64,000 nucleotides of DNA from NCBI GenBank assembly GCA_964478715.1, contig CAYZIY010000005.1, positions 19,832 to 83,831 on the forward strand, in the 5' to 3' direction. How positions within the stretch are numbered: position 1 is the first letter of the stretch; the number at the start of each line of letters is the position of its first letter. Position numbers and translations under genes: made by a program. Under the pieces are notes generated by a model, which saw nothing but the letters and a program-made list of their open reading frames with translations, was not told where the DNA came from and searched no databases. This DNA is from an uncultured Planctomycetales bacterium. Its GTDB lineage: Bacteria > Omnitrophota > Gorgyraeia > Zapsychrales > JBDRMG01. Shown in pieces: positions 1-64,000 of the stretch.

Positions 1-500
1 TTTTAAACTATCAAAAGCTTGACTCAGGGCAATTGGATTTTGATTTCAAACGGATTGATCTCAATGAGATGATCAGAAAGACTGCCGAAGAAATGAAACT
101 GGTTTTTGAAAAAGAAGGCCTGACTCTTAAGCAGGATCTTTGCGGACAGCTTCCGGCTATCCAGTCTGATTATGATAAGATCAAGCAAGTTTTGATCAAT
201 TTGATCAATAATGCGAAAAAATTCACTGAAAAGGGAGGGGCCACGGTTAAATCTGAAATTGACCAAGACAATGTGGTGATTTCTGTTAGTGATACCGGCT
301 GCGGTATTCCCCAGGATAAAATCAAAACCCTTTTTCAACCCTTTTGCCAGGCGGAGAATAAGGAGGCAAAAGAAAAAGGAACTGGTTTAGGGCTCGCGAT
401 CAGCGAGAAAATCATTATCCAGCATGGGGGACGTATTGGGGCATCCAGCCAAGTCGGCGAAGGATCAACCTTTTCTTTTCAACTTCCTCTTAAAAGATAA
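1..500 (+). CDS. sensor histidine kinase, C-terminal fragment (HATPase_c); 5' end upstream of window
   Basis: Frame is open to the window edge; no stop upstream of the TTG at 33. N-box-like NLINNAKKF, G-boxes DTGCGIP and GTGLGLAISEKII, and a C-terminal GSTFSFQLP typical of the HK ATPase lid. Confidence 0.8.
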   Translation, partial: LNYQKLDSGQLDFDFKRIDLNEMIRKTAEEMKLVFEKEGLTLKQDLCGQLPAIQSDYDKIKQVLINLINNAKKFTEKGGATVKSEIDQDNVVISVSDTGCGIPQDKIKTLFQPFCQAENKEAKEKGTGLGLAISEKIIIQHGGRIGASSQVGEGSTFSFQLPLKR

Positions 501-503
501 TCC

Positions 504-2153
504 ATGGCGTATCAAATTTTATTAATCGATGATGATCGTGATTTTCGGAAGGAATTCCGGGATTATTTCTATGATCTTAAGGTCCTTGAAGCGGCCAACA
601 GCCGCGAAGCGATCAAGATTCTTCAAAAACCCCATCAGATCGATTTGATTATTCTTGATGAGATGCTGTCCTGCGAAAGAGGCACTCAGATTCTTCCGGA
701 GATTCGGTCTGCTGCTCCTCGCGTGGGGGTCATGATCCTGACCGGTTACGGCTCAACTGATGTGGCTGCCGAGGCCTTGAGAGGTCAGGCTGTTGATTTT
801 CTGGAAAAGCCTTTGAATAAAAGAAAACTACAATTAATCCGGTCGCGAATTAACTCGAGTTTTCTTTCGAAAGAGCCGCAGGCGCCTGATGAGGTCGAGA
901 GAAAGATTGAGAAGGCCAGGCTTTTTGCTCTAAGAAATTATGACAAAAAGCTTACTCTTAATGATGTTGCCGCGATTGTGCATTTGAGTCCGAAATACTT
1001 TAGCCGTTTATTCAAAAAGCGGACGGGATTTAGCTTCAGCGAATATCGCTTGAGTGTGCGGGTCGAAAAATCCAAGGAGCTTTTAAAGAAATCCGGGCAG
1101 AGCATTGATCAAATTTCATACTCTTTGGGATATAAGAATACGGAATCCTTTATCAGGATATTCAAGATGTTTTGCGGTCAAACGCCTCACTCGTTCCGTC
1201 AGAAGAGCAAGAAGAAAAAGAAGAACATCAGGATCCTGCCCGATAAAGGCGTTTTGAGTTCTATCTATACCCATTTGCAAGAAGAAAAAAAGCGTCTTAT
1301 TAAAGATAAAAAAACCTTGGGTCAGAAAAAACAGATCCTGCAAAAGGTAAACAGGAAATTAAAAGAAGAAAAAGAATATATTGAGGTTCAAAAGTCAGAA
1401 AGAGATCATTTGATCCGCAAAAAAACCAAGGAATTAAAGGCTACCAAACAGCAGCTGCGCAAAGAGAAACATCTTTCCGAGATCGGTAAACTGGCCTCGG
1501 TTATCGCTCATGAATTACGCAATCCCCTGGGAACCATTCAGACAGCTTTGTATAATATCAGACAAAAGACACGCAATAAAAAGCTATACGGTCATCTTAA
1601 CAGAATAGAAAAAAAGATCGATGAAAGCGAACAAATTATCAAGGGCCTGCTTCATTATGCCCGTATTTTGGCTCCTGCCCATCAAGAAATATCACTTTAT
1701 CCCCTTATCGTAGAATGCATCAAAACCCGTCGTCAAAGATTCAAGAAAAAAAGGGTGCGCATCAGTCAGGATCTTAATATTCTCAAAAAGAAAAAAATTC
1801 AGGCTGATGCTCTTCAGATGAGGCAGGTTTTCAATAATATTCTCAATAATGCTTTCCAGGCTATCTCTTCCTCCGGGGGGCATATTAAAATAACAGCAAG
1901 AAGACATCGAAAAAGTGCCCTGAAGATCGACATTCAAGATAACGGTAAAGGGATTGATCCGCTTGAAAAAGACAGAGTCTTTGAGTTGTTTTATTCGAGA
2001 CGCCCTCAGGGAACAGGATTGGGTCTGGCCGTGTGCAAACAGCTTGTCGAACTTCATAAAGGTCAAATCAGCATAAGAAGCCAAAAAGGTAAAGGCGCTG
2101 CCGTTACGATTTTTCTGCCATTGCGCAAGCGAAGAAAACTCTCTCGCTTTTAG
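504..2153 (+). CDS. hybrid signalling protein: REC receiver - AraC-type HTH - Lys-rich coiled coil - HisKA - HATPase_c
   Basis: N-terminal ILLIDDDRDF...DLIILDEML receiver. AraC HTH signature LTLNDVAAIVHLSPKYFSRLFKKRTGFSFSEYR...GYKNTESFIRIFK. ~120-aa K/E-rich helix. H-box IAHELRNPLGTI, N-box NNILNNAFQA and G-box GTGLGLAVCKQLVELH. Starts 4 nt after the upstream HK stop. Confidence 0.8.
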   Translation: MAYQILLIDDDRDFRKEFRDYFYDLKVLEAANSREAIKILQKPHQIDLIILDEMLSCERGTQILPEIRSAAPRVGVMILTGYGSTDVAAEALRGQAVDFLEKPLNKRKLQLIRSRINSSFLSKEPQAPDEVERKIEKARLFALRNYDKKLTLNDVAAIVHLSPKYFSRLFKKRTGFSFSEYRLSVRVEKSKELLKKSGQSIDQISYSLGYKNTESFIRIFKMFCGQTPHSFRQKSKKKKKNIRILPDKGVLSSIYTHLQEEKKRLIKDKKTLGQKKQILQKVNRKLKEEKEYIEVQKSERDHLIRKKTKELKATKQQLRKEKHLSEIGKLASVIAHELRNPLGTIQTALYNIRQKTRNKKLYGHLNRIEKKIDESEQIIKGLLHYARILAPAHQEISLYPLIVECIKTRRQRFKKKRVRISQDLNILKKKKIQADALQMRQVFNNILNNAFQAISSSGGHIKITARRHRKSALKIDIQDNGKGIDPLEKDRVFELFYSRRPQGTGLGLAVCKQLVELHKGQISIRSQKGKGAAVTIFLPLRKRRKLSRF

Positions 2154-2256
2154 ATTCAACAGCCAATTTCGGTCCATTAAAGTAGAACAAAGTCAATTAT
2201 TTCAGGAAACAGTCTATTCCCTCAGGGGGTCAATAGATTTATCATAGTAGTGTCTT

Positions 2257-2646
2257 ATGAAAAAAAGGAAAAATAAAAAGAAGATTGTCGCCATTGATGA
2301 CCAGAAAGATTTCTTGAAGGAGCTAAAGGAAACGCTCCAGATTACCGGTTATCAACCTTATGTCTTCAGCCGGGCCTCTCAGGCGCTTAGAGAGATCAAG
2401 AAGATTAAACCTGATGTTATCCTTCTGGATTTGAGACTGGGGAAAGAAAATGGTGTGGAGACAGCTCTCCAATTAAAAAATGAAAAAGAAACAAAATCTA
2501 TTCCCGTGATCATTATGACTGCTTTTTATGACCAGGATGATTACCGTTTGTTAAAACAAACATGTCAAATCGAAATGTGGCTCAAGAAACCTCTCAAACC
2601 TCTGGATATCATCGCAGCTATCGAGAAGAAAACTAAAGAAGTTTAA
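2257..2646 (+). CDS. single-domain response regulator (CheY-like receiver)
   Basis: KIVAIDDQKDF...PDVILLDLRLGKENG...IPVIIMTAF receiver motifs with a phospho-acceptor Asp. No output domain. Confidence 0.75.
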   Translation: MKKRKNKKKIVAIDDQKDFLKELKETLQITGYQPYVFSRASQALREIKKIKPDVILLDLRLGKENGVETALQLKNEKETKSIPVIIMTAFYDQDDYRLLKQTCQIEMWLKKPLKPLDIIAAIEKKTKEV

Positions 2647-2679
2647 GATATCAATAATACCGAATCAAAAAAGGAGGGT

Positions 2680-2985
2680 ATGGCCATGACGGAAGATCAT
2701 AAAAAAGCCTATCAACAGAAAGCCGAAGCTCAGATTAAGGCTTGGGAGCAAAAAATGAATGAGTTTAAATCCAAGATTGATCTGATGAGCGCGGATGCCA
2801 GAGTGAATTTGATAGAAAAATTAGGGGAGCTCAAAAGGAAGACAGAGCAGGCCAAGATGGGGCTGGATGAGGTCAAGAATTCGACTCAGCAAAACTGGGA
2901 AACTACGAGAGATAAAATCGAGGGGATGTTGGAGGCTACGAAAAATGCCGTTGACGATATTGCTTCGAAAATCAAAGGCGAGTAA
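2680..2985 (+). CDS. hypothetical small coiled-coil protein
   Basis: Strong SD AAAGGAGGG 6 nt upstream. 101 aa, K/E-rich heptad-like sequence. No recognisable domain. Confidence 0.4.
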   Translation: MAMTEDHKKAYQQKAEAQIKAWEQKMNEFKSKIDLMSADARVNLIEKLGELKRKTEQAKMGLDEVKNSTQQNWETTRDKIEGMLEATKNAVDDIASKIKGE

Positions 2986-3007
2986 CGGGTAAAAGCGCTC
3001 AGAGATT

Positions 3008-4429
3008 ATGAGAAAGAAAAAAGTGAAGGTTGCTGTCATTGGCGCCGGCACAGCCGGGCTTTCGGCTCTTCGCGAGGTTTTCAAAAAGACCAAAGATGCG
3101 GTGCTGATTAACGGCGGGTCTTACGGAACAACCTGCGCGCGGGTCGGATGTATGCCTTCTAAGGTGTTGATTCAGGCAGCTGATGATTTTGACCGCAGAA
3201 GATTATTTGCCCAGAAAGGAATCAGGGGAACAAAGGATCTTCGTCTAAATACCAGGAAACTGATGGATCATGTGCGCTGTAGGCGAGACTATTTTACCTC
3301 AGGTGTTTTAAAGACCATCCGGAAAATTGGTCAACGAAATCTTAAAGGATATGCTCGTTTTATTCATCCTCGCCTGCTTGATGTGGATGGACAGCGAGTC
3401 AAAGCTGATGCGATGATTATCGCAACCGGCTCCTCTCCTGTGATCCCGTCACGCTGGAAGTCACTAGAGAAGCATCTGATCACAACGGATAATTTCTTTG
3501 AACTCAAAAGTCTATCGGATCACATGTCTTTGATCGGTGCTGGAGCCATCGGTCTGGAAATCGGACAGGCCCTTTCCGGTCTAGGAATTAAGGTGGATCT
3601 TATTGAGGCTTCCGGATCGATCGGAGGCTTAAGTGATCCTGAAGTCAATCGAATGGCGTGTAAATATTTTGAGAGTAAGATGAATTTGCATCTTAACACT
3701 CAAGCGGATTTATCCTTAGAACAAGAAAAGGTTGTTATTCGTCTCAATAGCAAAACACTTAAAAGAGACAATGTTTTCTTAACGATGGGTCGGATGCCCA
3801 ATATCGATAAGCTGGAACTTGAGAATCTTCATGTGAGGCTCAACGAGAAAGGTCTGCCTCATGTTAATCCCCACACCTTGCAGGTGGGTTCTTTGCCTGT
3901 TTTTATGGCCGGAGATGTCAATGGAGACCGTCCGGTTCTTCATGAGGCCGCTGATGAAGGCGTTATAGCCGGATACAATGCCTTGCGCAGAAAGCCGTAT
4001 TGCTTCAAAAGACGGGTGCCGCTTGCGATTGCGTTTACAGATCCTCAGATCGTGGTTGTCGGAAAAGGATATCACCAAGTGAAGAAAGAACCTCATAAAA
4101 TTGGTGAAGCCAGATTCGATTCTCAGGGCCGCTCTTTAATTTTGGACCGCAATACAGGCTTGCTTCGGCTCTATGTCCGACCTTCTGATGGACGGCTTTT
4201 AGGCGCCGAAATGCTTGCGCCCCACGCGGAATATATAGGGCATCTATTAGCCTGGAGTTTGCAAAACTGTCTGAGTGTTTTTGATATACTCAAACTTCCT
4301 TTTTATCATCCGACCGTTTTAGAAGGCTTAAGGAGCGCTTTAAGAGAGGTGGCCGGCAAAGTCAAGAATAGGAAACCTAGCCTGGAGCTGGCCCCCTGCG
4401 AAGAGTTGCCTGTTTCCTGTTTTAATTGA
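3008..4429 (+). CDS. class I pyridine nucleotide-disulfide oxidoreductase (dihydrolipoamide dehydrogenase family)
   Basis: FAD-binding VAVIGAGTAGLSA, redox disulfide GTTCARVGCMPSK, second Rossmann LIGAGAIGLEIGQ, and dimerisation-domain FYHPTVLEGL. An unusual C-terminal Cys pair, CEELPVSC. Confidence 0.7.
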   Translation: MRKKKVKVAVIGAGTAGLSALREVFKKTKDAVLINGGSYGTTCARVGCMPSKVLIQAADDFDRRRLFAQKGIRGTKDLRLNTRKLMDHVRCRRDYFTSGVLKTIRKIGQRNLKGYARFIHPRLLDVDGQRVKADAMIIATGSSPVIPSRWKSLEKHLITTDNFFELKSLSDHMSLIGAGAIGLEIGQALSGLGIKVDLIEASGSIGGLSDPEVNRMACKYFESKMNLHLNTQADLSLEQEKVVIRLNSKTLKRDNVFLTMGRMPNIDKLELENLHVRLNEKGLPHVNPHTLQVGSLPVFMAGDVNGDRPVLHEAADEGVIAGYNALRRKPYCFKRRVPLAIAFTDPQIVVVGKGYHQVKKEPHKIGEARFDSQGRSLILDRNTGLLRLYVRPSDGRLLGAEMLAPHAEYIGHLLAWSLQNCLSVFDILKLPFYHPTVLEGLRSALREVAGKVKNRKPSLELAPCEELPVSCFN

Positions 4430-4491
4430 TTGGGTCGATAAAGCTTGATCTGTAACCCACATGACAGAGCTTTTGATAGGAGAATGAAACA

Positions 4492-5100
4492 ATGAATAAG
4501 GATCTTTTAAGAAAAATGAAAAATTATTTCTGGACCGGCATTGCCTCATTGTTTCCTATTCTGATCACCGGATATGTTATTTATTTGATGTTTTCGATCG
4601 TTGAGAAATTCATCGGGAAACCGATCAATCATTTCTTTGTAGATCAATTCGGCTATTATCTACCGGGAATCGGTTTTGTCGTTTCTTTATTTTTGATTGT
4701 CGGAGTTGGATTTATATCGAGTTTATATGTTGGCCGTTGGTTTCAATCTTTACTGGAAAGCATATTACGGCGGATTCCAGTGATCGGAAATATTTATCCC
4801 TCGGCTAAAAAGGTATCCGAATTTCTTTTCAGCAGTGAACAGAAAAAGCAATTCAAAAAGGTAGTTCTGGTGGAATATCCCGGTAAAGGTAACTGGTCCA
4901 TAGGTTTTATTACTAATGAAAAGATCAGCGAAGAAATCATGAAAGCCCAAAAGGACGAAGTTTGCGTTTTTATCCCTCTGGCTCCGGCGCCTTTTTCGGG
5001 CTTTATTGTGATAGTGACTAGGGATCGCGTTAAAGAAATTGATCTCAGCATTGAGGAGGCCATCAAATTTGTTTTTTCCGCTGGTGTCGTAACGTCCTAA
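4492..5100 (+). CDS. DUF502-like membrane protein
   Basis: Two N-terminal TM helices followed by a soluble domain. Size and topology are typical of COG2928/DUF502. No catalytic motifs. Confidence 0.4.
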   Translation: MNKDLLRKMKNYFWTGIASLFPILITGYVIYLMFSIVEKFIGKPINHFFVDQFGYYLPGIGFVVSLFLIVGVGFISSLYVGRWFQSLLESILRRIPVIGNIYPSAKKVSEFLFSSEQKKQFKKVVLVEYPGKGNWSIGFITNEKISEEIMKAQKDEVCVFIPLAPAPFSGFIVIVTRDRVKEIDLSIEEAIKFVFSAGVVTS

Positions 5101-5125
5101 AAACACATCTCATTAAGGAAATTTT

Positions 5126-7411
5126 ATGATTAGCCGTATCAGAAATTCTTTAATCAATTATATGATTAAGAAAACGGCTCGCAATTACGGGTTTTTGGAT
5201 CCCATGAAATTATTGGGACAACTCAACCGTTTCGCCCAGCCTTCCAGCGTGTTGGTGCCTACGGAGTTATTGCGATCCGGCGCCCTGTTGCAGGCCCGGG
5301 GATTGATCAATTCTCAGGCCATTCAACATAATCTGGATTGGCTTTGGCCTTTCTGGGTTCGGCGTCAATTTGATCCCATAGATATTTCTTTTATTCCCCG
5401 AGCTTTTTCTCTAACACATATTAATTTAACGCATCGAAATTGGACCGCCATTGGTCTGCCCGGCTGTTCGCAAACGCCGATCGTTGATCCACGCGGATTA
5501 TTAACGCCCTTCTGGGATGGCTGGTCATTGGATTGCTGGATCGTTCATAAAGATAGAGAGGATTTAATTCCTTCTCAAATGAATTCGGTGGATCAAAAGA
5601 TTCACATCAATGATCAGCTGGCAGTCTCTACGTGTTTTGATCAAAAAGGTTCCCGGCTTTTAACCTGGTGTTTCGTCGAGCGCCAAGAAGGCGAATATAT
5701 CTGCCGGATGGATGTCACGGCTCAAAGTTTTCAACCGGCCTGGCTCGCTGTTTCTTTAAGGCCCTATAATCCCGAGGGGGTCAGTTTTATTCACACCATT
5801 GAGCGTCTTAAGGATATTCCGGGATGGTGCGTGAATCAAACGGATCAAATAGAGTTTTCTTGCAAGCCTCAACAATATTCTTTCTCTGATTACCGTCAAG
5901 GAGATGTTTATCATCGTCTTTTGGCTCAGCCCGATAGAAAGAAAATCAAATGCGATGTCGGCATGGCAACGGCAGCGGCTTTATTTGATTTATCCAGTGA
6001 AAAAGAAAAATCGCTGGCGATTCAGGTCCCTTTGAAATATGAAAAAACAGGAAAGGTTTCATTTCAGAAACAGAAACCCGTTATCCAAACATGGGGCGAA
6101 GCGCTAAAAGAAAGATGCGCTTTAGAGATTCCCGATCAACAAAGCAGCCGGCTCTATGAGATCGCGTTGCGGACAATGGTTTTGCATGCCTCCGATAAGC
6201 TCTATGCTGGACCGTATACATATAAACGTTTCTGGTTTCGGGATGCTGTGTTTATTTGCTATGCCTTTTTGTGCGCCGGTCTTAAGGAGAAAGCTTGGGA
6301 GATGATGAACCAGTTTGAAAGACGGCAAAAAGCAAACGGATATTTTGAATCCCAGGAAGGCGAGTGGGACAGTAACGGGCAGGTCTTGTGGCTTTTGGAA
6401 AAATATTGCCAGCTGACCGGAGAAAATCTTCCGGATTTCTGGAAAGCCATTATTAAGAAAGCGGCCAGATGGATTATCAGAAAGAGACTTGTCGATGATA
6501 TCAATGCTTTACATGCCGGTCTGATGCCTGCGGGTTTTAGCGCGGAGCACTTAGGGCCCAATGATTACTATTATTGGGATAACTTTTGGTCTGTTGCCGG
6601 ACTCCGTTATGCAGCTTCGCTGATGGAGCGTTTTCAAGAATGGGATGAGGCCAAAGGTTACCGGCAGGAAGCCGAGGCATTAATGAGTAAAATAGAAAAG
6701 AGTTTGCAGGCAGTTGCTCAACGGTTGTCGTCAAATGTTATCCCGGCTTCTATTTATCGACGGATGGACAGCGGAGCGGTGGGCTCTCTTGTTGCCGGTT
6801 ATCCGCTTCAATTATTTGGTGAAAAAGATCAGCGTTTAACCGAAACCGTTGAGTATCTTTACCGGAACTGTCTGGTGGATAAGGGATTTTTTCACGATAT
6901 GAGTCATTCGGGGATCAATCCTTATCTGACATTACACATCGCGCAGGTTATGTTGCGTGGCGGTGATATCCGGTTTTTTGATTTAATGCAGGCTATTCGC
7001 GATTTGGCTTCCGAAACGGGCCAGTGGCCGGAAGCTATTCATCCCATAACCAAAGGCGGTTGTATGGGTGATGGGCAGCATGTCTGGGCTGCCGCCGAAT
7101 GGACCTTGATGATGCGCAACTGTTTTGTCCGAGAGGATGGATGCGATCGATCATTGATTTTATGCCAAGGAATCATGCCCCAGTGGTATGCCAATCAAAG
7201 AGAAATTTCTTTTGGCTGGACTCCGACTTCTTTGGGAAACCTGAAAGTTAAACTCCAAACTTATTCGGATAAAATCATCATTAGCTGGGATGGCCGATGG
7301 CATGACAGGGAACCTTTAATCGACATCCGACTTCCCGGATTTCAGCCGGTTTTGGTGCCTTCCGGGAGCCATCAGAAAGTTATTTTCTCTCCGCAAGGAA
7401 TCGAATCATGA
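5126..7411 (+). CDS. six-hairpin (alpha/alpha)6 glycoside hydrolase-like protein (GH15/GDE_C-like)
   Basis: 761 aa, W-rich central region (WFRDAVFICYAF, GQVLWLLEKY) resembling glucoamylase/debranching-enzyme barrels. Overlaps the downstream GT4 start by 4 nt. Confidence 0.35.
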   Translation: MISRIRNSLINYMIKKTARNYGFLDPMKLLGQLNRFAQPSSVLVPTELLRSGALLQARGLINSQAIQHNLDWLWPFWVRRQFDPIDISFIPRAFSLTHINLTHRNWTAIGLPGCSQTPIVDPRGLLTPFWDGWSLDCWIVHKDREDLIPSQMNSVDQKIHINDQLAVSTCFDQKGSRLLTWCFVERQEGEYICRMDVTAQSFQPAWLAVSLRPYNPEGVSFIHTIERLKDIPGWCVNQTDQIEFSCKPQQYSFSDYRQGDVYHRLLAQPDRKKIKCDVGMATAAALFDLSSEKEKSLAIQVPLKYEKTGKVSFQKQKPVIQTWGEALKERCALEIPDQQSSRLYEIALRTMVLHASDKLYAGPYTYKRFWFRDAVFICYAFLCAGLKEKAWEMMNQFERRQKANGYFESQEGEWDSNGQVLWLLEKYCQLTGENLPDFWKAIIKKAARWIIRKRLVDDINALHAGLMPAGFSAEHLGPNDYYYWDNFWSVAGLRYAASLMERFQEWDEAKGYRQEAEALMSKIEKSLQAVAQRLSSNVIPASIYRRMDSGAVGSLVAGYPLQLFGEKDQRLTETVEYLYRNCLVDKGFFHDMSHSGINPYLTLHIAQVMLRGGDIRFFDLMQAIRDLASETGQWPEAIHPITKGGCMGDGQHVWAAAEWTLMMRNCFVREDGCDRSLILCQGIMPQWYANQREISFGWTPTSLGNLKVKLQTYSDKIIISWDGRWHDREPLIDIRLPGFQPVLVPSGSHQKVIFSPQGIES

Positions 7412-8700
7412 ATATTGTGATGATGACTAATACGTATAAACCGATCATCGGGGGTTTAGAAAGATCCGTAGAAGCATTTACCGAGTATTATCGAAAAAAA
7501 GATCATCAGGTACTTATTGTTACTCCCGAGCATCAGGAGGCCCTCGGGCACGAGGAGGGCGTGATCCGTGTTCCCGCTATCCAGCATTTCAATGGGACCG
7601 ATTTTTCTGTCGAGCTTCCGATTCATTTCACGCTTCTTAAAGAATTAGATCAGTGGAAACCGGATATTATTCATTCGCATCATCCGTTTTTGATCGGCGA
7701 TACAGCTTTACGTGCTTCGGAAAGATATCAAATTCCCATTGTTTTTACGCACCATACTCTCTTTGAACAATACACCCATTATGTGCCCGTTAAAGCCAGG
7801 GCCTTGAAAGATTTTGTTGTGGGACTAGCTGTAGGCTATGCTAATCTTTGCGATCATGTTTTCGCTCCCAGTGAAAGTATCCGGGATCTGATCAAAGAAC
7901 GCGGCATCATCAAACCTGTCAGTGTGGTCCCGACGGGAATTGAGACAGAGAAGTTTCTTAAGGGTGACGGGGAAGGTTTTCGAGAAAAATACGGAATCAG
8001 GAATGATTGTTTTCTTTGTGGTACGGTCGGTCGAGTTGCAAAAGAGAAAAATACTGATTTTTTGATGCACGCGATCGCGCGGTTTCTTAAAGACAATGAC
8101 CGGGCTGAGTTTGTTGTCGTCGGCCAGGGAGATGCTCTTAAGGGAATGAGCAACTATTTTGATAGGGAAGGTTTAAGCGAACGGTTTCATACAACTGGTT
8201 CGCTTCAAGATCAAGAGTTGGTCGATGCTTATCATGCGATGGATGTCTTCGTTTTCGCCTCTCACAGCGAAACACAGGGATTGGTTTTGATTGAAGCGAT
8301 GGCCTGCGGCGTTCCGGTTGTGGCTGTCGATGCCCCCGGTGTACGGGAAGTTTGCGAAGAGCGAGTCAACGGCCGGTTGATCAGCCGGGACAATGAGAAA
8401 GATTTCTGTGAGGCCTTGAACTGGATGGCGAATCTGGATAAGGACATTTACCTTAAGATGAAATCTTTGACCCGTCAAAAGGCCGAGGAATTTACTCAAA
8501 AGAAGGTCGCTGAGAAAGCCTTAGCTATTTATGAAGAGCTGATCTTAAGGAAATACAAAGAAAAACCTCTGGATGATAATCCCTGGAGCCGGGCTGTTGG
8601 TATGATTAAGGCAGAGCTCAAGTTGCTCCAAACCTACTCCCAGGTTTCGCAGGAGGCTATAAAAAAGAACGGTCAAAAAGAAAATCATTTCCAAGGATGA
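7408..8700 (+). CDS. glycosyltransferase family 4 (GT-B)
   Basis: Glyco_trans_4 N-terminal domain, then the GT4 C-terminal motif EAMACGVPVVAVDAPGVREV. Confidence 0.75.
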   Translation: MNIVMMTNTYKPIIGGLERSVEAFTEYYRKKDHQVLIVTPEHQEALGHEEGVIRVPAIQHFNGTDFSVELPIHFTLLKELDQWKPDIIHSHHPFLIGDTALRASERYQIPIVFTHHTLFEQYTHYVPVKARALKDFVVGLAVGYANLCDHVFAPSESIRDLIKERGIIKPVSVVPTGIETEKFLKGDGEGFREKYGIRNDCFLCGTVGRVAKEKNTDFLMHAIARFLKDNDRAEFVVVGQGDALKGMSNYFDREGLSERFHTTGSLQDQELVDAYHAMDVFVFASHSETQGLVLIEAMACGVPVVAVDAPGVREVCEERVNGRLISRDNEKDFCEALNWMANLDKDIYLKMKSLTRQKAEEFTQKKVAEKALAIYEELILRKYKEKPLDDNPWSRAVGMIKAELKLLQTYSQVSQEAIKKNGQKENHFQG

Positions 8701-8737
8701 TTGCACACAATGTTGAAGATACAAAAAGGAGGATGAA

Positions 8738-9172
8738 ATGACTCAGGCAAAAAACGGTGACAAAGTGAAAGTTCGATATGTCGGTAAATTCACAAATGGC
8801 GAAATTTTTGATAATTCTAAAGAGAAAAATCCTTTAGAATTCACTCTGGGAGACGACAATATTATGGCCGCTTTTCAGCAGGCCGTGATCGGCATGGAAC
8901 CGGGTCAGTCGAAAACAACAACTATTCCTTCGCAAGAAGCCTACGGCGCTCGGGATAAAGATAAGGCTGTAAAAGTTAAGCGAGACGACTTGCCGAAAGG
9001 GTTGAATCCTGAAGTCGGCCAACAACTCAAGGCTCAGGAGGAAGGCGGGCGGACGATTCCCGTTCTCGTGACGGCCATTGATGAGGAAAGTGTTACGCTG
9101 GACATCAACCATCCTTTGGCCGGAAAAGATCTACTGTTTGATATTCATCTGGCAGAGATCGTTAGCGGCTGA
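8738..9172 (+). CDS. FKBP-type peptidyl-prolyl cis-trans isomerase (SlyD/FkpB-like with IF insert)
   Basis: VKVRYVGKFTNGEIFDNS...LEFTLG...AVIGMEPG...HPLAGKDLLFDIHLAEI. SD AAAGGAGG upstream. Confidence 0.75.
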   Translation: MTQAKNGDKVKVRYVGKFTNGEIFDNSKEKNPLEFTLGDDNIMAAFQQAVIGMEPGQSKTTTIPSQEAYGARDKDKAVKVKRDDLPKGLNPEVGQQLKAQEEGGRTIPVLVTAIDEESVTLDINHPLAGKDLLFDIHLAEIVSG

Positions 9173-9219
9173 TCGGCGTCTCTGGAAATAGAAAATAAAA
9201 ATTTTCATAATCAAAAGGC

Positions 9220-10275
9220 TTGAATATGGAATGGAACAAACAAGTATTATTTTTTGACAGCAAACCGTACGATAAGCAGTATTTTAATCGGGCCAATGAA
9301 GGTTTTGGTTTTGACCTTCAGTATTTTGAGGGGCATCTGAGTGCTCAGACGAAGGATTTAGTCAAAGATCATCGGGCTATTTGCGTTTTTGTGAATGATC
9401 AGATTGACAAGAAAATGGTCGATTTCTTAAAGGAAAAAGGAGTCGGATTGGTTGCCTTGCGCAGCGCGGGCTATAATAATGTTGATCTCAAAGCCGCCTA
9501 TGAAAAGATTCATGTTGTCCGCGTGCCCGGTTATTCTCCCCATGCGGTGGCCGAACACGCCACGGGACTGATGCTTAGCTTGAATCGCAAGATTCATAAA
9601 GCATATTATCGAACGCGAGACAATAATTTCTCCATTAATGGACTGCTTGGATTTGATATGCACGGCAAGACTTTAGGCGTTGTGGGGACTGGCAAGATTG
9701 GCAAATGCCTCATTGCCATTGCCCAGGGTTTTGGGATGAACATTTTAGCTTATGATAAGAAAGAAAATGAAGAGTTTGCGGCAAAGCAAAATATCTCTTA
9801 CGTGGATTTGCCAGACCTGTTAAAGCAATCTGATATTGTTTCTTTGCATTGTCCCTTAAACCAAGAAACCTATCACCTGATCGATGAAGAGAAAATCTCT
9901 CAGATGAAAAAGGGAGTCATTCTGATCAACACAGGACGGGGCAAATTAATCAAGACCGAAGCTTTGATCCAGGGCTTGAAAAGCGGTCAGATCGGTTCGG
10001 CTGGGTTGGACGTTTATGAAGAAGAAAGTGAATATTTCTTTGAAGATTTTTCTAACAGCATGATTAGAGATGATCTATTGGCCCGTCTATTGACTTTTCC
10101 CAATGTGCTTGTTACCAGTCATCAGGGATTTTTTACCCGGGAAGCGCTTCAAAATATTGCCTATACGACACTTGGGAATATCAAAGAATATTTCCAGGGA
10201 GGTTATTTAAGAAACGAGATATGCTATCGGTGCGATAAGCCCTGCAAAAAGAAGAACAAAGAGCGTTGTTTTTAA
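9220..10275 (+). CDS. D-isomer-specific 2-hydroxyacid dehydrogenase (D-lactate dehydrogenase-like)
   Basis: NAD-binding LGVVGTGKIGKCLIAIAQGFGMNILAYD, with catalytic Arg/Glu/His positions conserved. Cys-rich C-terminal tail CYRCDKPCKKK. Confidence 0.75.
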   Translation: MNMEWNKQVLFFDSKPYDKQYFNRANEGFGFDLQYFEGHLSAQTKDLVKDHRAICVFVNDQIDKKMVDFLKEKGVGLVALRSAGYNNVDLKAAYEKIHVVRVPGYSPHAVAEHATGLMLSLNRKIHKAYYRTRDNNFSINGLLGFDMHGKTLGVVGTGKIGKCLIAIAQGFGMNILAYDKKENEEFAAKQNISYVDLPDLLKQSDIVSLHCPLNQETYHLIDEEKISQMKKGVILINTGRGKLIKTEALIQGLKSGQIGSAGLDVYEEESEYFFEDFSNSMIRDDLLARLLTFPNVLVTSHQGFFTREALQNIAYTTLGNIKEYFQGGYLRNEICYRCDKPCKKKNKERCF

Positions 10276-10337
10276 AAAGGCTTTTATTGTTTTTTTATAT
10301 GTGTTACAATTCTTACTCGTCGTGAAAGGAGATTTGG

Positions 10338-10514
10338 TTGACGGAATCTCGCAAAAAGATTTCCCAAAAGAAGTTAAAGGAATTCGTGAAAGAGGAATTT
10401 CTGCTTGAAGAATTTCTCCACAAGGCCCGGAAACGTTATCAAGAAATGGGAAAGCCAAAGAAAGATCCCGCGGGTCAATGGGTTCAATCCCAAGAACAAA
10501 TGAAGAAAAAATAA
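10338..10514 (+). CDS. small hypothetical Lys-rich protein (TTG start)
   Basis: SD AAGGAG 7 nt upstream of TTG. The 58-codon frame is not in the supplied ORF track. No homology recognised. Confidence 0.25.
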   Translation: MTESRKKISQKKLKEFVKEEFLLEEFLHKARKRYQEMGKPKKDPAGQWVQSQEQMKKK

Positions 10515-10582
10515 AGAAGCGGGTTGATGGCTCGCTTAAGAGGAAACATAAAAGAAAAAGATGAGATGGGAAAGGATGATTT

Positions 10583-10798
10583 TTGATGATTGAAGTTGGG
10601 GTGATTTCGGCGAAAATTTTATCATTACTTGAAAAAAGTAAGAAACCCAAGAGCATTGGGGATCTTCGCGCGGCCTCCAAAGAATCAAAAGAAAACACCT
10701 GCATGGCGATCGGCTGGCTGGTGCGGGGCGGCCTGGCGAAAGTGAGTTATGAAAAGGAGAAATACGTAGTGACATTGATTCTAAAAGGAAGCATTTGA
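10583..10798 (+). CDS. hypothetical small protein (possible winged-helix)
   Basis: 71 aa; the SIGDLRAASKESKENTCMAIGWLVRGGL pattern resembles small winged-helix DNA-binding proteins. Confidence 0.3.
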   Translation: MMIEVGVISAKILSLLEKSKKPKSIGDLRAASKESKENTCMAIGWLVRGGLAKVSYEKEKYVVTLILKGSI

Positions 10799-10805
10799 GG
10801 GGGTT

Positions 10806-11927
10806 TTGATGTACAAGATTTTACTGATGACTTTTGAATATCCGACGGGAAGAAAATATTGCGGGGGTGTGGGGCAAATCGTTAAACAGTGTCGTGATGC
10901 CCTGGCGGGATTAAACAATGACGTGTATGTTTTGATAAGTCCTGCATTTCGCAAGAAACGTCCCCTGAGAGTCTTGATGCCGGATAATACGATCAAGAAG
11001 TATGAGTCTTTTTATTCCTTTCAGAAAGAGCATTCTCTGGCGGATTTTGATATGATTATTCAGCATTTTGTTAATTGGACCCAGGCGTTGATGAAACTCA
11101 AAAAGCGCAGAGGGAAACGGCCAAAAATTATCTACCATTTCCATAGTATTTTACGAAGGGAGAGAGATGCTGGATTTAAGACATTCAACAGATTCTTGCT
11201 TAATCAAGAAAAAATGATCGAGATGGCCGATCAAATTATCTGTCCGTCTAATTATGAATATGAAAATTTTAACCGGTATTTTCCTTATTTCTCGGAGAAA
11301 GTACAGGTGATCGAGAACACAATTGAAACCTTCCCTCCCCAGGCAAAGATCATTGAGGAGCTCAGGAAAAAATACAGGATAAAGAAAAACGATATTGTTT
11401 CTATTTACGTGGGACGGCTGGAGCGGATCAAGGGGGCGCACATTCTTATCAATGAACTTCCCCAGATTCTTAAGAAGCGAAAAAATAAAAAGATTTTCAT
11501 CGTGGGGAAGTCTGCCGAGAAGGGACTTCATAGAAAATTGCGTAAGCTGTTGAAGGAATATCCCAAGCGTATTTTCTATATAAAATATTTGAAAAAAAAC
11601 ATTCTTTATCAGCTTTATTATTTGAGTGATATTTATATCAATACATCATTGAGCGAATCCTTTTCTCTAAGTACGCATGAGAGCGCTTATTGCGGCAATG
11701 TCCTTTTATTAAACCGTATTCCTGTTTTTGATAAATTTGAGAATGAGGCTCTCTTTTTCTCGGGTCATGAGAGCAATGGAGAGAGCTTTGCGCATCAGTA
11801 TGAGGGCCTGATGCAAAGCAAGCATTTAAGAAACAGGCTTTCCAGAAAATCGCGTAATGTCGCCAGGAAGTTTGTGGCCAAGGACCGTCTGAAGAGGGAA
11901 TTTCGTAAACTGCTTAAAGCAGGATAG
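10806..11927 (+). CDS. glycosyltransferase (GT-B, GT4-like)
   Basis: C-terminal sugar-donor domain with YVGRLERIKG...IFIVGKS and EX7E-like STHESAYCGNVLL. N-terminal acceptor domain. Confidence 0.55.
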   Translation: MMYKILLMTFEYPTGRKYCGGVGQIVKQCRDALAGLNNDVYVLISPAFRKKRPLRVLMPDNTIKKYESFYSFQKEHSLADFDMIIQHFVNWTQALMKLKKRRGKRPKIIYHFHSILRRERDAGFKTFNRFLLNQEKMIEMADQIICPSNYEYENFNRYFPYFSEKVQVIENTIETFPPQAKIIEELRKKYRIKKNDIVSIYVGRLERIKGAHILINELPQILKKRKNKKIFIVGKSAEKGLHRKLRKLLKEYPKRIFYIKYLKKNILYQLYYLSDIYINTSLSESFSLSTHESAYCGNVLLLNRIPVFDKFENEALFFSGHESNGESFAHQYEGLMQSKHLRNRLSRKSRNVARKFVAKDRLKREFRKLLKAG

Positions 11928-11937
11928 CCGAAGGTGA

Positions 11938-12273
11938 TTGATGGCCAATGCTCAGAAAAAAGACAAACAGGTGACGATCACCCAATATAAATGGGCCGGT
12001 CGCAGAGGTCCTTTTAAGATCAAATCCCAGTGCGATGAATGTAATTTGGTGACCCACACGCTTAAGGTGATGATGGATCAGGAATTTAAAGAGAAGAATG
12101 TGAAGCTTGAAATTCTTCCCTGGCTGGATAATGCTTTTTATTGTCTGGCCAGAGGTGCCTGGCACCCGCCGATTATTATGATCAACGGAAAAAAGTTCTT
12201 TCAGTTCAGCAAAAGAAAACCGATGTTTGATCGCGCCAAACTTGTTTCCGAAGTCGAAAAAGTCCTATCGTAA
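11938..12273 (+). CDS. hypothetical CxxC protein (possible thioredoxin-fold)
   Basis: 111 aa with CDEC motif after a beta-strand-like segment. No further support. Confidence 0.3.
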   Translation: MMANAQKKDKQVTITQYKWAGRRGPFKIKSQCDECNLVTHTLKVMMDQEFKEKNVKLEILPWLDNAFYCLARGAWHPPIIMINGKKFFQFSKRKPMFDRAKLVSEVEKVLS

Positions 12274-12363
12274 TTCTTCTATTTTCCAATTGTTATAAAA
12301 GAATAATAAATTTGTCATTAGTTTATTATCCATGTATACTTATGACAAAAAAAGGAGCAGTGA

Positions 12364-13284
12364 GTGATGAGAAAAATACTGTTTTTGGTTTGCGTCTTAT
12401 TGATTTTTGTTTCACCGAAGGCTTTTAGTCAGGAAATCTATCTCGAGGAGAAAGTTATTTCTGCGACAGAAGAAATTATCGCAGATACCGGACGCCCGAC
12501 AAGCGGAGGCGGTCCCATTCCCATGGGAACACTGTTGAATTACAATCAATGGCTAGCTGCCCAGTTTACAACGGAACAGGATTATACGATTACAACGATA
12601 CAAGGTTTTATTGCCAAGAGTCAGGGCGAAACCCTGCATGTTGTGATTTATGGTGACGGGGGAAATATTCCAAATGTGAATCAGGAGATCCACTCTCAGC
12701 AGATTGTTCTCCAAGGGCAAGGGGAGCTAAGGGATTGGTACGGGACTTCTGATCTAGACTGGAATCTTGCTGCCGGGACATATTGGGTGGCTTATGAAAT
12801 CAGAGAAGGCGACACTTATTACGGAGGTATGTATTATGATGCTCCCAATCCACTACCTAAAGAGGCTAGCGTACATTGGGAATATAGCGACGGTTATAGC
12901 GGAGACGGCAGTTCGGGCGGACATGGCTGGAGAATTAAAGGTGTTCCTGTGGCCGACAATGAGCCGCCCGTTGCTCATGCGGGTATAGATATTATCTGTT
13001 CGGCTAATGCCTTGGTCAAGCTTGATGGCAGTCAATCTTGTGATCCCGATGGAGAGATTGTTATTTATCAATGGACGCGTTTGCCCGATCAAAAGCTTAT
13101 CTGTCGCAGTGAACATCCGCGATGTTCTGTTAGAGCTTTGGGAAGGGCTGAGGAAGTGATTCAGTTGAGAGTCATCGACAATGGCGGAAACGCGGATACC
13201 GATAAAATGACGATTATTAACCGGCGAGTCAGGCAGGCCAATTCAATTGAGCCGCTTATCGAGCAAGTCGGATCCGTAAGATAA
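12364..13284 (+). CDS. secreted protein with C-terminal PKD-like domain
   Basis: Signal peptide MMRKILFLVCVLLIFVSPKAFSQ. G/Y/W-rich beta region. C-terminal AHAGIDIICSANALVKLDGSQSCDPDGEIVIYQWTRL is PKD-like. Confidence 0.5.
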   Translation: MMRKILFLVCVLLIFVSPKAFSQEIYLEEKVISATEEIIADTGRPTSGGGPIPMGTLLNYNQWLAAQFTTEQDYTITTIQGFIAKSQGETLHVVIYGDGGNIPNVNQEIHSQQIVLQGQGELRDWYGTSDLDWNLAAGTYWVAYEIREGDTYYGGMYYDAPNPLPKEASVHWEYSDGYSGDGSSGGHGWRIKGVPVADNEPPVAHAGIDIICSANALVKLDGSQSCDPDGEIVIYQWTRLPDQKLICRSEHPRCSVRALGRAEEVIQLRVIDNGGNADTDKMTIINRRVRQANSIEPLIEQVGSVR

Positions 13285-13361
13285 AGGAGATTGCCACTTG
13301 GTTATTTTTAGATAGAGATCAAGTTTCGTTGTTGTCTAAAAACGCTTCATAAATATAAATA

Positions 13362-13391
13362 TTGACAAACCTAGGAAAATAGGACATACTT
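13362..13391 (+). promoter_or_regulatory. candidate sigma70-type promoter for cspA (TTGACA -35, weak -10)
   Basis: TTGACA at 13362-13367; A/T-rich CATACT/TACTTA 17-19 nt downstream. Position fits a ~110-nt csp leader. Confidence 0.3.
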
Positions 13392-13428
13392 AAAATAGTT
13401 TAAGGACGCAAGGTTTAGAAGACGACTG

Positions 13429-13467
13429 AAACCGCAAGGTTAAAGCAGATCGGCCTTGCGGTTTTTG
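13429..13467 (+). promoter_or_regulatory. stem-loop in cspA 5' leader (possible attenuator/thermosensor element)
   Basis: AAACCGCAAGG...CCTTGCGGTTT is an 11-bp perfect stem with a 14-nt loop, followed by TTTTTG. It lies between the candidate promoter and the GTG start. Confidence 0.4.
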
Positions 13468-13496
13468 TATAACCACTCAATCAAGGAGGACAAAAA

Positions 13497-13697
13497 GTGG
13501 TTAAAGGTACAGTAAAATGGTTTAGCAACCAAAAAGGCTATGGTTTTATCGCCGCCGAAACAGGAAAAGATGTTTTTGTGCATCATTCTGAAATTCAGGG
13601 CGATGGCTATAAGACCTTAGACGAAGGGCAGTCCGTTGAGTTTGAGATTACGGATGGTCCTAAAGGGGAGCAGGCCAAAAACGTCGTAAAAATGTAA
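13497..13697 (+). CDS. cspA: cold-shock protein (CspA family, S1-like OB fold)
   Basis: [34 protein letters not shown] carries the RNP1/RNP2 motifs. GTG start with SD AAGGAGG. Confidence 0.95.
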
Positions 13698-13713
13698 TTT
13701 GGTTTTTACGTGA

Positions 13714-13757
13714 GGGGCATTTTTTGAGAAATCAAAAAATGCCCCGATTGTTTTCTG
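13714..13757 (+). terminator. rho-independent terminator 1 downstream of cspA
   Basis: GGGGCATTTTTT...AAAAAATGCCCC 12-bp stem followed by a T-rich tail. Confidence 0.6.
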
Positions 13758-13792
13758 GGGGCCAATGCTTTTGCATTGGCCCCCTTGTTTAT
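13757..13792 (+). terminator. rho-independent terminator 2 (tandem)
   Basis: GGGGGCCAATGC-TTTT-GCATTGGCCCCC perfect 12-bp stem followed by TTGTTTAT. Confidence 0.6.
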
Positions 13793-13960
13793 AAACCCGA
13801 AGGGTACAACACTACGGCTTTAGCCGTGGGTATTTATTAAGAAAACGCTTTCCCAATTTAGGCAGAAACATCATTTCCCGCCTTGTTGACATCTTTAATC
13901 GTGGCATACTTTTAATAACTAGTAATAAGAAGCCGATCAATTGAGATAGGCGGGAATATC

Positions 13961-14332
13961 ATGCGCAAGCTTCTTTTCAAAAATACAAAATCTTTGAATA
14001 AAAAACGCTCTGAGCTTTTTTTTGCCGAACATGTTCAGCGTGGCACAATCACTCAGGATATCGAGAAGAGAACGGTATATCGGATTAAAGAAATTCTGGA
14101 ATTTACCGATTCCCTAGATCTGGCTCTCTTTTTGGATGCCAAAAAGGATGATACGAAACCACAAACTTTTATTATTAATTCCCTCAATACAAAGAAGCTA
14201 GTTAAAACATATACTTATAAAGTAATTGGCGAACAGTTGGTTGTAATAAACGACAAAGTAATTATTCTCAAAGTGACCTATTGTTATAAGCGGACAATTA
14301 TTGACCGTAGTTCTCATTTCTCCTACCATTAA
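13961..14332 (+). CDS. hypothetical protein in AT-rich spacer
   Basis: 123-aa ORF with no recognisable domain. The region is AT-rich and sits between the cspA terminators and gspF. Coding status is uncertain. Confidence 0.25.
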   Translation: MRKLLFKNTKSLNKKRSELFFAEHVQRGTITQDIEKRTVYRIKEILEFTDSLDLALFLDAKKDDTKPQTFIINSLNTKKLVKTYTYKVIGEQLVVINDKVIILKVTYCYKRTIIDRSSHFSYH

Positions 14333-14444
14333 TTATCTTTAATAATATTTTTTAAAAAATGTTCTATCTTATTATCAAATAAGACTTTATCCAAAATGCT
14401 TTCAACTTGCATCTACCTGTGGCCTATGTTAGAATCAATCACTG

Positions 14445-15674
14445 ATGACGAAATTTTTCTACAGGGCTAAACAGGGCCCCAATGATGTTGCAGAAGGAAC
14501 GATCGAGGCCGATAATCTTGATAATGCAGTCCAAAGCGTGATCGAGCTGGGCTTAACACCGATCGATGTTTATGTCGCAACCAAAAGAGAAGAGCTCCTG
14601 GTAAAAAAATCCAGGATTTTTTCTTTTTCTTTTCCTAGACGAATTAATCCCGCAGATCGGACTATTTTCACAAGGCAGTTAAGTGATTTGATTGAAGCTG
14701 GAGTTCCTTTACTGCAGGCACTCAATATTGCCGTTAAGCAGATGCCCCACGCTCTGTTGAGGCAGATTATCGAAAAGGTTAGGGATGCCGTGCGTGACGG
14801 CAGCACGCTTTCCGATGCATTGGCATTTTATCCCGCGCTCTTTCCCAGGCTTTATACCAGCATGATCCATTCCGGGGAGATTAGTGGAAACCTGGGTCTG
14901 ATTTTAAGCCGTTTAGCCGAATTTTCTGAACGGGACGAAGAGGTCCGCTCAAAAGTTAAATCGAGCCTGATTTATCCAAGTTTAATTTTAATTGTGGGGG
15001 CTGTCACTATCTTTGTTCTTTTATCTTTTGTGATTCCACGCTTGACGGTGATGTTCGATGATTTATCTCAAGATCTGCCTCTGATTACGGTTATTCTTGT
15101 TGCTGCTAGCCGTTTCTTGGAGAGATTTTGGTGGCTTATTATTCTCTTTTTGGTTGGTGGTTTGCTTTATCTAAAAAAAGTGTTCTCGACCTCCGAAGGA
15201 AAGTTTTGGTTGGATTCCAGGAAACTCCGCCTTCCTGTTTTGGGGCGGTTCATTGCAGATGTTGAGCTGGGGCGTTTTGCCCGTACGCTGGGAACGCTTC
15301 TAGATAGTGGTGTCGTAATCGTCACGGCTCTGGAAACCGTTTGCGGACTTTTAGATAATGAAGTATTCAGAAATGAAATCAGAAAAGTCCATGAGGAAGT
15401 GGGGCAGGGCACTTCGCTGAGCCGGGCTTTAGAAAATTGTCCCCATTTTCCGGAAGATGCGCTGCATATGATTGTCGTGGGAGAAGAATCGGGCCGCTTG
15501 GAGCAGTCTTTGTATAAGTTGGCCGATACCTACGAGAGACGCTCGGATAGATCTGTCAAGGCGGTGACCAGTCTTTTGGAACCGCTATTGATTGTATTCG
15601 TGGGATCTGTTGTGGGCTTTATTGTTATCGCCATGTTGCTGCCGATCTTTAAGATGAATTTGATAATCCAATAA
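14445..15674 (+). CDS. gspF: type II secretion/type IV pilus platform protein GspF/PilC family
   Basis: Duplicated T2SSF domains. N-terminal FFYRAKQGPNDVAEGTIEA. Three TM segments. C-terminal LLEPLLIVFVGSVVGFIVIAMLLPIFKM. Confidence 0.9.
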   Translation: MTKFFYRAKQGPNDVAEGTIEADNLDNAVQSVIELGLTPIDVYVATKREELLVKKSRIFSFSFPRRINPADRTIFTRQLSDLIEAGVPLLQALNIAVKQMPHALLRQIIEKVRDAVRDGSTLSDALAFYPALFPRLYTSMIHSGEISGNLGLILSRLAEFSERDEEVRSKVKSSLIYPSLILIVGAVTIFVLLSFVIPRLTVMFDDLSQDLPLITVILVAASRFLERFWWLIILFLVGGLLYLKKVFSTSEGKFWLDSRKLRLPVLGRFIADVELGRFARTLGTLLDSGVVIVTALETVCGLLDNEVFRNEIRKVHEEVGQGTSLSRALENCPHFPEDALHMIVVGEESGRLEQSLYKLADTYERRSDRSVKAVTSLLEPLLIVFVGSVVGFIVIAMLLPIFKMNLIIQ

Positions 15675-15693
15675 CAAGCAATACGGAGGAGTT

Positions 15694-16143
15694 ATGATGA
15701 TAAAAGAAAAAAGTGGTTTTACTTTGGTAGAAATTATGCTGGTTGTCATAATTATCGGAATTTTAGCCACGATGGCTGTCACGAATCTGGCCGGCAGAGG
15801 TGAGCAGGCCCGGGAGGCAGCCGCAAGGGCCGATATTGAAGTCACTCTGGCTACAGCTCTGGATCTTTATGAGTTGGATAACGGCCGGTATCCCACAACC
15901 GAACAAGGATTAAGGGCTCTGATCGTTGAGCCGTCCTCAACACCTGTTCCCCGCAACTGGAGTGGTCCCTATTTGAAAAAACAACGAATTCCCAAAGATC
16001 CTTGGGGCAATGAGTATGTTTATGTCAGTCCCGGTATCCATAACGCAGAGGAGTATGATTTGTCGTCCTATGGTTCGGATCAGGTCGAAGGCGGGGATGA
16101 CGATATTGTTAATTGGGCCCAGGAAGAATTCGATTTAAATTGA
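15694..16143 (+). CDS. gspG: major pseudopilin GspG
   Basis: Prepilin leader and cleavage motif KSGFTLVEIMLVVIIIGILA. GspG signature ARADIEVTLATALDLYELDNGRYPTTEQGLRAL...PKDPWGNEY. Confidence 0.9.
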   Translation: MMIKEKSGFTLVEIMLVVIIIGILATMAVTNLAGRGEQAREAAARADIEVTLATALDLYELDNGRYPTTEQGLRALIVEPSSTPVPRNWSGPYLKKQRIPKDPWGNEYVYVSPGIHNAEEYDLSSYGSDQVEGGDDDIVNWAQEEFDLN

Positions 16144-16664
16144 AGTCCTTTTTCTCTTTCTTTACCCCCTATTCATGTCTTTTTAAACAAAAGCGATCCT
16201 TCACGCTAGTGGAGCTTCTCCTTGTGGTTATTATTCTGGGGATCATAGCCGGTATTGCTGTTCCCAGCTTCGGTCCCGCGATGGCTCATTTGGAACTGAA
16301 GGAAACGACCAATAATATAGCTTATTTGATGCGTTATGCGCAATCCAAGGCCGTTGTTCAAAACACGGTTTATTCGATCATCATCGATCGGGGTCAGAAA
16401 AAATATTGGCTGGCGCGTGCTGATGATGACGCCGATGAGAATGATACGCAATCTTTTAAAAAGATCACAGGTCGTCTCGGGCGGATATTCGGTATTCCCG
16501 ATCATATAGAGATTGAAATGCCCAAGGAGTTTGTTCTTTTTTATCCGGAGGGTCGCATAGAGAAATTAAAAATATTTTTAACCAATCGAGGGAATCAGAC
16601 ATATACCATTGCTACAGATCAACAGATCAATCGGATTCTGGTTTTCGATCTGCGTCTTGACTAA
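16113..16664 (+). CDS. gspH: minor pseudopilin, GspH-like (start codon uncertain)
   Basis: Prepilin-like KRSFTLVELLLVVIILGIIAGIAV. The in-frame ATG at 16113 gives an implausibly long leader and overlaps gspG. No canonical start lies close to the FTLVEL motif. Confidence 0.6.
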   Translation: MGPGRIRFKLKSFFSFFTPYSCLFKQKRSFTLVELLLVVIILGIIAGIAVPSFGPAMAHLELKETTNNIAYLMRYAQSKAVVQNTVYSIIIDRGQKKYWLARADDDADENDTQSFKKITGRLGRIFGIPDHIEIEMPKEFVLFYPEGRIEKLKIFLTNRGNQTYTIATDQQINRILVFDLRLD

Positions 16665-16678
16665 AGGAGATTGCGCTT

Positions 16679-17092
16679 TTGAAAAACCGACAAGCGATTT
16701 CAAAAATGAGGGCTTCGATTCTGATCGAGGTTTTGCTTACGATTACGATTTTGGCTGTCGGTCTGACTATGGTCATCCGCTCGTATGTCGCTGCTCTTAG
16801 AGCGCGCAGCTATTCAACTGATTATGAACAAGCTGTGATCTTAGCTGAAAATAAACTACAGGAATATATTCACAAAGGCTTAATTGAATCGGGGTTAGAT
16901 GAGAGGGGATTTTTCCCCTCGCCCAATAGCCAATTTGAATATCGCCTTGAAAGTCGGGAAGTCGCCTCAAAAGAAGAACCCTTGGGATCTTTAGCCCTTG
17001 TGACCTGTGAAATATTATGGAGAAAAGGAAGACGTGATAATAATATTTCAGTATCGACCTATCTATTTCGCGCCCAGAAAGATGAAGAATAG
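16679..17092 (+). CDS. gspI: minor pseudopilin, GspI-like with degenerate prepilin motif
   Basis: The hydrophobic N-terminal helix SILIEVLLTITILAVGL resembles a class III signal, but there is no Gly-Phe cleavage dipeptide. Size and position match gspI. Confidence 0.5.
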   Translation: MKNRQAISKMRASILIEVLLTITILAVGLTMVIRSYVAALRARSYSTDYEQAVILAENKLQEYIHKGLIESGLDERGFFPSPNSQFEYRLESREVASKEEPLGSLALVTCEILWRKGRRDNNISVSTYLFRAQKDEE

Positions 17093-17819
17093 AAGGAGTC
17101 AAGTCGCCTTTACATTAGTTGAGCTTCTCTTGGCTTTAACGATTTTTTCTTTGATCTCTCTGAGCCTTTATGCGACTTTTTCTTCGGGGCTTCGCTTGTC
17201 AAAACGAGCTCAGGAAGATCATCATGTTTATCAGGACATCCATTGGTCTGTGGATATTCTCAGTCGCGATTTGCAAAATGCCGTTTTTTTTGATGTCTCG
17301 AATCTTGAAGGCGTAGAGCTGTCGTTTGAAGGAGGGCCGGATACAGTCGCTTTTCTGACCCAGACAGAAGACGGACTTAAATATGTTCGATATTATTTAA
17401 AGCCTCTGGAGACAACCCATATTCACGAGGTGGTCGTGGGAGAACATCACAAGAAACTTGATGAGATTGTCACTTTTTACGAAGAGGAGATGAACCAGCT
17501 ATGTTTTGTTCGCGAGCAAAAATCTCTTACGGATTGGATGACCTCCGGCTCTGAAGAGCAAGTTGAGGATATTATAAGCTTTGCCATGTCGGAAAACGGA
17601 CTTCGTTTTTCCTTTCCTTTTGCCGAGTTAGACCAGAGTCTGGAAACGCAAGAGACAAAAGTGATCTGGAAGGATTCTTGGGCACTCAATTATCTTCCCA
17701 GCGCCATTGAAGTAAGCCTAAGTTTTTTATATCCCGACAAAGAGCAAGAGCCCGTCAGGATTAAACGAAAGATCATTATTCCCACCGGGTATGTGGGAAT
17801 TGAGGAAGCAGTGAAATGA
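17082..17819 (+). CDS. gspJ: minor pseudopilin, GspJ-like
   Basis: MKNRRSQVAFTLVELLLALTIFSLISL prepilin leader. The ATG at 17082 overlaps the gspI stop. The supplied ORF start at 17007 is probably too far 5'. Confidence 0.65.
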   Translation: MKNRRSQVAFTLVELLLALTIFSLISLSLYATFSSGLRLSKRAQEDHHVYQDIHWSVDILSRDLQNAVFFDVSNLEGVELSFEGGPDTVAFLTQTEDGLKYVRYYLKPLETTHIHEVVVGEHHKKLDEIVTFYEEEMNQLCFVREQKSLTDWMTSGSEEQVEDIISFAMSENGLRFSFPFAELDQSLETQETKVIWKDSWALNYLPSAIEVSLSFLYPDKEQEPVRIKRKIIIPTGYVGIEEAVK

Positions 17820-18937
17820 AGGATTTTCATTTCAACGAGAATTGTCAACAACGAAGAAATCATCTCTTGCGTCTTTTTCCCATGAACAATTCTGGTATAA
17901 TACTGATAGTTGTCTTATGGTTTTTGATTATTCTAACTGTCATGGCCGTCGGCCTGGGCAGGCGCACGAGCATTGATCTGGCTATGACGAAGCATTCGAT
18001 TGGAAAACTCAAAGCCTATTATGCGGCTTTTGGTGGATTGATTTATGCGGTGGATTTTATCAAACGGGATGCCGAAGATCAGGAAACCAGGAATTTTGAT
18101 ACACTCTATCTCATGGGGCTTAAGCTCGAAGAGGGGGATAAAAAAGAAGAACTTTTTCAGGATATTGAGCTTGGGGAAGGAGTTTTCAGTATTTATTTTG
18201 AAGAAAACCAGAATGGGGAGACCATCCGCCATTACGGTTTTCATGACGAAGAAAGTAAAATCAATCTTAATGGGATCAAAAAGCAAAATATCGGGGCTTT
18301 GGTCGAGCTGATTAAACTTTTTGATGTCGAGGAAGAAAGGGCTCTGGCAATCGCTTATTCGGTTATTGACTGGCAAGATAAGGACGAGCAACTTTCCGAT
18401 GAAATCTATGGCGCTGAAGGGGATTATTATTCAGGCAGCATTCCTACTTATTCATGCAAGAATAAGCCATTTGATACCGTGGATGAGCTGAAACTCGTTC
18501 GCGGAGTTACAGAAGATTTGTTTGAAAATATAAAGGAGTATTTAACAGTTTATCCGAAAAACGCCACCAATTTGAAAGTCAATTATGATTCCGCTTCAGA
18601 GACCGTCTTGAAGGCATTGATGCGTTCGATGGCGGGCCAGAGGTCTAATACCGAGATCGCTGATGCCGATAGTCTTGTTGAGAAAATGCTGACTTACCGC
18701 AGAGGGGATGATGGCATTCAGGCCACAGAGGATGACGAGCGAATTGAGATTGGTCAGATGCAGCTTAATGCCAAAGAGCGAACTGTTTTCTTAACGTCCC
18801 AAAGTTATGTGACTAAGAAGTCTCGATTTCTGCATTTACTAGTCTCGGGAATTGATCACTCAAGCGGTGCGGAAAGTATTCTGGAGGCTGTTGTCGATAG
18901 AGAAAATTATGCTTTTGTAGAATTTTACCGGCATTAA
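17816..18937 (+). CDS. gspK: GspK-like minor pseudopilin (true start possibly ATG at 17882)
   Basis: N-terminal hydrophobic helix GIILIVVLWFLIILTVMAV. C-terminal helix-hairpin-helix FDTVDELKLVRGVTEDLFENIKEYLTVY is characteristic of GspK. Confidence 0.65.
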   Translation: MKDFHFNENCQQRRNHLLRLFPMNNSGIILIVVLWFLIILTVMAVGLGRRTSIDLAMTKHSIGKLKAYYAAFGGLIYAVDFIKRDAEDQETRNFDTLYLMGLKLEEGDKKEELFQDIELGEGVFSIYFEENQNGETIRHYGFHDEESKINLNGIKKQNIGALVELIKLFDVEEERALAIAYSVIDWQDKDEQLSDEIYGAEGDYYSGSIPTYSCKNKPFDTVDELKLVRGVTEDLFENIKEYLTVYPKNATNLKVNYDSASETVLKALMRSMAGQRSNTEIADADSLVEKMLTYRRGDDGIQATEDDERIEIGQMQLNAKERTVFLTSQSYVTKKSRFLHLLVSGIDHSSGAESILEAVVDRENYAFVEFYRH

Positions 18938-18939
18938 AG

Positions 18940-20379
18940 ATGGCAAATAATAATATGACGGCTATTGAAATTACCGATACTCACATCAAGATTTTTCACG
19001 GAATCTTTAAGGGGCGCTTTCCTGTCGTGGATTTGTGCGAAGTCAGATCGATTCCGCAGAAAGACGATGCGCAGATAATCCATACGCTGCGGCAAATTAT
19101 TCGCGCTCACAAAAAGACCAAGCTGACTCGCGTGATTGCCGCTATTCCTCGACGATTCGCTATTCTTCGCACGATATCCTTGCCGTCGCACTCGGATCGA
19201 GAAATCGAAAAAATGATCAGGCTCAAGATTGCTCAGCAAATTCCTTATCCTAAAGAAGATGTAGTCTTGGATTATCAAGTCATTCGAAAAGAATTATCCG
19301 GGTATAGTAAAATATTAGTTACGGTTGTTCATAAAGATGTCCTCACCCGCTATCTAAAAATATTTAGAGACAGCCAACTGCACGTTGAATATTTAACCTT
19401 AAGCTCTGTTGGAGTGGCGAACTGGTTTTTCTTCCAAGAAGCAAAGATTGGCAAAAGAGAGAAAGAAACGACGGCCGTGATTAATGTTGACTCGATCGAT
19501 ACGGAGATTTGTTTCTGCCAGGAAGATCATTTACTTTTTGCCCGTGGCATTCCTTTTGGGGCCAAAGATTTGCATGTGGATCATATCGAGAATTTTGCCG
19601 AGCAGATCGGTTTAACCATTATGACCTATATCAAAGAGAAATTGGGCGAGGAAATCAAAAAAGTGATCCTGGTCTCTAATGCCGAGGAAATAATACTTTT
19701 AAGAGAGAAGCTGGAAAACGAATATCATATCAGTGTCGACATTATGAATCCATTTGAAAATGTTGCCCGGAAAGGAAATTTAAATTTCCCTTTGATCTTG
19801 AATCAGGAAAATGTTTCTGCGGTCGTGGGCTTAGGGCTGCTGATGGGAGCCAAAAAGGGATTGATCAATCTGGTTCCACCGGATATTGCCGATAGCAGAA
19901 AAAACAAAAAACACCGATTAGAAATCATGAAATTCTCTTTGCTTCTTTTTGTGACAGTATTGCTTTCTATCGGAGCCCTGCGGGTCAATCTCTACGAACG
20001 TTCCTCTTATCTGTTGTTGATTGATCGGGAGATTGAGGATCTTAAGCCGAAGGTTCGCCGCTTGCAGGATAAGTATAATCGGATGGAATTTATCAGGCAG
20101 CGGCTCAATCCGGGATTAACTATCGTTGATGTGATTTATGAACTCTATGGGTTGACCCCGACGGAAGTTTCGTATAATTTATTGCAATTAAGCGACCAGG
20201 GGCAAATGATTCTACAGGGAACGAGCCAGCAAAGCTCAAGCATAAATGCCTTGCAGAGCAATCTTATTAATTCTCCCTTGTTTGAGGAAGTAACAGTACA
20301 GTCGGTTACCAAGCGCAAAGTTTTTCGGGGCGAGTTGACAGATTTTAAAATCACTTGCGAAATTTTGCGCAAGGAGTGA
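18940..20379 (+). CDS. gspL: GspL/PilM-PilN-like assembly protein (cytoplasmic actin-like domain + TM + periplasmic domain)
   Basis: ~300-aa PilM-like actin-fold N-terminal region. Single TM FSLLLFVTVLLSIGAL. Periplasmic PilN/GspL-like C-terminal region. Confidence 0.65.
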   Translation: MANNNMTAIEITDTHIKIFHGIFKGRFPVVDLCEVRSIPQKDDAQIIHTLRQIIRAHKKTKLTRVIAAIPRRFAILRTISLPSHSDREIEKMIRLKIAQQIPYPKEDVVLDYQVIRKELSGYSKILVTVVHKDVLTRYLKIFRDSQLHVEYLTLSSVGVANWFFFQEAKIGKREKETTAVINVDSIDTEICFCQEDHLLFARGIPFGAKDLHVDHIENFAEQIGLTIMTYIKEKLGEEIKKVILVSNAEEIILLREKLENEYHISVDIMNPFENVARKGNLNFPLILNQENVSAVVGLGLLMGAKKGLINLVPPDIADSRKNKKHRLEIMKFSLLLFVTVLLSIGALRVNLYERSSYLLLIDREIEDLKPKVRRLQDKYNRMEFIRQRLNPGLTIVDVIYELYGLTPTEVSYNLLQLSDQGQMILQGTSQQSSSINALQSNLINSPLFEEVTVQSVTKRKVFRGELTDFKITCEILRKE

Positions 20380-20382
20380 AAA

Positions 20383-20919
20383 ATGGCCTTAAAACGGATG
20401 ACAAAAAGAGAACTAATAATTTTTATTATCTGCCTGATTGTGATATTTATTTTTATTGGTGTGAATTTTATCGTCAAACCATTGCTGGAGCAATATGAAA
20501 AGTTTTCCAATGAAATAACACGAAGAAAGGAGCTGTTAGCCGAATATCATCAGAAACTTAGACAGGGCAAATCCATCGGTGATATATATAAAAAGTTTTC
20601 TCAGCCTTTATTACAAAAATTATCCGACGAGGCCGAGATGGCCGCTATCCTTTCGGAGATCGAATCTGTAGCTAATGAGATTGATTTGCGCGTTTCAGAT
20701 ATGAAACCTAAAAGAGTTAAGCGTACGGAATTTTTTAATACATTTCTCGTCAGTCTTTCACTTGAAGGGGATTTGGCTTCGATTACCCGATTTTTATATG
20801 TTCTTCAAAATAATCCGCATTTGTTTGAAGTCGATGAAGTTCAGCTGCAAAAAAGATCGTTGAGAACGTCTCGGATCAAATGCCAGCTAGTCTTAAGTCG
20901 TTCTCTCATTTTCCAATAA
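20383..20919 (+). CDS. gspM: GspM/PilO-like bitopic inner-membrane protein
   Basis: N-terminal TM LIIFIICLIVIFIFIGVNFIV, then a ~140-aa periplasmic domain. Sits immediately after gspL. Confidence 0.55.
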   Translation: MALKRMTKRELIIFIICLIVIFIFIGVNFIVKPLLEQYEKFSNEITRRKELLAEYHQKLRQGKSIGDIYKKFSQPLLQKLSDEAEMAAILSEIESVANEIDLRVSDMKPKRVKRTEFFNTFLVSLSLEGDLASITRFLYVLQNNPHLFEVDEVQLQKRSLRTSRIKCQLVLSRSLIFQ

Positions 20920-20927
20920 TCAAAAGA

Positions 20928-20990
20928 TTGACAATTTTTCCAAATAACCGGATTTGGTATTGACTTGCGTGCGTGTGTATATAAAAATGA
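20928..20990 (+). promoter_or_regulatory. candidate promoter region upstream of the merR-like/exeA-like genes
   Basis: TTGACA at 20928 and TTGACT at 20960, with downstream TATATA/AAAAAT. Includes an 18-nt alternating purine-pyrimidine tract GCGTGCGTGTGTATATAT. Confidence 0.3.
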
Positions 20991-21023
20991 AAATAGACTC
21001 TCTACTCAGAGAGTTGTTTATAT

Positions 21024-21278
21024 GTGAATGTATTTCAAAGAGATAGACTCATGCGGCCGATTTATCTGATCAAAGATCTTTCTCGGACAACAGGATTTTC
21101 TGTGCATACTTTAAAATATTATGCCCGTATCGGTCTATTAAAAGAAATCGGGCGCAGCCCGGAGACCAATTTCCGTTATTATGATCAGTCGTCGGTCGAG
21201 CGCTTGTCACTGATTTCATATTTACGAAAACAGGGATTAGCGCTTAAGGATATTAAAGAAAGAATGAGTCCGTCGTGA
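21024..21278 (+). CDS. MerR-family HTH protein (DNA-binding domain only)
   Basis: IYLIKDLSRTTGFSVHTLKYYARIGLL...FRYYDQSSVERLSLISYLRKQGLALKDIKE is a MerR N-terminal HTH plus the start of the dimerisation helix. The stop overlaps the next gene by 4 nt. Confidence 0.7.
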   Translation: MNVFQRDRLMRPIYLIKDLSRTTGFSVHTLKYYARIGLLKEIGRSPETNFRYYDQSSVERLSLISYLRKQGLALKDIKERMSPS

Positions 21279-22099
21279 GTTTTTATTCATTGTTAAATTT
21301 AGAAAAAGAACCGTTTTCGACCAGTCCGGATCCAGGCTTTTTTTATCAATCTTTTGCCCATCGGACGGCTTTGCAGCGATTGGAAATTACGATTCGCTTA
21401 AGAAGGGGCTTGAGCATTATCCTGGGTGATGTAGGCACTGGTAAGACCACTCTTCTCAGGGCTCTTTTAAGGCAATTTCATGAAGACCATGATTTTATTT
21501 TCCATATGATCCTGGATCCTGACTTTAAAACCGAGTATCAATTTCTTTCAACATTAACCCGCATGTTTGGGATTAGCCCTTTTTTCCGTTCCACCATTGA
21601 CCATAAAGAAGCAATTGAGCGTTATTTGTATCAGAAAGGAGTCGAAGAAAACAAAACCGTTGTTTTGCTGATCGATGAAGGCCAAAAATTGTCTCAGCCT
21701 CTTTTAGAAATCTTAAGGATTTTTTTAAATTATGAAACTAATGAACAGAAGCTGCTTCAGCTGGTTATTCTTTCCCAGATGGAGCTTCTTCCACGCATTA
21801 AACGAATTCCGAATTTTATCGATCGGATTAATTTTAAATATATCATTAACCCCCTGAACGAAGAAGAAACTCGCGAACTTATTTACTATCGTCTGATGCA
21901 GGCCGGTTTTCATGGCCGTTATGCCTTGTTTACTTATGAGGCCGTCAAAAAGATATATGAAATTACCGGTGGGTATCCAAGAAAAATTTCGCATGTTTGT
22001 CATAACGCTTTGGAACATTTGGTCATGGAAAATCGTGAAGCCGTTACCGGTGATTTAATCGACGAGCTTTACGCGCAAGAAAGCGCATGGAGATCTTGA
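21275..22099 (+). CDS. ExeA/GspA-like AAA ATPase (AAA_22)
   Basis: Walker A GDVGTGKTTLLRAL and Walker B VVLLIDEGQKL. Length and position next to the secretin match the ExeA secretin-assembly ATPase family. Confidence 0.7.
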   Translation: MSFYSLLNLEKEPFSTSPDPGFFYQSFAHRTALQRLEITIRLRRGLSIILGDVGTGKTTLLRALLRQFHEDHDFIFHMILDPDFKTEYQFLSTLTRMFGISPFFRSTIDHKEAIERYLYQKGVEENKTVVLLIDEGQKLSQPLLEILRIFLNYETNEQKLLQLVILSQMELLPRIKRIPNFIDRINFKYIINPLNEEETRELIYYRLMQAGFHGRYALFTYEAVKKIYEITGGYPRKISHVCHNALEHLVMENREAVTGDLIDELYAQESAWRS

Positions 22100-22707
22100 T
22101 GAACAAGATTGACTCTCCGGAAGAACGTCTTTTGAAACATCTCAGGCAAGCTAAGTTGCAAAATCCTGGAGATAGAAATCTGGTGTCTGGATCAAAAAAT
22201 TCCGTCACGGTTGCTTTTGCTTCATCCAGAGCGAATGAAAGAAGCGTGTTTCCTCTTCTTGACTCTTTCTTAGTATTAATTTCTCTGTGTCTGGCGGGAT
22301 ATATCGGTTATATTTATTTGGCATCGCAAAAAAAGGTCGTTGATTTCCCTCAAAAATCGGATGCGGTTACAGCTTTCGCAAATGAACAAATAATTGTCAA
22401 GCAGCCGCGGCCTTTTTCGGTTTATGAGCAAAAACTTTCTCAAAGAGATATCTTTGAATCTCCGCTTCAGAGCATCAGGGATAGGAATAATCCGTCTTTG
22501 CCAGAGCCCCAGACATTTGGTCGCACACTGAAGTTGGTCGGAATTATCCTGGATGAAGAAAAAGAAGCGGTCATTGAGGATTTGCAGGATCGTCAGACCT
22601 ATTTTCTCAAAACAGGAGATGAAATTCACAGCGCAGTCGTTCAAGATATTAGAGAAGGAAAAGTGACACTTCAATATGATGAAGAGATTATCGAGTTGGT
22701 GCAATAG
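22087..22707 (+). CDS. bitopic inner-membrane protein with GspC-HR/PilP-like periplasmic domain
   Basis: TM FPLLDSFLVLISLCLAGYIGYIYL. C-terminal LKLVGIILDEEKEAVIEDLQDRQTYFLKTGDEI...VTLQYDEEIIEL fits the secretin-N0-binding beta-sandwich pattern. Confidence 0.5.
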   Translation: MEILMNKIDSPEERLLKHLRQAKLQNPGDRNLVSGSKNSVTVAFASSRANERSVFPLLDSFLVLISLCLAGYIGYIYLASQKKVVDFPQKSDAVTAFANEQIIVKQPRPFSVYEQKLSQRDIFESPLQSIRDRNNPSLPEPQTFGRTLKLVGIILDEEKEAVIEDLQDRQTYFLKTGDEIHSAVVQDIREGKVTLQYDEEIIELVQ

Positions 22708-22720
22708 AAAAGAGGCTACA

Positions 22721-24337
22721 ATGAAACCCTTGGGGATGATCGTTGGGATTTTGATATTTTGTTTTCTTTCGGTTGATTTAGGACTAGCCCAAGAATCCCA
22801 AAAGAAATCCATTTCACAGGCACTTGATATTATTGAACACTATTTTGAGAATCAAGATCAGCGACTTAATCCGGTTACGGAGGAACGCTATCAGAGTGTA
22901 CAAAATGAAAATCAAAAAGAAATGAAAGAGAGCGATCAGAAGAAGCAGGCAAAGATTATGATCGATGTCCTTGAGCTCAAAGATATGGATATCGGAGATG
23001 TCTTGAAATTAATCTCAAAAAAGAGCGGACTCAATATTGTTAAAGGAAGAAATGTCAAAGGACAAGTGACGATCTATCTAAAAGACGTTGATGTGCGTGA
23101 TGCGCTTCGCATCATTATGGAATCAAATGATCTGGCCTATGCGGAAGAGGATGGTATTATTTCTGTGATGACGGCCAAGGATTATGAATTAGCCTTTGGT
23201 CACCGATTTGGAGAGAAAACCCAGATTAAAATTTATCAACTCAAACATGCCAGCGCGGCCGATGCGGTGGCTTTGTTAAGCCAGATCAAAAGTATAATCG
23301 GGAAGGTGATCGCGGATGAAAAATCAAATACTGTAGTTTTAATTGACACGCCGGAGCGCCTGGAGGCTATGGATCGACTGGTACAGGAGATTGATGTCGC
23401 GGTCGGTACCCAAGTATTTAAATTGAGTTATGCGAAGGCCGAAGACGTTTCCAAGCAAATCGAAGAAATTATTACAAAAAATATCGGTTTAGTCAAATAT
23501 GATGAGCGTTCTAATAAAGTTATCGTGACCGATACGACTCAGAAACTTAAACGCATTGAGAATCTTATTGATGCCTTCGATGAAAAGCATAAAGAAGTTT
23601 CGATTTCAGCAAAGATTATTCAACTGACTTTGACGGATCAATATAAAATGGGTGTCGATTGGGAGGCCATCGTTTCCGATTATCACAGCCTGACCTTAAA
23701 AAGCGATTTCGATATTCTCAGCGCAACGGACAAAAAAGGCAAAGTGAGCATCGGAACACTTTCGACTGATGATTATACCGCCTTTGTTGAAGCCCTCGAC
23801 ACAATAGGAACGACAGATATTCTTTCTTCGCCGAGCATTACAGTTATTAACAACGAAGAAGCGAAGATTCTAGTTGGCTCAACACAGCCCTACGTCACAA
23901 CGACAACCACAACCCCGTCATCCGGAGCGACCACGACGGCCGAAAGTGTCAACTTCATCGATGTGGGCGTTCAGCTTTATGTAACGCCCACCATTCATGA
24001 TGACGGCTACATCACTATGAATATTAAGCCCGAAGTTAGCTCCGTGACAAGCTTTCTTACAACAGGAAATAATAATCAAATTCCGGTTGTCGAAACCAGC
24101 GAGGCCGAAACTACCGTGATGGTCAAAGATAGAACAACAATTGTGATCGGCGGGCTGATTAAAGATGAGAAACTGGAAACAGTGAAAAAGGTTCCGCTGC
24201 TTGGAGATGTTCCCGTTCTCGGCAATATTTTCCGCAATAAAGATAGTTATGTTAGAAAAACAGAGATCGTCATTTTTCTGACACCTGAGATTATTTCTGG
24301 GGACAGTTCTGTTAGAAAATTCCAAGATGATTTTTAA
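22721..24337 (+). CDS. gspD: secretin (GspD/PilQ family)
   Basis: Signal peptide MKPLGMIVGILIFCFLSVDLGLAQ and N0/N1-like repeats. Conserved C-terminal secretin motif VMVKDRTTIVIGGLIKDEKLETVKKVPLLGDVPVLGNIFR. Thr-run linker PYVTTTTTTPSSGATTT. Confidence 0.9.
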   Translation: MKPLGMIVGILIFCFLSVDLGLAQESQKKSISQALDIIEHYFENQDQRLNPVTEERYQSVQNENQKEMKESDQKKQAKIMIDVLELKDMDIGDVLKLISKKSGLNIVKGRNVKGQVTIYLKDVDVRDALRIIMESNDLAYAEEDGIISVMTAKDYELAFGHRFGEKTQIKIYQLKHASAADAVALLSQIKSIIGKVIADEKSNTVVLIDTPERLEAMDRLVQEIDVAVGTQVFKLSYAKAEDVSKQIEEIITKNIGLVKYDERSNKVIVTDTTQKLKRIENLIDAFDEKHKEVSISAKIIQLTLTDQYKMGVDWEAIVSDYHSLTLKSDFDILSATDKKGKVSIGTLSTDDYTAFVEALDTIGTTDILSSPSITVINNEEAKILVGSTQPYVTTTTTTPSSGATTTAESVNFIDVGVQLYVTPTIHDDGYITMNIKPEVSSVTSFLTTGNNNQIPVVETSEAETTVMVKDRTTIVIGGLIKDEKLETVKKVPLLGDVPVLGNIFRNKDSYVRKTEIVIFLTPEIISGDSSVRKFQDDF

Positions 24338-25373
24338 CTCTTCGATTGCTTTTAAAAAAATTTACCGGCTTTTTATCTTCTCGATTTTTCTACCAGTTTT
24401 CTTCTATGGCTGCGCTTCGGTTCCATCAGGTGGTTATACATATTCGGCAAAAGAGATTGATATTAAGGATATCTGCCACCGTTTTAATGTTCACTGGGAT
24501 TTAGACAGTATTAATCAGGTTGTGGTTTTAACCAAAAACGGTAAAGAAGCGCGTCTTCTGCTTGGAAGCCGAACCGCTGTTGTTAATGGACAGAGAGTGA
24601 CGCTCAATGAAGCGATTAAAAGAAAAAGAGGATCCATTGTTGTTCCGTCTGATTTTAAATCCAAGATTATCGATCGCCTCAGAGAGGAAGCGCAGACAGC
24701 GCTGATCCGGTATCTGCATATTGTCATTGATCCGGGGCACGGTGGGAAAGATCCGGGGGCGGTCAGTCAAAGAGGGCTCTATGAAAAAACCATCAATTTG
24801 GATATTTCTAAAAGGCTGGAGAAAATTCTTAAGAAAGAAGGAATGCAGGTGACCTTAACGAGGATAGACGATGTATTCATTACTCTAGAGGAAAGGGCGG
24901 CCATTGCTCACAAGGCCAAAGCCGATTTGTTTATTAGCATTCATGCCAATGCTAACCCCTCAAAAAGGATAAAAGGTTTTGAGACCTATTATTTGCGACG
25001 TCTGGATGGACAAACGCTGAAAGAAGTTTTCCAGTCACAACCAGTGGAGGAGTTATTAAAATCAAAAAATATCAAGCGGCATTCCATTGTCGATGAAATT
25101 GTTTTTGACATGCTTTATCAGCACAAGCAAAAAGAATCGGCTCGCCTGGCTCAGTATATTACCGATCAAACGACCAGAAAATTGGATGTTGAAAATAGAG
25201 GGTGCAAAATGGCTGGTTATTCTGTTTTGCGTCATACGCTGATCCCTGCGGTTTTGATCGAAGTGGGATATTTGTCCAATAGAAGCGAAGAGAAGCTTTT
25301 GAGTCAGGAACATTATCGTCAACAACTGGCCGAGCAGATCGCGGCCAGTATTACGAGCTATGGCTGGTTATAA
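24327..25373 (+). CDS. amiC: N-acetylmuramoyl-L-alanine amidase, AmiC-like (AMIN + Amidase_3)
   Basis: N-terminal AMIN-like domain after a signal/lipobox-like FFYGC. Amidase_3 core IVIDPGHGGKDPGAVS...LFISIHANA. Confidence 0.85.
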   Translation: MIFNSSIAFKKIYRLFIFSIFLPVFFYGCASVPSGGYTYSAKEIDIKDICHRFNVHWDLDSINQVVVLTKNGKEARLLLGSRTAVVNGQRVTLNEAIKRKRGSIVVPSDFKSKIIDRLREEAQTALIRYLHIVIDPGHGGKDPGAVSQRGLYEKTINLDISKRLEKILKKEGMQVTLTRIDDVFITLEERAAIAHKAKADLFISIHANANPSKRIKGFETYYLRRLDGQTLKEVFQSQPVEELLKSKNIKRHSIVDEIVFDMLYQHKQKESARLAQYITDQTTRKLDVENRGCKMAGYSVLRHTLIPAVLIEVGYLSNRSEEKLLSQEHYRQQLAEQIAASITSYGWL

Positions 25374-26175
25374 TAAAAATAAATGCGCCATTGGGGTTTT
25401 TGATTCGGGTTTGGGAGGCCTGACTGTCGTTAAAGAACTAATTAAAAAACTCCCCCATGAAGATATTATTTATTTTGGCGATACTGCTCGCGTTCCTTAC
25501 GGAACCAAGTCTAAGGAATCGATTATTCGATTTTCGAAAGAAAATGCCCGACTTTTGATGAAGCATCATGTCAAACTTATTATCATTGCCTGTAATTCCT
25601 CCTCCAGTGTTTCATTGCATGTCCTGCGCCGGAAATTCCCCGTTGACATTATCGATGTCATTCATCCCGGTGCTCGAAGAGCCATTGAAGCGTCGAAAAA
25701 TAAACGAATAGGGATTATCGCGACCCAGGCGACAATTCATAGCGGAGCTTATGCCAAGGCCGTTCGATCTTATAAAAAAGAAGTAGAGGTTTTTAGTCAA
25801 TCCTGCCCTCTTTTTGTTCCTTTGGCCGAAGAGGGATGGTTTAAGCATTCAGTGAGCACTCAAATCGCTGCATACTATTTAAGCGGATTAAAACGCGCGA
25901 GAATCGATACGTTGATTCTGGGCTGTACTCATTATCCGCTTTTAAAATCGACTATTCAAAAAGTTATAGGCGTAAATGTAACTTTAATCGATTCGGCGCA
26001 AACGGTTGCCAAAGAGGTAAAAGATCTGATAAAAAAGAAGAAGATGGAAAACAAAAATAAGACAAAAGGTAAATATCTTTTTCTTGTCAGCGACGAACCA
26101 AAACATTTTCAGACACTAGCCAAGAGGTTCTTGGGTCGGGCCATCACTGATGTCAGAAAGGTACAGCATGTTTGA
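25360..26175 (+). CDS. murI: glutamate racemase
   Basis: IGVFDSGLGGLTVVKEL, with the catalytic-Cys regions IIACNSSSS and ILGCTHYPLL. Confidence 0.9.
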   Translation: MAGYNKNKCAIGVFDSGLGGLTVVKELIKKLPHEDIIYFGDTARVPYGTKSKESIIRFSKENARLLMKHHVKLIIIACNSSSSVSLHVLRRKFPVDIIDVIHPGARRAIEASKNKRIGIIATQATIHSGAYAKAVRSYKKEVEVFSQSCPLFVPLAEEGWFKHSVSTQIAAYYLSGLKRARIDTLILGCTHYPLLKSTIQKVIGVNVTLIDSAQTVAKEVKDLIKKKKMENKNKTKGKYLFLVSDEPKHFQTLAKRFLGRAITDVRKVQHV

Positions 26176-26533
26176 ATTAATTATCAAAAACGAAATTGCC
26201 GCGTCTCATTATGTGCGTGATTATCCCGGTAAATGCAGAAAGTTGCACGGGCATACCTGGAAAATCGAAGCGCATATTATCAGCTCGAAGGTCAATAAAA
26301 TGGGAATGGTGGTTGATTTTAAGATGATAAAGAAGAAATTCGAAGTATTTCTTGACCAACTGGACCATATCTGCCTGAATGATTTACCTTATTTTCAAGA
26401 AAACAATCCGACGGCCGAAATGATTGCCCAATTTATCTATCGGGAGTTCGGCAAACAATGCCGTCCTTTTCGACTCAAGAGCGTAACCGTGTGGGAATCG
26501 GAGCGTTCCGGCGTCACGTATTCAAGAAAATAG
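26150..26533 (+). CDS. queD: 6-carboxy-5,6,7,8-tetrahydropterin synthase
   Basis: CRKLHGHTWKIE (Cx2HGH zinc motif). ~120 aa PTPS fold. Confidence 0.85.
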   Translation: MSERYSMFELIIKNEIAASHYVRDYPGKCRKLHGHTWKIEAHIISSKVNKMGMVVDFKMIKKKFEVFLDQLDHICLNDLPYFQENNPTAEMIAQFIYREFGKQCRPFRLKSVTVWESERSGVTYSRK

Positions 26534-26534
26534 C

Positions 26535-27206
26535 ATGAATAATAATAAAGCGGTTGTTCTTCTTTCGGGCGGGCTCGATAGCGCGACTACTCTTTATGCT
26601 GCTAAACATAAAGGCTGTCGTGTTTTTGTTTTGATTTTCGACTATCATCAGAGACATCGCAAGGAGATTGAATGTGCCAAAAAGATTGCTCTTCAAGCCC
26701 GATGCCCTTATCAAATTATAAAAATAAATTTTCCCTGGAAAGGATCCAGCTTGTTGGATACTCGAAAGGTTTTGCCTCAAGGAAGGGAGGGTCAGTTTTT
26801 AAAAAAAAGGATCCCGTCGACCTATGTTCCTGCTAGAAATATCATTTTTTTAAGTTACGCTCTTTCATATGCTGAGACTATAGGGGCTAAAAAAATATTT
26901 ATCGGAGCTAATGCCATTGATTATTCCGGCTATCCGGATTGTCGACCAGAATTCCTGAGTGCGTTTCAGAAAGTTATCGACACGGGAACAAAATCTTGCG
27001 TTGAAGGTCGTCATATCAGCATTGAAGCTCCCTTGATTCAGAAAACAAAATCCCAAATTATCAAGCTGGGGCTTCAGCTTAAGGTTCCCTATGATTTAAC
27101 TTGGTCCTGTTATGCGGGCCTCCGGAACCCCTGCGGTGTTTGTGATAGTTGTTTGTTAAGAAAAAAAGGCTTTGATCAACTCAAGAAGGATGATCCCGCG
27201 TTATGA
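26535..27206 (+). CDS. queC: 7-cyano-7-deazaguanine synthase
   Basis: PP-loop AVVLLSGGLDSATTL. C-terminal zinc cluster WSCYAG...CGVCDSCLLRKKGF. Confidence 0.9.
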   Translation: MNNNKAVVLLSGGLDSATTLYAAKHKGCRVFVLIFDYHQRHRKEIECAKKIALQARCPYQIIKINFPWKGSSLLDTRKVLPQGREGQFLKKRIPSTYVPARNIIFLSYALSYAETIGAKKIFIGANAIDYSGYPDCRPEFLSAFQKVIDTGTKSCVEGRHISIEAPLIQKTKSQIIKLGLQLKVPYDLTWSCYAGLRNPCGVCDSCLLRKKGFDQLKKDDPAL

Positions 27207-27892
27207 TGCATGCTAAGATTACAGAAATTTTTAGATCTTTTCAGGGCGAAGGTATTTATCTTGGTTGCCCTCAGGTTTTTATCAGATTCTTTGGTTGTTC
27301 CTTAAACTGTTCGTTTTGCGACACTCCTCAATCGAAAGAGGGAAAAGAAGCAACCTTCAGAGAATACACTCCTCGGGAATTAATTCAACACGTTTTAGAT
27401 ATGTCTCAACCTTGTCATTCGATCAGCTTAACCGGCGGAGAGCCTCTGGAGCATGTTGGTTTTCTGAAGCAAATTTGTCCCGAGCTAAAAAAACACAAAA
27501 AAATTTATCTGGAAACAAACGGTGTTTATTTTCAGCAACTCAAAGATATCGTAGATGAAGTCGATATCATTTCTATGGATATTAAACTTCCCAGTTCGAT
27601 GGGGGGTAAATCCTATTACGAGAAGCATCAGGAATTTTTGAAGATTGCCCTGAGAAAGGAAGTTTTCATCAAGATTGTTGTTACCCGTCAAGCTCAAAAA
27701 GGCGAGATAATCGAGACTTCTCAACGAGTATCTGCGATCAGCAAGGATGTTCCAGTCGTGATCCAGCCTAATACCTTCGATCTGGAAAGCGAACTGGTAA
27801 CAAAAAGCTTGACCTTTTGCGATGATTGTTTAAAGTACTTAACAAACGTGCGACTCATTCCCCAAATTCATAAATGGTTAAAGGTGCAGTAG
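27203..27892 (+). CDS. queE: 7-carboxy-7-deazaguanine synthase (radical SAM)
   Basis: [20 protein letters not shown] (Cx3Cx2C with the preceding QueE-specific motif). Confidence 0.85.
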
Positions 27893-28329
27893 ACATGAAA
27901 AGAACAAAATCATACAAAGGTCTGCAGGAAAATGTCCGGCGATTAAAAACGCCTGCCATTGAGGTTTTTGATAATAAATATCCTGATCGTGAATATACAA
28001 TCCATATCGAAACACCGGAATTTACCTGTGTGTGCCCCAAAACCGGTTTGCCGGATTTTGCTACCATTAAAATATACTACCAGCCGGACCAAAAATGCAT
28101 CGAGCTTAAATCATTAAAAATGTATTTCTTGTTTTACCGTAATCTCGGTATTTTTCACGAGCATTTGACAAACAGGATTTTAGAAGATTGCGTTAAGTCA
28201 ACTTCCTGCCGGTGGATGAAGGTGGAGGCAATCATGAATCCGCGCGGTGGAATTACAACGACAGTCTCGACTTGTTATTCAAAAGGAAAAAAAAGACAAC
28301 CAAAGGATCACAATGATGATACGCCCTAG
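27874..28329 (+). CDS. queF: NADPH-dependent 7-cyano-7-deazaguanine reductase (unimodular type)
   Basis: [21 protein letters not shown] (catalytic Cys) and QueF motif [14 protein letters not shown]. Confidence 0.85.
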
Positions 28330-29032
28330 CGGTCGCGCCAAAGACAAGCTGAGAAAAATTAAGATCACCAAGCCGTATTCCAAATATGCCGAGGGTTCTT
28401 GTCTGATCGAGTTTGGAGATACTCGTGTGATTTGTACGGCGACATGCGAAGAGAATGTACCGCCATTTCTAAGAAATACACAAACAGGATGGGTAACAGC
28501 TGAATACGGGATGCTTCCGCGGTCCTGTGAGAGCCGGATTTTGCGCGATAAAGTATCGGGTCGCCGTTTTGAGATTCAAAGATTAATCGGGCGTTCTCTG
28601 CGTAGTGTCGTTAATATGGATATCATGGGAGAGCGGACCATAAAATTGGATTGTGATGTCATTCAGGCGGACGGGGGAACCCGTACTGCTTCAATAACCG
28701 GCGCATTTATTGCTTTGGCCGATGCCTTTCTGAAAATAAAAAATCAAAACTTGATTCAGCATATGCCTTTGACGGATTATGTGGCCGCTGTCAGCGTTGG
28801 AAGCATTGAGGGTCAGTTGCTTTTAGATCTTGATTACGCCGAGGACAGCCGGGCTGATACGGATATGAACGTAGTAATGCTTAGAAGCGGAAAATATATC
28901 GAGGTTCAAGGGACTTCCGAAGGGAAACCTTTTTCCAAAAATGATATGGACGGCATGATGGAATTGGCCTCTAAAGGAATCGGCGAATTGATTCAACTGC
29001 AGAAAAAAGCATTAAAGGATTTGAGTTTGTAA
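28313..29032 (+). CDS. rph: ribonuclease PH
   Basis: [43 protein letters not shown]...[13 protein letters not shown] is the classic RNase PH N-terminus. Start at ATG 28313 overlaps queF by 17 nt. The ORF-track start at 28247 is probably too far 5'. Confidence 0.85.
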
Positions 29033-29641
29033 ATGAAGGAATTGATTGTTGCCACTCGCAATAAAAAGAAACTTAAAGAAATCAAAGAGCTGCTTACGGA
29101 TTGTGATTGTAAAGTGACTTCAATCATGGATTATCCCCTAATGCCGACTATCGAAGAAAACGGAAATACATTTGTGGAAAATGCCATCAAAAAAGCGGCG
29201 ACCATTTCTCTTTATACCGGCAAATTGGTAATGGGGGAAGACTCGGGGCTGGAAGTCAAAGCTCTCCATAACGGGCCCGGAATTTATTCTGCTAGGTTTA
29301 GCGGTCCTCAAGCTACGGATAAGAAAAACAATGCCAAATTGCTGCGTCAACTTAGAAGTGTTCCCGTAAACCGGCGGCAGGCCCGTTATCGTTGCGCTGT
29401 TGCATTAACAGATAGAAAAGGAATTATCGATGTAGTTGAAGGCAGTTGCAGTGGACTTATTGCCCTTCGGCCCAAGGGGACCAATGGATTCGGTTACGAC
29501 CCCCTTTTCTATGTAAAACGTTATCAAAAAACTTTTGGCGAGATGGATCCGGCTATCAAAGCTAAAATCAGCCATCGCGCTCGTGCCCTCAAAAAATTCA
29601 AAAAGACTATTCAAAAATACCTTGCAAGGTATCCAGAATAA
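29033..29641 (+). CDS. rdgB: dITP/XTP pyrophosphatase (RdgB/Ham1 family)
   Basis: ELIVATRNKKKLKEIKELL, EDSGLEV, and FGYDPLFYVKRYQKTFGEM...KISHRARAL. Confidence 0.9.
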   Translation: MKELIVATRNKKKLKEIKELLTDCDCKVTSIMDYPLMPTIEENGNTFVENAIKKAATISLYTGKLVMGEDSGLEVKALHNGPGIYSARFSGPQATDKKNNAKLLRQLRSVPVNRRQARYRCAVALTDRKGIIDVVEGSCSGLIALRPKGTNGFGYDPLFYVKRYQKTFGEMDPAIKAKISHRARALKKFKKTIQKYLARYPE

Positions 29642-32447
29642 AATCTCCCGTCTTTCTTAATACATTTACGGAATCCGGAACAACAAGATAGTGGGGGTCA
29701 TCCAGGCTTCCTGTTAATCGGATGGTCAGGTATTCATCGGTTTTGGTCAGGATTGTTGTGCTGAGTTTCTGCAAAGATTCAGAATTACGGATCACATTCT
29801 TATCAAAGAGAGAAAACAGATAGAAATTGAGTTTCTTATTGAAACCCAGCCACCCTCGGCAAATCATCGTCAGTGGTTTGCTTTTCAGCTCAAAGTCGTC
29901 CGTAAGAATCCGTTGATCCTTGATCACAAAATGACCTTCGGCCTCCTGAAAAACAATTCGACCATACTCAGGAATTAATAAAAATTTTCCAAAATCTTTG
30001 AGGAGATCTAATTCCCACAAATGACCGTTTGTAATCCGCAGAAATCCTTTTCCATTGGCTTGCTTTAGTTTCGTTAAAGGCCCGTTGAGAGAAAGATTTC
30101 CAGAAATCAGACCCCGTATGTTTTCATTACTCCAAATTGTATCTTTCTTCAATTTTTGTAAATCGATCTTTTCAAAATAGGCGGAAACGCTGGAATTTAA
30201 ATCAGAATCATCGAGTGCGGTCATCAGAGTGGTTTCAAAATTTCCTGCATAGAGTTGTCCTTTCAGGGTTGCTTCGTGGATAGTTTGATCAGATTGTGTA
30301 TATTGACCCTCAAGGTTACTGAAATGATAACCTGAGAGAGAAAAATCTTTGCTGGATATCTTTAAAGAGGCTGTCCAGTTTTTCAAGTTAGGATAGGAGC
30401 CTCTTAATGATCCATCAAGCAGAAATCGACCCTTTATTTCCTGTCTTTTCAACTGATTCTCTAAGTTGGGAAAAAGCAAAATAAGATCGGGAGAATTGAC
30501 GTCAAGACGCCCTTTAAGATCAAATTGAGGTTTCTTTTCTACCGGCAGTAGAAGATGTCCGCTGATAGAGAAATTAGAATCATAAAGATGTCCTTCGCAT
30601 TTTGTTATTTTAAAAGCCTGCTTGCGGAATTTAACCTCTGTTTGGAGCTGGCCGATTTCTGAGGTGAGGGTTGTCTGAAGGAAGGGCCAGTCAAAGTTTT
30701 TTAATGTTCCATTGGCTGTGAATTCATTTTCCGCAAAGGAACCCTGAAGATTGATCCAGGCCAGGGAGTCATTTCCATAAACAATCTGTCCGTTTATTTT
30801 TGTAATAGGTTTCGGCCAGTGGTTCATATTAAAGGACGCATCTTGCAAAAGAGCGCTGATCTTAAAATCAGACTTTCGTATTTCTCCGATATGGCTCAAC
30901 AATCCTTGATATGCAAAAACGGTATCGCCTTTTCCCGCAACGGACATCGGATACGTTTTAAAAATCTCAGGAAAAAGAACAGGAATTTTGGCCAAGTCAA
31001 TCAGACTTTTACCGCTGAAGATCAATGTCGGTTCAGTGGCGTCTTTGAGCTTTGCAATCCGTCCGTTGGTATCCAGAGCGATATCCTCATAGCGGAAGCT
31101 TACATCTTCCCAGGAGATTTCACCGTCTTCATAATAGATGGCACCGGTGATACTTTCAAGAGGGGCGGGTATTCGATCGGTTGTTAAGCGGGTTTGCGAA
31201 AGAGTTGTTCTTAGTTTTAAGGCGGAAGGATCGATCTTTCGTAATCGCCCCTGGTAATCGAGATTCATCTTGGCCGGACCTTCCATTTCAATAGCATATT
31301 CCTCAAACCATTCGGGAAAGAGACGGGTCAGCTGAGACAGATCAAATGAGGAAACAATGGAGGCATCAACCCTGGGATCGGCAAATTTTGTTAGCGTACC
31401 TGACAATTCCAGGCGGATATTATCGTGATATCCCGAAAGCCCCGACGTGCTTAAGAGGGGATCCTTAAAATCCAGGCGTCCCCGGATATCGCGAATTTCC
31501 TTTAGGCGCGCAAGACCGCTTAAGGAATCTTTTTGAAAGTCAATCGCCCCGCTTAATTTGATCGGATCATCTTTCCCGGGATGATAAGTCGCATCCAAGC
31601 TGATCAGGGGATTCCCTTGATATACATAATGGGCATCCAGAATGAACCGGCAGCGTCTTAAGTTGGAGCGGCTGGTTAAATTCCAGACACCTTTTTTGTG
31701 TGTTAAAATGCCGCTTGATTTTTCAACGATACCTTCGGGCATTTGAGCGGTTCTGAGATGGCCGTAAAGAGTCAGATATTTGGCCAGATCAAGAGCTTTG
31801 AGATTAAAATCCGTATAAAGTGATTGCGAAGAATAATTATAGGTTCCTTTTGCGATGATGGAAGGGAAGCCAATGCTTTGCGGATAAGCCTCAATCGAAA
31901 ATTTAATATTGTTTTTAAGAAACAACGAAGCATTGAATTTCACGTTTTGCAAAAGTTCGGAAAAGGCGGGCTGTAAGGATTCGTCAGTGATTTGGATGCT
32001 CGATTCTTCAATGGAAAGAGAACCAATGATGATTGAAGATTCAATAAGTTTCTGATTATCCGAAGTTAACAGATCGTCGAAATTCCACTTTTCATTTTTA
32101 TCTTTATGGAGATAAAGGTAAAGCTTTTTTATCTTAAGAGAAGGAATAATAAATTTCCTTTCTTTCAAGATTTTTAAATACAGGATATTAAAGGATAATT
32201 CATCGATATAACAATTTGAGTGCTGGGGATCGCTTTGATCGCTGATAGTTATTTGCTTAACAGTGAATCCTGTTAAAGGATTGAACTCAATGTGACCGAT
32301 AGCTACCTTTCTATTGAGGATTTCCTGGGTTTTGTCTGTGGCGAATTCTCTTAGTTTTTGGGGTACAATTGTCTGGTTGGCCATAAAGAGAAATATGGCC
32401 AGAGCGACAATGAGAGGGACAAAAGATTTACGAAGAAGTCGTTTCAT
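29607..32447 (-). CDS. AsmA-family large envelope protein (N-terminal TM anchor, long beta-rich periplasmic region)
   Basis: 946 aa. N-terminal TM LIVALAIFLFMANQ. Repetitive beta-strand-rich G/S/N/T composition typical of AsmA/TamB-like proteins. 3' end converges on rdgB with a 35-nt overlap. Confidence 0.5.
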   Translation of the reverse strand: MKRLLRKSFVPLIVALAIFLFMANQTIVPQKLREFATDKTQEILNRKVAIGHIEFNPLTGFTVKQITISDQSDPQHSNCYIDELSFNILYLKILKERKFIIPSLKIKKLYLYLHKDKNEKWNFDDLLTSDNQKLIESSIIIGSLSIEESSIQITDESLQPAFSELLQNVKFNASLFLKNNIKFSIEAYPQSIGFPSIIAKGTYNYSSQSLYTDFNLKALDLAKYLTLYGHLRTAQMPEGIVEKSSGILTHKKGVWNLTSRSNLRRCRFILDAHYVYQGNPLISLDATYHPGKDDPIKLSGAIDFQKDSLSGLARLKEIRDIRGRLDFKDPLLSTSGLSGYHDNIRLELSGTLTKFADPRVDASIVSSFDLSQLTRLFPEWFEEYAIEMEGPAKMNLDYQGRLRKIDPSALKLRTTLSQTRLTTDRIPAPLESITGAIYYEDGEISWEDVSFRYEDIALDTNGRIAKLKDATEPTLIFSGKSLIDLAKIPVLFPEIFKTYPMSVAGKGDTVFAYQGLLSHIGEIRKSDFKISALLQDASFNMNHWPKPITKINGQIVYGNDSLAWINLQGSFAENEFTANGTLKNFDWPFLQTTLTSEIGQLQTEVKFRKQAFKITKCEGHLYDSNFSISGHLLLPVEKKPQFDLKGRLDVNSPDLILLFPNLENQLKRQEIKGRFLLDGSLRGSYPNLKNWTASLKISSKDFSLSGYHFSNLEGQYTQSDQTIHEATLKGQLYAGNFETTLMTALDDSDLNSSVSAYFEKIDLQKLKKDTIWSNENIRGLISGNLSLNGPLTKLKQANGKGFLRITNGHLWELDLLKDFGKFLLIPEYGRIVFQEAEGHFVIKDQRILTDDFELKSKPLTMICRGWLGFNKKLNFYLFSLFDKNVIRNSESLQKLSTTILTKTDEYLTIRLTGSLDDPHYLVVPDSVNVLRKTGDFILDTLQGIFE

Positions 32448-32541
32448 AAAACAATATTATATAACAGTTTCGAAAGCAAAAGACAAGGTCATCTTTCAAT
32501 TTGCACAGGATAGATGCGCGTGATATACTAATCGATTAATT

Positions 32542-32555
32542 CGGGGCGTAGCGCA
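32542..32555 (+). repeat. 14-nt exact duplicate of the tRNA-Pro 5' end (CGGGGCGTAGCGCA), 178 bp upstream of the gene
   Basis: Direct comparison with 32720-32733. A 10-bp inverted repeat TATCCCGAGC (32558-32567) / GCTCGGGATA (32647-32656) lies between them. Confidence 0.5.
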
Positions 32556-32719
32556 TTTATCCCGAGCCACACCGGAGGTGGGGCGAGGGAGATTGGCCCT
32601 ATTCTTTGAAGCTTTGTTCCCTTGCGACTAGAATCAATAAATTGTCGCTCGGGATAAATTCCGTCCGCAAACTTATTTTCACTCGCTTTTGCTCGCTCCA
32701 TAAGTTTGGGCGTTATTCA

Positions 32720-32793
32720 CGGGGCGTAGCGCAGCTTGGCTAGCGCGTCTGCTTTGGGAGCAGAAGGTCCTGGGTTCAAATCCCAGCGCCCCG
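32720..32793 (+). tRNA. tRNA-Pro (anticodon TGG)
   Basis: 74 nt. 7-bp acceptor CGGGGCG/CGCCCCG. D-arm GCGC...GCGC. Anticodon stem TCTGC/GCAGA with loop TTTGGGA (TGG, G37). T-arm CTGGG-TTCAAAT-CCCAG. Discriminator A. No encoded CCA; followed by T7. Confidence 0.9.
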
Positions 32794-32846
32794 ATTTTTT
32801 TGTTATTTTGACGCTGCTTTATTTCCCTAATATTTCTTTTCGAATT

Positions 32847-33416
32847 CTAACGAGTTAACTGAAATGTGTTAACAATCTCAGCAATTTTTCTTATCCATTT
32901 TTTGTCCCAGTTACTGAACCACTGATAAGTGATGATGTGATAATCTTTGACATGAGGCAGGATAATCGAGTTGGAATGCCTTGTGACGTCACCTTTTTGT
33001 GCTTTGACAACAAGACGAGTGGCGCGGTAATTTGCAAATATAGCTCCTTTTGTTTCAAAGTTAAATTGACGATAACCCTCTTTTTCAAATTCTCTTTTTA
33101 GATCCCGCACTTTTTTGGAAATTATGCTTCTTAGCTGAAAACCTTCTGGGACAATATCATTCATAAAGGCGTACATTTCAATTTCAACTAGGAGTTGGCG
33201 GCTTTGAGGGTGATGAAAGGTGTAGACGGTTTTCTCTATTTTCATTGACGAGCGATCGACTTCGCTGGTGATTTTCCAGTTTGAGGGATACTCAATCTCA
33301 AAGGTGGCTTCCTGAAGGGTTTCGCGTTCTTTGGAAATCGTCAGATTCGCAGGCTCTTTGGAGCACCCGGTGATCAGCAGGAATAATATAATGCAACAGG
33401 AGAATTTCATTTCCAT
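32847..33416 (-). CDS. hypothetical lipoprotein
   Basis: Probable start MEMKFSCCIILFLLITGCSKE (lipobox LITGC). The rest has no recognisable domain. The ORF-track start at 33479 is probably too far 5'. Confidence 0.45.
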   Translation of the reverse strand: MEMKFSCCIILFLLITGCSKEPANLTISKERETLQEATFEIEYPSNWKITSEVDRSSMKIEKTVYTFHHPQSRQLLVEIEMYAFMNDIVPEGFQLRSIISKKVRDLKREFEKEGYRQFNFETKGAIFANYRATRLVVKAQKGDVTRHSNSIILPHVKDYHIITYQWFSNWDKKWIRKIAEIVNTFQLTR

Positions 33417-33513
33417 TATTCTTATTTTATGACCGCAGGAAGACGATTTCAATGAAGAACTCTGATATTTGCTTGTCATCTTAAAGATCAGAGGTTAAAA
33501 TAAGGCTGCCCTT

Positions 33514-33945
33514 GTGATGAATATGAAAAAAAAGCGCAAAGTTCTCATTATCGATGATGATCCGGAGATAATCGAAAAAATCCAAAAATGGCTTTTTTCG
33601 TCTCATTACGATGTTATGAGCGCTCTTAATGCTTCCGTCGGCATAGAACGAGCCAAGAAAAACAAGCCCGATTTAATCCTCTGCGATTTAATGCTTCCTG
33701 ATCAAGGCGGTGTGGATGTGGCTAAACTTTTGAGAGCCGATGTCGAAACACAAAATATCCCCGTTGTTTTTGTTACTGTCACAATGGGTGTTGAACTGGA
33801 CAAAGGAGATGAGACAATAGAGATTGACGGCTGGCTGTATCGAATTTTCGCCAAACCTCTCCATTCCCGAAAATTGCTTAGTGAAATTCGCAAATCTATC
33901 AATAGAAAAATTCATAAGAATATTTCACGGATTCAGGGAAGTTAA
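33514..33945 (+). CDS. single-domain response regulator (receiver only)
   Basis: KVLIIDDDPEIIEK...PDLILCDLMLPDQGG...IPVVFVT. Confidence 0.7.
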   Translation: MMNMKKKRKVLIIDDDPEIIEKIQKWLFSSHYDVMSALNASVGIERAKKNKPDLILCDLMLPDQGGVDVAKLLRADVETQNIPVVFVTVTMGVELDKGDETIEIDGWLYRIFAKPLHSRKLLSEIRKSINRKIHKNISRIQGS

Positions 33946-33967
33946 TCAAAACAATGAAGGGGTAATT

Positions 33968-34846
33968 ATGGGAAAGAAGATTTTAGTCGTTGATGACGAG
34001 CAGGATCTTTTAATGATGGTGGAGACGCGGCTTTCGGCCAACGGCTATGAGGTTGTTACTGCCGAAAACGGTCTTCAGGGGCTTGAGAAAGTATCACAAG
34101 CAAAGCCCGATCTGATCATTTCCGATGTTTTGATGCCGGAAATGGACGGCTTCGCTTTTTATAAAGAATTGAAAAACAAAGAAGAAACCAAGAGCATTCC
34201 GGTTTTGATTTTAACGGCCCGCGGAAAGATGCGCGATACGTTTATGACTATCGGGGTCGATGATTTTTTGGCTAAACCTTTTCAGCCGGAAGAATTGCTG
34301 GGCAAAGTCAGCGCTCTTCTTAGTCTCAGTGCTGCTGAGGTAACTCAGGCCCAGGAGTCTGCCTCGGTTTCTAAGGATAATCAATCCGAGAAACCTGCCG
34401 AAAAAAGAGAAGAAAAACCGGTGGCTCCGTCGGCTTCCGAAATTTTTAAAATTCTTATTGTAGCCAGCACTCCGGAGATTGCCCAGAGAGTGACAAAGCA
34501 GCTTAGCGAGAAGAACTGTGAGATTCAGTCCGTGACCAAGGGGGGGGAGGCCTCTGCCAAGGCACAAGAAATCAGTCCGAATCTTATTCTGATGGAAGTC
34601 CATCTGGATGATCAGCCCGCCAAGAACGCTATTGCCAAAATCCGGCGGGTGATGGCCTTAAAGAAGACACCCATTGCGCTTTTCAGCTATTTAGATAAAA
34701 CGCAAAACAATGGAGAATCTATTCATCAAAAGCAAATCCAAATCGACGGTGAAAGAAAGACTGCTTTGGATGCCGGGGGTACAGAATTTTTGGGATGTCT
34801 TAATGAGGTCTCTTTTGCAAAAGGTCTAAGAAAATATCTCCCTTAG
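33968..34846 (+). CDS. tandem-receiver response regulator (REC + degenerate REC, no output domain)
   Basis: MGKKILVVDDEQDLLMMV...PDLIISDVLMPEMDGF...IPVLILTA after the SD GAAGGGG. Second REC-like region ILIVASTPEIAQRV...PNLILMEVHLDD. The ORF-track start at 33824 is probably too far 5'. Confidence 0.7.
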   Translation: MGKKILVVDDEQDLLMMVETRLSANGYEVVTAENGLQGLEKVSQAKPDLIISDVLMPEMDGFAFYKELKNKEETKSIPVLILTARGKMRDTFMTIGVDDFLAKPFQPEELLGKVSALLSLSAAEVTQAQESASVSKDNQSEKPAEKREEKPVAPSASEIFKILIVASTPEIAQRVTKQLSEKNCEIQSVTKGGEASAKAQEISPNLILMEVHLDDQPAKNAIAKIRRVMALKKTPIALFSYLDKTQNNGESIHQKQIQIDGERKTALDAGGTEFLGCLNEVSFAKGLRKYLP

Positions 34847-34892
34847 GTTTTATGTAAGACGCTTTGTCCTGCCTTAAAAAAATCCATTGAAA

Positions 34893-34910
34893 ACCACACA
34901 TATGTGTGGT
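34893..34910 (+). promoter_or_regulatory. 18-bp perfect palindrome ACCACACATATGTGTGGT (candidate operator) abutting a TATTAT -10-like hexamer
   Basis: Exact reverse-complement symmetry read directly from the sequence. Lies ~55 nt upstream of the small ORF that precedes dinB. Confidence 0.5.
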
Positions 34911-34962
34911 ATTATTCCTCTACCCCTGAAGAGTCTTTTTTAACATAGGAGGAGAGGATCGT

Positions 34963-35250
34963 ATGTTTTCCCGCAATGCCCGCTGGGATCGGCATCTTCC
35001 CCATGAAAGCCATCACGAAAAATCCATTGAAGTCGGCGTCATTTTCAAAAACGGGAAACTCTATCCGCGCTGGTTTATCTGGCAAAGTCGCAAGTACATC
35101 ATCAAGGAAGTGACCTATGAATGGAAAGACAAAAAGGGTGATGAGATATTGCATTGCTTTTCTGTCAGCGATGGAGCCAACCTCTATCATATTCATTTCA
35201 ATCATAAATGGGTTCACTGGAGGCTTAAGAAGATATGTCCGATCGAGTGA
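34963..35250 (+). CDS. hypothetical His/Trp-rich small protein, translationally coupled to dinB
   Basis: 95 aa, with SD GGAGGAGAGG upstream. Motifs HLPHESHHEK and HIHFNHKWVHW. Its 3' end overlaps dinB by 16 nt. Confidence 0.45.
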   Translation: MFSRNARWDRHLPHESHHEKSIEVGVIFKNGKLYPRWFIWQSRKYIIKEVTYEWKDKKGDEILHCFSVSDGANLYHIHFNHKWVHWRLKKICPIE

Positions 35251-36407
35251 TGCATATCGATATGGATGCGTTTTTTGCCTCTATTGAACAGCAGGTTAAT
35301 CCGGCCTTGCGCGGCAAACCGGTGGTGGTGGGAGGCCGCAACAATAAATATCGTTCCATTATTTGCGCAGCCTCTTATGAGGCCAAGGCGCTGGGGATCA
35401 ATTCAACGATGCCATCCTGGAAGGCATTTCGAATTTGTCCTGAGGTTGTCTTTGTTCCTGCGGATACCGCCAAATATCTTTATACGTCTGAGGAAATTTT
35501 CTATCTTTTGGAAGAATTCAGCCCGAGAGTGGAAGCCTATTCGGTGGATGAGTTTTTTGTCGACATCATGCACTGTGAACGATTTTTTAAATCAGAGAAA
35601 GAGATGGGCCAAAAGATCAAAGAGCGTATTAAAGAACGCTTTGGCATTACCTGCTCGGTCGGCATTGCTCCGACGAGAATAACCGCCAAATTGGCCGCCA
35701 AGCTGGGAAAGCCGGATGGGCTTGTCTCGCTTGATTATGCAAAAGCCAAAGAGGTTTTGAAATCTCTTTCTGTTGAAAAAATATGCGGTATCGGACCGCG
35801 GTTAAAACGGCGATTTTCTTCACTTGGCATTGAAACATGCGGGCAGCTTGCAGAATATCCGGATGCGGTCCTTAAAGAGCATTTTGGGGTAGTTGGGCTT
35901 TGGCTGAAATCATCCTGCCTGATAGAAGATACGGTAAGTTGCTCGTATTTCCAAAAAGCGCCTGATACCCCCAAGTCGGTGGGGCATTCACAAACTTTAA
36001 AAAGAGCTTGTGCCGATCAGGAATATATCAAAAACTGGATGTATCTTCTCTCTGAAATGATTGCCGGGCGTCTGAGGCATTTGCAAAGGCAGGGGCGCAC
36101 CATATTTTTTTATTTCAGTTCAGATTTCCATCAGGGGTGCGCCCGTCAAAAAACATTTCAGGAACCCACCTATGATGGCTATGAGATTTATCAAAGAGTC
36201 CTCAAAGTTCTTCAAGAAATGAATGTTAATGAGCTGATCGTGCGCGTTTTGGGAATCAATGTCTCGAATCTGTGTGAGGCCAACAATCGCTATCTTTTTC
36301 AAAGGCAGAAAAAAAGGGAAAGGCTGCTTCAGGAGATCGATCACATTAATGATCGCTTCGGATCTTGGACCATCTGCCCGGCTGCACTCAAAAATGCGGA
36401 GCATTAA
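35235..36407 (+). CDS. dinB: DNA polymerase IV (Y-family)
   Basis: HIDMDAFFASIEQQVNPALRGKPVVVGG, SIICAASYEAKALGI, and the little-finger domain. Confidence 0.9.
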   Translation: MSDRVMHIDMDAFFASIEQQVNPALRGKPVVVGGRNNKYRSIICAASYEAKALGINSTMPSWKAFRICPEVVFVPADTAKYLYTSEEIFYLLEEFSPRVEAYSVDEFFVDIMHCERFFKSEKEMGQKIKERIKERFGITCSVGIAPTRITAKLAAKLGKPDGLVSLDYAKAKEVLKSLSVEKICGIGPRLKRRFSSLGIETCGQLAEYPDAVLKEHFGVVGLWLKSSCLIEDTVSCSYFQKAPDTPKSVGHSQTLKRACADQEYIKNWMYLLSEMIAGRLRHLQRQGRTIFFYFSSDFHQGCARQKTFQEPTYDGYEIYQRVLKVLQEMNVNELIVRVLGINVSNLCEANNRYLFQRQKKRERLLQEIDHINDRFGSWTICPAALKNAEH

Positions 36408-36463
36408 TTTTGCAAGCCATATTCCTTCTTGCCCAAAAGGACAACACGCATTATGATAAGGCC

Positions 36464-37123
36464 ATGTGTGGACGGATCACATTCACAGAAACAGACGGAG
36501 GGCAGCTTAAGGAGCGGTTCCAACTCAAAAAACTGCCTGAAAATCTTCAACCTCGGTATAATATTGCTCCGTCTCAAAATATTCCTGCGATTCTAAACAC
36601 ATTTCCTAACGAGTTAAAAATGGTTCGTTGGGGTCTTATTCCCAGTTGGGCTGAGGATGAAAAGCTAAGTTTTAAAATGATCAATGCCCGCGCCGAGACC
36701 ATTTTTGACAAGCCTGCTTATCGGAGTGCGATTCGCAGGCGCCGCTGTCTGATTCTTGCCGATTCATTTTTCGAATGGCAAAAGACAAATGGAAAAAAAC
36801 AGCCTTACCGCATTATCCTTAAAGATCAAAATCTTTTTGCCCTGGCCGGCATTTGGGATGTCTGGAAAAAAAACGGTCAGGACATTCCCACCTGTTCTAT
36901 TATTACCACCTCTCCCAATACTTTTATGCGCGAATTTCACGATCGTATGCCGGTGATTCTTGAGAAAGACAAAGAGCGGGAATGGTTAAGCGACATGGCC
37001 CCCAATGGTATTGCGGAATTCCTTAAGCCCTACCGATTTGATAACTTGCAAGCTTATCAAGTTGGCCTGGCAGTCAATTCTCCGGCCATAGATACGCCGG
37101 ATGTGATCCGCCTCCTTGAATGA
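36464..37123 (+). CDS. SOS-response-associated peptidase (SRAP/YedK family; abasic-site sensor)
   Basis: Starts MCGRITF (Cys2 nucleophile). Internal RYNIAPSQNIPAI, WGLIPSW and the H-containing motif FHDRMPVIL. The ORF-track start at 36365 is probably too far 5'. Confidence 0.8.
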   Translation: MCGRITFTETDGGQLKERFQLKKLPENLQPRYNIAPSQNIPAILNTFPNELKMVRWGLIPSWAEDEKLSFKMINARAETIFDKPAYRSAIRRRRCLILADSFFEWQKTNGKKQPYRIILKDQNLFALAGIWDVWKKNGQDIPTCSIITTSPNTFMREFHDRMPVILEKDKEREWLSDMAPNGIAEFLKPYRFDNLQAYQVGLAVNSPAIDTPDVIRLLE

Positions 37124-37213
37124 ATTTTGTGTAACCCCAAAATGAATTTTGTTTGACATATTAGGGATTGTCCTGTAAAAGGGATATACATTAAGTTTTG
37201 CAGGGAGAAAGAT

Positions 37214-37714
37214 ATGGCAGAAGAAACGCGTTTTGAGCTGGATGACCTATTGTTTATCGCAATGAAGATCGAGAAAAACGGTCAGAAGTATTACCAGACT
37301 CTTTTCCGCAAAACCTCTCATCCGAAGGCAAAGAAATTCTTCCAGCAGCTGGCCCAGGACGAGACCCGCCACGAAAAGGATTTCCTTAAAATATATGATG
37401 AACTGAAGAAAACCCTTCACGATTTCTCCTGTCATTTTCTTGAGAAGATTCCCGTCCTTGTAAAAGTCGCTGATCAAACAGTCTACACGGATAGAAAAAT
37501 GAATGAGATTTTGCGCGGGGCTTTAGACAATCAAGCTCTGGTTGATCTGGCTCTCGAAGCTGAAGATGACAGCGTGCGCTTCTATGAAGAAATGAAAAAT
37601 CTCGTTGACCAGGCTTACAAAGACGTCCTGGATCAGATTATTAATGAAGAGCTGGGACACAAAGAAAAGCTTCTTGAGTTAAGAGAAGAAGCGAATCTCA
37701 ATCTAACCCATTGA
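37214..37714 (+). CDS. ferritin-like/rubrerythrin-family diiron protein
   Basis: Two ExxH motifs (DETRHEKDF, EELGHKEKL) in a four-helix-bundle-like sequence. Confidence 0.5.
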   Translation: MAEETRFELDDLLFIAMKIEKNGQKYYQTLFRKTSHPKAKKFFQQLAQDETRHEKDFLKIYDELKKTLHDFSCHFLEKIPVLVKVADQTVYTDRKMNEILRGALDNQALVDLALEAEDDSVRFYEEMKNLVDQAYKDVLDQIINEELGHKEKLLELREEANLNLTH

Positions 37715-37732
37715 CCCAAAGGAGGTCACGCA

Positions 37733-38077
37733 ATGAAGAAAGCCGTTGTGTTTTTAAGCATTATCTGTTTAGCCGTCGGCATGGGCTTAATGGGCTGTAC
37801 GCAAAAAGCGGCCAGTTCATCAGAAGCCATCAAGCAGGCTGAAACAAAGCAGACGGTTGACGAAAAGGTTGACTATCTTGTTGGTCAAGCCAATGCCTTT
37901 ATCAACAGCCAGGAATTCAATGAGGCAATCAAAACTGCCCAGTATATCCTGAGCAATTTGGATAAAGATTCCGAGAAAGCCAAGAGCATTATCGAAAAGG
38001 CCAAGATGGAGCTTGAGGCAACAGCCAAAAAAGCGGCTGGCGATATGGCGAATAAGCTTGGCTTGGGAAATAACTAA
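37733..38077 (+). CDS. small hypothetical lipoprotein
   Basis: Signal/lipobox LAVGMGLMGCTQ with SD AAAGGAGG. Helical, K/E/A-rich mature part. Confidence 0.45.
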   Translation: MKKAVVFLSIICLAVGMGLMGCTQKAASSSEAIKQAETKQTVDEKVDYLVGQANAFINSQEFNEAIKTAQYILSNLDKDSEKAKSIIEKAKMELEATAKKAAGDMANKLGLGNN

Positions 38078-38126
38078 CTTAACATCACGAATCAAAATCA
38101 GAAATAATCAGAAATAAGGGGATAAG

Positions 38127-39467
38127 ATGGCAAAAAAAGAGTCCTCATTGTTTGCTCGTTTGGTTCAATTTATCAGCGTTGATATCTGGCGGATCAGGAC
38201 AAACAGGCTTCCCAGAACAAAGTCATTGCTCATCAAGCAGCTTCGTATTTTGCTTTTGTCCATCAGGGGTTTTGATGAAGACAAATGCCAGTTGAGGGCT
38301 TCCGCGCTGACATTTTATTCCCTTCTTTCGATTGTTCCGGTAGTAGCCATGGCCTTTGGCATTGCCAAGGGTTTTGGCTTTGAAAATGTTTTAGAGAACC
38401 AGCTTCTTCAGAAATTTCCCGGCCAGCAGGATGTCATCACTCAGATTATCAATTTTGCCCGCTCTATGCTCGAAAATACCAAAGGCGGGGTGGTCGCTGG
38501 CATTGGTGTGGCCATTCTCTTTTGGACGGTTATCAAAGTTTTGGGTAATATCGAAAATTCTTTTAATGATATTTGGGGAATCAAAAAAGGGCGTAGTATC
38601 GGCCGCAAATTCAGCGATTACCTTTCCATCATGTTAATCTGCCCGATTCTCTTTATCATGTCCAGCAGTGTTACCGTGATGATCACAAGTCAGGTGAAAG
38701 TCATCGTTGAAAAAATTGCCTTACTAGGAGCCTTAAGTCCGCTGATCATGGCCCTTCTTAAACTGCTGCCTTATGCCGTGATCTGGATTATGTTCACTTT
38801 TATCTATGTGTTTATGCCCAATACAAAAGTGAACTTCAAAGCCGGACTCTTTGGCGGGATTATTGCCGGGACCATTTATCAAATTGTTCAATGGGCTTAT
38901 ATTACTTTTCAAATTGGGGCATCCCGATTTGGGGCGATTTACGGGAGTTTTGCCGCTCTGCCGCTTTTCCTGATTTGGCTGCAGATGAGTTGGATTATTG
39001 TTTTGTTTGGGGCCGAGATTTCTTTTGCCCAGCAAAATGTGGATACTTATGAATTTGAACCGGATTGCCTGAAAGCCAGTCATTCTTTTAAGAAATTGCT
39101 GGCTCTTCGTATTGTCCAGCTTTGCGTGCGTCATTTTTCCGATGGAGAAAAACCGCCTAATGCCGATGAAATTTCCCAAAAACTGGATATTCCTATTCGC
39201 CTGGTTCATCAGTTGATTTTTGAGTTGACTGAATCGGGGATTTTGGTCGAAGTCAAGATGAACGATCATAAAGATGCGGCTTATCATCCAGCCCGCAATG
39301 TGGAGAGTCTCACGATTAAAGAAGTTGTCCATGCGCTAGAGAGCAGGGGGATAGACGATATTCCCGTGGAAGAGTCCCAAGAGATGGAGAAAATCCAAAA
39401 GGCGCTTAAGGCTTTTGGGGATCTGGTCGAGTCATCCGATCAGAACGTGGTATTAAATCAAATTTAA
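38127..39467 (+). CDS. YihY/BrkB-family membrane protein with C-terminal winged-helix-like extension
   Basis: ASALTFYSLLSIVPVVAMAFGIAKGFG and six TM segments. ~130-aa soluble C-terminal tail. Confidence 0.65.
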   Translation: MAKKESSLFARLVQFISVDIWRIRTNRLPRTKSLLIKQLRILLLSIRGFDEDKCQLRASALTFYSLLSIVPVVAMAFGIAKGFGFENVLENQLLQKFPGQQDVITQIINFARSMLENTKGGVVAGIGVAILFWTVIKVLGNIENSFNDIWGIKKGRSIGRKFSDYLSIMLICPILFIMSSSVTVMITSQVKVIVEKIALLGALSPLIMALLKLLPYAVIWIMFTFIYVFMPNTKVNFKAGLFGGIIAGTIYQIVQWAYITFQIGASRFGAIYGSFAALPLFLIWLQMSWIIVLFGAEISFAQQNVDTYEFEPDCLKASHSFKKLLALRIVQLCVRHFSDGEKPPNADEISQKLDIPIRLVHQLIFELTESGILVEVKMNDHKDAAYHPARNVESLTIKEVVHALESRGIDDIPVEESQEMEKIQKALKAFGDLVESSDQNVVLNQI

Positions 39468-39478
39468 GAAAAAGACCC

Positions 39479-39979
39479 GTGGAACTTTTTGCCCTTGTCA
39501 TTTTATCGATTTCTTTTCTGGTTGGCTTTGCCGCCATTTTTTTTACGACCTTTGGTACGCTCATTATTCTTTTCGGTGCCCTCACCTTTGCTTTATTGAC
39601 CCATTTTTCTATTTTAACCATTGAAAATATGATTATTGTTCTGATTCTTTATGTTCTTGGCGAGGCAATGGAGTATTTTTGCGTCATTGCCGGGGCTAAG
39701 CGCTATGGTGCTTCCAATGCGGCTGTTGTCGGGGCTTTAATCGGCGCTGTCTTGGGAGCAGCAGTCGGCGCTTCTTTTTTGGGCATGGGGTTAGTTATCG
39801 GGGCTTTTACAGGAATCTTTTTGGGTGCTTTTGCAGTGGAATTGATTCTTAAAAAAGACTTGGCCTTGTCTTTAAAGGTGGGAGTGGGAGGTGTTTTTGG
39901 CCGCGTGGGATCTGTAGTTGCAAAGGTCTTTATTGCCTTGGCGATGACGGGATACTGTGTTTATTTTATCCTTCATTAA
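39479..39979 (+). CDS. DUF456-family membrane protein
   Basis: Gly/Ala-zipper TM helices: EAMEYFCVIAGAKRYGASNAAVVGALIGAVLGAAVG...GAFTGIFLGAFAVE. Confidence 0.5.
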   Translation: MELFALVILSISFLVGFAAIFFTTFGTLIILFGALTFALLTHFSILTIENMIIVLILYVLGEAMEYFCVIAGAKRYGASNAAVVGALIGAVLGAAVGASFLGMGLVIGAFTGIFLGAFAVELILKKDLALSLKVGVGGVFGRVGSVVAKVFIALAMTGYCVYFILH

Positions 39980-40331
39980 GGAGAGGAAAATGAAAGAGAA
40001 TCTGATATTAATGATTTCAATGGCTATCCTGAGTTTGGGTTTGACAATAAACGGCTGGGCTCAAACAAAGTATCAAGACGGTATTTATCAGGCCAAAGAC
40101 CTCATGGTCAATGTTGAAGTGACGATAGAAAACGGTCGGATTGCAGAGATCAATATTCTAAAGCATCGCGGCGGCGGAGAAAAATATGAAGAAATGATAA
40201 GACCCCTGATTGAAAAGATGATCGAGAAACAATCAACAGATGTGGATGCGGTCACCGGGGCTACAGTCAGCAGCAAAGCTCTCAAAAATACTGTGACCGA
40301 GGCGCTTCAGAAAGCGCAAACAATACCATGA
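39957..40331 (+). CDS. secreted FMN-binding domain protein
   Basis: Signal peptide. DGIYQAKDLMVNVEVTIENGRIAEINI...VDAVTGATVSSKAL (FMN_bind; the Thr in TGAT is the usual flavinylation site). Confidence 0.65.
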   Translation: MFILSFIKERKMKENLILMISMAILSLGLTINGWAQTKYQDGIYQAKDLMVNVEVTIENGRIAEINILKHRGGGEKYEEMIRPLIEKMIEKQSTDVDAVTGATVSSKALKNTVTEALQKAQTIP

Positions 40332-40819
40332 AAACCCTTATTGTTTACTATTCCTTTGAAGGAAATACGGAATTTATTGCCAAAGCCATGGCTGAGGCCA
40401 TCGGCGCCGACCTTCTCAAATTACAACCCAAAAAAGAAATTCCAACCAAAGGCTTCATGAAATATTTTTGGGGTGGGCGTCAGGCCATGATGAAGATGAA
40501 GCCGGAGCTTCTCCCGCTTGAGAAAAATCCTGCTGATTATGATTTTATTATTTTAGGGACACCCGTTTGGGCTTTTACTTATTCTCCGCCTTTGGCGACA
40601 TATTTTTCGCAGAGGCCTTTTAAAAATAAGCGTATAGCCTTATTTTGTTGTCACGGAGGAGGAAAGGCCGGGACTTTGAGAAATATGAAAGAGGCTCTCA
40701 AGGGAAATACTTTTGTGGGTGAAATCGATTTTATAGAGCCGCTAAGAGGCAAAACACAGAAGAAGAAAGAAATGGCGGTTGACTGGGTGAATCATTTATC
40801 GAGAGAGATGACCGCATGA
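40328..40819 (+). CDS. flavodoxin-family protein
   Basis: MKTLIVYYSFEGNTEFIAKAMAEAIGADL...DFIILGTPVWAF. Confidence 0.7.
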   Translation: MKTLIVYYSFEGNTEFIAKAMAEAIGADLLKLQPKKEIPTKGFMKYFWGGRQAMMKMKPELLPLEKNPADYDFIILGTPVWAFTYSPPLATYFSQRPFKNKRIALFCCHGGGKAGTLRNMKEALKGNTFVGEIDFIEPLRGKTQKKKEMAVDWVNHLSREMTA

Positions 40820-42303
40820 ATCAAAAGAAAAAGAAAAATGTGGCGGTTGTTGGCGCCGGAGTTGGAGGCCTGGCAACGGTTGCTCGCCTTGCCTCGCGAG
40901 GCTATCAGGTAGATGTCTATGAAAAACTGCCCGAATGCGGTGGGCGGGCCCATATGATCGAGGATCAGGGGTTTAAATTTGACACCGGCCCGTCATTTGT
41001 TTTAATGCCGGATTTCTTTAGAGAAGTTTTTACCTATTGCTATGAGAATATTGAAGATTATCTGACACTTAAGAAATTGGATTGTCATTACAAAATATTT
41101 TATCCCGACCGAGAAACATTATCGGTTTACAGCGATACGGAAAGGACAAAGCAGGAGATAGAACAGATTGAGCCGGGAGGGAGTCAGGCTTTTGAAGGCT
41201 TTCTTAAAGAATCAAAGCGGTACTACAGAGTTGTTGAGCCGCTATTATATCGCTATTTAAAGCCGAGCGATATTGTTTCACCGGATATTTTAAGCCTCAT
41301 TATTAAACTCAAAGTTTGGCAATCTTATTGGCAGCTGGCCAAAAAATATTTCAAAAATGAGCGCATCTGCTATGCCTTGACTTTTGAAGCGATGTTTATC
41401 GGTGTGTCTCCTTTTAAGACACCGAGTTTTTACAGCATCATCACTTATGCGGATCATATTCAGAAAATCTTTCACCCTATGGGGGGAATGTATGAAATTC
41501 CTCTGGCTTTAGAGAAATTGGGTAAGAAATTTGGAGCACGCTATCATTACGGAAAGGAAATTAAGAAGATCACAACTCATAACGGCTCTGTGAAGCTTCA
41601 CCCACAGGAGGGTAATGATATCCCTACGGATCGTGTTGTGATTAATGCAGATTACTCTTATTCCCAGGAAACTCTGCTTAAGAGAAAGCTGCCAAATTTC
41701 ACTTATTCCTGCTCGGTTTTTCTGTTATATCTGGGGCTAAAAACCAAGGTGCAAGGAATTGAGCATCATAATCTTTTTTTCTCGTCTGATTTGCGAAAGA
41801 ATTTGGAGCAAATTTTCGATACGAAAATTTCACCGGAAGATCCATCTTTTTATGTTCATGTCCCGACGGTGACCGATCCAGGTTTAGCGCCTGAAGGGAA
41901 AGATTTGTTTTATATTCTGATTCCGGTCGCCAATCTTCAGAATCAAAAAGAGATTTTTGATAAGTATCGGGATCAGTTGAGATCCTTGATCTTTTTCAAG
42001 ATCAGAGAACAGACCGGGATTAACCTGGAAGATTTAATCGAAGTGGAACATCATTTTATTCCGCAGGATTTTATTGGTCGATATAATATTCAATATGGAG
42101 CCACCTTTGGCTTGGCCCACTCGTTTGCTCAAAGCGCTTTCTTTCGACCCGGCAATCAAGATCGTCGATATTCTAATATCTACTATGCCGGAGCCAGTTC
42201 GCAGCCCGGCGGTGGTATTCCGCCAGTGATAGCGAGTTCACGCATTGTTGCCGATTTAATTTCTAAAGAAGACCGACCTATTTTAGTTTCCGAAGGTACT
42301 TAA
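40816..42303 (+). CDS. phytoene desaturase-family FAD-dependent oxidoreductase (CrtI/CrtN/HpnE-like)
   Basis: VAVVGAGVGGLATVARLASRGYQVDVYEKLPECGGRA. C-terminal YYAGASSQPGGGIPPVIASSRIVADLI. Confidence 0.8.
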   Translation: MNQKKKKNVAVVGAGVGGLATVARLASRGYQVDVYEKLPECGGRAHMIEDQGFKFDTGPSFVLMPDFFREVFTYCYENIEDYLTLKKLDCHYKIFYPDRETLSVYSDTERTKQEIEQIEPGGSQAFEGFLKESKRYYRVVEPLLYRYLKPSDIVSPDILSLIIKLKVWQSYWQLAKKYFKNERICYALTFEAMFIGVSPFKTPSFYSIITYADHIQKIFHPMGGMYEIPLALEKLGKKFGARYHYGKEIKKITTHNGSVKLHPQEGNDIPTDRVVINADYSYSQETLLKRKLPNFTYSCSVFLLYLGLKTKVQGIEHHNLFFSSDLRKNLEQIFDTKISPEDPSFYVHVPTVTDPGLAPEGKDLFYILIPVANLQNQKEIFDKYRDQLRSLIFFKIREQTGINLEDLIEVEHHFIPQDFIGRYNIQYGATFGLAHSFAQSAFFRPGNQDRRYSNIYYAGASSQPGGGIPPVIASSRIVADLISKEDRPILVSEGT

Positions 42304-43117
42304 CGATATTTTGTGTTGTCTCATCGGGCGTAGAAGCTCCTGCCGTTACACCGATGGTATCCAATTTTTTAAACCATTGTCGATCGATATCTTTCACTGA
42401 TTGGATCCAGTAGCTTCTGGCATTCAACACTTTTGAAATTTGGTAGAGTCTTTTTGTATTGGCGCTATGTTTAGAGCCGATAATGATCATCACATCATTC
42501 TCAAGAGGCAAAGTTTTGATTTCGGCCTGTTTGGTTTGTGTTGGCCGGCAGACGGTGTTAAAAAACTTTAAGTTTTTAATCAGAATCCGCAGTTTGGCGA
42601 CTATTTGGCTGACTTTTTCGATATTTTGAGTGGATTGCACAACAACGGCCGCTTTTTTCAGGCGTCTAACTTTTTGCACGGGGATATCTTCTGGCCGGTC
42701 AATAACGATAGCTTTTGTCTTTAATTGGCCCAGAATCCCAAGAACCTCGTCATGTTTATGATCTCCGATGATGATAATCCGGTAACCCCGATGCTCTTGT
42801 TCTCGGACGATTTTATGGATTTCCTTGACCATGGGGCATGTGGCATCAACCAGAGAATAGCCAAGGACTTTCGCTTGGCGGTAAATCTTTTTTGGAGCTC
42901 CATGAGCACGGATCAAAAGGGTTTTACCTGTTCCTTTTTTCAATGATTTGATATTTTTAATACCAGCGGCCTTGATTTGCTTAACCACATCTTCATTATG
43001 GACAATATGACCAAGCATCTCCACATTTTGCCTGGATTGAATTGTCTTTAAAGCCAGGTTGATGGCCCGGGTCACTCCGAAACAGAAACCGGCGGATTTC
43101 GCCAGACGAATTTTCAT
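42278..43117 (-). CDS. ispH: 4-hydroxy-3-methylbut-2-enyl diphosphate reductase
   Basis: MKIRLAKSAGFCFGVTRAINLA, with conserved Cys in ATCPMV and the NTVCRP region. Confidence 0.85.
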   Translation of the reverse strand: MKIRLAKSAGFCFGVTRAINLALKTIQSRQNVEMLGHIVHNEDVVKQIKAAGIKNIKSLKKGTGKTLLIRAHGAPKKIYRQAKVLGYSLVDATCPMVKEIHKIVREQEHRGYRIIIIGDHKHDEVLGILGQLKTKAIVIDRPEDIPVQKVRRLKKAAVVVQSTQNIEKVSQIVAKLRILIKNLKFFNTVCRPTQTKQAEIKTLPLENDVMIIIGSKHSANTKRLYQISKVLNARSYWIQSVKDIDRQWFKKLDTIGVTAGASTPDETTQNIVKYLRKLK

Positions 43118-43998
43118 CGGTATTCTCCTTTACGAAAGACATTAAAGGTCAAAAAAAGCTTTTCACAGAAGCTGGTATGAGCCCTTTGTGAAAAGATGTC
43201 GTATTTATTTCTTTCTATGGCTGATAGGATTCCGGCATAAATATCTTTCATCAGACAGACCACAAAACGGCAGCGGGAGTTGCTGATAAAAGGGGTTCCT
43301 TTAAGAGCACTGGCATAATAGAGTCGGGCCCGTTCGATCTGGAATTTCATAAAATCTTCCCAAGCTTTGGTCACTTCGCCGTTTCTAATAATATTCTTAT
43401 CTATGTGGAATTCCTGAAGATCATCCCGGGGAAGATAAAGTCGTTTCATGTCCCAGTCTTCCTTAATATCTCTTAAAATATTGGTTAGCTGCATGGCGAT
43501 TCCCAAGTCAATAGCCGCCTCTTTTGCTCGGGGATCAGCCGAGCCGAAAATCTTCAGCATAATCAGACCCACCACACCGGCCACATGGTAACAATATTTA
43601 TATAAATCATGAAAATCCGCAAAAGAGGTGTTCTCTAAATCCATTTTCATTCCCAGAAGAAGATCATCAAAGTAGCGATAAGGGATTTTGTAATCACGGA
43701 CTGTTTTTCGAAAAGCCGCACACAAAGGTTGGGTTAAAGGTTTTTTTTCATAAGCGTCTCTGATACGGGTTTCTATTTCTTTTAGCTTTTTTTGAGCGGA
43801 TAGATGTGTTTGCTGATTATCGACGGAAGAATCAGAGATTCGGCAAACGGCATAAACGGCATAAGAGGCCCTTTTTCTTTGAGGATCAAGCCAGTGGGAA
43901 GCAAAATAAAAGCTTTTGGCGTGTTGTTTGGTGATGTGGACAGCTTGTTGATAGCCTTTTTGAATAAGTCTTTCAGGATTTTCGGCCATGGGGCTCAT
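43114..43998 (-). CDS. squalene/phytoene synthase family (CrtB/HpnD-like)
   Basis: YAVCRISDSSVD-like first Asp-rich region, YCYHVAGVVGLIML and ILRDIKEDWD (second DxxxD-type motif). Confidence 0.8.
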   Translation of the reverse strand: MSPMAENPERLIQKGYQQAVHITKQHAKSFYFASHWLDPQRKRASYAVYAVCRISDSSVDNQQTHLSAQKKLKEIETRIRDAYEKKPLTQPLCAAFRKTVRDYKIPYRYFDDLLLGMKMDLENTSFADFHDLYKYCYHVAGVVGLIMLKIFGSADPRAKEAAIDLGIAMQLTNILRDIKEDWDMKRLYLPRDDLQEFHIDKNIIRNGEVTKAWEDFMKFQIERARLYYASALKGTPFISNSRCRFVVCLMKDIYAGILSAIERNKYDIFSQRAHTSFCEKLFLTFNVFRKGEYR

Positions 43999-44084
43999 TG
44001 TATCTCACAACAGAGACAAACGCAATTTTTTTCAAAATGATGCTTTTTCTGTTAAAATACTCTACCAATCGAGGGGGTAATGAG

Positions 44085-44783
44085 ATGTTTACCTATTTGC
44101 TTATCAATCTGGCTACCGTGTTCATTCCCTTAGCACTTTCTTTTGAAAGCCGGATTCGGTATTTCAAGAAATGGAAATATGTGGCGGCATCAACAGCCAT
44201 TGTCGGATTTTTCTTTATTGTCTGGGACAGTTTTTTTACCCAATGGGGCGTTTGGGGATTTTCTCCTGCCTATTTGATCGGCATCACTTTTTTCCATCTG
44301 CCTTTAGAAGAGATCCTTTTTTTCTTTTGCGTTCCGTTTTCCTGTATTTTTATCTATGAGCTTGTCTGCCATTTTGATCGCGACGTTATCTTAAAATCTC
44401 TGGCACGTCCGTTAACTATAGGATTGGCAGTCGTTCTATTGATCTTGGGTTTTGTTTTTCTCCATAAAGTTTATACCTCGATCACTTTTCTTTTGCTCGC
44501 TTGGTTGCTTGTCATTCATTTTTTTCTCTTAAAGAAGGAGTATATAGCTCATTTTTATTTAGCCTATGCTATCAGCGTTATTCCTTTTTTACTTGTTAAC
44601 GGAGTTCTCACAAACGGTATAGGTTTTATTAGCAAGAATCCGGTTGTCTGGTATAACAACGCGCAGAATTTGGGACTGCGCTTGATGGGAATTCCTCTCG
44701 AAGATTTTTTCTATTCCTTGCTTCTTCTTTTAAGCAATATTACGATTTACGAATATTTTAAGGGAAGGGAATACAAAGCATGA
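44085..44783 (+). CDS. lycopene cyclase domain protein (two tandem CrtYcd-type domains)
   Basis: MFTYLLINLATVFIPLALSFESR start after the SD GAGGGGG. ~7 TM helices with a PLEE motif. Length fits a fused heterodimeric-type cyclase. The ORF-track start at 43998 is rejected. Confidence 0.6.
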   Translation: MFTYLLINLATVFIPLALSFESRIRYFKKWKYVAASTAIVGFFFIVWDSFFTQWGVWGFSPAYLIGITFFHLPLEEILFFFCVPFSCIFIYELVCHFDRDVILKSLARPLTIGLAVVLLILGFVFLHKVYTSITFLLLAWLLVIHFFLLKKEYIAHFYLAYAISVIPFLLVNGVLTNGIGFISKNPVVWYNNAQNLGLRLMGIPLEDFFYSLLLLLSNITIYEYFKGREYKA

Positions 44784-45652
44784 GAGGGATGTGGATCGTT
44801 GTATGGCTTTTGGGGATAGCTTCCCCGTGCCTGGGGCTGGAATGGATCCAGCTGCATAATAAGGCAAATGATCAAAATAGAGCCTTTTCTCAAATCACAG
44901 CAAATTCACCCACGATAGAGCAACGGTATATTCTAGCCTTAAGCTATCTCAATCGCTATCAGATCGAAAAGGCAAAGGCGGAATTTGAGAAAATGCTCGA
45001 TGAGAAGCCGGATCTAATGGAGGCTCGCTGGGGAATAGCGGAGATCTTAAGAAGGGAACACAAATATAGACAAAGCAGAGAATTGTTAAAGGACCTGTTA
45101 AAAGAGGATTCCACATTTGCCCCTGCCTGGATGACCCTGGCCTATATCCATTATATTCAAATGGACTTTAAAGAAACCGCACGCCTAACCGGCAAGGTTA
45201 TTAATTTTGGTCAGGACAATGTCGATGAAATGAATTTTATTAGGGCCCACGGACTTTATGCAGCCGCCAAGGGGATGATCGCCCATTACGGTGGTCCCTT
45301 TTTAAAAGCAATTAATGGGGCAGCTGTTTTGAAGCATCTAGCTATCATTCGAAGAATCGATCCTGATTCTCCTATCGCGACTTTTGGTTACGGGAGTTAT
45401 TATATGTTGATTCCGGAAATTTTTGGCAGAGATTTAGAAAAATCAAAGATATATCTTGAGGAAACAATCAAAAATGATCCATTTTTTCCTGATCCCTATG
45501 TTCGATTAGCCCAGATTTATAAGTTTGAGGGGAACCAAAAAAAGTATGAGGAGTTGATCCAAAAGGCTTTGAGTCTGGATCCCAGAAACGAGTTGGCTTT
45601 GGATATCCAGAGCCGTAGCTGTAAATATATTTGCCTGAAGAAGGAAAAATGA
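44780..45652 (+). CDS. secreted TPR-repeat protein
   Basis: Signal peptide WIVVWLLGIASPCLG, then TPR-like helical repeats. Confidence 0.5.
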   Translation: MRGMWIVVWLLGIASPCLGLEWIQLHNKANDQNRAFSQITANSPTIEQRYILALSYLNRYQIEKAKAEFEKMLDEKPDLMEARWGIAEILRREHKYRQSRELLKDLLKEDSTFAPAWMTLAYIHYIQMDFKETARLTGKVINFGQDNVDEMNFIRAHGLYAAAKGMIAHYGGPFLKAINGAAVLKHLAIIRRIDPDSPIATFGYGSYYMLIPEIFGRDLEKSKIYLEETIKNDPFFPDPYVRLAQIYKFEGNQKKYEELIQKALSLDPRNELALDIQSRSCKYICLKKEK

Positions 45653-46764
45653 AAAGAATCATTATTATCGGCGGGGGATTTGCTGGATTAAGTGCTTTAC
45701 GCACAATCGGTAGGTTTCATAAGGATTTTGAAATCACATTAATCGATCAGAAAGAAACCTTTGATTTTCTTCCACTTTTGCCAGATATAATAGGCCGGAG
45801 GATCTCTCCTCGGTATTTAACTTATTCTCTTAGGGATATTACCAAGACCTGCGGGGCAAAATTCCTGAAGGGAAAGGTCGCATCTATTGATTTTGCTAAA
45901 AAAGAAGTGGCCGTCGAAAATCAAACAGTCGATTACGATTATCTGATCATTGCCGCCGGGGGCAACACAACTTTTTACGGACAGAAGGAGCTGCGTCAGA
46001 ATACTTATATTTTGAACTCGGTGGAAGATGCAAAGAAACTAGATGCAGAAATACGAAATCGGAATTATAAAAAATATTGTGTGATCGGAGGAGGTTATAC
46101 CGGAATCGAGATTGCCTCGAATATCAAAAGATATTTAAGATTACAGAAAATTGAAAAAGAAGTGATGATTATCGAGAAAGCTACGTCGATTTTGGGTCCA
46201 CTGGCTCCATGGATGAAGGACTATACTGAAAAACATGTTCGCAAGATGGGGATCGAGATTCGATGTGACAGCGGACTTAAAGAATATAACGGCCATACAG
46301 CCAAGCTGGCAACCGGAGAAGAATTATCCGATGCTTTTGTGGTTTGGAGCGCGGGGGTAACAGCCTCGGATTTTATTGCCGATCTTGATATAGACAAAGG
46401 ATCGCAGGGCAGAATCAAAGTTGATGAGTATTTACGATTCTCGGATGATTGCTATGCCGCAGGGGATGCGTCACTGGTAACTATCGATAAAAAACCTTTG
46501 CGGATGGCTGTTCAATTTTCCATTGTTCAGGGAAAAACCGCTGCCTGCAATATTATCGCTCAAGATCAAAATCGTCCCTTAAAGAAATACAAACCAGTGG
46601 ATCTTGGGTATGTCGTTCCTATCGCCAATAATAAATCATGCGGAAAAATGCTGAATATCAATGCCCGAGCGCCGATTACAACCTGGCTGCATTATCTGAT
46701 GTGTCTTTACCGCAGTTATGGAATGCGAAATAAGTGGGGTATTTTACGAGATCTTTTTAGATAA
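45649..46764 (+). CDS. NDH-2-like FAD-dependent pyridine nucleotide-disulfide oxidoreductase
   Basis: KRIIIIGGGFAGLSALRTI and a second GxGxxG in KKYCVIGGGYTGIEIASNI. An alternative start exists at 45631. Confidence 0.65.
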   Translation: MKRIIIIGGGFAGLSALRTIGRFHKDFEITLIDQKETFDFLPLLPDIIGRRISPRYLTYSLRDITKTCGAKFLKGKVASIDFAKKEVAVENQTVDYDYLIIAAGGNTTFYGQKELRQNTYILNSVEDAKKLDAEIRNRNYKKYCVIGGGYTGIEIASNIKRYLRLQKIEKEVMIIEKATSILGPLAPWMKDYTEKHVRKMGIEIRCDSGLKEYNGHTAKLATGEELSDAFVVWSAGVTASDFIADLDIDKGSQGRIKVDEYLRFSDDCYAAGDASLVTIDKKPLRMAVQFSIVQGKTAACNIIAQDQNRPLKKYKPVDLGYVVPIANNKSCGKMLNINARAPITTWLHYLMCLYRSYGMRNKWGILRDLFR

Positions 46765-46809
46765 TTTTCTTCATTCAAAATTATTAGCTGAACTTTAAAA
46801 GATTCTACG

Positions 46810-47379
46810 ATGCTTTATTGGTTGGCAAAACTTACTTCTTTTTGTTTTTTTAAGCTATTTTTTAATATTGAGCTAAAAGGGCAAGGAAAAATACCATCCA
46901 AAGGCCCGTTCATTTTAGCGGCCAATCATCTCAGTTATTTTGATCCCCCTCTTGTGGCAACATTTATCAGATGCAGGATATGTTTTCTGGCGAAAGAAGA
47001 ACTTTTTCGCAACTGGATTGGCCGGATATGTTTTTCACAACTCGGAGCGATTCCCTTAAAACGTCAGACGAATGATTTTAGGGCCATGCGTTTGGCTTTG
47101 GCATTATTGAACAAAAAGCCGCTTTTAATCTTTCCCCAGGGAGTGATCAAAGCCGCTTGGGATGATTTTCATGCGGGGGTCGGATTCTTAGCCCGACAAT
47201 CCTCGGTGCCCGTTATGGCGGCCCGCATTTATGGGGCACAACATATTCTTCCCCTTAGAGAGTGTTTCAGGCAAAAAAAGAAGATCAAAATTGTTTTTGA
47301 TTGGGTTGATAATATTCAGCCCGAAGATAACAATCAGATTATAGCCAACAAGGTCATGGAAAAAATCAAAAGCCTTTGA
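46810..47379 (+). CDS. plsC: 1-acyl-sn-glycerol-3-phosphate (lysophospholipid) acyltransferase
   Basis: HX4D motif AANHLSYFDPP and LLIFPQG. Its stop overlaps the start of the downstream megaprotein. Confidence 0.75.
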   Translation: MLYWLAKLTSFCFFKLFFNIELKGQGKIPSKGPFILAANHLSYFDPPLVATFIRCRICFLAKEELFRNWIGRICFSQLGAIPLKRQTNDFRAMRLALALLNKKPLLIFPQGVIKAAWDDFHAGVGFLARQSSVPVMAARIYGAQHILPLRECFRQKKKIKIVFDWVDNIQPEDNNQIIANKVMEKIKSL

Positions 47380-50300
47380 TGAAAATAACATTTGTTTATC
47401 CCCGTTTTGAGAAATTTCTCAGCAATAATCCTGAATTCGACCAGGGTGTGGTCGATTATTTTCTGGGGAATTTTACGACGCCGCCGTCTTTAGGCATTCC
47501 GATTATGGCATCCTGGACCCCGCCTGATATAGAAACCGAATTAGTGGATGACAATAGCGGAGACACCCTTGATTACAGCGCACCAACAGATTTGGTGGCT
47601 ATCAATTGTTTTACGCCTCAAGCCACGCGTGCTCTGGAGATTGCCGATGGCTATCGGGCTCATGGGAAAAAAGTAATTATGGGTGGATTTTTCCCTTCGT
47701 TTATGGTCGACGAATGTTTTCAATATGCGGATGCGGTTTGCGTCGGAGAGGTCGAACCAATTTGGGAATCTGTGATTGAAGATATGCGTTGTGGAGAGCT
47801 GAAGAAGAAATATGTTGGCGGATGCCGTTTCGATCTTTCCAAAATGCGTATCCCTAAGCGCGATATTTTTTATAATAAACATAATTATGACTGGGATGAA
47901 GACCTTGTCCAGATTACGCGCGGCTGTTCGTATAGCTGTGCGATGTGCGCGATCCCTGCTCATATGGGGCCGCGGATTCGCCTGCGTCCCATCGATCATG
48001 TTATCCAAGAGATCAAAACACTGAAATATGACAATGTATATCTGGCCGACGATGTGTTGTTTTTCCCGCAGAGAAGAATATATGATTATGTCACCCAACT
48101 CTTAGAAGCCCTTATCCCTTTAAATAAAAAATATTTTGTCAGCTCGACGATGGCGTTAAGAACTGATCCCAAGTTCCTGGATTTGGTCGCTAAAGCGGGC
48201 GTGCGCAATTTCTACTGCACCATGAACGTTGATCCCGTATCGATTAAGGCTATTCAAGGAGGAAAAAAGGAACAACAGATGCTCTGTGATCTGGTCAAAA
48301 ATATTGAAGAGCGCGGCATTCGTTTTTTTGGGTCTTTTGCGATCGGCCGCGATTGGGATGACACAAGCATTGCTGATCGTATTATTGATTTAAGCAACAA
48401 AGCTAATATCCGCACATCCGAATTCTTTTTGTTTACGCCGTATCCGGGTACCGTTCATTGGGAAAGGCTTGAGCGTCAGGGAAGAATTTTTGATCGCAAT
48501 TGGAGCCACTATAACGGTGCTCATGTAGTGGCCCATCATCCAACGCTTAGCGATGAACAGCTCTATGGTCAATTCGTGAAAATTTGGAAAGAGTTCTTTA
48601 AGAAAAATAAAGATCAGCATGCCGTGCATATGGCTCCCATTGAATATGAGGGAGGCAAAGTTGTCGCCGGTAAGCAGCTTCGAAAAAAGGGCATTAGAGG
48701 CCAAGCGGTGATCACCGGAGTCGGTTTTCTCAGTCCGATTGGCAGTGACAAAGAAACACTTCTGGATTCTTTGAAAAATGGTCGCCACGGCATTGCGCCA
48801 ATAACCAAATTTAACGCATCTCATTTTTCCACTAATCTTGGTGCGGAGATTAAAAATTTTGATCCCCAAGAATATTTGAGTGATTCTGAGCGTCGAGAAT
48901 ACGATGATGCCTATATCCAGTACGGAATTGTCGCTGCCCGTAAAGCCCTTCAGGACGCCGGTTTTCCGTTAGGAGAAGCCCCAAACAATCGCGACACAGC
49001 GATGGTTCTGGGAACTTGCAATGGCGGTCTCTTATCCGGAGAAAAAGAATACAGATGGATCCACGGCCAATCGGATGTTCCCTTTGATGAAAAGATGAAT
49101 TTGCTGGTTAAGTATTACGGATTCGGAAAGGCTATGGCGCATGCCCTAGGTATTGGCGGAGAATTATGGATGGTCACAACGGCGTGTTCTTCGACCACAG
49201 CAGCGATAGGGTTGGCTCACATGCTGATCCGCCGAGGATATTATAAAAAGGTTCTGGTCGGCGGATCGGATAGCTTAAGTTTGGCCAGCATGTCAGGATT
49301 TCATGGCCTGAAAGCACTCTCTTGTGGTCAGACTGCTCCGTTTTCTTTACCGGTTGGTTTAAACATCGGAGAAGCCGCTTGTTTTTGGGTTGTGGAAGAG
49401 ATGGAACATGCTTTGCTGCGGCATGCGCGTTGCTATGCAAAAATTGCCGGCCATGCCACTACCTCTGATGCCTATCATCCAACGGCTCCCGATCCTAGAG
49501 GGGATGGTGTATTTCGTACATTGTCCCGCGCTCTTAATCATGCCGGGATTGACTTAAACCATATCGGCTATATCAATGCGCACGGGACTGGAACGGAAGC
49601 CAATGACAGAGCGGAAAGCAAAGGAATTACTAAGTTTATAAACAATCACTCTATTCCTGCTGTTTCGCTGAAGTCATATTTTGCCCATTGCATGGGGGCA
49701 ACCGGCATTCTGGAGGCGACCTGCAGCCTTCTGGCTATGGAAGAAAACTTCATTCCGCCGACGATTAATTTTACACAAGGACGTCCGGGATGCACGCTTG
49801 ATTATGTTCCAAATAATTTTCGAAACAAAGAACACAAAGCCTTTATATCCGCCAATTATGCCTTTGGGGGTAATAATGCGGCGGCAGTTATAACCCAATG
49901 GAATTTTCCGACACCTCCTGTTACAAACAGCACCCAGCGGGTTGTGATTACCGGTGTGGGGGCCATTTCTTCTCTTGGCACGACCATGGAAGAAAATCTA
50001 ACAGCGTTACGCGAGGGTAAGCGTGGAATTGGCTCTATCAAACGATTGAACCTGAAGAATATGAAGTCCGAACTCGCCGGTTTGGTTCCAGAGTTCAACT
50101 CCCAAGACATCGATCGGCGTCTTGATTTTTCTCATATGAATCCGATCAGCAAATTTGCCACAGCAGCGGCCAAGCGGGCGCTTGATAATTCAGGTATCCG
50201 TGTGAGCAGAAGCAATGCCGATAAAATCGGTATTGCCATGGGCGTTTGCAGTGGGCCTTCAGAAGAGAGTCACATGAATAAACTGTTTACCAGCGGAAAA

Positions 50301-51155
50301 TATGAAGCAGATATCAGCTGTTTTTCTAACATCACGGCTAACTCTACGGCCGGCTGGGTGTCCAATGCTTTGTATTTAAAAGGCGTAAATATTTCTTTGG
50401 CGCCGGGTCATCATGCCGGTCTGCAGGCCTTGGCCTATGCTTTTGATGCGTTGGCAGAAGGTCAGGCCGATCAAATGGTGGTTGGTGCTGCTGAAGAGGT
50501 TTATCCTAATAATTATTGGAAATATGATCTGATCAATTATTTGTATACGGGCGAGCAGGAACATGACTACCGCCTGAGGTTAGACAATGCCAAACAAAAA
50601 GTGATCGGAGAAGGCGCTGGCATGATGGTTATGGAGCCGCTTCATATGGCCCAAAGCCGAGGGGCTCCCATCCTCGGAGAGGTGCTCGGCTATGGAATGT
50701 CTATGGATGGGGGGTCATTTCTTAAACAGAATCTGGATACGCACGGCTTACGCCATGCGTGTGAATTGGCAATACAAAGATCGAATAGTAAAGAGGACGA
50801 TATTGATCTGGTCGTCTGGGCTCCGCAAGGAAACGTTCAGGATAAGAAGGTGATGGATGTTTGCAAAGATATTTTCAAAGAGTGTTATGAACATGTGCCT
50901 TTGGTGACAACCACATTTCATACCGGATATATCGAAAGTGTTTCGATTATCCTTACGCTGGCGTGTGTTCTTTCGGCTATAAAGGAGGATTCTGATCTCT
51001 GGCCGCAAATAACCGGTATTAAGGAGATCGATCAAAAACCATTGAATAAAAAACCTCAGAATATTCTGGTTTTAGGCAGCAGTGATGTAGGATATAACTT
51101 TGCTGTTGTGATTAAACCCGATCCGTTCGATAAACTCCCATCGATTTCTGCATAA
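47376..51155 (+). CDS. tri-domain protein: B12-binding radical SAM domain + beta-ketoacyl synthase (KS) + KS-like chain-length-factor domain
   Basis: By manual count: aa 1-~430 is a B12-binding-like Rossmann region plus a radical SAM core, with C184x3C188x2C191 (GCSYSCAMC at nt 47925-47948). aa ~443-845 (nt ~48702-49910) is a KS with Cys604 (TTACSST), His736 (NAHGTGT) and His771 (FAHCMGATG). aa ~856-1259 (nt ~49941-51152) is a KS-like domain with GVCSGPS but lacking the HGTGT histidine, i.e. CLF-like. Confidence 0.75.
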   Translation: MMKITFVYPRFEKFLSNNPEFDQGVVDYFLGNFTTPPSLGIPIMASWTPPDIETELVDDNSGDTLDYSAPTDLVAINCFTPQATRALEIADGYRAHGKKVIMGGFFPSFMVDECFQYADAVCVGEVEPIWESVIEDMRCGELKKKYVGGCRFDLSKMRIPKRDIFYNKHNYDWDEDLVQITRGCSYSCAMCAIPAHMGPRIRLRPIDHVIQEIKTLKYDNVYLADDVLFFPQRRIYDYVTQLLEALIPLNKKYFVSSTMALRTDPKFLDLVAKAGVRNFYCTMNVDPVSIKAIQGGKKEQQMLCDLVKNIEERGIRFFGSFAIGRDWDDTSIADRIIDLSNKANIRTSEFFLFTPYPGTVHWERLERQGRIFDRNWSHYNGAHVVAHHPTLSDEQLYGQFVKIWKEFFKKNKDQHAVHMAPIEYEGGKVVAGKQLRKKGIRGQAVITGVGFLSPIGSDKETLLDSLKNGRHGIAPITKFNASHFSTNLGAEIKNFDPQEYLSDSERREYDDAYIQYGIVAARKALQDAGFPLGEAPNNRDTAMVLGTCNGGLLSGEKEYRWIHGQSDVPFDEKMNLLVKYYGFGKAMAHALGIGGELWMVTTACSSTTAAIGLAHMLIRRGYYKKVLVGGSDSLSLASMSGFHGLKALSCGQTAPFSLPVGLNIGEAACFWVVEEMEHALLRHARCYAKIAGHATTSDAYHPTAPDPRGDGVFRTLSRALNHAGIDLNHIGYINAHGTGTEANDRAESKGITKFINNHSIPAVSLKSYFAHCMGATGILEATCSLLAMEENFIPPTINFTQGRPGCTLDYVPNNFRNKEHKAFISANYAFGGNNAAAVITQWNFPTPPVTNSTQRVVITGVGAISSLGTTMEENLTALREGKRGIGSIKRLNLKNMKSELAGLVPEFNSQDIDRRLDFSHMNPISKFATAAAKRALDNSGIRVSRSNADKIGIAMGVCSGPSEESHMNKLFTSGKYEADISCFSNITANSTAGWVSNALYLKGVNISLAPGHHAGLQALAYAFDALAEGQADQMVVGAAEEVYPNNYWKYDLINYLYTGEQEHDYRLRLDNAKQKVIGEGAGMMVMEPLHMAQSRGAPILGEVLGYGMSMDGGSFLKQNLDTHGLRHACELAIQRSNSKEDDIDLVVWAPQGNVQDKKVMDVCKDIFKECYEHVPLVTTTFHTGYIESVSIILTLACVLSAIKEDSDLWPQITGIKEIDQKPLNKKPQNILVLGSSDVGYNFAVVIKPDPFDKLPSISA

Positions 51156-51214
51156 TTCTGTGCCATTCACCATTTTCTTGTTGAACCTGTAAACTATTGT
51201 TTTTTTGCATGTTT

Positions 51215-51226
51215 CGTGTATAATTT
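51215..51226 (+). promoter_or_regulatory. extended -10-like element (GTGTATAATT) upstream of the ACP gene
   Basis: TATAAT at 51219-51224 preceded by TG. Suggests an internal promoter separating the megaprotein from the ACP-fabG-fabD unit. Confidence 0.35.
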
Positions 51227-51245
51227 ATAAATTTGAAAGGAGAAA

Positions 51246-51569
51246 TTGACGGTTATGGACAGCGCGATGCAAAATGCTATAGAAAAACGGGCCCGCGTGA
51301 TCAATGCGATGAAAGAAGAGCTGATCAAGCGACTCAATTTGCCCTACACTCCAGAAGACATGCACGAAGATATTTCGCTTTTTGGGGCAGGACTTGGCCT
51401 TGATTCGCTGGATGCGCTTGAGGTCGTTTTATGCGTTGAGCATTGTTTTGGTATTAAAATTCCCGACCATAATGTGGCGATTTTACGTTCAATTAATACC
51501 CTGGCCGATTATGTCATAGAACAAAAAGAAAAGACGGAGATAGCCCATGAGAACGCTCCCGCTTCGTGA
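51246..51569 (+). CDS. acyl carrier protein
   Basis: GLGLDSLDALEVVLCVEHCFGIKIPD (phosphopantetheine Ser in DSL). ~80-100 aa. Confidence 0.8.
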   Translation: MTVMDSAMQNAIEKRARVINAMKEELIKRLNLPYTPEDMHEDISLFGAGLGLDSLDALEVVLCVEHCFGIKIPDHNVAILRSINTLADYVIEQKEKTEIAHENAPAS

Positions 51570-52653
51570 TCTTTTGGCCGCTCAAGGGGCCTCTTTTAAA
51601 GAACGTTATGGGATCGAAGTTCCAACTGTCATTAGTGATCCCAAAAAGGAATATCATTTGATCCGCGATACGGTAGGCATTACGGATTTTTCTTTTATGC
51701 AGAAATACCGCATCTCCGGAGATACGGGCGTTGACCTGCTCGATCAATTGTTTGCAGGCAATGTGGCCAAAATCCGTTTTTGTCGAGTTTTACATACATT
51801 TCTTGCAAATAAACAAGGACAGCTAGTTGTTGATGCCTACATCGCCAATAATGATGAAGAGTTTATTGTCTTATGTGAAAGCATTATCGATGATGCCGCT
51901 TGCAAGGATCTTTGCAGGCTTAATGGTGATTCTGGCGGTCTCGAGGATTTAACCGACAGTCACGTAGTTTTCAGCATTGACGGGTATGATGCCTGGAAGG
52001 TTGTCAAAGATCTTTTTGGCGCCGACGTGCTTGGCTTGCCGTATCTTTCCGTAGAAACATACCCATTTGAAGATAGCTCTGTTTTCTTATTTCGCGCCGG
52101 AAAGACTTCTGAATTTGGCTATCTGGCCATGGCCCCCAAAGCAATCGGTCCACAATTAATGAACGCTTTGACTACCGCAGCCAAGCAGCATGGCGGCGGG
52201 CTTTGCGGAAGCAATATCCATCACGACCTACGCCTAGAAGGCCGTTTTTTTAATATTTATGCTGAAGGAAAAAGAGTCAGAGATCCGCTACCCCTTGGCT
52301 TGCAATGGATGATTGATTTTGACAAGGAATCTTTTCTGGGTCATCAAGTGATTCGCGAAAAACGCAAACAAGGTTTGAAGAATAAAATCATCGGTGTAAA
52401 GATCGCCGCTTCCAGCGGGGCTCTTAAGGTCGCAGATCCCGTTTTTGACCAAGAACAACAAGTAGCTTCCGTTGAAGCAGCATGCTTTTCCTATGTCCTT
52501 AATGCCCATGTCGGTTTGGCCTTGTTTCCTTTTTCTATGGCTTATGCCGGTTTAGCATTCCATCTCGGAAAGCCCGGTGGCCCCCGTCTTGATACCATTT
52601 CTATGCCTCCGATTATGCCCAAAAGTTTAAGCGTTAAGCTTGATGAAATGTAA
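51547..52653 (+). CDS. GcvT-family (aminomethyltransferase/YgfZ-like) folate-binding protein
   Basis: The collinear pattern TLPLRDLLAAQGASF...DFSFMQKYRISG...GYLAMAP...GLCGSNIHHDLRLEGRFF...PLPLGLQWMIDFDKESFLGHQVI...KIIGVKI matches the GcvT fold. Overlaps the ACP stop by 23 nt. Confidence 0.6.
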   Translation: MRTLPLRDLLAAQGASFKERYGIEVPTVISDPKKEYHLIRDTVGITDFSFMQKYRISGDTGVDLLDQLFAGNVAKIRFCRVLHTFLANKQGQLVVDAYIANNDEEFIVLCESIIDDAACKDLCRLNGDSGGLEDLTDSHVVFSIDGYDAWKVVKDLFGADVLGLPYLSVETYPFEDSSVFLFRAGKTSEFGYLAMAPKAIGPQLMNALTTAAKQHGGGLCGSNIHHDLRLEGRFFNIYAEGKRVRDPLPLGLQWMIDFDKESFLGHQVIREKRKQGLKNKIIGVKIAASSGALKVADPVFDQEQQVASVEAACFSYVLNAHVGLALFPFSMAYAGLAFHLGKPGGPRLDTISMPPIMPKSLSVKLDEM

Positions 52654-53123
52654 TGAGTGTTCAGGATCTAAACAGTTCAGAAGGCCGATTAATCAAACGC
52701 AAAATGAGAATCACGCCAAAACTGTATGAACTTGATATGCAGGGGGTGGTGTATAATGGTCACTATTTTAAATGGTTTGATCAAGCGCGCTTTGAAATCA
52801 TTTTGGAAATGATCTCTATTGATGAGATTCTTCAAACTGGTCTAACATTTATGATTTCGGAAAATCATTGTGAATATAAAAATTATGTGAGCTACGGTGA
52901 ACCTTTAGTGCTGCATACGTCGCATCGTATTCAGCCTGTGTATCAGGGCCGGTTGACTTTTCAACATTCGATTATGCATGAAAAAAAGAAGACCGAAATT
53001 GCCAGCGGCTATTCCAATCTGATTGTTGTGAATCAGAAAACAAAACAGCTGATTAAGGAAATGCCTGATTTTATCTGGCAAAGATATATCCATCTGCAAT
53101 CCAGCGGTGAACATGTCATTTGA
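52653..53123 (+). CDS. hotdog-fold acyl-CoA/ACP thioesterase (YbgC/4HBT-like)
   Basis: MQGVVYNGHYFKWFDQARFEIILEM matches the 4HBT pattern. ~150 aa. Confidence 0.6.
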   Translation: MSVQDLNSSEGRLIKRKMRITPKLYELDMQGVVYNGHYFKWFDQARFEIILEMISIDEILQTGLTFMISENHCEYKNYVSYGEPLVLHTSHRIQPVYQGRLTFQHSIMHEKKKTEIASGYSNLIVVNQKTKQLIKEMPDFIWQRYIHLQSSGEHVI

Positions 53124-53850
53124 TCATAAAGTTGTTGTTGTAACCGGCGGATCCAGAGGGATCGGTAAGGCTATCGTCGAGGCCTTCTGCGCACATAAGG
53201 CAAAGGTTTATTTCACATATCACAAAGATGAACAAGCGGCACAGGATCTAACAAATTCTTGCAAAGCTGTTGCCATCAAGTGCTCCCAAACGGATCTTGA
53301 GAGCATTGAAAAGACCGTAGAGTCCATCATTAAAGAGAATCAGTCGATCGATATTTTGATTAATAATGCCGGTATTACGTCAGATCAATTTCTGATGATG
53401 ATGACCTTTGATCAATGGGAAAAGGTCATTAATACCAATCTGCACGGGGCTTATCGTTGGGCCAAGATTGTGGGCCGGTCGATGTTGGCTGAGAGAAAAG
53501 GGGTTATGATCAATATCGCCAGTGTAGCCGGTTTGGTAGGCATTGCAGGGCAATCCAATTACGCAGCCAGCAAAGGAGGACTATTGGCCTTTACACGATC
53601 TATGGCTGCTGAGTTTGGACCCAGGGGTATTCGCGTGAATGCCGTTGTTCCCGGTTTTATCGAAACAGATATGACAGCCAAAATGTTCCGTCAGATTAAG
53701 CGACAAAACATCGAGAAAATTCTCCTGAAACGTTTCGGCAAACCCGAAGAAGTGGCCCAGGCGGTTCTGTTCTTATCCTCAGAAGGGGCCTCGTATATCA
53801 TTGGCCAATCTATCATTGTCGACGGTGGATTATCGGCCGTAGCAATCTAA
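53107..53850 (+). CDS. fabG: 3-oxoacyl-[ACP] reductase (SDR)
   Basis: VVVVTGGSRGIGKAI, NNAGIT, and the catalytic YAASKGG. Confidence 0.85.
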   Translation: MNMSFDHKVVVVTGGSRGIGKAIVEAFCAHKAKVYFTYHKDEQAAQDLTNSCKAVAIKCSQTDLESIEKTVESIIKENQSIDILINNAGITSDQFLMMMTFDQWEKVINTNLHGAYRWAKIVGRSMLAERKGVMINIASVAGLVGIAGQSNYAASKGGLLAFTRSMAAEFGPRGIRVNAVVPGFIETDMTAKMFRQIKRQNIEKILLKRFGKPEEVAQAVLFLSSEGASYIIGQSIIVDGGLSAVAI

Positions 53851-53852
53851 TT

Positions 53853-54806
53853 ATGAACAAAATAGTTTTTTTATTTCCCGGACAGGGATCCCAAGAGGTT
53901 GGTATGGGGCGGGATCTGTTTAAACAGGATGATGATTTCCGTGCGCTTATCAATGAAGCCAGCCAGCAAGCCGGGGAAGACCTTGAGCTTATCTGCTTAA
54001 GAGGACCGGCAAAAAAATTAGTGAGGCCGTCTTTGCTCCAGCCTTTACTTGTGGCGGTTAGCCTCGGGTATTTACGTCATGTCATAAGGAAAAATATTAT
54101 TCCTGATTTTGTGCTGGGGCATTCTTTGGGTGAAATCACGGCATTAGTTGCGGCCGGTATCATTGATGACCGCTTGGCTATTTCCATAGCCACCAAACGT
54201 GGCCAGTTGATGGATGAGGCAGCTACCGTCTGTGAAGGCGGCATGATGGCGATATTAGCAGTCGCCCCTGATAAAATTCAAGGCATCATAGATGACCTTG
54301 GTCTTGACAATCAAATAGTGATTGCGAATTATAATACGCTGGATCAGACGGTGCTGAGCGGTAAGCGATCTGCTTTTGATCAGTTGGTTGCGGAAATTCA
54401 TAAAGCCGGAGGAAAATGTAAGAAACTCAATGTCGCCGGGCCATGGCACAGCCCCTACATGCAAAACGCGTACGAACAGTTTCGCATATGGGTTGAGCCT
54501 TTGACATTCCAGTCACCCCAAATGCCCGTTATTCTTGATGGCACAGGCCAAGCAGAATCAGACCCCATTGTTATCAAACAGGCCATCACATCGAGCCTTA
54601 TTAATCCTGTTCAGTTTAGAAAATGCATGGAATATTGTCATGCGCAGTCCGTTAAGACCTTCCTTGAGATTGGACCGGGGCGGGTTTTGTCCGGACTGGT
54701 ACGCGCCAATGGATTTGAGGACACAACCCGCATCTACAAGGTCAATAATTACCGCGGTGTAGAATTGGTGGCCTCTGAATTATCTTCACAACCGCAATCC
54801 GCTTAG
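53853..54806 (+). CDS. fabD: malonyl-CoA:ACP transacylase
   Basis: FLFPGQGSQEVGMG and GHSLGEITALVAAG (active-site Ser). Confidence 0.85.
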   Translation: MNKIVFLFPGQGSQEVGMGRDLFKQDDDFRALINEASQQAGEDLELICLRGPAKKLVRPSLLQPLLVAVSLGYLRHVIRKNIIPDFVLGHSLGEITALVAAGIIDDRLAISIATKRGQLMDEAATVCEGGMMAILAVAPDKIQGIIDDLGLDNQIVIANYNTLDQTVLSGKRSAFDQLVAEIHKAGGKCKKLNVAGPWHSPYMQNAYEQFRIWVEPLTFQSPQMPVILDGTGQAESDPIVIKQAITSSLINPVQFRKCMEYCHAQSVKTFLEIGPGRVLSGLVRANGFEDTTRIYKVNNYRGVELVASELSSQPQSA

Positions 54807-54808
54807 AA

Positions 54809-55894
54809 TTAATCACAAGGTAGAGGGAAGTATTTATCGAGTCGGGAGAAAAGCATTTTGTCTCCTTGAATAACGAGCTTCTGATCCTTAAGCGCATTGC
54901 GCGCGTCGAGCTCTCGTAGGAAAATCTGTGACCACACATCACTCGTGGTGGTTATGCGCAGATGATAATCCTCCGATAGGCATTCTTTGACCGTACATTT
55001 TCCTTTATTGATTGTAATCGTAAAATGGATATTTCTATCAGTAAAATCAAATTGAACAGATGCTTTGATACGGGCTGTGGCTTGGGAATCAATGTGCCGG
55101 ACCATTTCGCTGATCAGAATGTAAGGATTTTTAAGAACATGGTTGTTGACGGAATTTGGATCCATAGCCTGCTTGCCTAGCGCTTGTGCTTCCTGCCAAT
55201 AAATGTTGGAATCCTCTAGAAAATGGGAAACATTTTCAGAAAGAGGCACACTGACATTGTTTATTATTGATTGTGAGATCTTACCCTGTGTCGCAAGCTC
55301 GGTGCCCGCGGTTCTAAAAGAAGACATTACAGTTCGAATCGTCTTGGGCTTTAAATAGGTAAATGGCAGCAGATAGGATTCACCGCGGATCAAGCCGCCA
55401 GCTAAAGGTAGGTTTAATCCTTCGGAAAAGAGTTCAAGCGTTTTACGGGCTCCTTCAAACGTATCTAAACCACGGAATGCCCCCACCAGGATATAGGCCA
55501 TTTTTTGTGGCCATTTTTTAGGATTGCGGATGGCGTTACGAATCTTATCTTGACCAGCGGGCAGATGCACATTTTTCATATAGGGCAATAAACGATCAAA
55601 GAATACTTTCAATGTGCCGCTGATACTGTAGATATATAAGGGTGTGGAGAAAACAACAATGTCGGCTTGTGTGAATGTTCCCATAGCAGAGGTCATATCA
55701 TCCTTATAAACGCATTGCCCGGGAGTTATCAGCCAACAATGATAACAACCCTTACAGGGATTGATTCTTTTGGTCGTTAAATCAATCTCTTGAACGTTGG
55801 CATTGCCTTGTTTCAGGCCTTCGATAAACAGATCGGTTAGCTGTTGGGTGTGGCCGTTTTTTCTGGGATTAGCGCGGATGATCAGGGCGTTCAT
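54809..55894 (-). CDS. flavodoxin-like NAD(P)H-dependent FMN reductase fused to SCP2-like lipid-binding domain
   Basis: N-terminal MNALIIRANPRKNGHTQQLTD...CKGCYHCW...VVFSTPLYIYSISGTLKVFFDR (iron-sulfur flavoprotein-like). C-terminal ~100 aa with SCP2-like NALKDQKLVIQGDKMLF. Confidence 0.55.
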   Translation of the reverse strand: MNALIIRANPRKNGHTQQLTDLFIEGLKQGNANVQEIDLTTKRINPCKGCYHCWLITPGQCVYKDDMTSAMGTFTQADIVVFSTPLYIYSISGTLKVFFDRLLPYMKNVHLPAGQDKIRNAIRNPKKWPQKMAYILVGAFRGLDTFEGARKTLELFSEGLNLPLAGGLIRGESYLLPFTYLKPKTIRTVMSSFRTAGTELATQGKISQSIINNVSVPLSENVSHFLEDSNIYWQEAQALGKQAMDPNSVNNHVLKNPYILISEMVRHIDSQATARIKASVQFDFTDRNIHFTITINKGKCTVKECLSEDYHLRITTTSDVWSQIFLRELDARNALKDQKLVIQGDKMLFSRLDKYFPLPCD

Positions 55895-56361
55895 AGCGTT
55901 CCTTCTACAGCTGCAAGAGTCAGGATACCTTTAGCAACGATTTTACGGCCAACGGTGGCTTCAACAGTGTAACTATAAAGCTGTTCAAATTGTTCACGAG
56001 TTTCCGAAATCAATTCAAGTGTTTCTCCCGGAAAAGCAGGGGAGGTGAATTTGACATTAGATGAGGCCAAGTAGAATATCTTGGGGGGTTCTTGCTGATT
56101 GCTGGGGATGGCTTTTTTACTGAAGCCTAAGAGCAACCCACTTGTTTGGGCTAAGGCATCCAGCACTAAGGCTCCGGGCATAATCGCTTTTTGCGGAAAA
56201 TGACCCTTAAACCATGGCTCATCTTCACGGATGAATCTTTCAGCAATGATAAGGTGATCCGGTTTGAATTTAATGACTCGATCAACAAAAAGAAAAGGAG
56301 GGCGATGGGGGATAATATCGAGGATCTCTTCTAATCTGAATAATGTATTTTTTTTCATCAT
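55891..56361 (-). CDS. fabZ: 3-hydroxyacyl-[ACP] dehydratase
   Basis: IIPHRPPFLFVDRVIKFKP...EPWFKGHFPQKAIMPGALVLDALAQ (catalytic His/Glu context). Confidence 0.85.
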   Translation of the reverse strand: MMKKNTLFRLEEILDIIPHRPPFLFVDRVIKFKPDHLIIAERFIREDEPWFKGHFPQKAIMPGALVLDALAQTSGLLLGFSKKAIPSNQQEPPKIFYLASSNVKFTSPAFPGETLELISETREQFEQLYSYTVEATVGRKIVAKGILTLAAVEGTL

Positions 56362-56415
56362 GAAGTATTTTCGATAAAGACTTCTAAAAAAAATATAGCC
56401 GATACATTGAGGAAG

Positions 56416-57243
56416 TTAATGGGAGCCAGCAGCATTCTTAACTGGATCAGAAGAAAAGGATGAAGTAAAATTCTCGACGGTAGTCAAGATATGGGCTGAT
56501 CCCCGACCAGACTCCAGTCCTTCATATTTCAACCAGACACGAGGCTTATCTTTACTATACCACAACAAAGTCGGCGGCACAAATTGGTCAACAATGGCAT
56601 TGAGAAAACCCATATCGGTATTTATTTTGATTTGCACAGTTTCTATTTTTTGTGATTCAACCATGATAGAGTCTTCTTTAAGTAATTCGGCTTTTAACTT
56701 ATAGAGACCTGGTTCGCTGCTGACAAAATGAAAACGTATCGTTTCTCCAGCTATCAAATCATCAAGAAAAGGTTTTAAAAAATAAATAAGGGTGGCATAA
56801 TCTGTTGTGCGCTCCTTTAGAGGCAAAGATTGTTGTTCGATTATGTTCATATTCTCGTCCAAGCGTCTGATATGGATAATCTTATCTTGATAATCGTAAT
56901 CATTTTTAAGAGTGGAGATAATCCGATTTTCTCTATTTCTAATTGTAAAGAGAGTATAAAGTGGACAAAGAAGATCTTCTCTGCTTTCTGTTTGGGATTC
57001 AAGCTTCCAGCTTATATCGTTGAATGATCCGTAATTTCCCAGACCAGCTTCCTTAAGGACAAAGCGATCATTACTTAGATGCTTAAAATTTCCATCAAGG
57101 CGAGAGCGCATGACCTTGGTCTTTTTGTCGATTGATATTTGTTGATACGTTTCGACTTCAGGCCAAAGGAATTGGCCTAAGCATGGGCTGCAGCAGGAAA
57201 GGATTCCTAAGACAATGGCTGATTGGCGAATAAGCCTTTTCAT
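56416..57243 (-). CDS. secreted hypothetical protein (paralog A of 62274-63107)
   Basis: Signal peptide. Shares the blocks YDYQDKII and L/IDDVLDQFVKPT..WY..........WLKYEG with the paralog. Confidence 0.5.
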   Translation of the reverse strand: MKRLIRQSAIVLGILSCCSPCLGQFLWPEVETYQQISIDKKTKVMRSRLDGNFKHLSNDRFVLKEAGLGNYGSFNDISWKLESQTESREDLLCPLYTLFTIRNRENRIISTLKNDYDYQDKIIHIRRLDENMNIIEQQSLPLKERTTDYATLIYFLKPFLDDLIAGETIRFHFVSSEPGLYKLKAELLKEDSIMVESQKIETVQIKINTDMGFLNAIVDQFVPPTLLWYSKDKPRVWLKYEGLESGRGSAHILTTVENFTSSFSSDPVKNAAGSH

Positions 57244-57818
57244 TAACGGTTTTCAGAAGAAAGAAATTGTTGATAAAAATCGTCAATTTTTCCTGGCAAT
57301 ACGTCGTCTTTTAAATCACTGTGATAAAGGCCAAGAGTCGGGATATCTTCACGTGGTTTCTGAAAAATAAGCTCGACTGTTTGAGCGATAGCGTTTTCGA
57401 TTCCGGTTAAATGCGCGGTGCCAAAGACGCCAACGTGCTTGTCAGAGATATCATTGGCATCGATATAAGTGCGCACCGCCGGAGTGACATTGCTCCACCA
57501 GCCGGGGGTGCCGATAAGAATAATATCATAATCCTGCGGATCGCATTGAAGCGATTTCAGTTCAGTTAAGTTACCGGCCACTGCATCTTTACCGGCCCGC
57601 ATAAAGGCGATCGGGCCGGTTCTCTTTGTTTGATCAATCAATTCTTCTAAATCTGCATTAAACTTTTCGGATAAACGTTGGGCCACTTTCTTCGTGTGTC
57701 CGTCACGGGAATAAAAAACAACCAACGTTTTGGATATTTCCTGTGCCGGGCATGTTATTGGGAGATTCATTAAAAATGCAGCCACAATGAAAAGAGTAAT
57801 TACGAGTCTTTTAAACAT
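57243..57818 (-). CDS. flavodoxin-family protein with N-terminal signal peptide/anchor
   Basis: MFKRLVITLFIVAAFLMNLPITCPAQE, then TLVVFYSRDGHTKKVAQRL...DIILIGTPGWW. Paralogous to the protein at 40328-40819. Confidence 0.6.
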   Translation of the reverse strand: MFKRLVITLFIVAAFLMNLPITCPAQEISKTLVVFYSRDGHTKKVAQRLSEKFNADLEELIDQTKRTGPIAFMRAGKDAVAGNLTELKSLQCDPQDYDIILIGTPGWWSNVTPAVRTYIDANDISDKHVGVFGTAHLTGIENAIAQTVELIFQKPREDIPTLGLYHSDLKDDVLPGKIDDFYQQFLSSENR

Positions 57819-57835
57819 AGCTTTTGCGCTCCTTT

Positions 57836-58570
57836 TTATGCCAATTGACCTTGATAAAGAGTGGCAATGCCACCTGTTAAAGATTGTGCCCGAATATTTG
57901 TAAGTCCATAGTGATCCATGATCGCTAAAATCCTTTTTGGCGGCGGAAATTCACAAATGGTTCTGGCTAGATAATCAAAGGCCCTGCGGTCTTTCAAGAA
58001 GAGACGGCTAACCGCAGGCATAATCTTTATCAGATAGAACAAATAGATCTTTTTAAGAATTTTATTGTTTGGAAGAGAAAATTCAAGGATTTTCATTTGC
58101 CCGCCTCTTTTCAAAACACGAACCATTTCACAAACAGCTTTCTCAATGGAGTGTTCATTCCTTAAACCGAAGGTATTAACTACCACATCGAATGATTGAT
58201 CTTGAAACGGCATCGAGAGTCCGTTGGCCCGAAATATCTTAATTCGATCAGAGAGACCATGAGATTTAATCCGGCGATAAGATTTTTGAAGCATACCATC
58301 AGAGATATCCACGGCGACCAGTCGGCTTTGCGGATGCTCTTTAGCAAAGGCGATGGTGGTTTCGGATGTGCCCGCGCAAACGTCACAAACCAGGGGAGCG
58401 TTTGGCATAGTATAAGATTGAACCAGAAATCTGATCCAGTTCCGATGAATGGAGGCTGAAAAAAGTGAGTTTAAAAAATCATAACGAAAGGCAATCGAAT
58501 CAAAAAGTTTTTCCGTTTTATTGTGATTCACTGTCATTGTATTATCTTTTGTATTTCTTAAGATGGACAT
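57836..58570 (-). CDS. class I SAM-dependent methyltransferase (UbiE/MenG family)
   Basis: FDSIAFRYDFLNSLFSASIHRNWI (UbiE N-terminal motif) and the SAM-binding VCDVCAGTSETT. Confidence 0.7.
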   Translation of the reverse strand: MSILRNTKDNTMTVNHNKTEKLFDSIAFRYDFLNSLFSASIHRNWIRFLVQSYTMPNAPLVCDVCAGTSETTIAFAKEHPQSRLVAVDISDGMLQKSYRRIKSHGLSDRIKIFRANGLSMPFQDQSFDVVVNTFGLRNEHSIEKAVCEMVRVLKRGGQMKILEFSLPNNKILKKIYLFYLIKIMPAVSRLFLKDRRAFDYLARTICEFPPPKRILAIMDHYGLTNIRAQSLTGGIATLYQGQLA

Positions 58571-58578
58571 GATCTAAT

Positions 58579-59781
58579 TTATCCATGAACTTGCTTGTAT
58601 TTTGAGACGGATGACAAAGTATCCATCCGGTGAAATTTATCGATGATTTTTTTACGCACTTTTTGATGCCACCCAAAAGGCAAGCGAATAGAAAATATTC
58701 TAATACACACCCTTAAAAGAAACTTGCAAATAGGGCCCGGATGAAAGCCTCTGATGAGAGTAATTTGTTTGAGAATGGGCTTTAAAGATCGACGATATCT
58801 TTCTGCCAAATTGGGAGCATCTTCAAGCAGACATTGAGCGGCTATTTGACCTGTTTTCATGGCATAATAAATCCCTTCACCGGTTAGCTGCCTGACCGCC
58901 CCGAGGGCGTCTCCACATAAAAGAATATCCTCATGGCCAAACTGTCTAGCAACAGCCACCGGACAGCAGGCTCCGCTCAATCTCTTTTTCTCAAATTCAG
59001 CAGGGATTAGATTTTGAGTGAGGGCATATTGAAGAAACTCATCCAGCATTTGATGAAGAGGTTGGCGTGTTTCTCCGATCAAGCCCATTCCCAGGGCATA
59101 GCCATCAGGATTGGGGAAAATCCAGCTGAAACCAAGTTCGTTTTGCCAATTTAAGAAAACAGAGGTTGAGCCCTGTCCCACATGAGCACATTTCAGATCA
59201 TATTGGATACAGCGGCCGTAATCAGTGCGGCGAGCAGGTCGGTTCCCCAAAAAGCGGCTCACGACACTCCCAAAACCGTCGGCTCCGATGATCTTGCGCG
59301 CATAATAGGTTTTTTCTCTGCCTCTTAGGCGGTAGATGCTTTCTTTGTCTTTGATAAGTCTATCAATTTCTCTGATCCGACATGTCTCAAAGCGAACTTG
59401 AGGAGACTGTAATGCAATTTTGACAAGCGCATGATCGAAATCGAAGCGGTCAACGACATCAAAAATATGGATATCGGGCGTATGATAAAAATAGGCTTCA
59501 TTGCAATAAAAATGAAAGTCATAACAGGAAAAAGCCGGCAGTTCATTTTGAATGAGGCGGAAATTTTCAAATTCAAGCGGCCAATCCTCGACGAAAAATA
59601 ATCCGCCGGCACAACATTTTTGACGCGGAAAATCATGGGCATCAACAATAAGGATATTTTTGCGGGGGTCTTTACCTAAATAATACGCGGCTATAGATCC
59701 TCCTGGACCTGCGCCGACAATCATCACATCGTAGATTTGAGAATCGGTAATCCGCGGATCCAAGAAGTTTTTAGTGTCCAT
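58579..59781 (-). CDS. geranylgeranyl reductase-family FAD-dependent oxidoreductase
   Basis: YDVMIVGAGPGGSIAAYYLGKD and FPRQKCCAGGL (GGR RxKxCGGG-type motif). Confidence 0.65.
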   Translation of the reverse strand: MDTKNFLDPRITDSQIYDVMIVGAGPGGSIAAYYLGKDPRKNILIVDAHDFPRQKCCAGGLFFVEDWPLEFENFRLIQNELPAFSCYDFHFYCNEAYFYHTPDIHIFDVVDRFDFDHALVKIALQSPQVRFETCRIREIDRLIKDKESIYRLRGREKTYYARKIIGADGFGSVVSRFLGNRPARRTDYGRCIQYDLKCAHVGQGSTSVFLNWQNELGFSWIFPNPDGYALGMGLIGETRQPLHQMLDEFLQYALTQNLIPAEFEKKRLSGACCPVAVARQFGHEDILLCGDALGAVRQLTGEGIYYAMKTGQIAAQCLLEDAPNLAERYRRSLKPILKQITLIRGFHPGPICKFLLRVCIRIFSIRLPFGWHQKVRKKIIDKFHRMDTLSSVSKYKQVHG

Positions 59782-59877
59782 GTTGTTTACTTCCTGCGCA
59801 GGGGATAAAGTTGCCGTTATTCTACTGAGAATCGTTCATTGTGACAAGAACTATCTGAAGGTGTATACTATCTCTAT

Positions 59878-60915
59878 ATGAGTGTAGTTTTAAAAAGACT
59901 ATTGAAGAAGGCTTTGGTTTTATTTGTGATGAATCTCCTTTTCTTGGGAGCGGTGGCCGGAAGTGCGCGTGGCGGGCAAAGCAAACAATGGCAGCTGAGT
60001 ACGGATGCAATAGATCATATAGGTAAGAGCAGTGAAAATAATATTGATCTGACAGATATGCTCATTGAATTGAGCGTAAAGGCCGAGGCCGATCTGATGG
60101 ATTCGGACTTATCTTTTAAAAAAGAAAAACAAAAATTTGATTCTTTTTTATCGAACATCGAAAGTCAGATTGATCGGAAACAAACGATTAAAGAAATAAT
60201 AAACCAAATTAATGGTATCCTTTTTCAAAAAAATAATTTTCGCGTGAATCGTCAGAGGATTTTTGAAAGTTCTCTGGAAGATATTCTATTAACGCGTTTA
60301 AGAAGGCGAAAAAAAGGCAATTGTCTGAGTTTATCGCTATTGATGCTGATTATTGCGGAAGATTTTCAAATGCCTCTTAAAGGTGCGATCGTTCCGGGGC
60401 ATTTTTTTATTCGCTATCAACAAAAAGGTTCCTATAGGAATATCGAGATGACTTCTCAAGGCAGAGAGTTGCCGGATGAATATTATCGGAAGAATTTTAC
60501 TCAAGGCCAACCCGAGGATTTTTCCATTCGAATATTGAAGAAAAAAGAAATTCTTGCTGTTTTTATAAGCAGTCTGGCCACCCATTATAAATTAAAAGGA
60601 TATCATGAGCATGCGATTTGCTTATATCAGGCGGTTTTGAAAATAATAAATGATTTTCCTGATATCTATATTAATTTAGGGAATGCCTTTGAGCGTGACG
60701 GCCAGATCAAACGGGCTGTCTTTGAATATCAAAAGGCCTTGTCCTTAAATCCCTATCTGTGCGAAATTCATCACAATCTCGGGTTGATTCATTTTGTTTA
60801 TACTGGCAATATAAAGGAAGCGCTTCGTCATGGCAAAATCGCAAGGATTTTGGGTTGCCAGCTTTATCCTCAATATAATAATTTTGTTGAGCATTTTGAA
60901 AATTTATTCAGATAA
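59878..60915 (+). CDS. transglutaminase-like cysteine protease domain + TPR repeats (secreted)
   Basis: Signal peptide. GNCLSLSLLMLIIAEDFQMPLKGAIVPGHFFIRY (Cys/His of the transglutaminase-like core). C-terminal TPR-like repeats. Confidence 0.6.
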   Translation: MSVVLKRLLKKALVLFVMNLLFLGAVAGSARGGQSKQWQLSTDAIDHIGKSSENNIDLTDMLIELSVKAEADLMDSDLSFKKEKQKFDSFLSNIESQIDRKQTIKEIINQINGILFQKNNFRVNRQRIFESSLEDILLTRLRRRKKGNCLSLSLLMLIIAEDFQMPLKGAIVPGHFFIRYQQKGSYRNIEMTSQGRELPDEYYRKNFTQGQPEDFSIRILKKKEILAVFISSLATHYKLKGYHEHAICLYQAVLKIINDFPDIYINLGNAFERDGQIKRAVFEYQKALSLNPYLCEIHHNLGLIHFVYTGNIKEALRHGKIARILGCQLYPQYNNFVEHFENLFR

Positions 60916-60918
60916 GAA

Positions 60919-62277
60919 ATGAAATCGATCGATCAAAGAAGAACACGTCTAGTTAAAAAGGGGGATAAGCAGCCTGGACCGGTAGTTTATTGGATGAGCA
61001 GGGATCAGCGAAGGGATGATAATTGGGCCCTGATCTTTGCTCAACAGACGGCCTTAAAAGAGAAGAGACCATTGATGGTTGTGTTTTGTCTGGTTCCTGA
61101 GTTTCTAAGCGCTACGATCAGGCAGTACGGATTTATGCTTAAAGGGCTAGAGCAGCTCGAGCAGGAGTTGACAAAAAAGAATATATCGTTTATTTGTCTG
61201 TGTGGTGAGCCTGAAAAAGAAATTCCGCATTATGTGAACAAAAACAAGAGCAGTGTCTTGGTGACAGATTTTGATCCTTTACAGATTAAAAGAAAATGGA
61301 AAGATGCTCTCAAAAAGAAGATCACAATTCCTTTTTATGAGGTCGATGCCCATAATCTTGTTCCCTGCTGGCTGGCCAGCGACAAACAGGAATTTGGCGC
61401 TTATACCATTCGCCCAAAAATTCACCGAGTGCTTAATGAATATCTTCAGGATTTTCCGAAGGTACAAAAACATCCGCATTCCGCAAGCCCGGCGACAACA
61501 AAGACTAAATGGAAAAGCTTGGGTAAAAAGTTGTGCATAAATAGAGCGGTTAAAGAAGTCAGTTGGATCAACCCAGGTGAGAAAAAAGCCCTAAAAATGC
61601 TGAAAGAATTTATTCACAAGAAGCTCAACCATTATGATGATCAGCGAAACGATCCCAATCAAGACGGCCAATCCGATCTCTCGCCGTATTTACATTTTGG
61701 ACAACTGAGCGCTCAGAGAGTGGCCTTAAGTGTCATGGCAGCTAAAGTGAATGAGCAAAGCAAGCAGGCTTTTTTGGAAGAGTTGATTGTCCGACGGGAA
61801 TTGTCTGATAATTTTTGCTATTATAATAAGGATTATGATTCGACCGATGGCTTTCCGCAATGGGCGAAGAAAACGATCAAAACGCATGCAAAAGATAAGC
61901 GCGCTTTCCTCTATTCTTTAAATCAGATGGAAAGCGCGCAAACACACGACGATCTATGGAATGCCGCGCAGATGGAGATGGTCAAGACAGGAAAGATGCA
62001 CGGATACATGCGTATGTATTGGGCCAAGAAGATTCTGGAATGGACTTCCTCGGTGAAGCAGGCCATGAAAGCCGCCATTTTTCTAAATGATAAATATGAA
62101 CTCGACGGTCGGGATCCCAATGGGTATGCAGGCATCGCCTGGTCGATCGGCGGTGTTCATGATCGCGCTTGGGGTGAGCGCGCTGTTTTTGGAAAGATAC
62201 GATACATGAGCTATCATGGCTGTCAATCAAAATTTGATATTAAGAAATATATCAAAAGAAATCAGCCTAGCCACTAG
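60919..62277 (+). CDS. phr: class II deoxyribodipyrimidine (CPD) photolyase
   Basis: GPVVYWMSRDQRRDDNWAL N-terminal signature. FAD-binding C-terminal region DLWNAAQMEMVKTGKMHGYMRMYWAKKILEW...NDKYELDGRDPNGYAGIAWSIGGVHDRAW. Confidence 0.85.
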   Translation: MKSIDQRRTRLVKKGDKQPGPVVYWMSRDQRRDDNWALIFAQQTALKEKRPLMVVFCLVPEFLSATIRQYGFMLKGLEQLEQELTKKNISFICLCGEPEKEIPHYVNKNKSSVLVTDFDPLQIKRKWKDALKKKITIPFYEVDAHNLVPCWLASDKQEFGAYTIRPKIHRVLNEYLQDFPKVQKHPHSASPATTKTKWKSLGKKLCINRAVKEVSWINPGEKKALKMLKEFIHKKLNHYDDQRNDPNQDGQSDLSPYLHFGQLSAQRVALSVMAAKVNEQSKQAFLEELIVRRELSDNFCYYNKDYDSTDGFPQWAKKTIKTHAKDKRAFLYSLNQMESAQTHDDLWNAAQMEMVKTGKMHGYMRMYWAKKILEWTSSVKQAMKAAIFLNDKYELDGRDPNGYAGIAWSIGGVHDRAWGERAVFGKIRYMSYHGCQSKFDIKKYIKRNQPSH

Positions 62278-63107
62278 TCGGGATTTTCTATAACCAATGT
62301 GGAAATTATATACGGAGAGTGAGCCCCTTTTTCAAATCCTTGATATTGTAGCCATCGATAGGGATGCTGGGCTTCATACCAGATGTAAGTGGGTTTAACA
62401 AACTGATCGAGGACATCATCGAGGATTCCAAGATCAGCGGTGAGTTTGATTTTGAGAGCTTCCCATATCTTTCTCGAAAGCTGGATTTTTTCTTTTTTCA
62501 AAAAACGTAAATTAACCTTATACATTTTTGGCTCATCAGTTAAAAGGTAAAATGCTTGCTGATTGCGATGATGCTCATGGGGAATAAAGGAATGCACAAA
62601 AAAGATGAGCGTTGTATTGTCACACGTTTGCCCTTTTAGAGGAAATGCTTTACGGGTAGTCTTGCCCGATGGAAACTCTTCTACACTCCATATGATTATT
62701 TTGTCTTGATAATCGTATTTCTTTTGATATTTTTTTAAGGGTTGACCTGATTCATCGAAGATCTCCGTTTCGCTGGTGTGAGTCTGAAGAAAACCCTCGC
62801 TTAACCGGCACCATGATCGAGTGGTCCATGAAGCTGAAGAGAATTCATCGATGGCACCGGTGCCCTTTTGGGTGATCACATATTGGCCGTCTTGCTTAGG
62901 ATCATTTTCGATTACTACTGAAAGCTGACAATGAGGGTTTCGCGGTTCAAACTTGTGGTAATCAACCTGAAAGGAATGGCCGATGAACTGAGAGAAGAGA
63001 GGCTGATCAAAAGCCAAGACCTGAAGATTTAAGGCCATTATCGAAACTATCAGGATAAGCAATAACGAGATCTTTTTCATCCACTTCAATTTACCACATT
63101 TCATCAT
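62274..63107 (-). CDS. secreted hypothetical protein (paralog B of 56416-57243)
   Basis: Signal peptide ISLLLILIVSIMALNLQVLA. Conserved blocks shared with paralog A. Confidence 0.5.
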   Translation of the reverse strand: MMKCGKLKWMKKISLLLILIVSIMALNLQVLAFDQPLFSQFIGHSFQVDYHKFEPRNPHCQLSVVIENDPKQDGQYVITQKGTGAIDEFSSASWTTRSWCRLSEGFLQTHTSETEIFDESGQPLKKYQKKYDYQDKIIIWSVEEFPSGKTTRKAFPLKGQTCDNTTLIFFVHSFIPHEHHRNQQAFYLLTDEPKMYKVNLRFLKKEKIQLSRKIWEALKIKLTADLGILDDVLDQFVKPTYIWYEAQHPYRWLQYQGFEKGAHSPYIISTLVIENPD

Positions 63108-63126
63108 TTTTGGCTATAATACAAGA

Positions 63127-63798
63127 ATGCAGAAAATTTCTATTATCATCCCTGTTTATCAGGATGACGAATTATTGCGAAAATGTATTGAACATCTTCA
63201 TTGCTTTGGCGGAAATCATGAAATCATAGTTGTGGATGGGGCCGCAACTTCTCAAGCCAAGGTGATATGTAAAGACAATAATGTCTGCTATCTGCAAAGC
63301 CAAAAGGGGAGAGGCTTGCAATGCAATGCGGGCGCTTTCAAGGCGTCGGGAGATTTGTTCTTCTTTCTTCATGCGGATAGCATTCTTTGCGCTGAGGCTT
63401 TTAAGCAAATCGAAGAAGCCTTTCGAGACGACAAAGTGCAGGTGGCCAGATTTCGTTTATGCTTCGATCATCCCCATTGGCTTCTGAAAGTCTATGGGGC
63501 TTTCACGCGCTTAAACAGCATTTGGACACGATTTGGTGATCAGGGTATAATCGTTCGGAAAGATTTCTTTGAGGTGCTGGGCAGTTTTCCCGATTGGCCG
63601 ATTTTTGAAGATGTTCATTTTTTCAAGTTAGCCAGAAAAAAAACAAGGATTTACTTGTTGCCCGGACCAATCACAACATCTTCCCGGAAATTTATTAAAA
63701 ACGGGATCATCCGCCAGCAGTGGAAAAATTTCTGGCTCATTATTAAATATTTACGCGGCGTTTCGCCGGAGATTCTAGCTCGTCAATATTATTCTTGA
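63127..63798 (+). CDS. glycosyltransferase family 2
   Basis: ISIIIPVYQDDELL, VVDG and ED-containing GT-A motifs. Confidence 0.65.
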   Translation: MQKISIIIPVYQDDELLRKCIEHLHCFGGNHEIIVVDGAATSQAKVICKDNNVCYLQSQKGRGLQCNAGAFKASGDLFFFLHADSILCAEAFKQIEEAFRDDKVQVARFRLCFDHPHWLLKVYGAFTRLNSIWTRFGDQGIIVRKDFFEVLGSFPDWPIFEDVHFFKLARKKTRIYLLPGPITTSSRKFIKNGIIRQQWKNFWLIIKYLRGVSPEILARQYYS

Positions 63799-63808
63799 GG
63801 GATTTGTT

Positions 63809-64000
63809 ATGCAGAAAGACGTTATAGTCGGAATCATAGCTTTTATTTTGATCTTTTTACTGGAGAGCCTTCTGCCGGCCCGAAGAGAACAGCGTAAAAC
63901 CTGGAGTCACACAACAGTGAATCTCTTGATGGCCGGACTGAGCTTTGTTATTACTATCTTATTTATCGTTTTAACGGTCAAAGCGATGAACTGGGCTGCG
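63809..64000 (+). CDS. membrane protein, N-terminal fragment (possibly fatty-acid hydroxylase/sterol desaturase superfamily); continues beyond window
   Basis: TM helix, then LLESLLPARREQRKTW, then a second TM helix. Frame is open to the window end. Confidence 0.25.
   Translation, partial: MQKDVIVGIIAFILIFLLESLLPARREQRKTWSHTTVNLLMAGLSFVITILFIVLTVKAMNWAA

Follow-up and report, generated by a model that had tools for sequence, protein, structure and literature searches.

An operon found in an uncultured Omnitrophota bacterium, within the 64-kb stretch of DNA that was analysed as a whole (hereafter the window), is very likely repressed by LexA as part of the SOS response and encodes a compact lesion-tolerance module. 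Its genes follow the order imuB-C, dinB and SRAP, and they are preceded by a palindrome located in the predicted promoter (Table 1). The operon adds a further example to a known type of cassette, described in 2013, in which a standalone ImuB-C protein is encoded with an error-prone polymerase. An earlier note on this DNA had proposed an SOS-type damage-tolerance operon, and this proposal was borne out by comparative genomics, through both the type of operator and the conservation of the operon. Its reading of the small first gene had to be revised.

Table 1. Features of the imuB-C-dinB-SRAP operon, in coordinates of the window.
Feature	Position	Strand	Details
Predicted sigma-70-type promoter	34887..34915	+	-35 TTGAAA 34887-34892; 17-nt spacer; -10 TATTAT 34910-34915
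Candidate LexA operator (SOS box)	34893..34910	.	ACCACACATATGTGTGGT
Shine-Dalgarno of the small ORF	34947..34954	+	AGGAGGAG; read from sequence, 8 nt upstream of start
imuB-C-like gene, 95 aa	34963..35250	+	Residues 1-19 N-terminal arm; residues 20-93 seven-strand beta domain
dinB, DinB-like Y-family DNA polymerase, 390 aa	35235..36407	+	Pfam IMS and IMS_C
SRAP/YedK-family gene	36464..37123	+	PF02586; MCGR start; alternative upstream TTG start 36410

The small ORF was present as previously described, with both of its His-rich strings, and its overlap of 16 nt with dinB makes translational coupling of the two genes plausible. It is a genuine gene linked to dinB in relatives, being conserved there as lexA-imuB-C-dinB. 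The earlier note could not assign the 95-aa protein to a family; judged by profile comparison, it is a divergent standalone ImuB-C (GSU0042-like, related to Pfam DUF6504). A word-indexed search with the single protein yielded only two proteins, and an exhaustive profile search was used instead, in which 569 cluster representatives were retrieved at E<1e-3. The match of the window protein to DUF6504 (PF20114) was confined to residues 32-57 and scored 19.6 bits (E 1.1e-3), which is outside the gathering threshold of 24.2 bits, yet indicates a relation to this model. A match to DUF6504 was found in 76 of 133 family members at E<0.01, the best at 8.7e-9, and a literature search for DUF6504 by name was empty. 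Comparison by hhalign of the 133-member family profile with a protein of the Geobacter anodireducens plasmid pSD gave a probability of 99.7% (E 1.5e-25), and a tblastn search with an ImuB-C family member matched this protein at 4e-11. This Geobacter protein (84 aa, L029 4001-4252) is encoded between lexA and dinB and is a homologue of the prototype GSU0042 but distinct from it. No ImuB was found among the best 150 and the best 120 homologue matches, all of which were small proteins, and a tblastn search of DinB against plasmids for an ImuB matched only UmuC and DinB genes. Homology of standalone ImuB-C to ImuB's C-terminal domain has been reported with HMM E values of about 1e-4 to 1e-5 (PMC3765255).

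Structure prediction with AF2, which like the profile comparison had been suggested for this protein, produced a model with a pLDDT of 89 and seven beta strands, residues 20-93 scoring about 96. A PDB structure search with this model gave no match, in agreement with the description of the domain as a 'novel beta-barrel' (PMC12926913). The family is globular and mainly beta, with about 80 residues and no catalytic residue pattern. Its near-invariant positions (V24, F28, P35, F38, G59, F66 and W86, the last at least 90% conserved) form the pattern of a hydrophobic core. The earlier idea of a new DinB accessory factor that binds metal through His residues, to which the two His-rich strings of the small protein and its tight coupling to dinB had given rise, is scarcely credible and was ruled out by His conservation, since the His residues that follow H11 and H14 are not conserved among the 19 nearest homologues, the majority being already gone at 61% identity, the conserved positions are those of the core, neither the window protein nor its 133 homologues matched metal-binding families, and the family has already been described as ImuB-C. 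Its linkage to DinB, LexA and SRAP has also been published, so that the factor is not novel: standalone ImuB-C proteins were described mostly as partners of DinB, in many cases together with LexA and SRAP (Aravind et al. 2013, PMC3765255), and later as lexA-imuB-C-polY (Timinskas & Venclovas 2019, 2026; PMC6511836, PMC12926913).

Upstream of imuB-C, the promoter hexamers match in 10 of 12 positions and a TG is located upstream of the -10 box. A perfect 16-bp palindromic core, CCACACATATGTGTGG (34894-34909), extends with its flanks to 18 bp, fills the spacer between the -35 and -10 boxes and touches the latter. It is unique in the window at up to three mismatches, with 0.05 occurrences expected. 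Neither a second copy of the box nor lexA, recA or uvrA was found within the window. By comparative genomics this palindrome is assigned as the LexA operator, because the box is located upstream of lexA or dinB in relatives and co-varies with the recognition helix of LexA; the operator role proposed in the earlier note was thereby upheld.

In the closest relative, metagenome contig L001, the same palindrome is present between TTGACA and the -10 box, directly upstream of lexA, the small ORF and dinB. About 19 of the 25 Omnitrophota genome loci have the same palindrome in the same position, and the relatives share the TTGACA ... GGTATAAT architecture around it with the window. Of 120 metagenome contigs that share the exact 18-mer, 59 have it within 150 nt upstream of lexA and 23 within 150 nt upstream of dinB (together 82); in 11 further contigs an inserted gene comes first. 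When 334 kb of loci and the window were scanned with a weight matrix, strong sites appeared only upstream of operons of the lexA-smallORF-dinB type. Loci L020 and L022, in which the small ORF lies apart from lexA, have a second copy of the box ahead of imuB-C. Every CACAC-type box pairs with the LexA helix FSSTGTVRDYL, and the CATAA-type boxes (L007-L011) pair with the helix KA[IV]GTVQDHL; other phyla have different LexA helices and different palindromes.

The palindrome might alternatively be the intrinsic terminator hairpin of the response-regulator gene that lies upstream and ends at 34846. It is listed by a terminator scan, with a 7-bp stem, a 4-nt loop and a T-containing tail, and several low-GC metagenome copies of the 18-mer are flanked by terminator-like runs of A and T. 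The genes upstream differ among the relatives, however, while the palindrome is always found between TTGACA and a TATAAT-like hexamer before lexA or dinB. The sequence itself is kept, beyond mere pairing, and the co-variation with the LexA helix and the duplication ahead of imuB-C also argue against a terminator, as does the weak T tract of the window, ATTATTCC. On this context the terminator was ruled out and is considered very improbable.

For the LexA operator, the CCACAC-N4-GTGTGG box had no match in the searchable literature and appears to be new. It resembles the Cheo box GAAC-N4-GTTC of the Gram-positive-type LexA in its two inverted half-sites, its 4-bp A/T-rich spacer, its AC-N4-GT core, its overlap with the promoter and the predicted autoregulation of lexA, and differs from it in the half-site, CCACAC instead of CGAAC. 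The search for the LexA repressor of the window genome itself gave only two candidates, P0276 and P0359, which were rejected as belonging to other organisms by composition; the candidate contigs, L157 and L158, showed a tetranucleotide r of 0.78 and 0.21 with the window. The lexA gene on L158 carries a box with one mismatch at the same promoter position.

The order lexA-imuB-C-dinB was observed in 22 of the 25 Omnitrophota genome loci, in a genome survey built on an alignment of long-form ImuB-C and hence biased toward proteins with the N-terminal motif, as well as in metagenome contig L001; 32 metagenome contigs show this order too. It recurs in Brocadiales, Elusimicrobiota and Nitrospiria; in WOR-1 only lexA and imuB-C were called, without a polymerase gene after them. 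Among about 60 Omnitrophota-type loci, SRAP adjoins imuB-C-dinB only in the window's own lineage. The earlier note had seen in a DinB-SRAP pair with its small partner a possible compact lesion-bypass unit; on the gene orders of this neighbourhood survey, the conserved unit of the clade is lexA-imuB-C-dinB.

The identity of dinB, as previously given, was confirmed by Pfam matches to IMS (PF00817, 170 bits, 4e-50) and IMS_C (PF11799, 69 bits, 6e-19). The catalytic carboxylates are intact as read from the sequence, with D9 and D11 in HIDMDAFFAS (motif DMDAFFAS) and the D/E pair in SVDEFF. Against the NCBIfam equivalog NF002677 the protein scored 255.4, with a cut-off of 256, and other models were further below their cut-offs; it is thus classified as a DinB-like Y-family polymerase and no strict Pol IV equivalog. 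The C-terminus contains a clamp-like RYLF motif at about aa 347-351, followed at aa 362-386 by a putative RecA-NT-like motif. The latter region matched positions 1-25 of DUF4113 with E values of 0.0023-0.027, below the 24-bit threshold, and 17 of 20 DinB orthologues matched the RecA-NT part of DUF4113 at E<0.1. These C-terminal motifs are kept in 24 loci, the RecA-NT-like one with the consensus L..A.D.IN.RFGDWT.YPA. A C-terminal extension of this kind, a helix-strand resembling the RecA N-terminus, marks the RecA-NT-motif-bearing PolY proteins (GeoPolY-like group of Timinskas & Venclovas 2019), to which the window polymerase may belong.

The third gene product was confirmed as an SRAP protein with a full-length match to PF02586 (241.8 bits, 7e-72, model positions 1-214 of 214), with 2f20, HMCES and YedK as relatives in the PDB. 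With ATG 36464 as its start it would have an MCGR N-terminus, as the earlier note had it, and it carries the conserved motifs NARAE, FEW and HDRMPVIL. An AAGG is located only 2 nt upstream of this ATG. The gene callers chose TTG 36410, which gives 237 aa (18 additional residues) and has a better-spaced GGAG 8 nt upstream. Family knowledge favours the start at MCGR, which would make Cys2 the N-terminal nucleophile after maturation. The distance from the dinB stop to ATG 36464 is 56 nt and not 57 nt as given before. Like other SRAP/YedK/HMCES proteins it is a full-length PF02586 member beside an SOS polymerase, as was noted for the family in 2013; unlike them it has two candidate starts, and the Omnitrophota do not conserve its linkage with imuB-C-dinB.

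The closest known counterpart is the standalone ImuB-C system of Geobacter. Both encode, directly upstream of an active Y-family polymerase, a small all-beta protein that has about 80 residues and conserves a Trp near its C-terminus; the polymerase has a RecA-NT-like tail, putatively so in the window, a LexA-type operator is found in front and SRAP is often nearby. The window operon differs by the lack of lexA, the presence of SRAP, its phylum (Omnitrophota) and its operator sequence. The Geobacter LexA box reportedly is GGTT-N2-C-N4-G-N3-ACC (Jara et al. 2003). In addition, the Geobacter protein, a short form of about 82 aa, lacks the conserved N-terminal extension of 17-19 residues of the window protein. 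With the ImuA-ImuB-DnaE2 cassette the operon shares mutagenesis under LexA control, as predicted here, and the combination of an ImuB-C module and a Y-family protein. Its Y-family active site is intact, unlike in that cassette, and it contains neither DnaE2 nor ImuA; the ImuB-C module forms a polypeptide of its own, as in Deinococcus and unlike in ImuB.

In the undamaged cell, a LexA dimer encoded elsewhere in the genome would bind the 18-bp palindrome and, since this fills the spacer between -35 and -10, would occlude RNA polymerase. Upon DNA damage, RecA-ssDNA filaments would stimulate self-cleavage of LexA, after which imuB-C, dinB and probably srap would be transcribed as one mRNA, and imuB-C and dinB may be translated in a coupled fashion. 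DinB would act as an intact Y-family polymerase, with its C-terminal clamp-binding-like and RecA-N-terminus-like motifs. The ImuB-C barrel corresponds to the module with which ImuB is predicted to end in ImuA-ImuB-DnaE2 mutasomes. Most likely it would be a small subunit or adaptor without catalytic activity in a translesion complex of PolY, RecA and ImuB-C, in physical contact with the polymerase, and not as a metal enzyme. SRAP would covalently shield abasic sites in ssDNA at the same stalled forks.

Instead of an adaptor between PolY and RecA, the standalone ImuB-C could be a sensor of damaged DNA, a DNA-binding domain by which the polymerase is brought to lesions, as proposed by Aravind et al. 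2013 (PMC3765255). The barrel has conserved positive residues (R36, R43/K44, K55 and the R87 region), and the family is also found beside non-polymerase repair genes, as in Nitrospiria locus L155 with its radical-SAM SplB-like gene. However, the ImuB-C model has no structural similarity to known DNA-binding folds, and contacts of the homologous ImuB domain with DnaE2 and ImuA have been modelled and partly demonstrated (PMC12926913). A sensor is considered rather unlikely as an alternative, and both roles are compatible with each other.

The adaptor may also function in a manner analogous to UmuD' or YolD, with a disordered arm that gates activity from within the polymerase cleft and a barrel that anchors the protein. 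The arm (residues 1-19, MF..ARWDRHLP) is conserved and poorly ordered in the AF2 model. In the 19 long-form homologues it is more conserved than the barrel, with F2, R7, W8 and D9 invariant, R10 nearly so and P13 kept in about 17 of 19, and each of the 40 paired Omnitrophota-type loci that were inspected had it. The SOS-induced operons of Pol V (UmuD'2C-RecA) and of the YqjW-YqjX/YolD system of Bacillus resemble the window operon, as predicted, in that the gene of a small subunit precedes that of a Y-family polymerase, with a RecA-NT-like motif (putative in the window) in the polymerase tail and an unstructured N-terminal arm on the small subunit. Such an inserted N-terminal arm is all that the unrelated small PolY subunits have in common (PMC12926913). 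Against the analogy, the sequence shows no significant resemblance to either UmuD or YolD, with no S24 peptidase and no YolD-like domain (PF08863) matched in Pfam by the window protein or its 133 homologues at E<0.01 and no sign of self-cleavage, and the published ImuB-C barrel model is not SH3-like (PMC12926913). Most ImuB-C proteins (about 82 aa), moreover, have no arm and are still linked to dinB. The analogy is possible, with the balance of evidence leaning against it.

The peptide MFNPxARWDR on ImuB-C appears to be new and specific to this clade. As a tentative extension of the adaptor role, the Omnitrophota ImuB-C could be a chimera in which a nearly invariant, disordered arm ([M/G/S]F[NS]PxARWDRxLP) has been added to the ImuB-C barrel and gates or tunes the Y-family polymerase like the arms of UmuD' and YolD, under a previously undescribed LexA operator, ACCACAC-N4-GTGTGGT, whose specificity would track one Arg/Gln-containing recognition helix.

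The main value of these results is a correction, in which an 'unknown His-rich protein' becomes a standalone ImuB-C; no other module of bacterial mutasomes is understood less well. The lexA-imuB-C-polY cassette is extended to the Omnitrophota, which the 2019 survey (PMC6511836) does not list with its lineages and that of 2026 (PMC12926913) does not mention, and a candidate LexA box is defined for this phylum. The natural co-variation of LexA helix and box in the Omnitrophota is usable for the study of LexA specificity, and the conserved arm provides a concrete handle on the role of ImuB-C beside an active Y-family polymerase.

The palindrome, small ORF, dinB and SRAP gene described in an earlier note were all found in the window (GC content 42%), and the identities of DinB and SRAP were upheld by Pfam and NCBIfam models. 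The palindrome is unique in the 64 kb at up to three mismatches (0.05 expected by chance). No lexA was found in the window; its place in relatives, directly 5' of the operon, is taken here by two response-regulator genes (33514-33945 and 33962-34846). About 2 kb 5' of the operon there is a gene for tRNA-Pro (TGG), at 32720-32794.

Promoter, operator and genes of the operon in the window
Feature	Position	Strand	Remarks
Sigma-70-like promoter	-35 TTGAAA 34887-34892; -10 TATTAT 34910-34915	+	17-nt spacer; sequence scan
Palindrome ACCACACATATGTGTGGT	34893-34910		fills the promoter spacer; 16-bp core a perfect palindrome
Small ORF (imuB-C), 95 aa	34963-35250	+	strong Shine-Dalgarno upstream
Y-family polymerase gene (dinB), 390 aa	35235-36407	+	16-nt overlap with small ORF
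SRAP gene	MCGR start at ATG 36464	+	56 nt past dinB; PF02586 7e-72

A word-indexed homologue search with the small ORF protein returned the identical protein and one homologue of 61% identity, nothing else. An exhaustive profile search yielded 569 cluster representatives at E<1e-3, 114 of them at E<1e-10. Most matches are about 82 aa long and align to query residues 18-92; long forms, which reach about 95 aa through an additional N-terminal peptide (MFNPxARWDR), make up about a quarter of the close matches. V24, F28, P35, F38, G59, F66 and W86 are near-invariant in 133 family members. With these homologues, and with its order before dinB kept in relatives, the small ORF is on comparative grounds a real, widespread gene linked to dinB. 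The metal-binding role suggested by its His clusters was dropped, since not even the 19 nearest homologues conserve the His residues.

An AF2 model built with the family alignment (pLDDT 89) has seven beta strands over residues 20-93, the first 19 residues being of low confidence. No PDB relatives were found by Foldseek or by a profile search of PDB sequences. The Pfam DUF6504 match of the window protein is weak (19.6 bits, threshold 24.2); 76 of the 133 family members match this model at E<0.01. The ImuB-C superfamily was defined from Geobacter GSU0042 by Aravind, Anand & Iyer 2013 (PMC3765255), who also cite a Geobacter operon inducible by DNA damage (Jara et al. 2003). The domain is all-beta, spans about 80 residues, has a conserved Trp near its C-terminal end, and is also found as the C-terminus of ImuB. 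A 2026 survey by Timinskas & Venclovas describes it as a novel beta-barrel fold and putative PolY-binding regulatory subunit (PMC12926913). Our family profile matched the 84-aa protein that Geobacter anodireducens plasmid pSD encodes between its lexA and dinB genes, with a probability of 99.7% (E 1.5e-25). By this match and the literature, the small ORF, previously considered unassignable, is classified as a standalone ImuB-C, its kinship to the ImuB C-terminal domain being taken from the literature (PMC3765255).

Among long-form homologues the N-terminal arm is more conserved than the barrel: F2, R7, W8 and D9 never vary, R10 hardly does, and about 17 of the 19 long forms have P13. Each of the 40 paired loci examined has the arm, and in one subgroup of them GFNP is repeated. 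Inserted N-terminal arms occur in UmuD' and YolD-type subunits (PMC12926913); by analogy, the arm could hypothetically touch the polymerase. In Omnitrophota ImuB-C it seems undescribed so far.

The polymerase matches Pfam IMS (4e-50) and IMS_C (6e-19), has intact catalytic motifs in its sequence, and scores 255.4 with the best Pol IV equivalog of NCBIfam (cut-off 256). In the C-terminal tails of 24 orthologues a [YF]LF motif lies right behind the little finger, the site of the clamp-binding motif in UmuC and ImuB. The tails then run L..A.D.IN.RFGDWT.YPA, and 17 of 20 match DUF4113 positions 1-25, with scores under the Pfam threshold. These 25 positions represent the RecA-N-terminus-like motif of Timinskas & Venclovas, and the tail would fit a RecA-binding PolY.

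One genome per species was scanned for the long-form N-terminal motif. All 25 loci found belong to Candidatus Omnitrophota MAGs, four of them labelled 'uncultured Planctomycetia'. The order lexA-imuB-C-dinB is present in 22 of these and in a metagenome relative (L001), the genes mostly overlapping or nearly abutting; neither the window nor any of the three genomes nearest to it (L004-L006) has an adjacent lexA. In one Omnitrophota MAG a 359-aa gene of no recognised family lies between imuB-C and dinB (L027, 6371-7450), and several other loci have a 200-480-nt non-coding gap there. Short-form genes show the same order in Brocadiales and Elusimicrobiota; in WOR-1 no gene was called over the roughly 1.4 kb that come after lexA-imuB-C, and in Nitrospiria a radical-SAM gene is placed ahead of dinB. 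Among these loci, SRAP 3' of dinB is confined to the lineage of the window itself (L002 and L003 are the same organism), and none was found at the other 25 genome loci or at 120 metagenome loci among the matches listed. Since the gene order recurs in Omnitrophota and other phyla, the conserved unit, judged by synteny, is lexA-imuB-C-polY and not the DinB-SRAP pair of the earlier note; SRAP joins it only occasionally, in agreement with the literature.

On plasmid pSD (L029, 2817-5480) the order is SRAP-lexA-imuB-C-dinB, with SRAP just upstream of lexA. Its SRAP ORF, from an internal GTG start, spans model positions 73-214 only, and dinB is divided between two ORFs, 4252-5118 and 5094-5480, pointing to either an error in the sequencing or a pseudogene with a frameshift.

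The window's SRAP protein carries the conserved motifs of the family, with YedK and HMCES as PDB relatives. The Shine-Dalgarno of the MCGR start is badly spaced; an alternative start, TTG 36410, has a well-placed one and is picked by gene callers, lengthening the protein by 18 codons upstream (36410-36463). Because these calls hide the MCGR N-terminus, the MCGR-start form is missing from the protein collection. The start codon is uncertain, and Cys2 chemistry requires the MCGR start.

In L001, TTGACA-ACCACACATTTGTGTGGT-ATAAAT stands in front of lexA itself, and about 19 of the 25 genome loci have the same box 5' of the operon in the same promoter position. A symmetric variant, ACCATAA-N4-TTATGGT, is seen at five loci (L007-L011). 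A weight matrix from these operon-front sites, run over 334 kb of loci and the window, found strong sites only at the operons, plus, in L020 and L022, a second copy 5' of imuB-C, which is parted from lexA there by a gap. The same logic applies to the window: lexA and imuB-C-dinB, when uncoupled, each appear to carry their own operator. The two boxes are identical within each locus (L020 1160/1807, L022 5165/5887), one before lexA and one before imuB-C.

A metagenome collection scanned for exact ACCACACAAATGTGTGGT gave at least 120 contigs. Among the matches listed, the box lies within 150 nt 5' of lexA in at least 59 and of dinB in at least 23, at least 11 more have another gene first (Bro-N/DinD-like, DUF3800 or NYN), and most of the remainder resemble chance matches or terminator hairpins in AT-rich DNA. 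The box promoter is followed by Bro-N (L115, L139, L148, L072), DUF3800 (L106) or NYN (L111), then lexA; these genes are possibly further SOS-regulon members or mobile insertions. The exact 18-mer also lies directly 5' of dinB without imuB-C (L039, L040, L044, L047, L053, L058, L083, L108, L121 and others), on contigs not of the same clade, given their GC content of 0.53-0.62 against 37-47% in Omnitrophota loci. L138, L141 and L142 (GC 0.63-0.67) carry lexA and/or dinB with short-form imuB-C. L137, nearest the window in composition (tetranucleotide r 0.94) among contigs of other organisms compared, has the box at 10579, about 118 nt 5' of dinB (9316-10461, minus strand), and no imuB-C was detected between them.

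The LexA helix reads F[SK]STGTVRD[YH]L at every CACAC-box locus and KA[IV]GTVQDHL at CATAA-box loci. Brocadiales, Elusimicrobiota, WOR-1 and Nitrospiria differ in both the helix and the palindrome, which is 16-18 bp long and retains an AC-N4-GT core; the palindromes 5' of lexA (L151-L153, L155) are ATGGTACAAACGTACCAT in Brocadiales, TTAGCACATTTGTGCTAA in Elusimicrobiota, GTATACACTTGTATAC in WOR-1 and GGTCTACAAATGTAGACC in Nitrospiria, each paired with a different recognition helix. The box before lexA, its conserved position, the matrix scan, the metagenome sites and this co-variation thus support the palindrome as a LexA operator, in line with the earlier proposal. A terminator, as flagged in a scan, explains neither the position at lexA and dinB, nor the conservation, nor the helix co-variation. 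Two candidate LexA contigs for the window's genome both belong to other organisms; in one (L158) a solitary lexA is preceded by TTGACA-ACCACACGCATGAGTGGT-ATAGT. No description of the CCACAC-N4-GTGTGG box was found in the searchable literature, an absence that speaks only weakly for novelty; neither the box nor the way it naturally co-varies with the helix seems to have been described so far.

The comparative evidence shows an SOS-type operator over the promoter, coupled imuB-C-dinB, SRAP, and an intact polymerase whose tail has clamp-like and RecA-like motifs. The damage-tolerance reading stands in its operator, DinB and SRAP, with ImuB-C replacing the unassigned metal-binding-looking partner. 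LexA would repress the operon and induction would be RecA-dependent. PolY, RecA and ImuB-C would form a complex with the barrel as non-catalytic small subunit, and SRAP would crosslink to abasic sites in ssDNA bared at the same stalled forks. That ImuB-C is instead a damage-sensing DNA binder is considered rather unlikely. With ImuB-C as putative small subunit, the window operon is a new example of a published cassette type, of which two details, the arm and the LexA box, seem undescribed.

Follow-up and report, generated by a model that had tools for sequence, protein, structure and literature searches.

Gene content of the locus

In the window, that is, the whole 64-kb stretch of DNA that was analysed, the region 46810-59781 holds a dense gene cluster built around a protein in which a radical-SAM domain is fused to a ketosynthase (KS) domain and a CLF-like KS domain. 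Open reading frame calls and domain HMM searches (Pfam and NCBIfam) recovered every gene that an earlier note had listed for this region, with the same coordinates, and they bear out its description of tightly packed, convergent arms, which are separated by 2 bp at 54806/54809. The genes and domains are:

from 43998: gene string for a lycopene-cyclase-domain protein, a TPR protein and a Pyr_redox_2 protein
46810..47379, plus: LPLAT/PlsC-like acyltransferase, short (189 aa); PF01553 63 bits, below the TIGR00530 cutoff
47376/47379-51155, plus: radical-SAM / KS / CLF fusion, 1258 aa
47379..48620, plus: radical-SAM domain of the fusion, residues ~2-415; PF04055 39.7 bits
48702..49904, plus: ketosynthase domain, residues 443-843; PF00109/PF02801; Cys604/His701/His736
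49926..51152, plus: CLF-like KS domain, residues 851-1259; active-site Cys replaced by Asn
51255..51569, plus: acyl carrier protein (ACP), 104 aa from ATG 51255; PF00550; DSL phosphopantetheine site
51547..52653, plus: GcvT-like folate-dependent C1 transferase; PF01571 111 bits
52653..53123, plus: hotdog thioesterase (4HBT/YbgC-type); PF13279/PF03061
53107..53850, plus: FabG-type 3-ketoacyl-ACP reductase; TIGR01830 279 bits, just under the 297.75 cutoff
53853..54806, plus: FabD-type malonyl-CoA:ACP transacylase; TIGR00128 229 bits vs the 260.9 cutoff; GHSLG motif
54809..55894, minus: FMN_red + SCP2 lipid-binding fusion (FMN-SCP2), flavodoxin fold; PF03358, PF02036
55891..56361, minus: FabZ-like 3-hydroxyacyl-ACP dehydratase; PF07977; PRK00006 115.8 bits
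56416..57243, minus: DUF3108-type beta-rich, predicted exported protein, 275 aa; accessory, Omnitrophota only
57243..57818, minus: Flavodoxin_4 protein with an N-terminal hydrophobic, signal-like segment; PF12682; accessory in Omnitrophota
57836..58570, minus: UbiE/MenG-family methyltransferase; TIGR01934 198 bits, over the 158 cutoff
58579..59781, minus: geranylgeranyl-reductase (GGR)-family flavoprotein, first of the minus-strand string; TIGR02032 150 bits, just under the 158.8 cutoff

The stop codon of the acyltransferase gene overlaps the ATG of the fusion by 1 nt, and the GcvT-like gene overlaps the ACP gene by 23 nt. The ACP reading frame opens at TTG 51246 and its likely start is ATG 51255, with a ribosome-binding site (AAAGGAG) upstream at 51236-51242; a public gene call is also 104 aa long. 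The TATAAT element that the earlier note had assigned to the ACP gene exists as a hexamer, but the region is not enriched in promoter-like sites, with 30 observed against 35.7 expected after shuffling. By Pfam and NCBIfam, no FabH or FabI/K/L/V was found at the locus. No further FAS gene paralogs lie elsewhere in the 64-kb window, and aryl-starter genes, an MMPL exporter, an ammonia-lyase and an AMP-ligase are absent from it. A carotenoid gene set, which the earlier note had overlooked, is located just upstream of the cluster, and photolyase and carotenoid genes abut the cluster. The left boundary of 46810-59781 cuts the apparently co-directional, overlapping gene string beginning at 43998.

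The fusion protein and its partner enzymes

The fusion is known from at least 116 proteins. Its radical-SAM domain carries the CX3CX2C [4Fe-4S]/SAM motif (C184/C188/C191), kept in 116 of 116 homologs, and its AF2 model has a pLDDT of 91.4. A Foldseek search with this model returned AprD4 at the top (TM 0.74), then MgmA, TsrM, CysS, OxsB and MiaB. The domain reaches no NCBIfam family cutoff, scoring 41 bits for TIGR04072 where 360 is needed. The domain falls in no housekeeping or named family. Its relatives repeatedly adjoin ACP and lipid genes, and in a more distant one the fusion partner is a phytoene-desaturase-like domain, with an ACP and a lipid-A-type acyltransferase encoded alongside, while the nearest stand-alone relatives lie in unrelated or RiPP-like gene contexts.

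The N-terminal subdomain is Rossmann-type and B12-binding-like, with a sub-threshold match to PF02310 (26.9 bits vs the 32.1-bit cutoff). AprD4, the closest fold, binds no cobalamin (PMC12931638). Given the sub-threshold match and this cobalamin-free relative, the label of a B12-radical SAM enzyme, as used in the earlier note, is not established, and cobalamin binding by the domain is doubtful. Since AprD4 is a dehydratase, methylation is only one option for the chemistry of the domain.

The Cys-His-His triad of the KS is likewise kept in 116 of 116 homologs. The KS domain is 33% identical to E. coli FabF, and its best PDB matches are FabFs and the anammox amxFabF2 (9s5h_B). The CLF half appears in the PDB search as a degenerate FabF-like domain; it reads ITANSTAGW at the active site, with Asn in place of Cys in all 116 homologs. 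Against the PfaA model the fusion scores 85 bits (cutoff 1010).

Among the partners, the ACP shares 39% identity with E. coli ApeE, higher than with AcpP, and neither it nor the CLF shows specific likeness to amx proteins. The GcvT-like protein falls below the GcvT equivalog cutoffs of NCBIfam, and its profile matches the T-proteins 1woo/1yx2 in the PDB at 137 bits; D96, E189 and R229 are invariant and align with the T-protein D, E and R, and the YgfZ signature KGCYxGQE is absent. FabG is 41% identical to E. coli FabG vs 32% to ApeQ, FabD is 34% identical to E. coli FabD, and the thioesterase 21% to ApeK. FabZ has an invariant His/Asp pair, with Asp where canonical FabZ carries Glu, and the stretch GHFP...DALAQT.G is kept in 12 homologs. 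Its best PDB matches are anammox amxFabZ structures (100 bits vs 87 for canonical FabZ), and the Gly-to-Ile hallmark of amxFabZ (Ile69-type) is absent. In FMN-SCP2, a CX2CX2CX7C motif invariant in 9 homologs would correspond to an Isf-type [4Fe-4S] site. Among solved structures, the flavone ene-reductase FLR (7D38) is the best relative, matched across the FMN domain with E 1.6e-13, and FMN-SCP2 is a candidate for an enoyl/ene-reductase or a donor of low-potential electrons. As judged by sequence comparison, the core enzymes are divergent FAS-II paralogs and orthologs of neither aryl-polyene (APE) nor anammox ladderane proteins.

Conservation of the gene set

At 55-80% identity, the fusion is found in four phyla, i.e., in uncultured Omnitrophota, Fibrobacterota, Verrucomicrobiota/Victivallales and one Planctomycetales MAG. 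Only ~30 loci turned up in 185,579 species representatives, a rarity that suits an accessory system better than a housekeeping one. The ACP gene is present in 20 of 20 loci having downstream flank, and the GcvT-like gene, directly 3' of it, in 19 of the 19 loci with room, as is FabG; the GcvT-like subfamily and the fusion share contigs. FabZ occurs in 13 of 20 loci, FabD in 12, and the thioesterase and FMN-SCP2 in 10 each. The LPLAT acyltransferase recurs among related loci, frequent though not universal: the same gene stands upstream of the fusion in three Omnitrophota loci (L001, L002, L027), and in other phyla a longer LPLAT lies elsewhere in the cluster. In L037 the radical-SAM and KS-CLF parts are split, adjacent genes. 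With 20 independent loci from several phyla sharing the gene set, the association is beyond chance. Overall, the gene cluster is real and kept across several bacterial phyla; instead of being split and unconserved, the outcome that the earlier note had named as counting against its proposal, the set co-occurs.

The lack of an ammonia-lyase, AMP-ligase and MMPL exporter, on which the earlier note had remarked, holds for the window but not for five loci of one Fibrobacterota clade, where true APE orthologs (ApeG 39%, ApeH 28%, ApeJ 34%, ApeM 25%, ApeO 36%, ApeQ 53% and ApeE 51% identity) and an aromatic ammonia-lyase adjoin the core without a break. FMN-SCP2 is also found in these APE-linked loci.

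The outer genes of the minus strand are less constant. The DUF3108-type gene adjoins the cluster in L009, L011 and L027. No Pfam match was obtained for the copy at 56416..57243, and some of its 11 homologs carry PF11306; its AF2 model (pLDDT 66) gives only weak fold matches to LolA/LprG/DUF1849, and a paralog lies at 62274-63107. The Flavodoxin_4 gene stands beside the fusion cluster in L003, L009, L011 and L027, at varying positions, and has a paralog at 40328-40819 without the N-terminal segment. Signal peptides in the minus-strand proteins are predicted from sequence. A UbiE homolog adjoins the fusion in one other locus only (L011, 46% identity), and none of the 30 related loci has a GGR homolog. 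Membership of these two genes in the cluster, as the earlier note had it, is thus not borne out: the methyltransferase is peripheral and its link to the cluster uncertain, and the GGR flavoprotein, with carotenoid genes on the opposite flank, is probably isoprenoid-related rather than a member of the conserved cluster.

A proposed pathway and its alternatives

Based on the above analyses, we consider the locus to be a dedicated type II FAS/PKS-like synthase, in which the fused radical-SAM domain would carry out a radical modification of the growing ACP-bound chain, using folate-linked C1 chemistry (probability roughly 0.55). The product is most likely an unusual, radically modified lipid chain. 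The cluster is previously uncharacterised and has a radical-SAM domain fused to KS-CLF. The self-contained, non-canonical FAS-II-like locus around this fusion that the earlier note had proposed is supported; of its wider interpretation, the FAS-II-like core and the co-occurrence stand, the B12 label and the UbiE/GGR membership are not supported, and the product classes that it named (methyl-branched, cross-linked, cyclised) are hypothetical.

In the proposed pathway, FabD would put malonate on the private ACP, as its family suggests. The KS-CLF didomain may work as an intramolecular KS/CLF pair, where the Cys-His-His KS would elongate the chain and the Asn-bearing CLF half would probably decarboxylate malonyl-ACP for priming and set the chain length. 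The residues are conserved in both halves, and the activities are suggested by analogy with type II PKS KS/CLF pairs and with the anammox amxFabF heterodimer; decarboxylation of malonyl-ACP has been described for the anammox KS/CLF heterodimer (bioRxiv 10.64898/2026.05.19.726425). FabG and the His/Asp FabZ would then lead to enoyl-ACP. There being no canonical enoyl reductase, the FMN/[4Fe-4S]-SCP2 protein, where present, would be the likeliest C=C reductase and/or electron donor; since it is missing from half of the loci, including L003 and L011 of Omnitrophota, it is not an obligatory enoyl reductase. The radical-SAM domain, which is covalently tethered to the KS-CLF pair, may attack an ACP- or KS-bound intermediate during elongation. 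Speculatively, the GcvT-like protein could supply or remove a one-carbon unit through tetrahydrofolate, and methyl/methylene delivery for C-methylation of the chain is the specific model we would prefer; in the GcvT family, C1 units are usually taken off to THF instead of being donated. Delivery could run via cobalamin on the Rossmann subdomain, if bound, with low-potential electrons given by the flavoproteins. The thioesterase would free the product, or the LPLAT-type acyltransferase would move it into a membrane lipid. The domains, catalytic residues and synteny, the split radical-SAM version, the GcvT-like D/E/R and the FMN-SCP2 motif suggest this pathway. Counted against it are the nearness in sequence of the core enzymes to ordinary FabF/FabG/FabD, the contexts of stand-alone radical-SAM relatives, the cobalamin doubt, the direction of GcvT chemistry and the FMN-SCP2 gaps.

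With type II FAS (FabD/FabF/FabG/FabZ/AcpP), the locus shares the families and cycle logic, and in sequence it is closest to this system (33% to FabF, 41% to FabG and 34% to FabD of E. coli). The core narrowly misses the equivalog cutoffs for FabF, FabG and FabD, FabZ passes PRK00006, and the 64-kb window has no other FAS genes, which would suit a main fatty-acid synthase with a minor radical-SAM/GcvT add-on. Such a role is improbable given that the locus lacks FabH and FabI/K/L/V, that the KS shares no more than 33% identity with FabF and is joined to a dead KS (CLF), and that the distribution is patchy and accessory-like. Further differences from type II FAS are the fused radical-SAM domain, the Asp instead of Glu in FabZ and the obligate GcvT-like partner. 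It is equally improbable that the GcvT-like protein serves the radical-SAM domain as a YgfZ-type factor for Fe-S maintenance: GcvT-fold YgfZ supports the radical-SAM enzyme MiaB, and MiaB/RimO are structural neighbours of the domain, but the protein keeps the T-protein catalytic Asp and folate Glu/Arg, has no KGCYxGQE and stays with the ACP gene at all loci. Unlikely, though less so, is an aryl-polyene-type pigment, where KS/CLF, KR and DH would make a conjugated polyene, the radical-SAM domain would tailor it and the acyltransferase would anchor it in the outer membrane. As in APE/flexirubin-type highly reducing type II PKSs, KS/CLF, KR and DH occur without a classical enoyl reductase and are accompanied by a thioesterase of the 4HBT type, an LPLAT acyltransferase and an exported beta-barrel protein; a genuine APE module with an aromatic ammonia-lyase directly adjoins the core in the five Fibrobacterota loci, the ACP of the window is nearer to ApeE than to AcpP, precomputed Pfam gives ApeI/ApeP-like matches on FabZ, and the adjoining carotenoid genes and photolyase look like a photoprotection neighbourhood. 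However, the window KS, KR and DH are nearer to FabF, FabG and FabZ than to ApeO (28%), ApeQ (32%) and ApeI/P and are not Ape orthologs, aryl-starter genes, ammonia-lyase, AMP-ligase and MMPL exporter are all missing from the window, and an ene-reductase-like FMN-SCP2 is present, even in APE-linked loci. Genes for radical-SAM, GcvT-like or FMN-SCP2 proteins are absent from APE clusters, as seen in the annotated cluster of E. coli CFT073. As the Fibrobacterota APE module owns a separate KS, KR and ACP, the core and the module may be mere neighbours or two halves of one lipid.

To our knowledge, ladderanes occur only in anammox bacteria, and the hosts here are not anammox bacteria. A ladderane-type pathway, where the radical-SAM domain would cyclise or cross-link an unsaturated chain (C-C bonds as in rings or membrane-spanning links) in the way suggested for Cluster I of anammox bacteria, is quite improbable. 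The architecture parallels anammox Cluster I/III (Kuste3603-3608; Kuste2803-2805), whose product pathway is also unsolved, in its active KS with a dead KS as a KS/CLF pair, private ACP, special FabZ and radical-SAM with a B12-like domain; amxFabZ structures are the best solved relatives of the window FabZ, and PMC9902471 reports antiSMASH 'ladderane' calls in MAGs of Fibrobacterota, Verrucomicrobiota, Omnitrophota and Planctomycetota. In contrast to the anammox clusters, radical-SAM, KS and CLF form one polypeptide, the radical-SAM domain is far from TIGR04072 membership (41 bits, cutoff 360), FabZ is not of the Ile69 type, CLF and ACP are not specifically amx-like, the conserved core has no phytoene-desaturase homolog, and GcvT-like and FMN-SCP2 proteins are added. 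Highly improbable is a small non-lipid metabolite made after one or few extensions by KS/CLF-type machinery, cf. cispentacin biosynthesis: it would agree with sub-threshold NCBIfam matches (AmcF 260 bits, cutoff 325; AmcB, AmcE 57 bits) and with the C6-C8 substrates preferred by amxFabZ-like dehydratases, but not with the SCP2 lipid-binding domain, the LPLAT acyltransferases and the DUF3108 exported protein with its weak LolA-like fold matches, and the conserved core has no adenylation or amino-acid-handling enzymes.

For the radically modified ACP-bound chain that we prefer, precedents exist in CysS and in Jaw5, which works with the jawsamycin PKS: these radical SAM enzymes modify substrates bound to pantetheine or a carrier, either iteratively or while the chain grows; we know of no KS fusion in either system. 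CysS is a structural neighbour of the window domain, and Jaw5 is treated in PMC13459092. CysS has been proven to be a cobalamin methylase and Jaw5 resembles HemN, whereas the top fold match of the window domain is the cobalamin-free dehydratase AprD4. The PfaC-type didomain of PUFA synthases, which are secondary-lipid synthases, also has KS and CLF in a single polypeptide; unlike these synthases, the window has no tandem DH or multi-ACP domains, and its sequence is nearer to FabF than to Pfa, as the PfaA score indicates.

Gene content and conserved neighbourhood of the fusion

We have listed the ORFs of the locus and searched them against Pfam and NCBIfam, and every gene that the earlier note had named from sequence is indeed present.

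Genes of the locus (coordinates, strand, product)
46810-47379, +, LPLAT/PlsC-like acyltransferase, 189 aa
47376/47379-51155, +, fusion of radical-SAM (rSAM), KS and CLF, 1258/1259 aa
ORF opening at 51246, +, ACP; the RBS position, like the public gene call, favours the ATG at 51255
51547-52653, +, GcvT-like protein, overlapping the ACP gene
after the GcvT-like gene and ending at 54806, +, 4HBT thioesterase, FabG and FabD
54809-55894, -, FMN_red+SCP2 protein, 2 bp from the plus-strand arm
55891-56361, -, FabZ
56416-57243, -, exported 275-aa protein without Pfam hit
minus strand, Flavodoxin_4 protein with hydrophobic N-terminus
ending at 59781, -, UbiE/MenG-family methyltransferase and GGR-family flavoprotein

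The fusion consists of a Rossmann subdomain with a radical-SAM barrel (CX3CX2C at residues 184-191), a KS bearing 'TTACSS', 'DAYH' and 'NAHGTG', and a second KS-like domain whose 'TANST' places Asn where the Cys should be. In the alignment of 116 full-length proteins, the three rSAM cysteines (C184/C188/C191), the Cys-His-His of the KS and the Asn of the CLF are all invariant, and PF04055 scores above its cutoff. An active KS, a Cys-less KS homolog and a dedicated ACP occur together as in a type II PKS-style KS/CLF system, except that the pair is here fused in one protein and not encoded by two genes. The 'own TATAAT' that had been ascribed to the ACP carries no weight, since promoter and terminator counts over 43.5-60.5 kb are at or below the shuffled expectation.

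The fusion has more than 100 full-length homologs that are 59-80% identical to it. Their annotations name MAGs only, of Omnitrophota, Chitinivibrionales/Chitinispirillaceae and 'Fibrobacter sp.', and the analysis turned up no cultured host. Scanning 185,579 species genomes has yielded 30 loci, which belong to Omnitrophota, Fibrobacterota, Verrucomicrobiota/Victivallales and, in a single case, a MAG with the label Planctomycetales, so the gene cluster is accessory in its distribution. Synteny, scored by tblastn and clustering of predicted ORFs, upholds the expectation that the gene set co-occurs across related genomes. The ACP is present in 20/20 loci with downstream flank, while the GcvT-like gene, directly 3' of the ACP, and FabG are each present in 19/19 loci with room for them. 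FabZ (13/20 loci), FabD (12/20), the thioesterase (10/20) and the FMN_red-SCP2 protein (10/20) are less regular, and the LPLAT acyltransferase recurs at variable position. Based on these locus-by-locus counts, the rSAM-KS-CLF fusion, ACP, GcvT-like protein and ketoreductase FabG form a strictly conserved module with an obligate ACP/GcvT-like pairing, and the dehydratase, malonyl transferase, thioesterase, flavoprotein and acyltransferase are its frequent companions. The GcvT-like subfamily is conserved much like the fusion (56-74% identity) and on the same contigs. With its core of about 9-11 kb, the system is small enough for heterologous expression.

Several variants of this arrangement exist. 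On one metagenomic contig the linkage of rSAM to KS-CLF is adjacent and not covalent: the rSAM is a 443-aa protein of its own (P0122; 55% identical), and KS-CLF is encoded by the gene after it (48%). A second KS-CLF ORF of ~760 aa lies between fusion and ACP in L012, L028 and the loci of Chitinivibrionales/Chitinispirillaceae; in six loci that we inspected, the KS of this ORF retains Cys-His-His and its CLF bears Asn or Ser in place of the Cys. The Victivallales locus L021 encodes a comparable 764-aa KS protein.

Lineage-specific neighbours have also been observed. Two enoyl-CoA hydratase (ECH) genes lie 5' of the fusion in the Victivallales loci L021 (7619-10684) and L018 (2019-5117), together with a second upstream rSAM protein that is clearly positive for the B12 domain (PF02310, 53-78 bits) and has a homolog in the Omnitrophota locus L011 (140-1702). 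In L012 (10282-12099) and L028 (19534-21021) the cluster contains a 605-aa fusion of a FeeM-like N-acyl-amino-acid-synthase/GNAT with a class I/II aminotransferase, a hint that the end product there may be an amino-lipid. A TspO/MBR family membrane protein adjoins the cluster in the Omnitrophota loci L003 (8905-9375) and L011 (18065-18550; 160 bits in L011).

Relation to housekeeping, aryl-polyene and ladderane systems

Overall, the locus belongs with the secondary type II FAS/PKS clusters (of the aryl-polyene, APE, and 'ladderane' kinds) as a cross-phylum variant not described before, and it is defined by the rSAM-KS-CLF fusion and the ACP/GcvT-like partner. One rival reading is that it serves housekeeping fatty acid synthesis, and two comparisons lean this way: the KS shares more identity with E. 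coli FabF (33%) than with ApeR (31%) or ApeO (28.5%), and the window FabG shows 41% identity to E. coli FabG vs 32% to ApeQ. The CLF is simply a degenerate FabF in the PDB search. Against this rival, the equivalog level is not reached by the KS domains for FabF (TIGR03150, 477.6 < 493.75, summed over the two domains), nor by FabG (TIGR01830, 279 < 297.75), FabD (TIGR00128, 229 < 260.9) or FabZ (TIGR01750, 113 < 155), and PRK00006 for FabZ (115.8 > 113) is the sole FAS-II model of that level passed. Neither FabH nor any of FabI/K/L/V is encoded in the locus or elsewhere in the 64-kb window. The FAS genes of the locus have no paralogs within the window. The ACP is closer to ApeE (39%) than to AcpP. 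A polyene pigment pathway is a second rival, which we have examined against the APE cluster and the fab operon of E. coli CFT073. The window proteins are not Ape orthologs, as the KS is nearer to FabF than to ApeO and FabG nearer to FabG than to ApeQ; ApeC has no hit in the window, and FabZ is 25% identical to ApeI. It had been argued from sequence that ammonia-lyase, AMP-ligase and MMPL exporter are missing. This holds for the window and is only locally true, because in five loci of one Fibrobacterota clade (L013, L017, L019, L020 and L026, labelled 'Fibrobacter sp.', Fibrobacteres or Chitinispirillum sp.) the same core is joined to an APE module. There, within 10 kb upstream of the fusion and 5' of the core, we find unmistakable APE orthologs (ApeE-like ACP, ApeG, ApeH ligase, ApeJ GT2/acyltransferase, ApeM exporter, ApeO-like KS and ApeQ-like KR) and an aromatic ammonia-lyase. 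Such a hybrid of the rSAM-KS-CLF core and an aryl-polyene module in Fibrobacterota is undescribed so far.

A cyclisation of ladderane-like kind is the third rival. The anammox ladderane clusters do have the same types of parts (KS and dead KS, amxACP, amxFabZ, B12-type radical-SAM), and their KS and dead KS have been shown to be a KS/CLF heterodimer (bioRxiv 10.64898/2026.05.19.726425). In the PDB, the fusion KS is about as close to FabFs as to the anammox amxFabF2, and the best matches of FabZ are amxFabZ structures (100 bits vs 87 for canonical FabZ); this FabZ has an invariant Asp at the position of the usual Glu. On the other hand, the ladderane marker TIGR04072 gives the fusion rSAM 41.4 bits vs a cutoff of 360. 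The amxFabZ hallmark, a Gly-to-Ile exchange (Ile69) in the substrate tunnel (PMC10139942), is lacking, with Gly at the corresponding position in 12/12 members of the window FabZ family. No phytoene-desaturase homolog is found in the conserved core, and the CrtI-family gene of the window (40816-42303) is part of a carotenoid set whose conservation does not follow that of the cluster. The defining ladderane markers tested do not apply to the window cluster. 'Ladderane' calls by antiSMASH have been reported in MAGs of the phyla found here, a match at phylum level only (PMC9902471). Where such MAGs are labelled 'ladderane' or 'aryl-polyene' by automated tools, the label may conceal at least one distinct unnamed cluster family; our literature search has returned no paper on the rSAM-KS-CLF fusion or on an association of GcvT with such clusters.

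The radical-SAM and GcvT-like partners and the possible product

The AF2 model of the rSAM domain (pLDDT 91.4) finds its best PDB fold neighbour in the 1,2-diol dehydratase AprD4 (Foldseek, TM 0.74), followed by the cobalamin enzymes MgmA, TsrM, CysS and OxsB and then by MiaB/RimO. CysS is a radical-SAM enzyme that has been crystallised with pantetheinylated substrates. AprD4 has a Rossmann-like domain with no cobalamin bound (PMC12931638), and PF02310 scores 26.9 on the fusion (cutoff 32.1), with the domain listed for most homologs and an invariant GG motif; with a cobalamin-free nearest fold and this sub-threshold score, B12 is no more than a possible cofactor. An Rfam scan of the window and six related loci found tRNAs only, with no cobalamin, THF or SAM riboswitch.

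The rSAM domain reaches no NCBIfam family (TIGR04013 57 bits, HpnJ 52 and TIGR04072 41.4 at best; cutoffs 251-578). An exhaustive representative search has found ~890 relatives at E<1e-30, most of them stand-alone proteins of 430-450 aa and 30-55% identical. Ten were tested, and none falls into a named family (TIGR04072 scores 44-86 bits). The nearest stand-alone relatives lie in a multi-rSAM, RiPP-like context (P0124), beside an amine oxidase and SHMT (P0126), or in a non-lipid context of the same Fibrobacterota MAG as L005 (P0125); P0124 and P0125 have no tie to lipid loci. The MAG of L005/L033 carries, besides the fusion, a stand-alone rSAM paralog (41% identical; L033 10001-11317) with neighbours of unknown function, which implies that the clade has diversified into non-lipid contexts. 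In the more distant P0129 (L044 2828-5623), the rSAM, at 38% identity, is joined in one protein to a phytoene-desaturase/amine-oxidase-like flavoprotein domain; the genes around it include an ACP, another desaturase homolog and a lipid-A-type acyltransferase, so that part of the clade is tied to ACP-dependent lipid loci. Of the contexts inspected, those of P0122 and P0129 alone were informative. At L036 (6139-9284) another relative is fused to or adjoins such a flavoprotein. These pairings in L044 and L036 recall the anammox cluster with its PDH + rSAM pair.

The GcvT-like protein has a full-length GCV_T fold (PF01571, 111 bits) and is closest to genuine T-proteins by profile (137 bits). Its D96, E189 and R229 are invariant and align with the catalytic Asp and the folate-binding Glu and Arg of T-protein. 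The level of a bona fide GcvT is not reached (TIGR00528, 105 < 235.85; PRK00389, 119 < 300), and neither gcvH nor gcvP lies near the gene, which is always 3' of an ACP. A YgfZ-type role has been judged less likely, given that the protein lacks the YgfZ signature and retains the catalytic residues of T-protein. To our knowledge, no known lipid or polyketide pathway uses a folate enzyme. The FMN_red-SCP2 protein (PF03358, 61 bits) has an invariant CX2CX2CX7C motif typical of iron-sulfur flavoproteins, and among solved structures FLR (7D38), a flavone ene-reductase from gut bacteria, is nearest to it; with a predicted FMN-binding flavodoxin fold and a compact Cys4 motif, it is a putative Isf/FLR-type protein.

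Based on these parts, FabD would load malonyl units, decarboxylation assisted by the Asn-CLF would prime the system, and the KS would elongate the chain, which would then be keto-reduced and dehydrated. The FLR-like FMN/[4Fe-4S]-SCP2 protein, where present, might reduce C=C bonds or supply electrons. The tethered intermediate would be radically modified during chain growth, as is argued by the welding of the radical enzyme to the KS/CLF pair, and a one-carbon step would be folate-linked. Finally, the thioesterase would release the product, or the LPLAT would move the chain to a membrane lipid. A bolder reading, to which we give roughly one chance in five, is an oxygen-free synthesis of modified membrane lipids, in which rSAM C-C/C-H chemistry would act during KS extension, folate C1 would replace or supplement SAM, and the chains might be methyl-branched, cyclised or cross-linked. 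The earlier proposal of a private FAS-II-like lipid locus around a B12-radical-SAM fusion was right in outline and over-specific in detail. Our preferred specific version is speculative: folate-fed C-methylation, possibly via cobalamin on the Rossmann subdomain, would unite all three non-FAS components. AprD4-like dehydration or rearrangement, or C-C coupling, would be equally compatible with the predicted fold. A fourth and unlikely rival is a small product that is not a lipid.

Hardly any radical-SAM chemistry is known on fatty-acyl (non-isoprenoid) chains; a review of 2026 (PMC13459092) lists ladderanes and jawsamycin only, and the ladderane pathway itself is still unsolved. Here a compact, widely conserved system has an rSAM physically joined to KS/CLF and a strictly co-inherited folate enzyme, and its hosts are abundant uncultured anaerobes (Omnitrophota, Fibrobacterota and Victivallales). 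If the oxygen-free lipid reading is true, the system would be a candidate source for orphan sedimentary lipid biomarkers, and would serve as a natural 'Rosetta stone' in support of the elongation-coupled model of ladderane-type biosynthesis.

Flanking and peripheral genes

The UbiE and GGR genes had been counted as cluster members. We have downgraded both, since their conservation does not follow that of the core and the opposite flank holds isoprenoid genes: by tblastn GGR is missing from all related loci, and UbiE adjoins the fusion elsewhere only in L011. The more economical reading is that they are isoprenoid/quinone genes sharing an operon-like string with FabZ in one genome, though they may be genome-specific tailoring enzymes of the cluster. 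The flavodoxin and the exported 275-aa protein travel with the cluster in Omnitrophota only.

Genes flanking the locus (coordinates, strand where given, product)
35235-36407, DNA polymerase IV (DinB)
40328-44783, carotenoid/isoprenoid set: flavodoxin_4 paralog, CrtI-family desaturase (40816-42303; 426 bits vs TIGR02734), IspH/LytB (-), phytoene/presqualene synthase (-) and a protein with two lycopene-cyclase domains
43998, start of this lycopene-cyclase-domain protein
44780, TPR protein
45631, Pyr_redox_2 protein
60919-62277, class II photolyase (TIGR00591, 666 bits)
62274-63107, -, DUF3108-like exported protein
63127-63798, GT2 glycosyltransferase

The carotenoid/isoprenoid set, not mentioned in the earlier note, lies directly 5' of the lipid locus, and tblastn of related loci found none of its genes near the fusion in other genomes. 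The genes at 43998, 44780 and 45631, left of the interval 46810-59781, overlap each other and continue into the PlsC-like gene. The DinB gene and, on the downstream side, where a GT2 gene lies as well, the photolyase bracket the region; added to the carotenoid set, these two point to a neighbourhood for light/UV protection in this Omnitrophota genome.

The exported 275-aa protein is DUF3108-like; its model has a pLDDT of 66, and its LolA/LprG/DUF1849-like matches are all weak. It has a paralog (30% identical) 5 kb off at 62274-63107 (-), which adjoins the GT2 glycosyltransferase gene.

Follow-up and report, generated by a model that had tools for sequence, protein, structure and literature searches.

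A single open reading frame in the window (the whole 64,000-nt stretch of DNA that was analysed) encodes a protein that joins a Rossmann-type (B12-binding-like) domain, a radical SAM (rSAM) core, an active FabF-type ketosynthase (KS) and a catalytically dead KS-like domain of chain-length-factor (CLF) character. The protein is proposed, with a probability of roughly 0.55, to be the core synthase of a dedicated, acyl carrier protein (ACP)-dependent specialised-lipid pathway in which the rSAM domain modifies the carrier-bound chain. Judged from the gene content, a pathway of the type II FAS or highly reducing type II PKS kind is the best reading.

The frame runs uninterrupted on the + strand from a TTG at 47376 or an ATG at 47379 to 51155 (1259 or 1258 aa, respectively), and the ATG shares one base with the stop codon of the upstream acyltransferase gene. 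Residue numbers used here refer to the 1258-aa (ATG) protein and are one lower than those of the initial annotation, whose CX3CX2C motif, Cys604, His736 and His771 are correctly placed in the 1259-aa numbering. The protein and its parts are:

47379..51155, + strand: tri-domain ORF, 1258 aa (Rossmann/B12-like domain and rSAM core, KS, CLF-like domain)
47379..47828, + strand: N-terminal Rossmann-type (B12-binding-like) domain, ~aa 1-150, with five β-strands and an invariant GG at 102-103
47886..48608, + strand: radical SAM core, ~aa 170-410, CX3CX2C formed by C183, C187 and C190
48609..48701, + strand: rSAM-KS linker, ~30 residues, low in model confidence and in conservation; the break point of the protein in the Myxococcota split form
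48702..49898, + strand: active FabF-type ketosynthase (KS1), aa 442-840, with Cys603, His735, His770 and the Phe829 gate
49926..51152, + strand: dead KS-like (CLF-like) domain, aa 850-1258, with H1011, W1147 and Y1184 at the FabF triad positions

The radical SAM core expected by the initial annotation is recovered by PF04055 (Radical_SAM; aa 178-316, 39.7 bits, above the gathering score of 29.5), and C183, C187 and C190 do not vary among 116 full-length homologues or 131 wider relatives. The AF2 model matches rSAM barrels, with the expected partial TIM-barrel, and the closest sequence in the PDB is that of the B12-dependent methylase MgmA/QCMT (E 4e-7; PMC12931638). With its intact SAM-cluster motif and class-B-type fold, the domain is predicted to cleave SAM. 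No other part of the protein is as well conserved: the mean agreement of the domain with the family consensus is 0.56-0.75 per 50-aa window, compared with 0.39-0.61 in the CLF part. The KS-associated rSAM domains form a distinct clade with ~60 clade-specific invariant positions, and no functionally defined NCBIfam family was found for the domain, every match being far under its cutoff. The model for ladderane-type lipid B12/radical SAM proteins, TIGR04072, gives 41.4 bits for the fusion and 47-48 bits for its split relatives against a cutoff of 360. The same rSAM superfamily is also found fused to a CrtI-like desaturase domain, beside an ACP.

The initial description of the N-terminal domain as B12-binding is upheld by its fold, with a profile score that falls short of the threshold. 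The AF2 model (pLDDT 92.7) places a five-stranded Rossmann domain ahead of the rSAM barrel, as in class B enzymes, with strands at 2-7, 52-57, 72-76, 99-102 and 119-123 connected by helices, whereas PF02310 (B12-binding; aa 71-127) scores 26.9 bits in the fusion protein, below the gathering score of 32.1. Most homologues have a precomputed PF02310 match, marked weak wherever context was given. Structural matches to the model are MgmA, TsrM, CysS, TokK and OxsB, and the nearest fold, in overall fold only and at 16-18% identity, is that of AprD4, which is cobalamin-free (PMC12931638). In the GGxHPS motif, whose His occurs in 92% of generic relatives, the fusion has Phe (F105) at the His position; the G-x-E element of the barrel reads N-V-D, and no cobalamin riboswitch was found in the window. 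The B12-binding label is supported at the level of the modelled fold only; because PF02310 lies below threshold and the nearest fold belongs to a cobalamin-free enzyme, cobalamin binding is no more than putative.

KS1 is the complete ketosynthase that had been claimed, possessing the Cys-His-His triad, Lys, Phe gate and thiolase fold of FabF-type enzymes. It scores 457.7 bits with NF005589 (aa 442-841; cutoff 387) and 477.6 with the TIGR03150 equivalog, slightly under 493.75; C603, H735 and H770 are invariant in the 116 full-length homologues, and the F829 gate is present. The second KS-like domain (ketoacyl-synt N-terminal match at aa 853-1089) can be aligned over residues 4-397 to the act KS/CLF (1TQY) and to FabF, and has a full KS-like fold that lacks the catalytic Cys. 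Relative to E. coli FabF, C163 corresponds to H1011 (Pro in 70 of the 116 homologues), H303 to the invariant W1147, K335 to Thr and H340 to Y1184. This domain had been described as a KS-like domain that keeps a Cys and, as CLFs do, lacks the first catalytic His. Loss of the His stands, but the active-site Cys is gone, and the conserved Cys957 lies away from the active-site position; the CLF-like conclusion therefore rests on a different reason, the loss of the whole triad. The position of the catalytic Cys, occupied by Gln in CLFs of aromatic type II PKSs, holds His here. Conserved motifs of the dead domain are G-x-H-A-G and W-A-P-Q-G-N, and the domain is collinear with the CLF half of an 852-aa protein from E. 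coli O157. Loss of the triad together with the covalent tether to KS1 argues for a KS-CLF heterodimer within one chain; by analogy with anammox and PKS precedents, the dead domain would pair with KS1 and set chain length.

More than 100 full-length homologues (58-80% identity) have the same architecture, with length and domain order shared by 120 of 120 among the matches listed, an agreement far beyond chance. The tri-domain order also recurs in 61 complete single-ORF loci (plus 9 that are cut by contig ends) in GTDB species genomes, from Omnitrophota, Fibrobacterota, Verrucomicrobiota and Rokubacteria; all carrier genomes encountered are MAGs, and the fusion has so far been seen only in uncultured bacteria. 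Across at least five phyla, rSAM and KS-CLF occur together, fused in one ORF or translationally coupled as separate genes. In one Myxococcota locus, the rSAM gene (10001-11329) overlaps the KS-CLF gene (11326-13767) by 4 bp at stop and start; the Myxococcota loci consist solely of rSAM, KS-CLF and a further KS-KS gene and lack a neighbouring ACP. The rSAM and KS-CLF genes are split yet adjacent and translationally coupled on a metagenome contig (L007), and a Pirellulaceae MAG (locus L085) has separate genes in the order rSAM-ACP-KS-KS-like. No published description of the fusion was found in a literature search, and the initial statement that no characterised enzyme has this architecture holds within the literature and database searches made. 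The parts in unfused form (B12-type rSAM, ACP, KS and dead KS) had previously been described for anammox cluster I (bioRxiv 10.64898/2026.05.19.726425).

The genes surrounding the fusion encode:

46810..47379, + strand: PlsC-type acyltransferase, 189 aa, conserved in Omnitrophota loci
51246..51569, + strand: dedicated acyl carrier protein with a DSL phosphopantetheine site, in most complete loci
51547..52653, + strand: GcvT-like (aminomethyltransferase/folate-binding fold) protein, always adjoining the ACP
52653..53123, + strand: 4HBT/YbgC-type thioesterase
53107..53850, + strand: FabG-type 3-oxoacyl-ACP reductase (KR)
53853..54806, + strand: FabD-type malonyl-CoA:ACP transacylase (MCAT)
54809..55894, - strand: FMN reductase/flavodoxin-like and SCP2 lipid-binding fusion, 361 aa, conserved in many loci
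55891..56361, - strand: FabZ/FabA-like (ApeI/ApeP-like) 3-hydroxyacyl-ACP dehydratase
56416..57243, - strand: 275-aa protein with no family match, 53% identical to its Ca. Aceula counterpart; in Chitinivibrionales a PF01553 acyltransferase takes its position
57243..57818, - strand: flavodoxin, conserved in Omnitrophota loci; may supply electrons to the radical SAM cluster

The conserved partners are the ACP, GcvT-like protein, thioesterase, KR, MCAT, FabZ-like dehydratase, FMN-reductase-SCP2 protein, acyltransferases and flavodoxin. The cluster lacks a gene for a classical enoyl reductase.

These sequence data give good support to a functional partnership in which the rSAM domain and the KS-CLF work on a carrier-bound acyl chain, because the fusion is conserved, the split forms are translationally coupled and the locus contains an ACP and FAS-type partners. 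The earlier claim that the rSAM domain acts on the ACP-bound chain is partly supported, as regards this partnership, the conserved fusion or coupling and the cluster's own ACP. The arrangement suggests that fatty chains are radically modified during assembly, with modification of the starter unit or of the finished chain as alternative timings. A heterodimer of KS and dead KS that works alongside a dedicated ACP and a B12-type rSAM has a precedent (bioRxiv 10.64898/2026.05.19.726425). In the proposed pathway, for which the cluster has its own ACP, MCAT, KR, FabZ-like dehydratase, thioesterase and acyltransferases, the KS-CLF would start the chain by decarboxylation of malonyl-ACP and then elongate it, with the dead subunit fixing the final length. 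SAM would be cleaved by the reduced [4Fe-4S] cluster, to which the flavodoxin may pass electrons, and the 5'-deoxyadenosyl radical would take a hydrogen from an unactivated carbon of a chain held on the ACP pantetheine arm or on Cys603 of the KS. Methylation is the leading, though tentative, guess for the reaction that follows: the substrate radical may acquire a methyl group from Rossmann-held methylcobalamin to give a branched chain. Ring or C-C bond formation is the main rival to methylation. The thioesterase and PlsC-type acyltransferases would then transfer the product to a membrane lipid.

A somewhat unlikely alternative keeps the same assembly line and gives the rSAM domain a cobalamin-independent, non-methylating reaction on the carrier-bound chain, such as intramolecular C-C bond or ring formation, chain-to-chain coupling, or radical dehydration or desaturation. 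Ring formation is established for archaeal GDGT ring synthases and has been suggested for ladderanes. Consistent with such chemistry are the subthreshold PF02310 score, the loss of the generic-motif His at position 105, the change of the barrel G-x-E to N-V-D, and the related rSAM joined to a CrtI-like desaturase. Since the cluster has a KR and a dehydratase with no recognisable enoyl reductase, an unsaturated chain fit for radical cyclisation is plausible, and the parts mirror those of anammox cluster I, where cyclisation is favoured (PMC13459092; bioRxiv 10.64898/2026.05.19.726425). Characterised class-B-type enzymes, however, are mostly methyltransferases in the family function map (PMC12931638), and the top PDB sequence match of the domain is a methylase. 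Moreover, only 41 bits are reached on TIGR04072 (cutoff 360), and the likeness to AprD4 amounts to overall fold at 16-18% identity.

The fusion is conserved in 61 or more species and comes apart only into genes that overlap, which favours a physical complex over an improbable reading in which the rSAM domain works off-line, on finished membrane lipid or as a maturase of KS, CLF or ACP, and fusion ensures only co-expression or co-localisation. HpnP/HpnR and the GDGT synthases do modify finished lipids (PMC13459092), and the Myxococcota loci have no ACP nearby. Nevertheless, most complete loci have an adjacent dedicated ACP, which in L085 sits directly between rSAM and KS, and the PDB entries of the close structural relatives CysS and TokK hold pantetheine-bearing ligands.

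It is very doubtful that the cluster serves the adjacent carotenoid pathway, with the acyl chain esterifying a carotenoid and the rSAM domain modifying an isoprenoid. The proximity is real: crtI, ispH, crtB and lycopene cyclase genes lie directly upstream; the cyclase gene is followed on its strand by the TPR, Pyr_redox_2, acyltransferase and fusion genes, each overlapping the one before or a short gap away; and downstream genes encode a GG-reductase-family protein and a UbiE-type methyltransferase. However, no carotenoid genes accompany the homologous locus in Ca. Aceula, Chitinivibrionales or Fibrobacter, and none lie within 14 kb in any of 80 other loci. The invariant partner of the rSAM domain is the KS-CLF rather than any isoprenoid enzyme, and the broad spread of the family without carotenoid genes speaks against this reading as a general explanation. 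Finally, an artefact joining separate rSAM, KS and CLF genes (by frameshift, read-through or chimeric assembly) can be set aside, as nothing was found in its favour, though separate genes exist in Myxococcota and one Pirellulaceae MAG, and against it stand the identical 1258-aa product called on an independent Logan assembly, the gap-free alignment of both junctions in 116 full-length homologues (NCBI, JGI, ENA, Logan) and the 61 complete single-ORF loci in different species. The long ORF annotated at 47376-51155 is thus real and free of frameshifts, and the comparisons indicate that the fusion is genuine and ancient and is maintained by selection.

Among known systems, an island cassette of E. 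coli O157:H7 (Enterobacterales) encodes an 852-aa KS-CLF (WP_000856330), a GcvT-like protein (WP_000838077), ACP, SDR, FabZ, MCAT and LolA/ABC export. Its KS-CLF is collinear with that of the fusion over its entire length (30% identity, E 2e-110), its GcvT-like protein is homologous (E 4e-33) and the accessory genes are the same, but it lacks radical SAM, whether as a domain or as a separate gene. No paper on this cassette was found in a literature search, and its product therefore appears to be uncharacterised too. The pairing of an active KS with an inactive homologue is that of type II PKS KS-CLFs (actinorhodin, ishigamide Iga11/Iga12, aryl-polyene), and both KS halves match 1TQY A/B and 6KXD. 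Aryl-polyene clusters also share the nearby ApeI/ApeP-like dehydratase, KR, 4HBT thioesterase and acyltransferases. In contrast to these systems, the subunits are fused, the aromatic-CLF Gln is absent and a radical SAM domain is attached.

With regard to the rSAM domain, AprD4 (6FD2) is a radical SAM 1,2-diol dehydratase that acts on an aminoglycoside substrate and has no cobalamin (PMC12931638). The class B enzymes CysS (9N1B) and TokK (7KDY), whose PDB entries contain pantetheine-bearing ligands, differ in being stand-alone proteins of 12-14% identity with extra C-terminal domains and no link to a ketosynthase. Jaw5 of the jawsamycin system is a HemN-like (class C) enzyme and not a Rossmann-plus-barrel protein. 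Unlike the fusion, Jaw5 is separate from its iterative PKS and catalyses cyclopropanation, but in Jaw5/Jaw4, too, an rSAM enzyme is proposed to modify the polyketide stepwise in iterative elongation (PMC13459092).

Anammox cluster I (KustE3603-3608) comprises a B12-type radical SAM, amxACP, amxFabF2, amxFabFmut, a phytoene-dehydrogenase-like enzyme and amxFabZ, and its triad-less KS paralogue forms a KS/CLF-like heterodimer (bioRxiv 10.64898/2026.05.19.726425). The comparison made here uses this published description and the TIGR04072 score. Shared features are the Rossmann-plus-rSAM protein, dedicated ACP, active FabF-type KS, triad-less KS paralogue and FabZ-type dehydratase, and the split Pirellulaceae locus has the identical order rSAM-ACP-KS-KS-like. 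The fusion differs in uniting three parts in one polypeptide, in an rSAM domain outside TIGR04072 (41 vs 360 bits) and in the residues at the dead-KS triad (His/Pro, Trp and Tyr vs Val/Thr and Asn/Glu/Cys in anammox). Its cluster adds GcvT-like, KR, MCAT, thioesterase and acyltransferase genes and has no conserved desaturase, and its hosts are not anammox bacteria. The fusion therefore resembles ladderane cluster I in its parts, while its rSAM domain is not a member of that family.

The fusion is encoded by an uninterrupted plus-strand open reading frame that starts at window position 47376 (TTG) or 47379 (ATG) and ends at 51155, giving a product of 1259 or 1258 aa, respectively. The ATG shares one base with the stop codon of the PlsC-type acyltransferase gene upstream, and exactly the same 1258-aa product has been called in an independent public assembly. 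The initial annotation had read a radical SAM (rSAM) domain, a ketosynthase (KS) and a second KS-like domain in one frame, and Pfam and NCBIfam models bear this out with four segments:

aa 71–127, B12-binding domain (PF02310), Pfam 26.9 bits, below the gathering score of 32.1
aa 178–316, Radical_SAM (PF04055), Pfam 39.7 bits, above the threshold of 29.5, which supports the rSAM core proposed initially
aa 442–841, complete FabF-type ketosynthase (NF005589), 457.7 bits against a cutoff of 387
aa 853–1089, second ketoacyl-synthase N-terminal match (Pfam/NCBIfam)

The ketosynthase also scores 477.6 bits with TIGR03150, slightly below the cutoff of 493.75. In the 1258-aa numbering used here the SAM-cluster motif comprises C183/C187/C190, and C603/H735/H770 form the KS triad; the residue numbers first reported are right in 1259-aa numbering. 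The original observation is confirmed with two corrections, which concern the active-site Cys of the second KS-like domain (KS2) and the binding of B12.

The first correction follows from mapping KS2 residues by alignment to Escherichia coli FabF structures. The position of the FabF nucleophile C163 is occupied by H1011, and by Pro in 70 of 116 homologues, so that the Cys said to be kept in the second KS is not an active-site residue; the conserved Cys957 lies at a position unrelated to the active site. The neighboring H1012 is invariant. FabF H303 corresponds to W1147, which is invariant and lies within a W-A-P-Q-G-N motif, FabF K335 is replaced by Thr and H340 by Y1184. [quoted passage not shown] In contrast to the CLFs of aromatic type II systems, which typically have a Gln at the Cys position, KS2 has no Gln there.

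The same tri-domain order, for which a search had been proposed, is found widely. A search of 5.8 billion proteins, with matches from NCBI, JGI, ENA and Logan, returned at least 120 homologues; among the matches listed, nearly all are 1244–1330 aa long, have the same Pfam order and show 58–80% identity across 99–100% of the query, and the named homologues come from Omnitrophota, Chitinivibrionales/Chitinispirillaceae and Fibrobacter MAGs. Relatives with 80–84% identity point to Omnitrophota as the probable origin of the window. The alignment of 116 full-length members contains no gaps at either domain junction, and C183/C187/C190 and C603/H735/H770 are invariant in it. Conservation, measured as mean agreement with the family consensus per 50-aa window, is highest in the rSAM segment (0.56–0.75) and is 0.39–0.61 in the last domain. 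A scan of GTDB with one genome per species identified 93 loci, and in the 80 of these covered by ORF analysis all three parts lie in a single ORF at no fewer than 61 complete and 9 contig-truncated loci. The hosts of the single-ORF loci are Omnitrophota, Fibrobacterota, Verrucomicrobiota (including Victivallales, Kiritimatiellia and Lentisphaerae) and Rokubacteria, and 80 of 80 loci returned are from MAGs. The plasmid collection held no record covering at least 80% of the query. An artefactual origin of the long ORF is ruled out by the homologues, the gapless junctions and the single-ORF loci across species.

Split forms of the system offer further insight into how its parts are related. Myxococcota/Polyangia loci have the gene for a stand-alone rSAM protein (~440 aa) ahead of a KS-CLF gene (~813 aa); at one such locus (L084) the rSAM gene (10001–11329) and the KS-CLF gene (11326–13767) overlap by 4 bp. 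A metagenome contig has the same split, with 55% (rSAM) and 48% (KS-CLF) identity to the window protein. In a Pirellulaceae MAG (L085, 1171–9989) the system is fully split and each part has its own gene, in the order MMPL transporter, FAAL (fatty acyl-AMP ligase), rSAM (55% identity), ACP, 407-aa KS and 423-aa weaker KS-like protein. This contig stops before the point where a desaturase or FabZ gene might appear. Fusion in most lineages combined with tightly coupled fission in others is a classic signature of one working complex, and the rSAM/KS-CLF partnership is the part of the initial interpretation that stands as solid.

The genes that accompany the fusion in the window are as follows:

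after the fusion, ACP with a DSL site
51547–52653, plus strand, GcvT-like folate-fold (aminomethyltransferase) protein, beside the ACP gene
after the fusion, 4HBT thioesterase
after the fusion, FabG-type KR
after the fusion, FabD-type MCAT
54809–55894, minus strand, 361-aa protein in which an FMN-reductase/flavodoxin-like domain is fused to an SCP2 lipid-binding domain, conserved in many loci
opposite strand, FabZ-like (ApeI/ApeP-like) dehydratase
opposite strand, 275-aa protein without a family match
opposite strand, flavodoxin

The ACP, GcvT-like, KR and MCAT genes are present in most complete loci in all phyla with the fusion, and the thioesterase, dehydratase and FMN-reductase–SCP2 genes in many. 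No recognizable enoyl reductase is encoded in the cluster; the FMN-reductase–SCP2 protein might substitute for one, or might feed electrons to the rSAM cluster. A second KS-KS didomain gene (760–870 aa) comes immediately after the fusion, or after the split KS-CLF gene, in Fibrobacterota, Myxococcota and many Verrucomicrobiota (L001 13753–16035; L002 13759–16071; L084 13764–16064); neither the window nor other Omnitrophota have it. Carotenoid genes (crtI, ispH, crtB and lycopene cyclase) lie upstream at window 40816–44783, and a UbiE-type methyltransferase and a geranylgeranyl-reductase-family protein are encoded downstream at 57836–59781. The genes for lycopene cyclase, a TPR protein, a Pyr_redox_2 oxidoreductase, the acyltransferase and the fusion itself form one head-to-tail series. 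The upstream carotenoid genes were not found at the homologous loci compared, which places them outside the conserved system; among these loci, flanks of carotenoid and isoprenoid genes are confined to this genome. Scans for RNA families and tRNAs over the 64 kb of the window detected a single element, a tRNA-Pro (TGG) at 32720–32794 on the plus strand, and no cobalamin riboswitch; promoter and terminator scans of the window gave no excess over shuffled controls.

An island in E. coli O157:H7 contains a KS-CLF didomain, a GcvT-like protein and accessory genes without any rSAM gene. It lies at 8739–23532 of locus L005, taken from the E. coli O157:H7 EDL933 record NZ_CP124742, and comprises acpS, SDR, FabZ, ACP, GcvT-like (10773–11933), an 852-aa KS-CLF, a further KS, ABC/LolA export and MCAT genes. 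The record itself is 212 kb long and labelled a plasmid, yet holds ycdU and fimbrial genes. The island KS-CLF matches the fusion over its full length (30% identity, E 2e-110), and its GcvT-like protein matches that of the window (E 4e-33). The existence of this set without an rSAM partner makes the rSAM module look like a later addition to an older KS-CLF/GcvT/ACP cassette, an order of events that we infer. The GcvT-like gene adjoins the ACP gene in most complete rSAM-KS-CLF loci, and its retention in the rSAM-less island indicates that it belongs to the KS-CLF/ACP cassette; we speculate that the GcvT-like protein performs C1 chemistry on an intermediate bound to a swinging arm. Literature searches found no paper on the product of the O157:H7 island and no specific report of GcvT-like proteins in KS/ACP clusters.

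The structure of the Rossmann-rSAM part was predicted with AlphaFold2 from a 131-sequence alignment (pLDDT 92.7, pTM 0.90; an earlier model from 6 sequences had a pLDDT of 65.5). In the model a Rossmann domain with five strands (aa 1 to ~150) precedes the rSAM barrel, and fold comparison gave the following scores:

AprD4, 32.2 (also first in Foldseek, TM 0.75)
MgmA/QCMT, 27.4
CysS, 25.7
TsrM, 24.5
RimO and MiaB, ~23
TokK, 17.9
OxsB, 15.3

AprD4 has no bound cobalamin although a Rossmann-like domain is present (2026 review, PMC12931638). The closest PDB entry by sequence is MgmA, a B12-dependent methylase (E 4e-7). The second correction is that the proposed B12-binding domain has support at the level of the predicted Rossmann fold only, as the PF02310 match falls short of its gathering score. 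Membership in TIGR04072 (lipid biosynthesis B12-binding/radical SAM), the ladderane-type model, is rejected (41 bits against a cutoff of 360).

Searching 1.84 billion cluster representatives with HMMER (E ≤ 1e-30) identified 890 relatives of the rSAM domain, most of them stand-alone proteins of 420–470 aa with ~30–40% identity. No NCBIfam family cutoff was reached by the window rSAM domain or by any of the 71 stand-alone relatives tested. One stand-alone relative (42% identity) lies in an unrelated gene context without a KS, and such contexts make the stand-alone relatives (≤42% identity) uninformative on function. The KS-associated rSAMs, whether fused or split, make up a clade of their own that has ~60 clade-specific invariant positions. 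These proteins have F105 where 92% of generic relatives carry the His of GGxHPS, M189 within CxxxCxMC where relatives have an aromatic residue, and N283-V-D285 in the barrel where relatives have G-x-E; Cys77 and Cys280 are invariant in the clade. In a protein of 931 aa (P0129, L091 2828–5623), a CrtI/phytoene-desaturase-like FAD domain is fused to an rSAM domain from this superfamily (38% identity); adjoining genes encode an ACP, an acyltransferase of LpxL-like type and a further CrtI-like protein. P0129 is thus another fusion that ties such an rSAM to ACP-dependent lipid chemistry.

The intact KS, the dead KS partner on the same chain, the SAM-cluster motif in a class-B-type fold, the dedicated ACP, the reductive-cycle enzymes and the evolutionary coupling of rSAM and KS-CLF form the basis of a proposed mechanism. 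The KS-CLF would start and then elongate an ACP-bound chain; in the anammox FabF2/FabFmut heterodimer, malonyl-ACP is decarboxylated and there is a single productive tunnel (bioRxiv 10.64898/2026.05.19.726425). The rSAM domain would take hydrogen from an unactivated carbon of the chain, held on the ACP or on Cys603. The thioesterase and acyltransferases would then pass the product on to a membrane lipid. For the radical step we rank cobalamin-dependent C-methylation first, at a probability of about 0.4, since most characterized class-B enzymes are methylases (function map, PMC12931638), the best PDB sequence match is one as well, and the PDB entries of two close structural relatives, CysS and TokK, have pantetheine-bearing ligands. 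Cobalamin-independent ring formation, coupling or dehydration is a tentative second choice, for which the AprD4-like fold, the subthreshold B12 match, the altered motifs, the lack of a recognizable enoyl reductase and the desaturase-fused relative all speak. A role for the rSAM domain off-line or as a protein maturase is conceivable, though the conserved fusion and the dedicated ACP make it a poorer fit.

The covalent fusion and the matching split forms tie the radical SAM domain to the KS/CLF pair. The fusion might be a one-chain machine in which radical SAM chemistry is coupled to every, or a defined, elongation round to give carbocyclic, cross-linked or multiply branched membrane lipids, although we regard this as rather doubtful. 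If true, it would imply a lipid class so far unrecognized in uncultured, probably anaerobic Omnitrophota, Fibrobacterota, Verrucomicrobiota and Myxococcota, and would provide a tractable single-polypeptide model of how a radical enzyme cooperates with a KS/CLF pair, as in the ladderane-type problem. To our knowledge, the ladderane pathway is still unsolved. The family occurs in at least five phyla, with no cultured carrier among the genomes seen, and this spread points to an unrecognized lipid class in anaerobes that are abundant in the environment. Bacterial lipids with branches or rings that are not yet known would be of interest as sedimentary biomarkers. The compact cluster of ~10 genes, with three key activities in one polypeptide, is an experimental handle, and its expression could reveal the interface of radical chemistry with carrier-protein chain assembly.

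The fusion is a covalently fused, widely distributed relative of "rSAM + KS/CLF + ACP" lipid clusters; no description of an rSAM-KS fusion was found in the literature searched. Comparators for its KS-CLF part are the KS-CLF pairs of type II PKSs and the KS-CLF didomains of PUFA synthases. The radical SAM class of Jaw5 is different from that of the window domain. The Jaw5/Jaw4 system combines a radical SAM enzyme with an iterative PKS in cyclopropanation (PMC13459092). Clusters called "ladderane" by antiSMASH have been reported, without explanation or mechanistic analysis, in non-anammox taxa, including Omnitrophota, Fibrobacterota, Verrucomicrobiota, Myxococcota and Planctomycetota (PMC9902471), and the overlap with the phyla of the fused and split systems suggests that these may be the same clusters. 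When the split Pirellulaceae rSAM served as the query for anammox orthologues, all matches were Myxococcota-type or other MAG proteins, none named as anammox. In its logic the fusion comes closest to anammox cluster I, which consists of rSAM, ACP, FabF2, FabFmut, PDH and FabZ; the split Pirellulaceae locus has the same gene order, and the window protein is effectively three of these parts in a single chain. In contrast to cluster I, the window rSAM fails the ladderane-type family test and the hosts are not anammox bacteria, and the relation is therefore "works like" rather than "is a member of".
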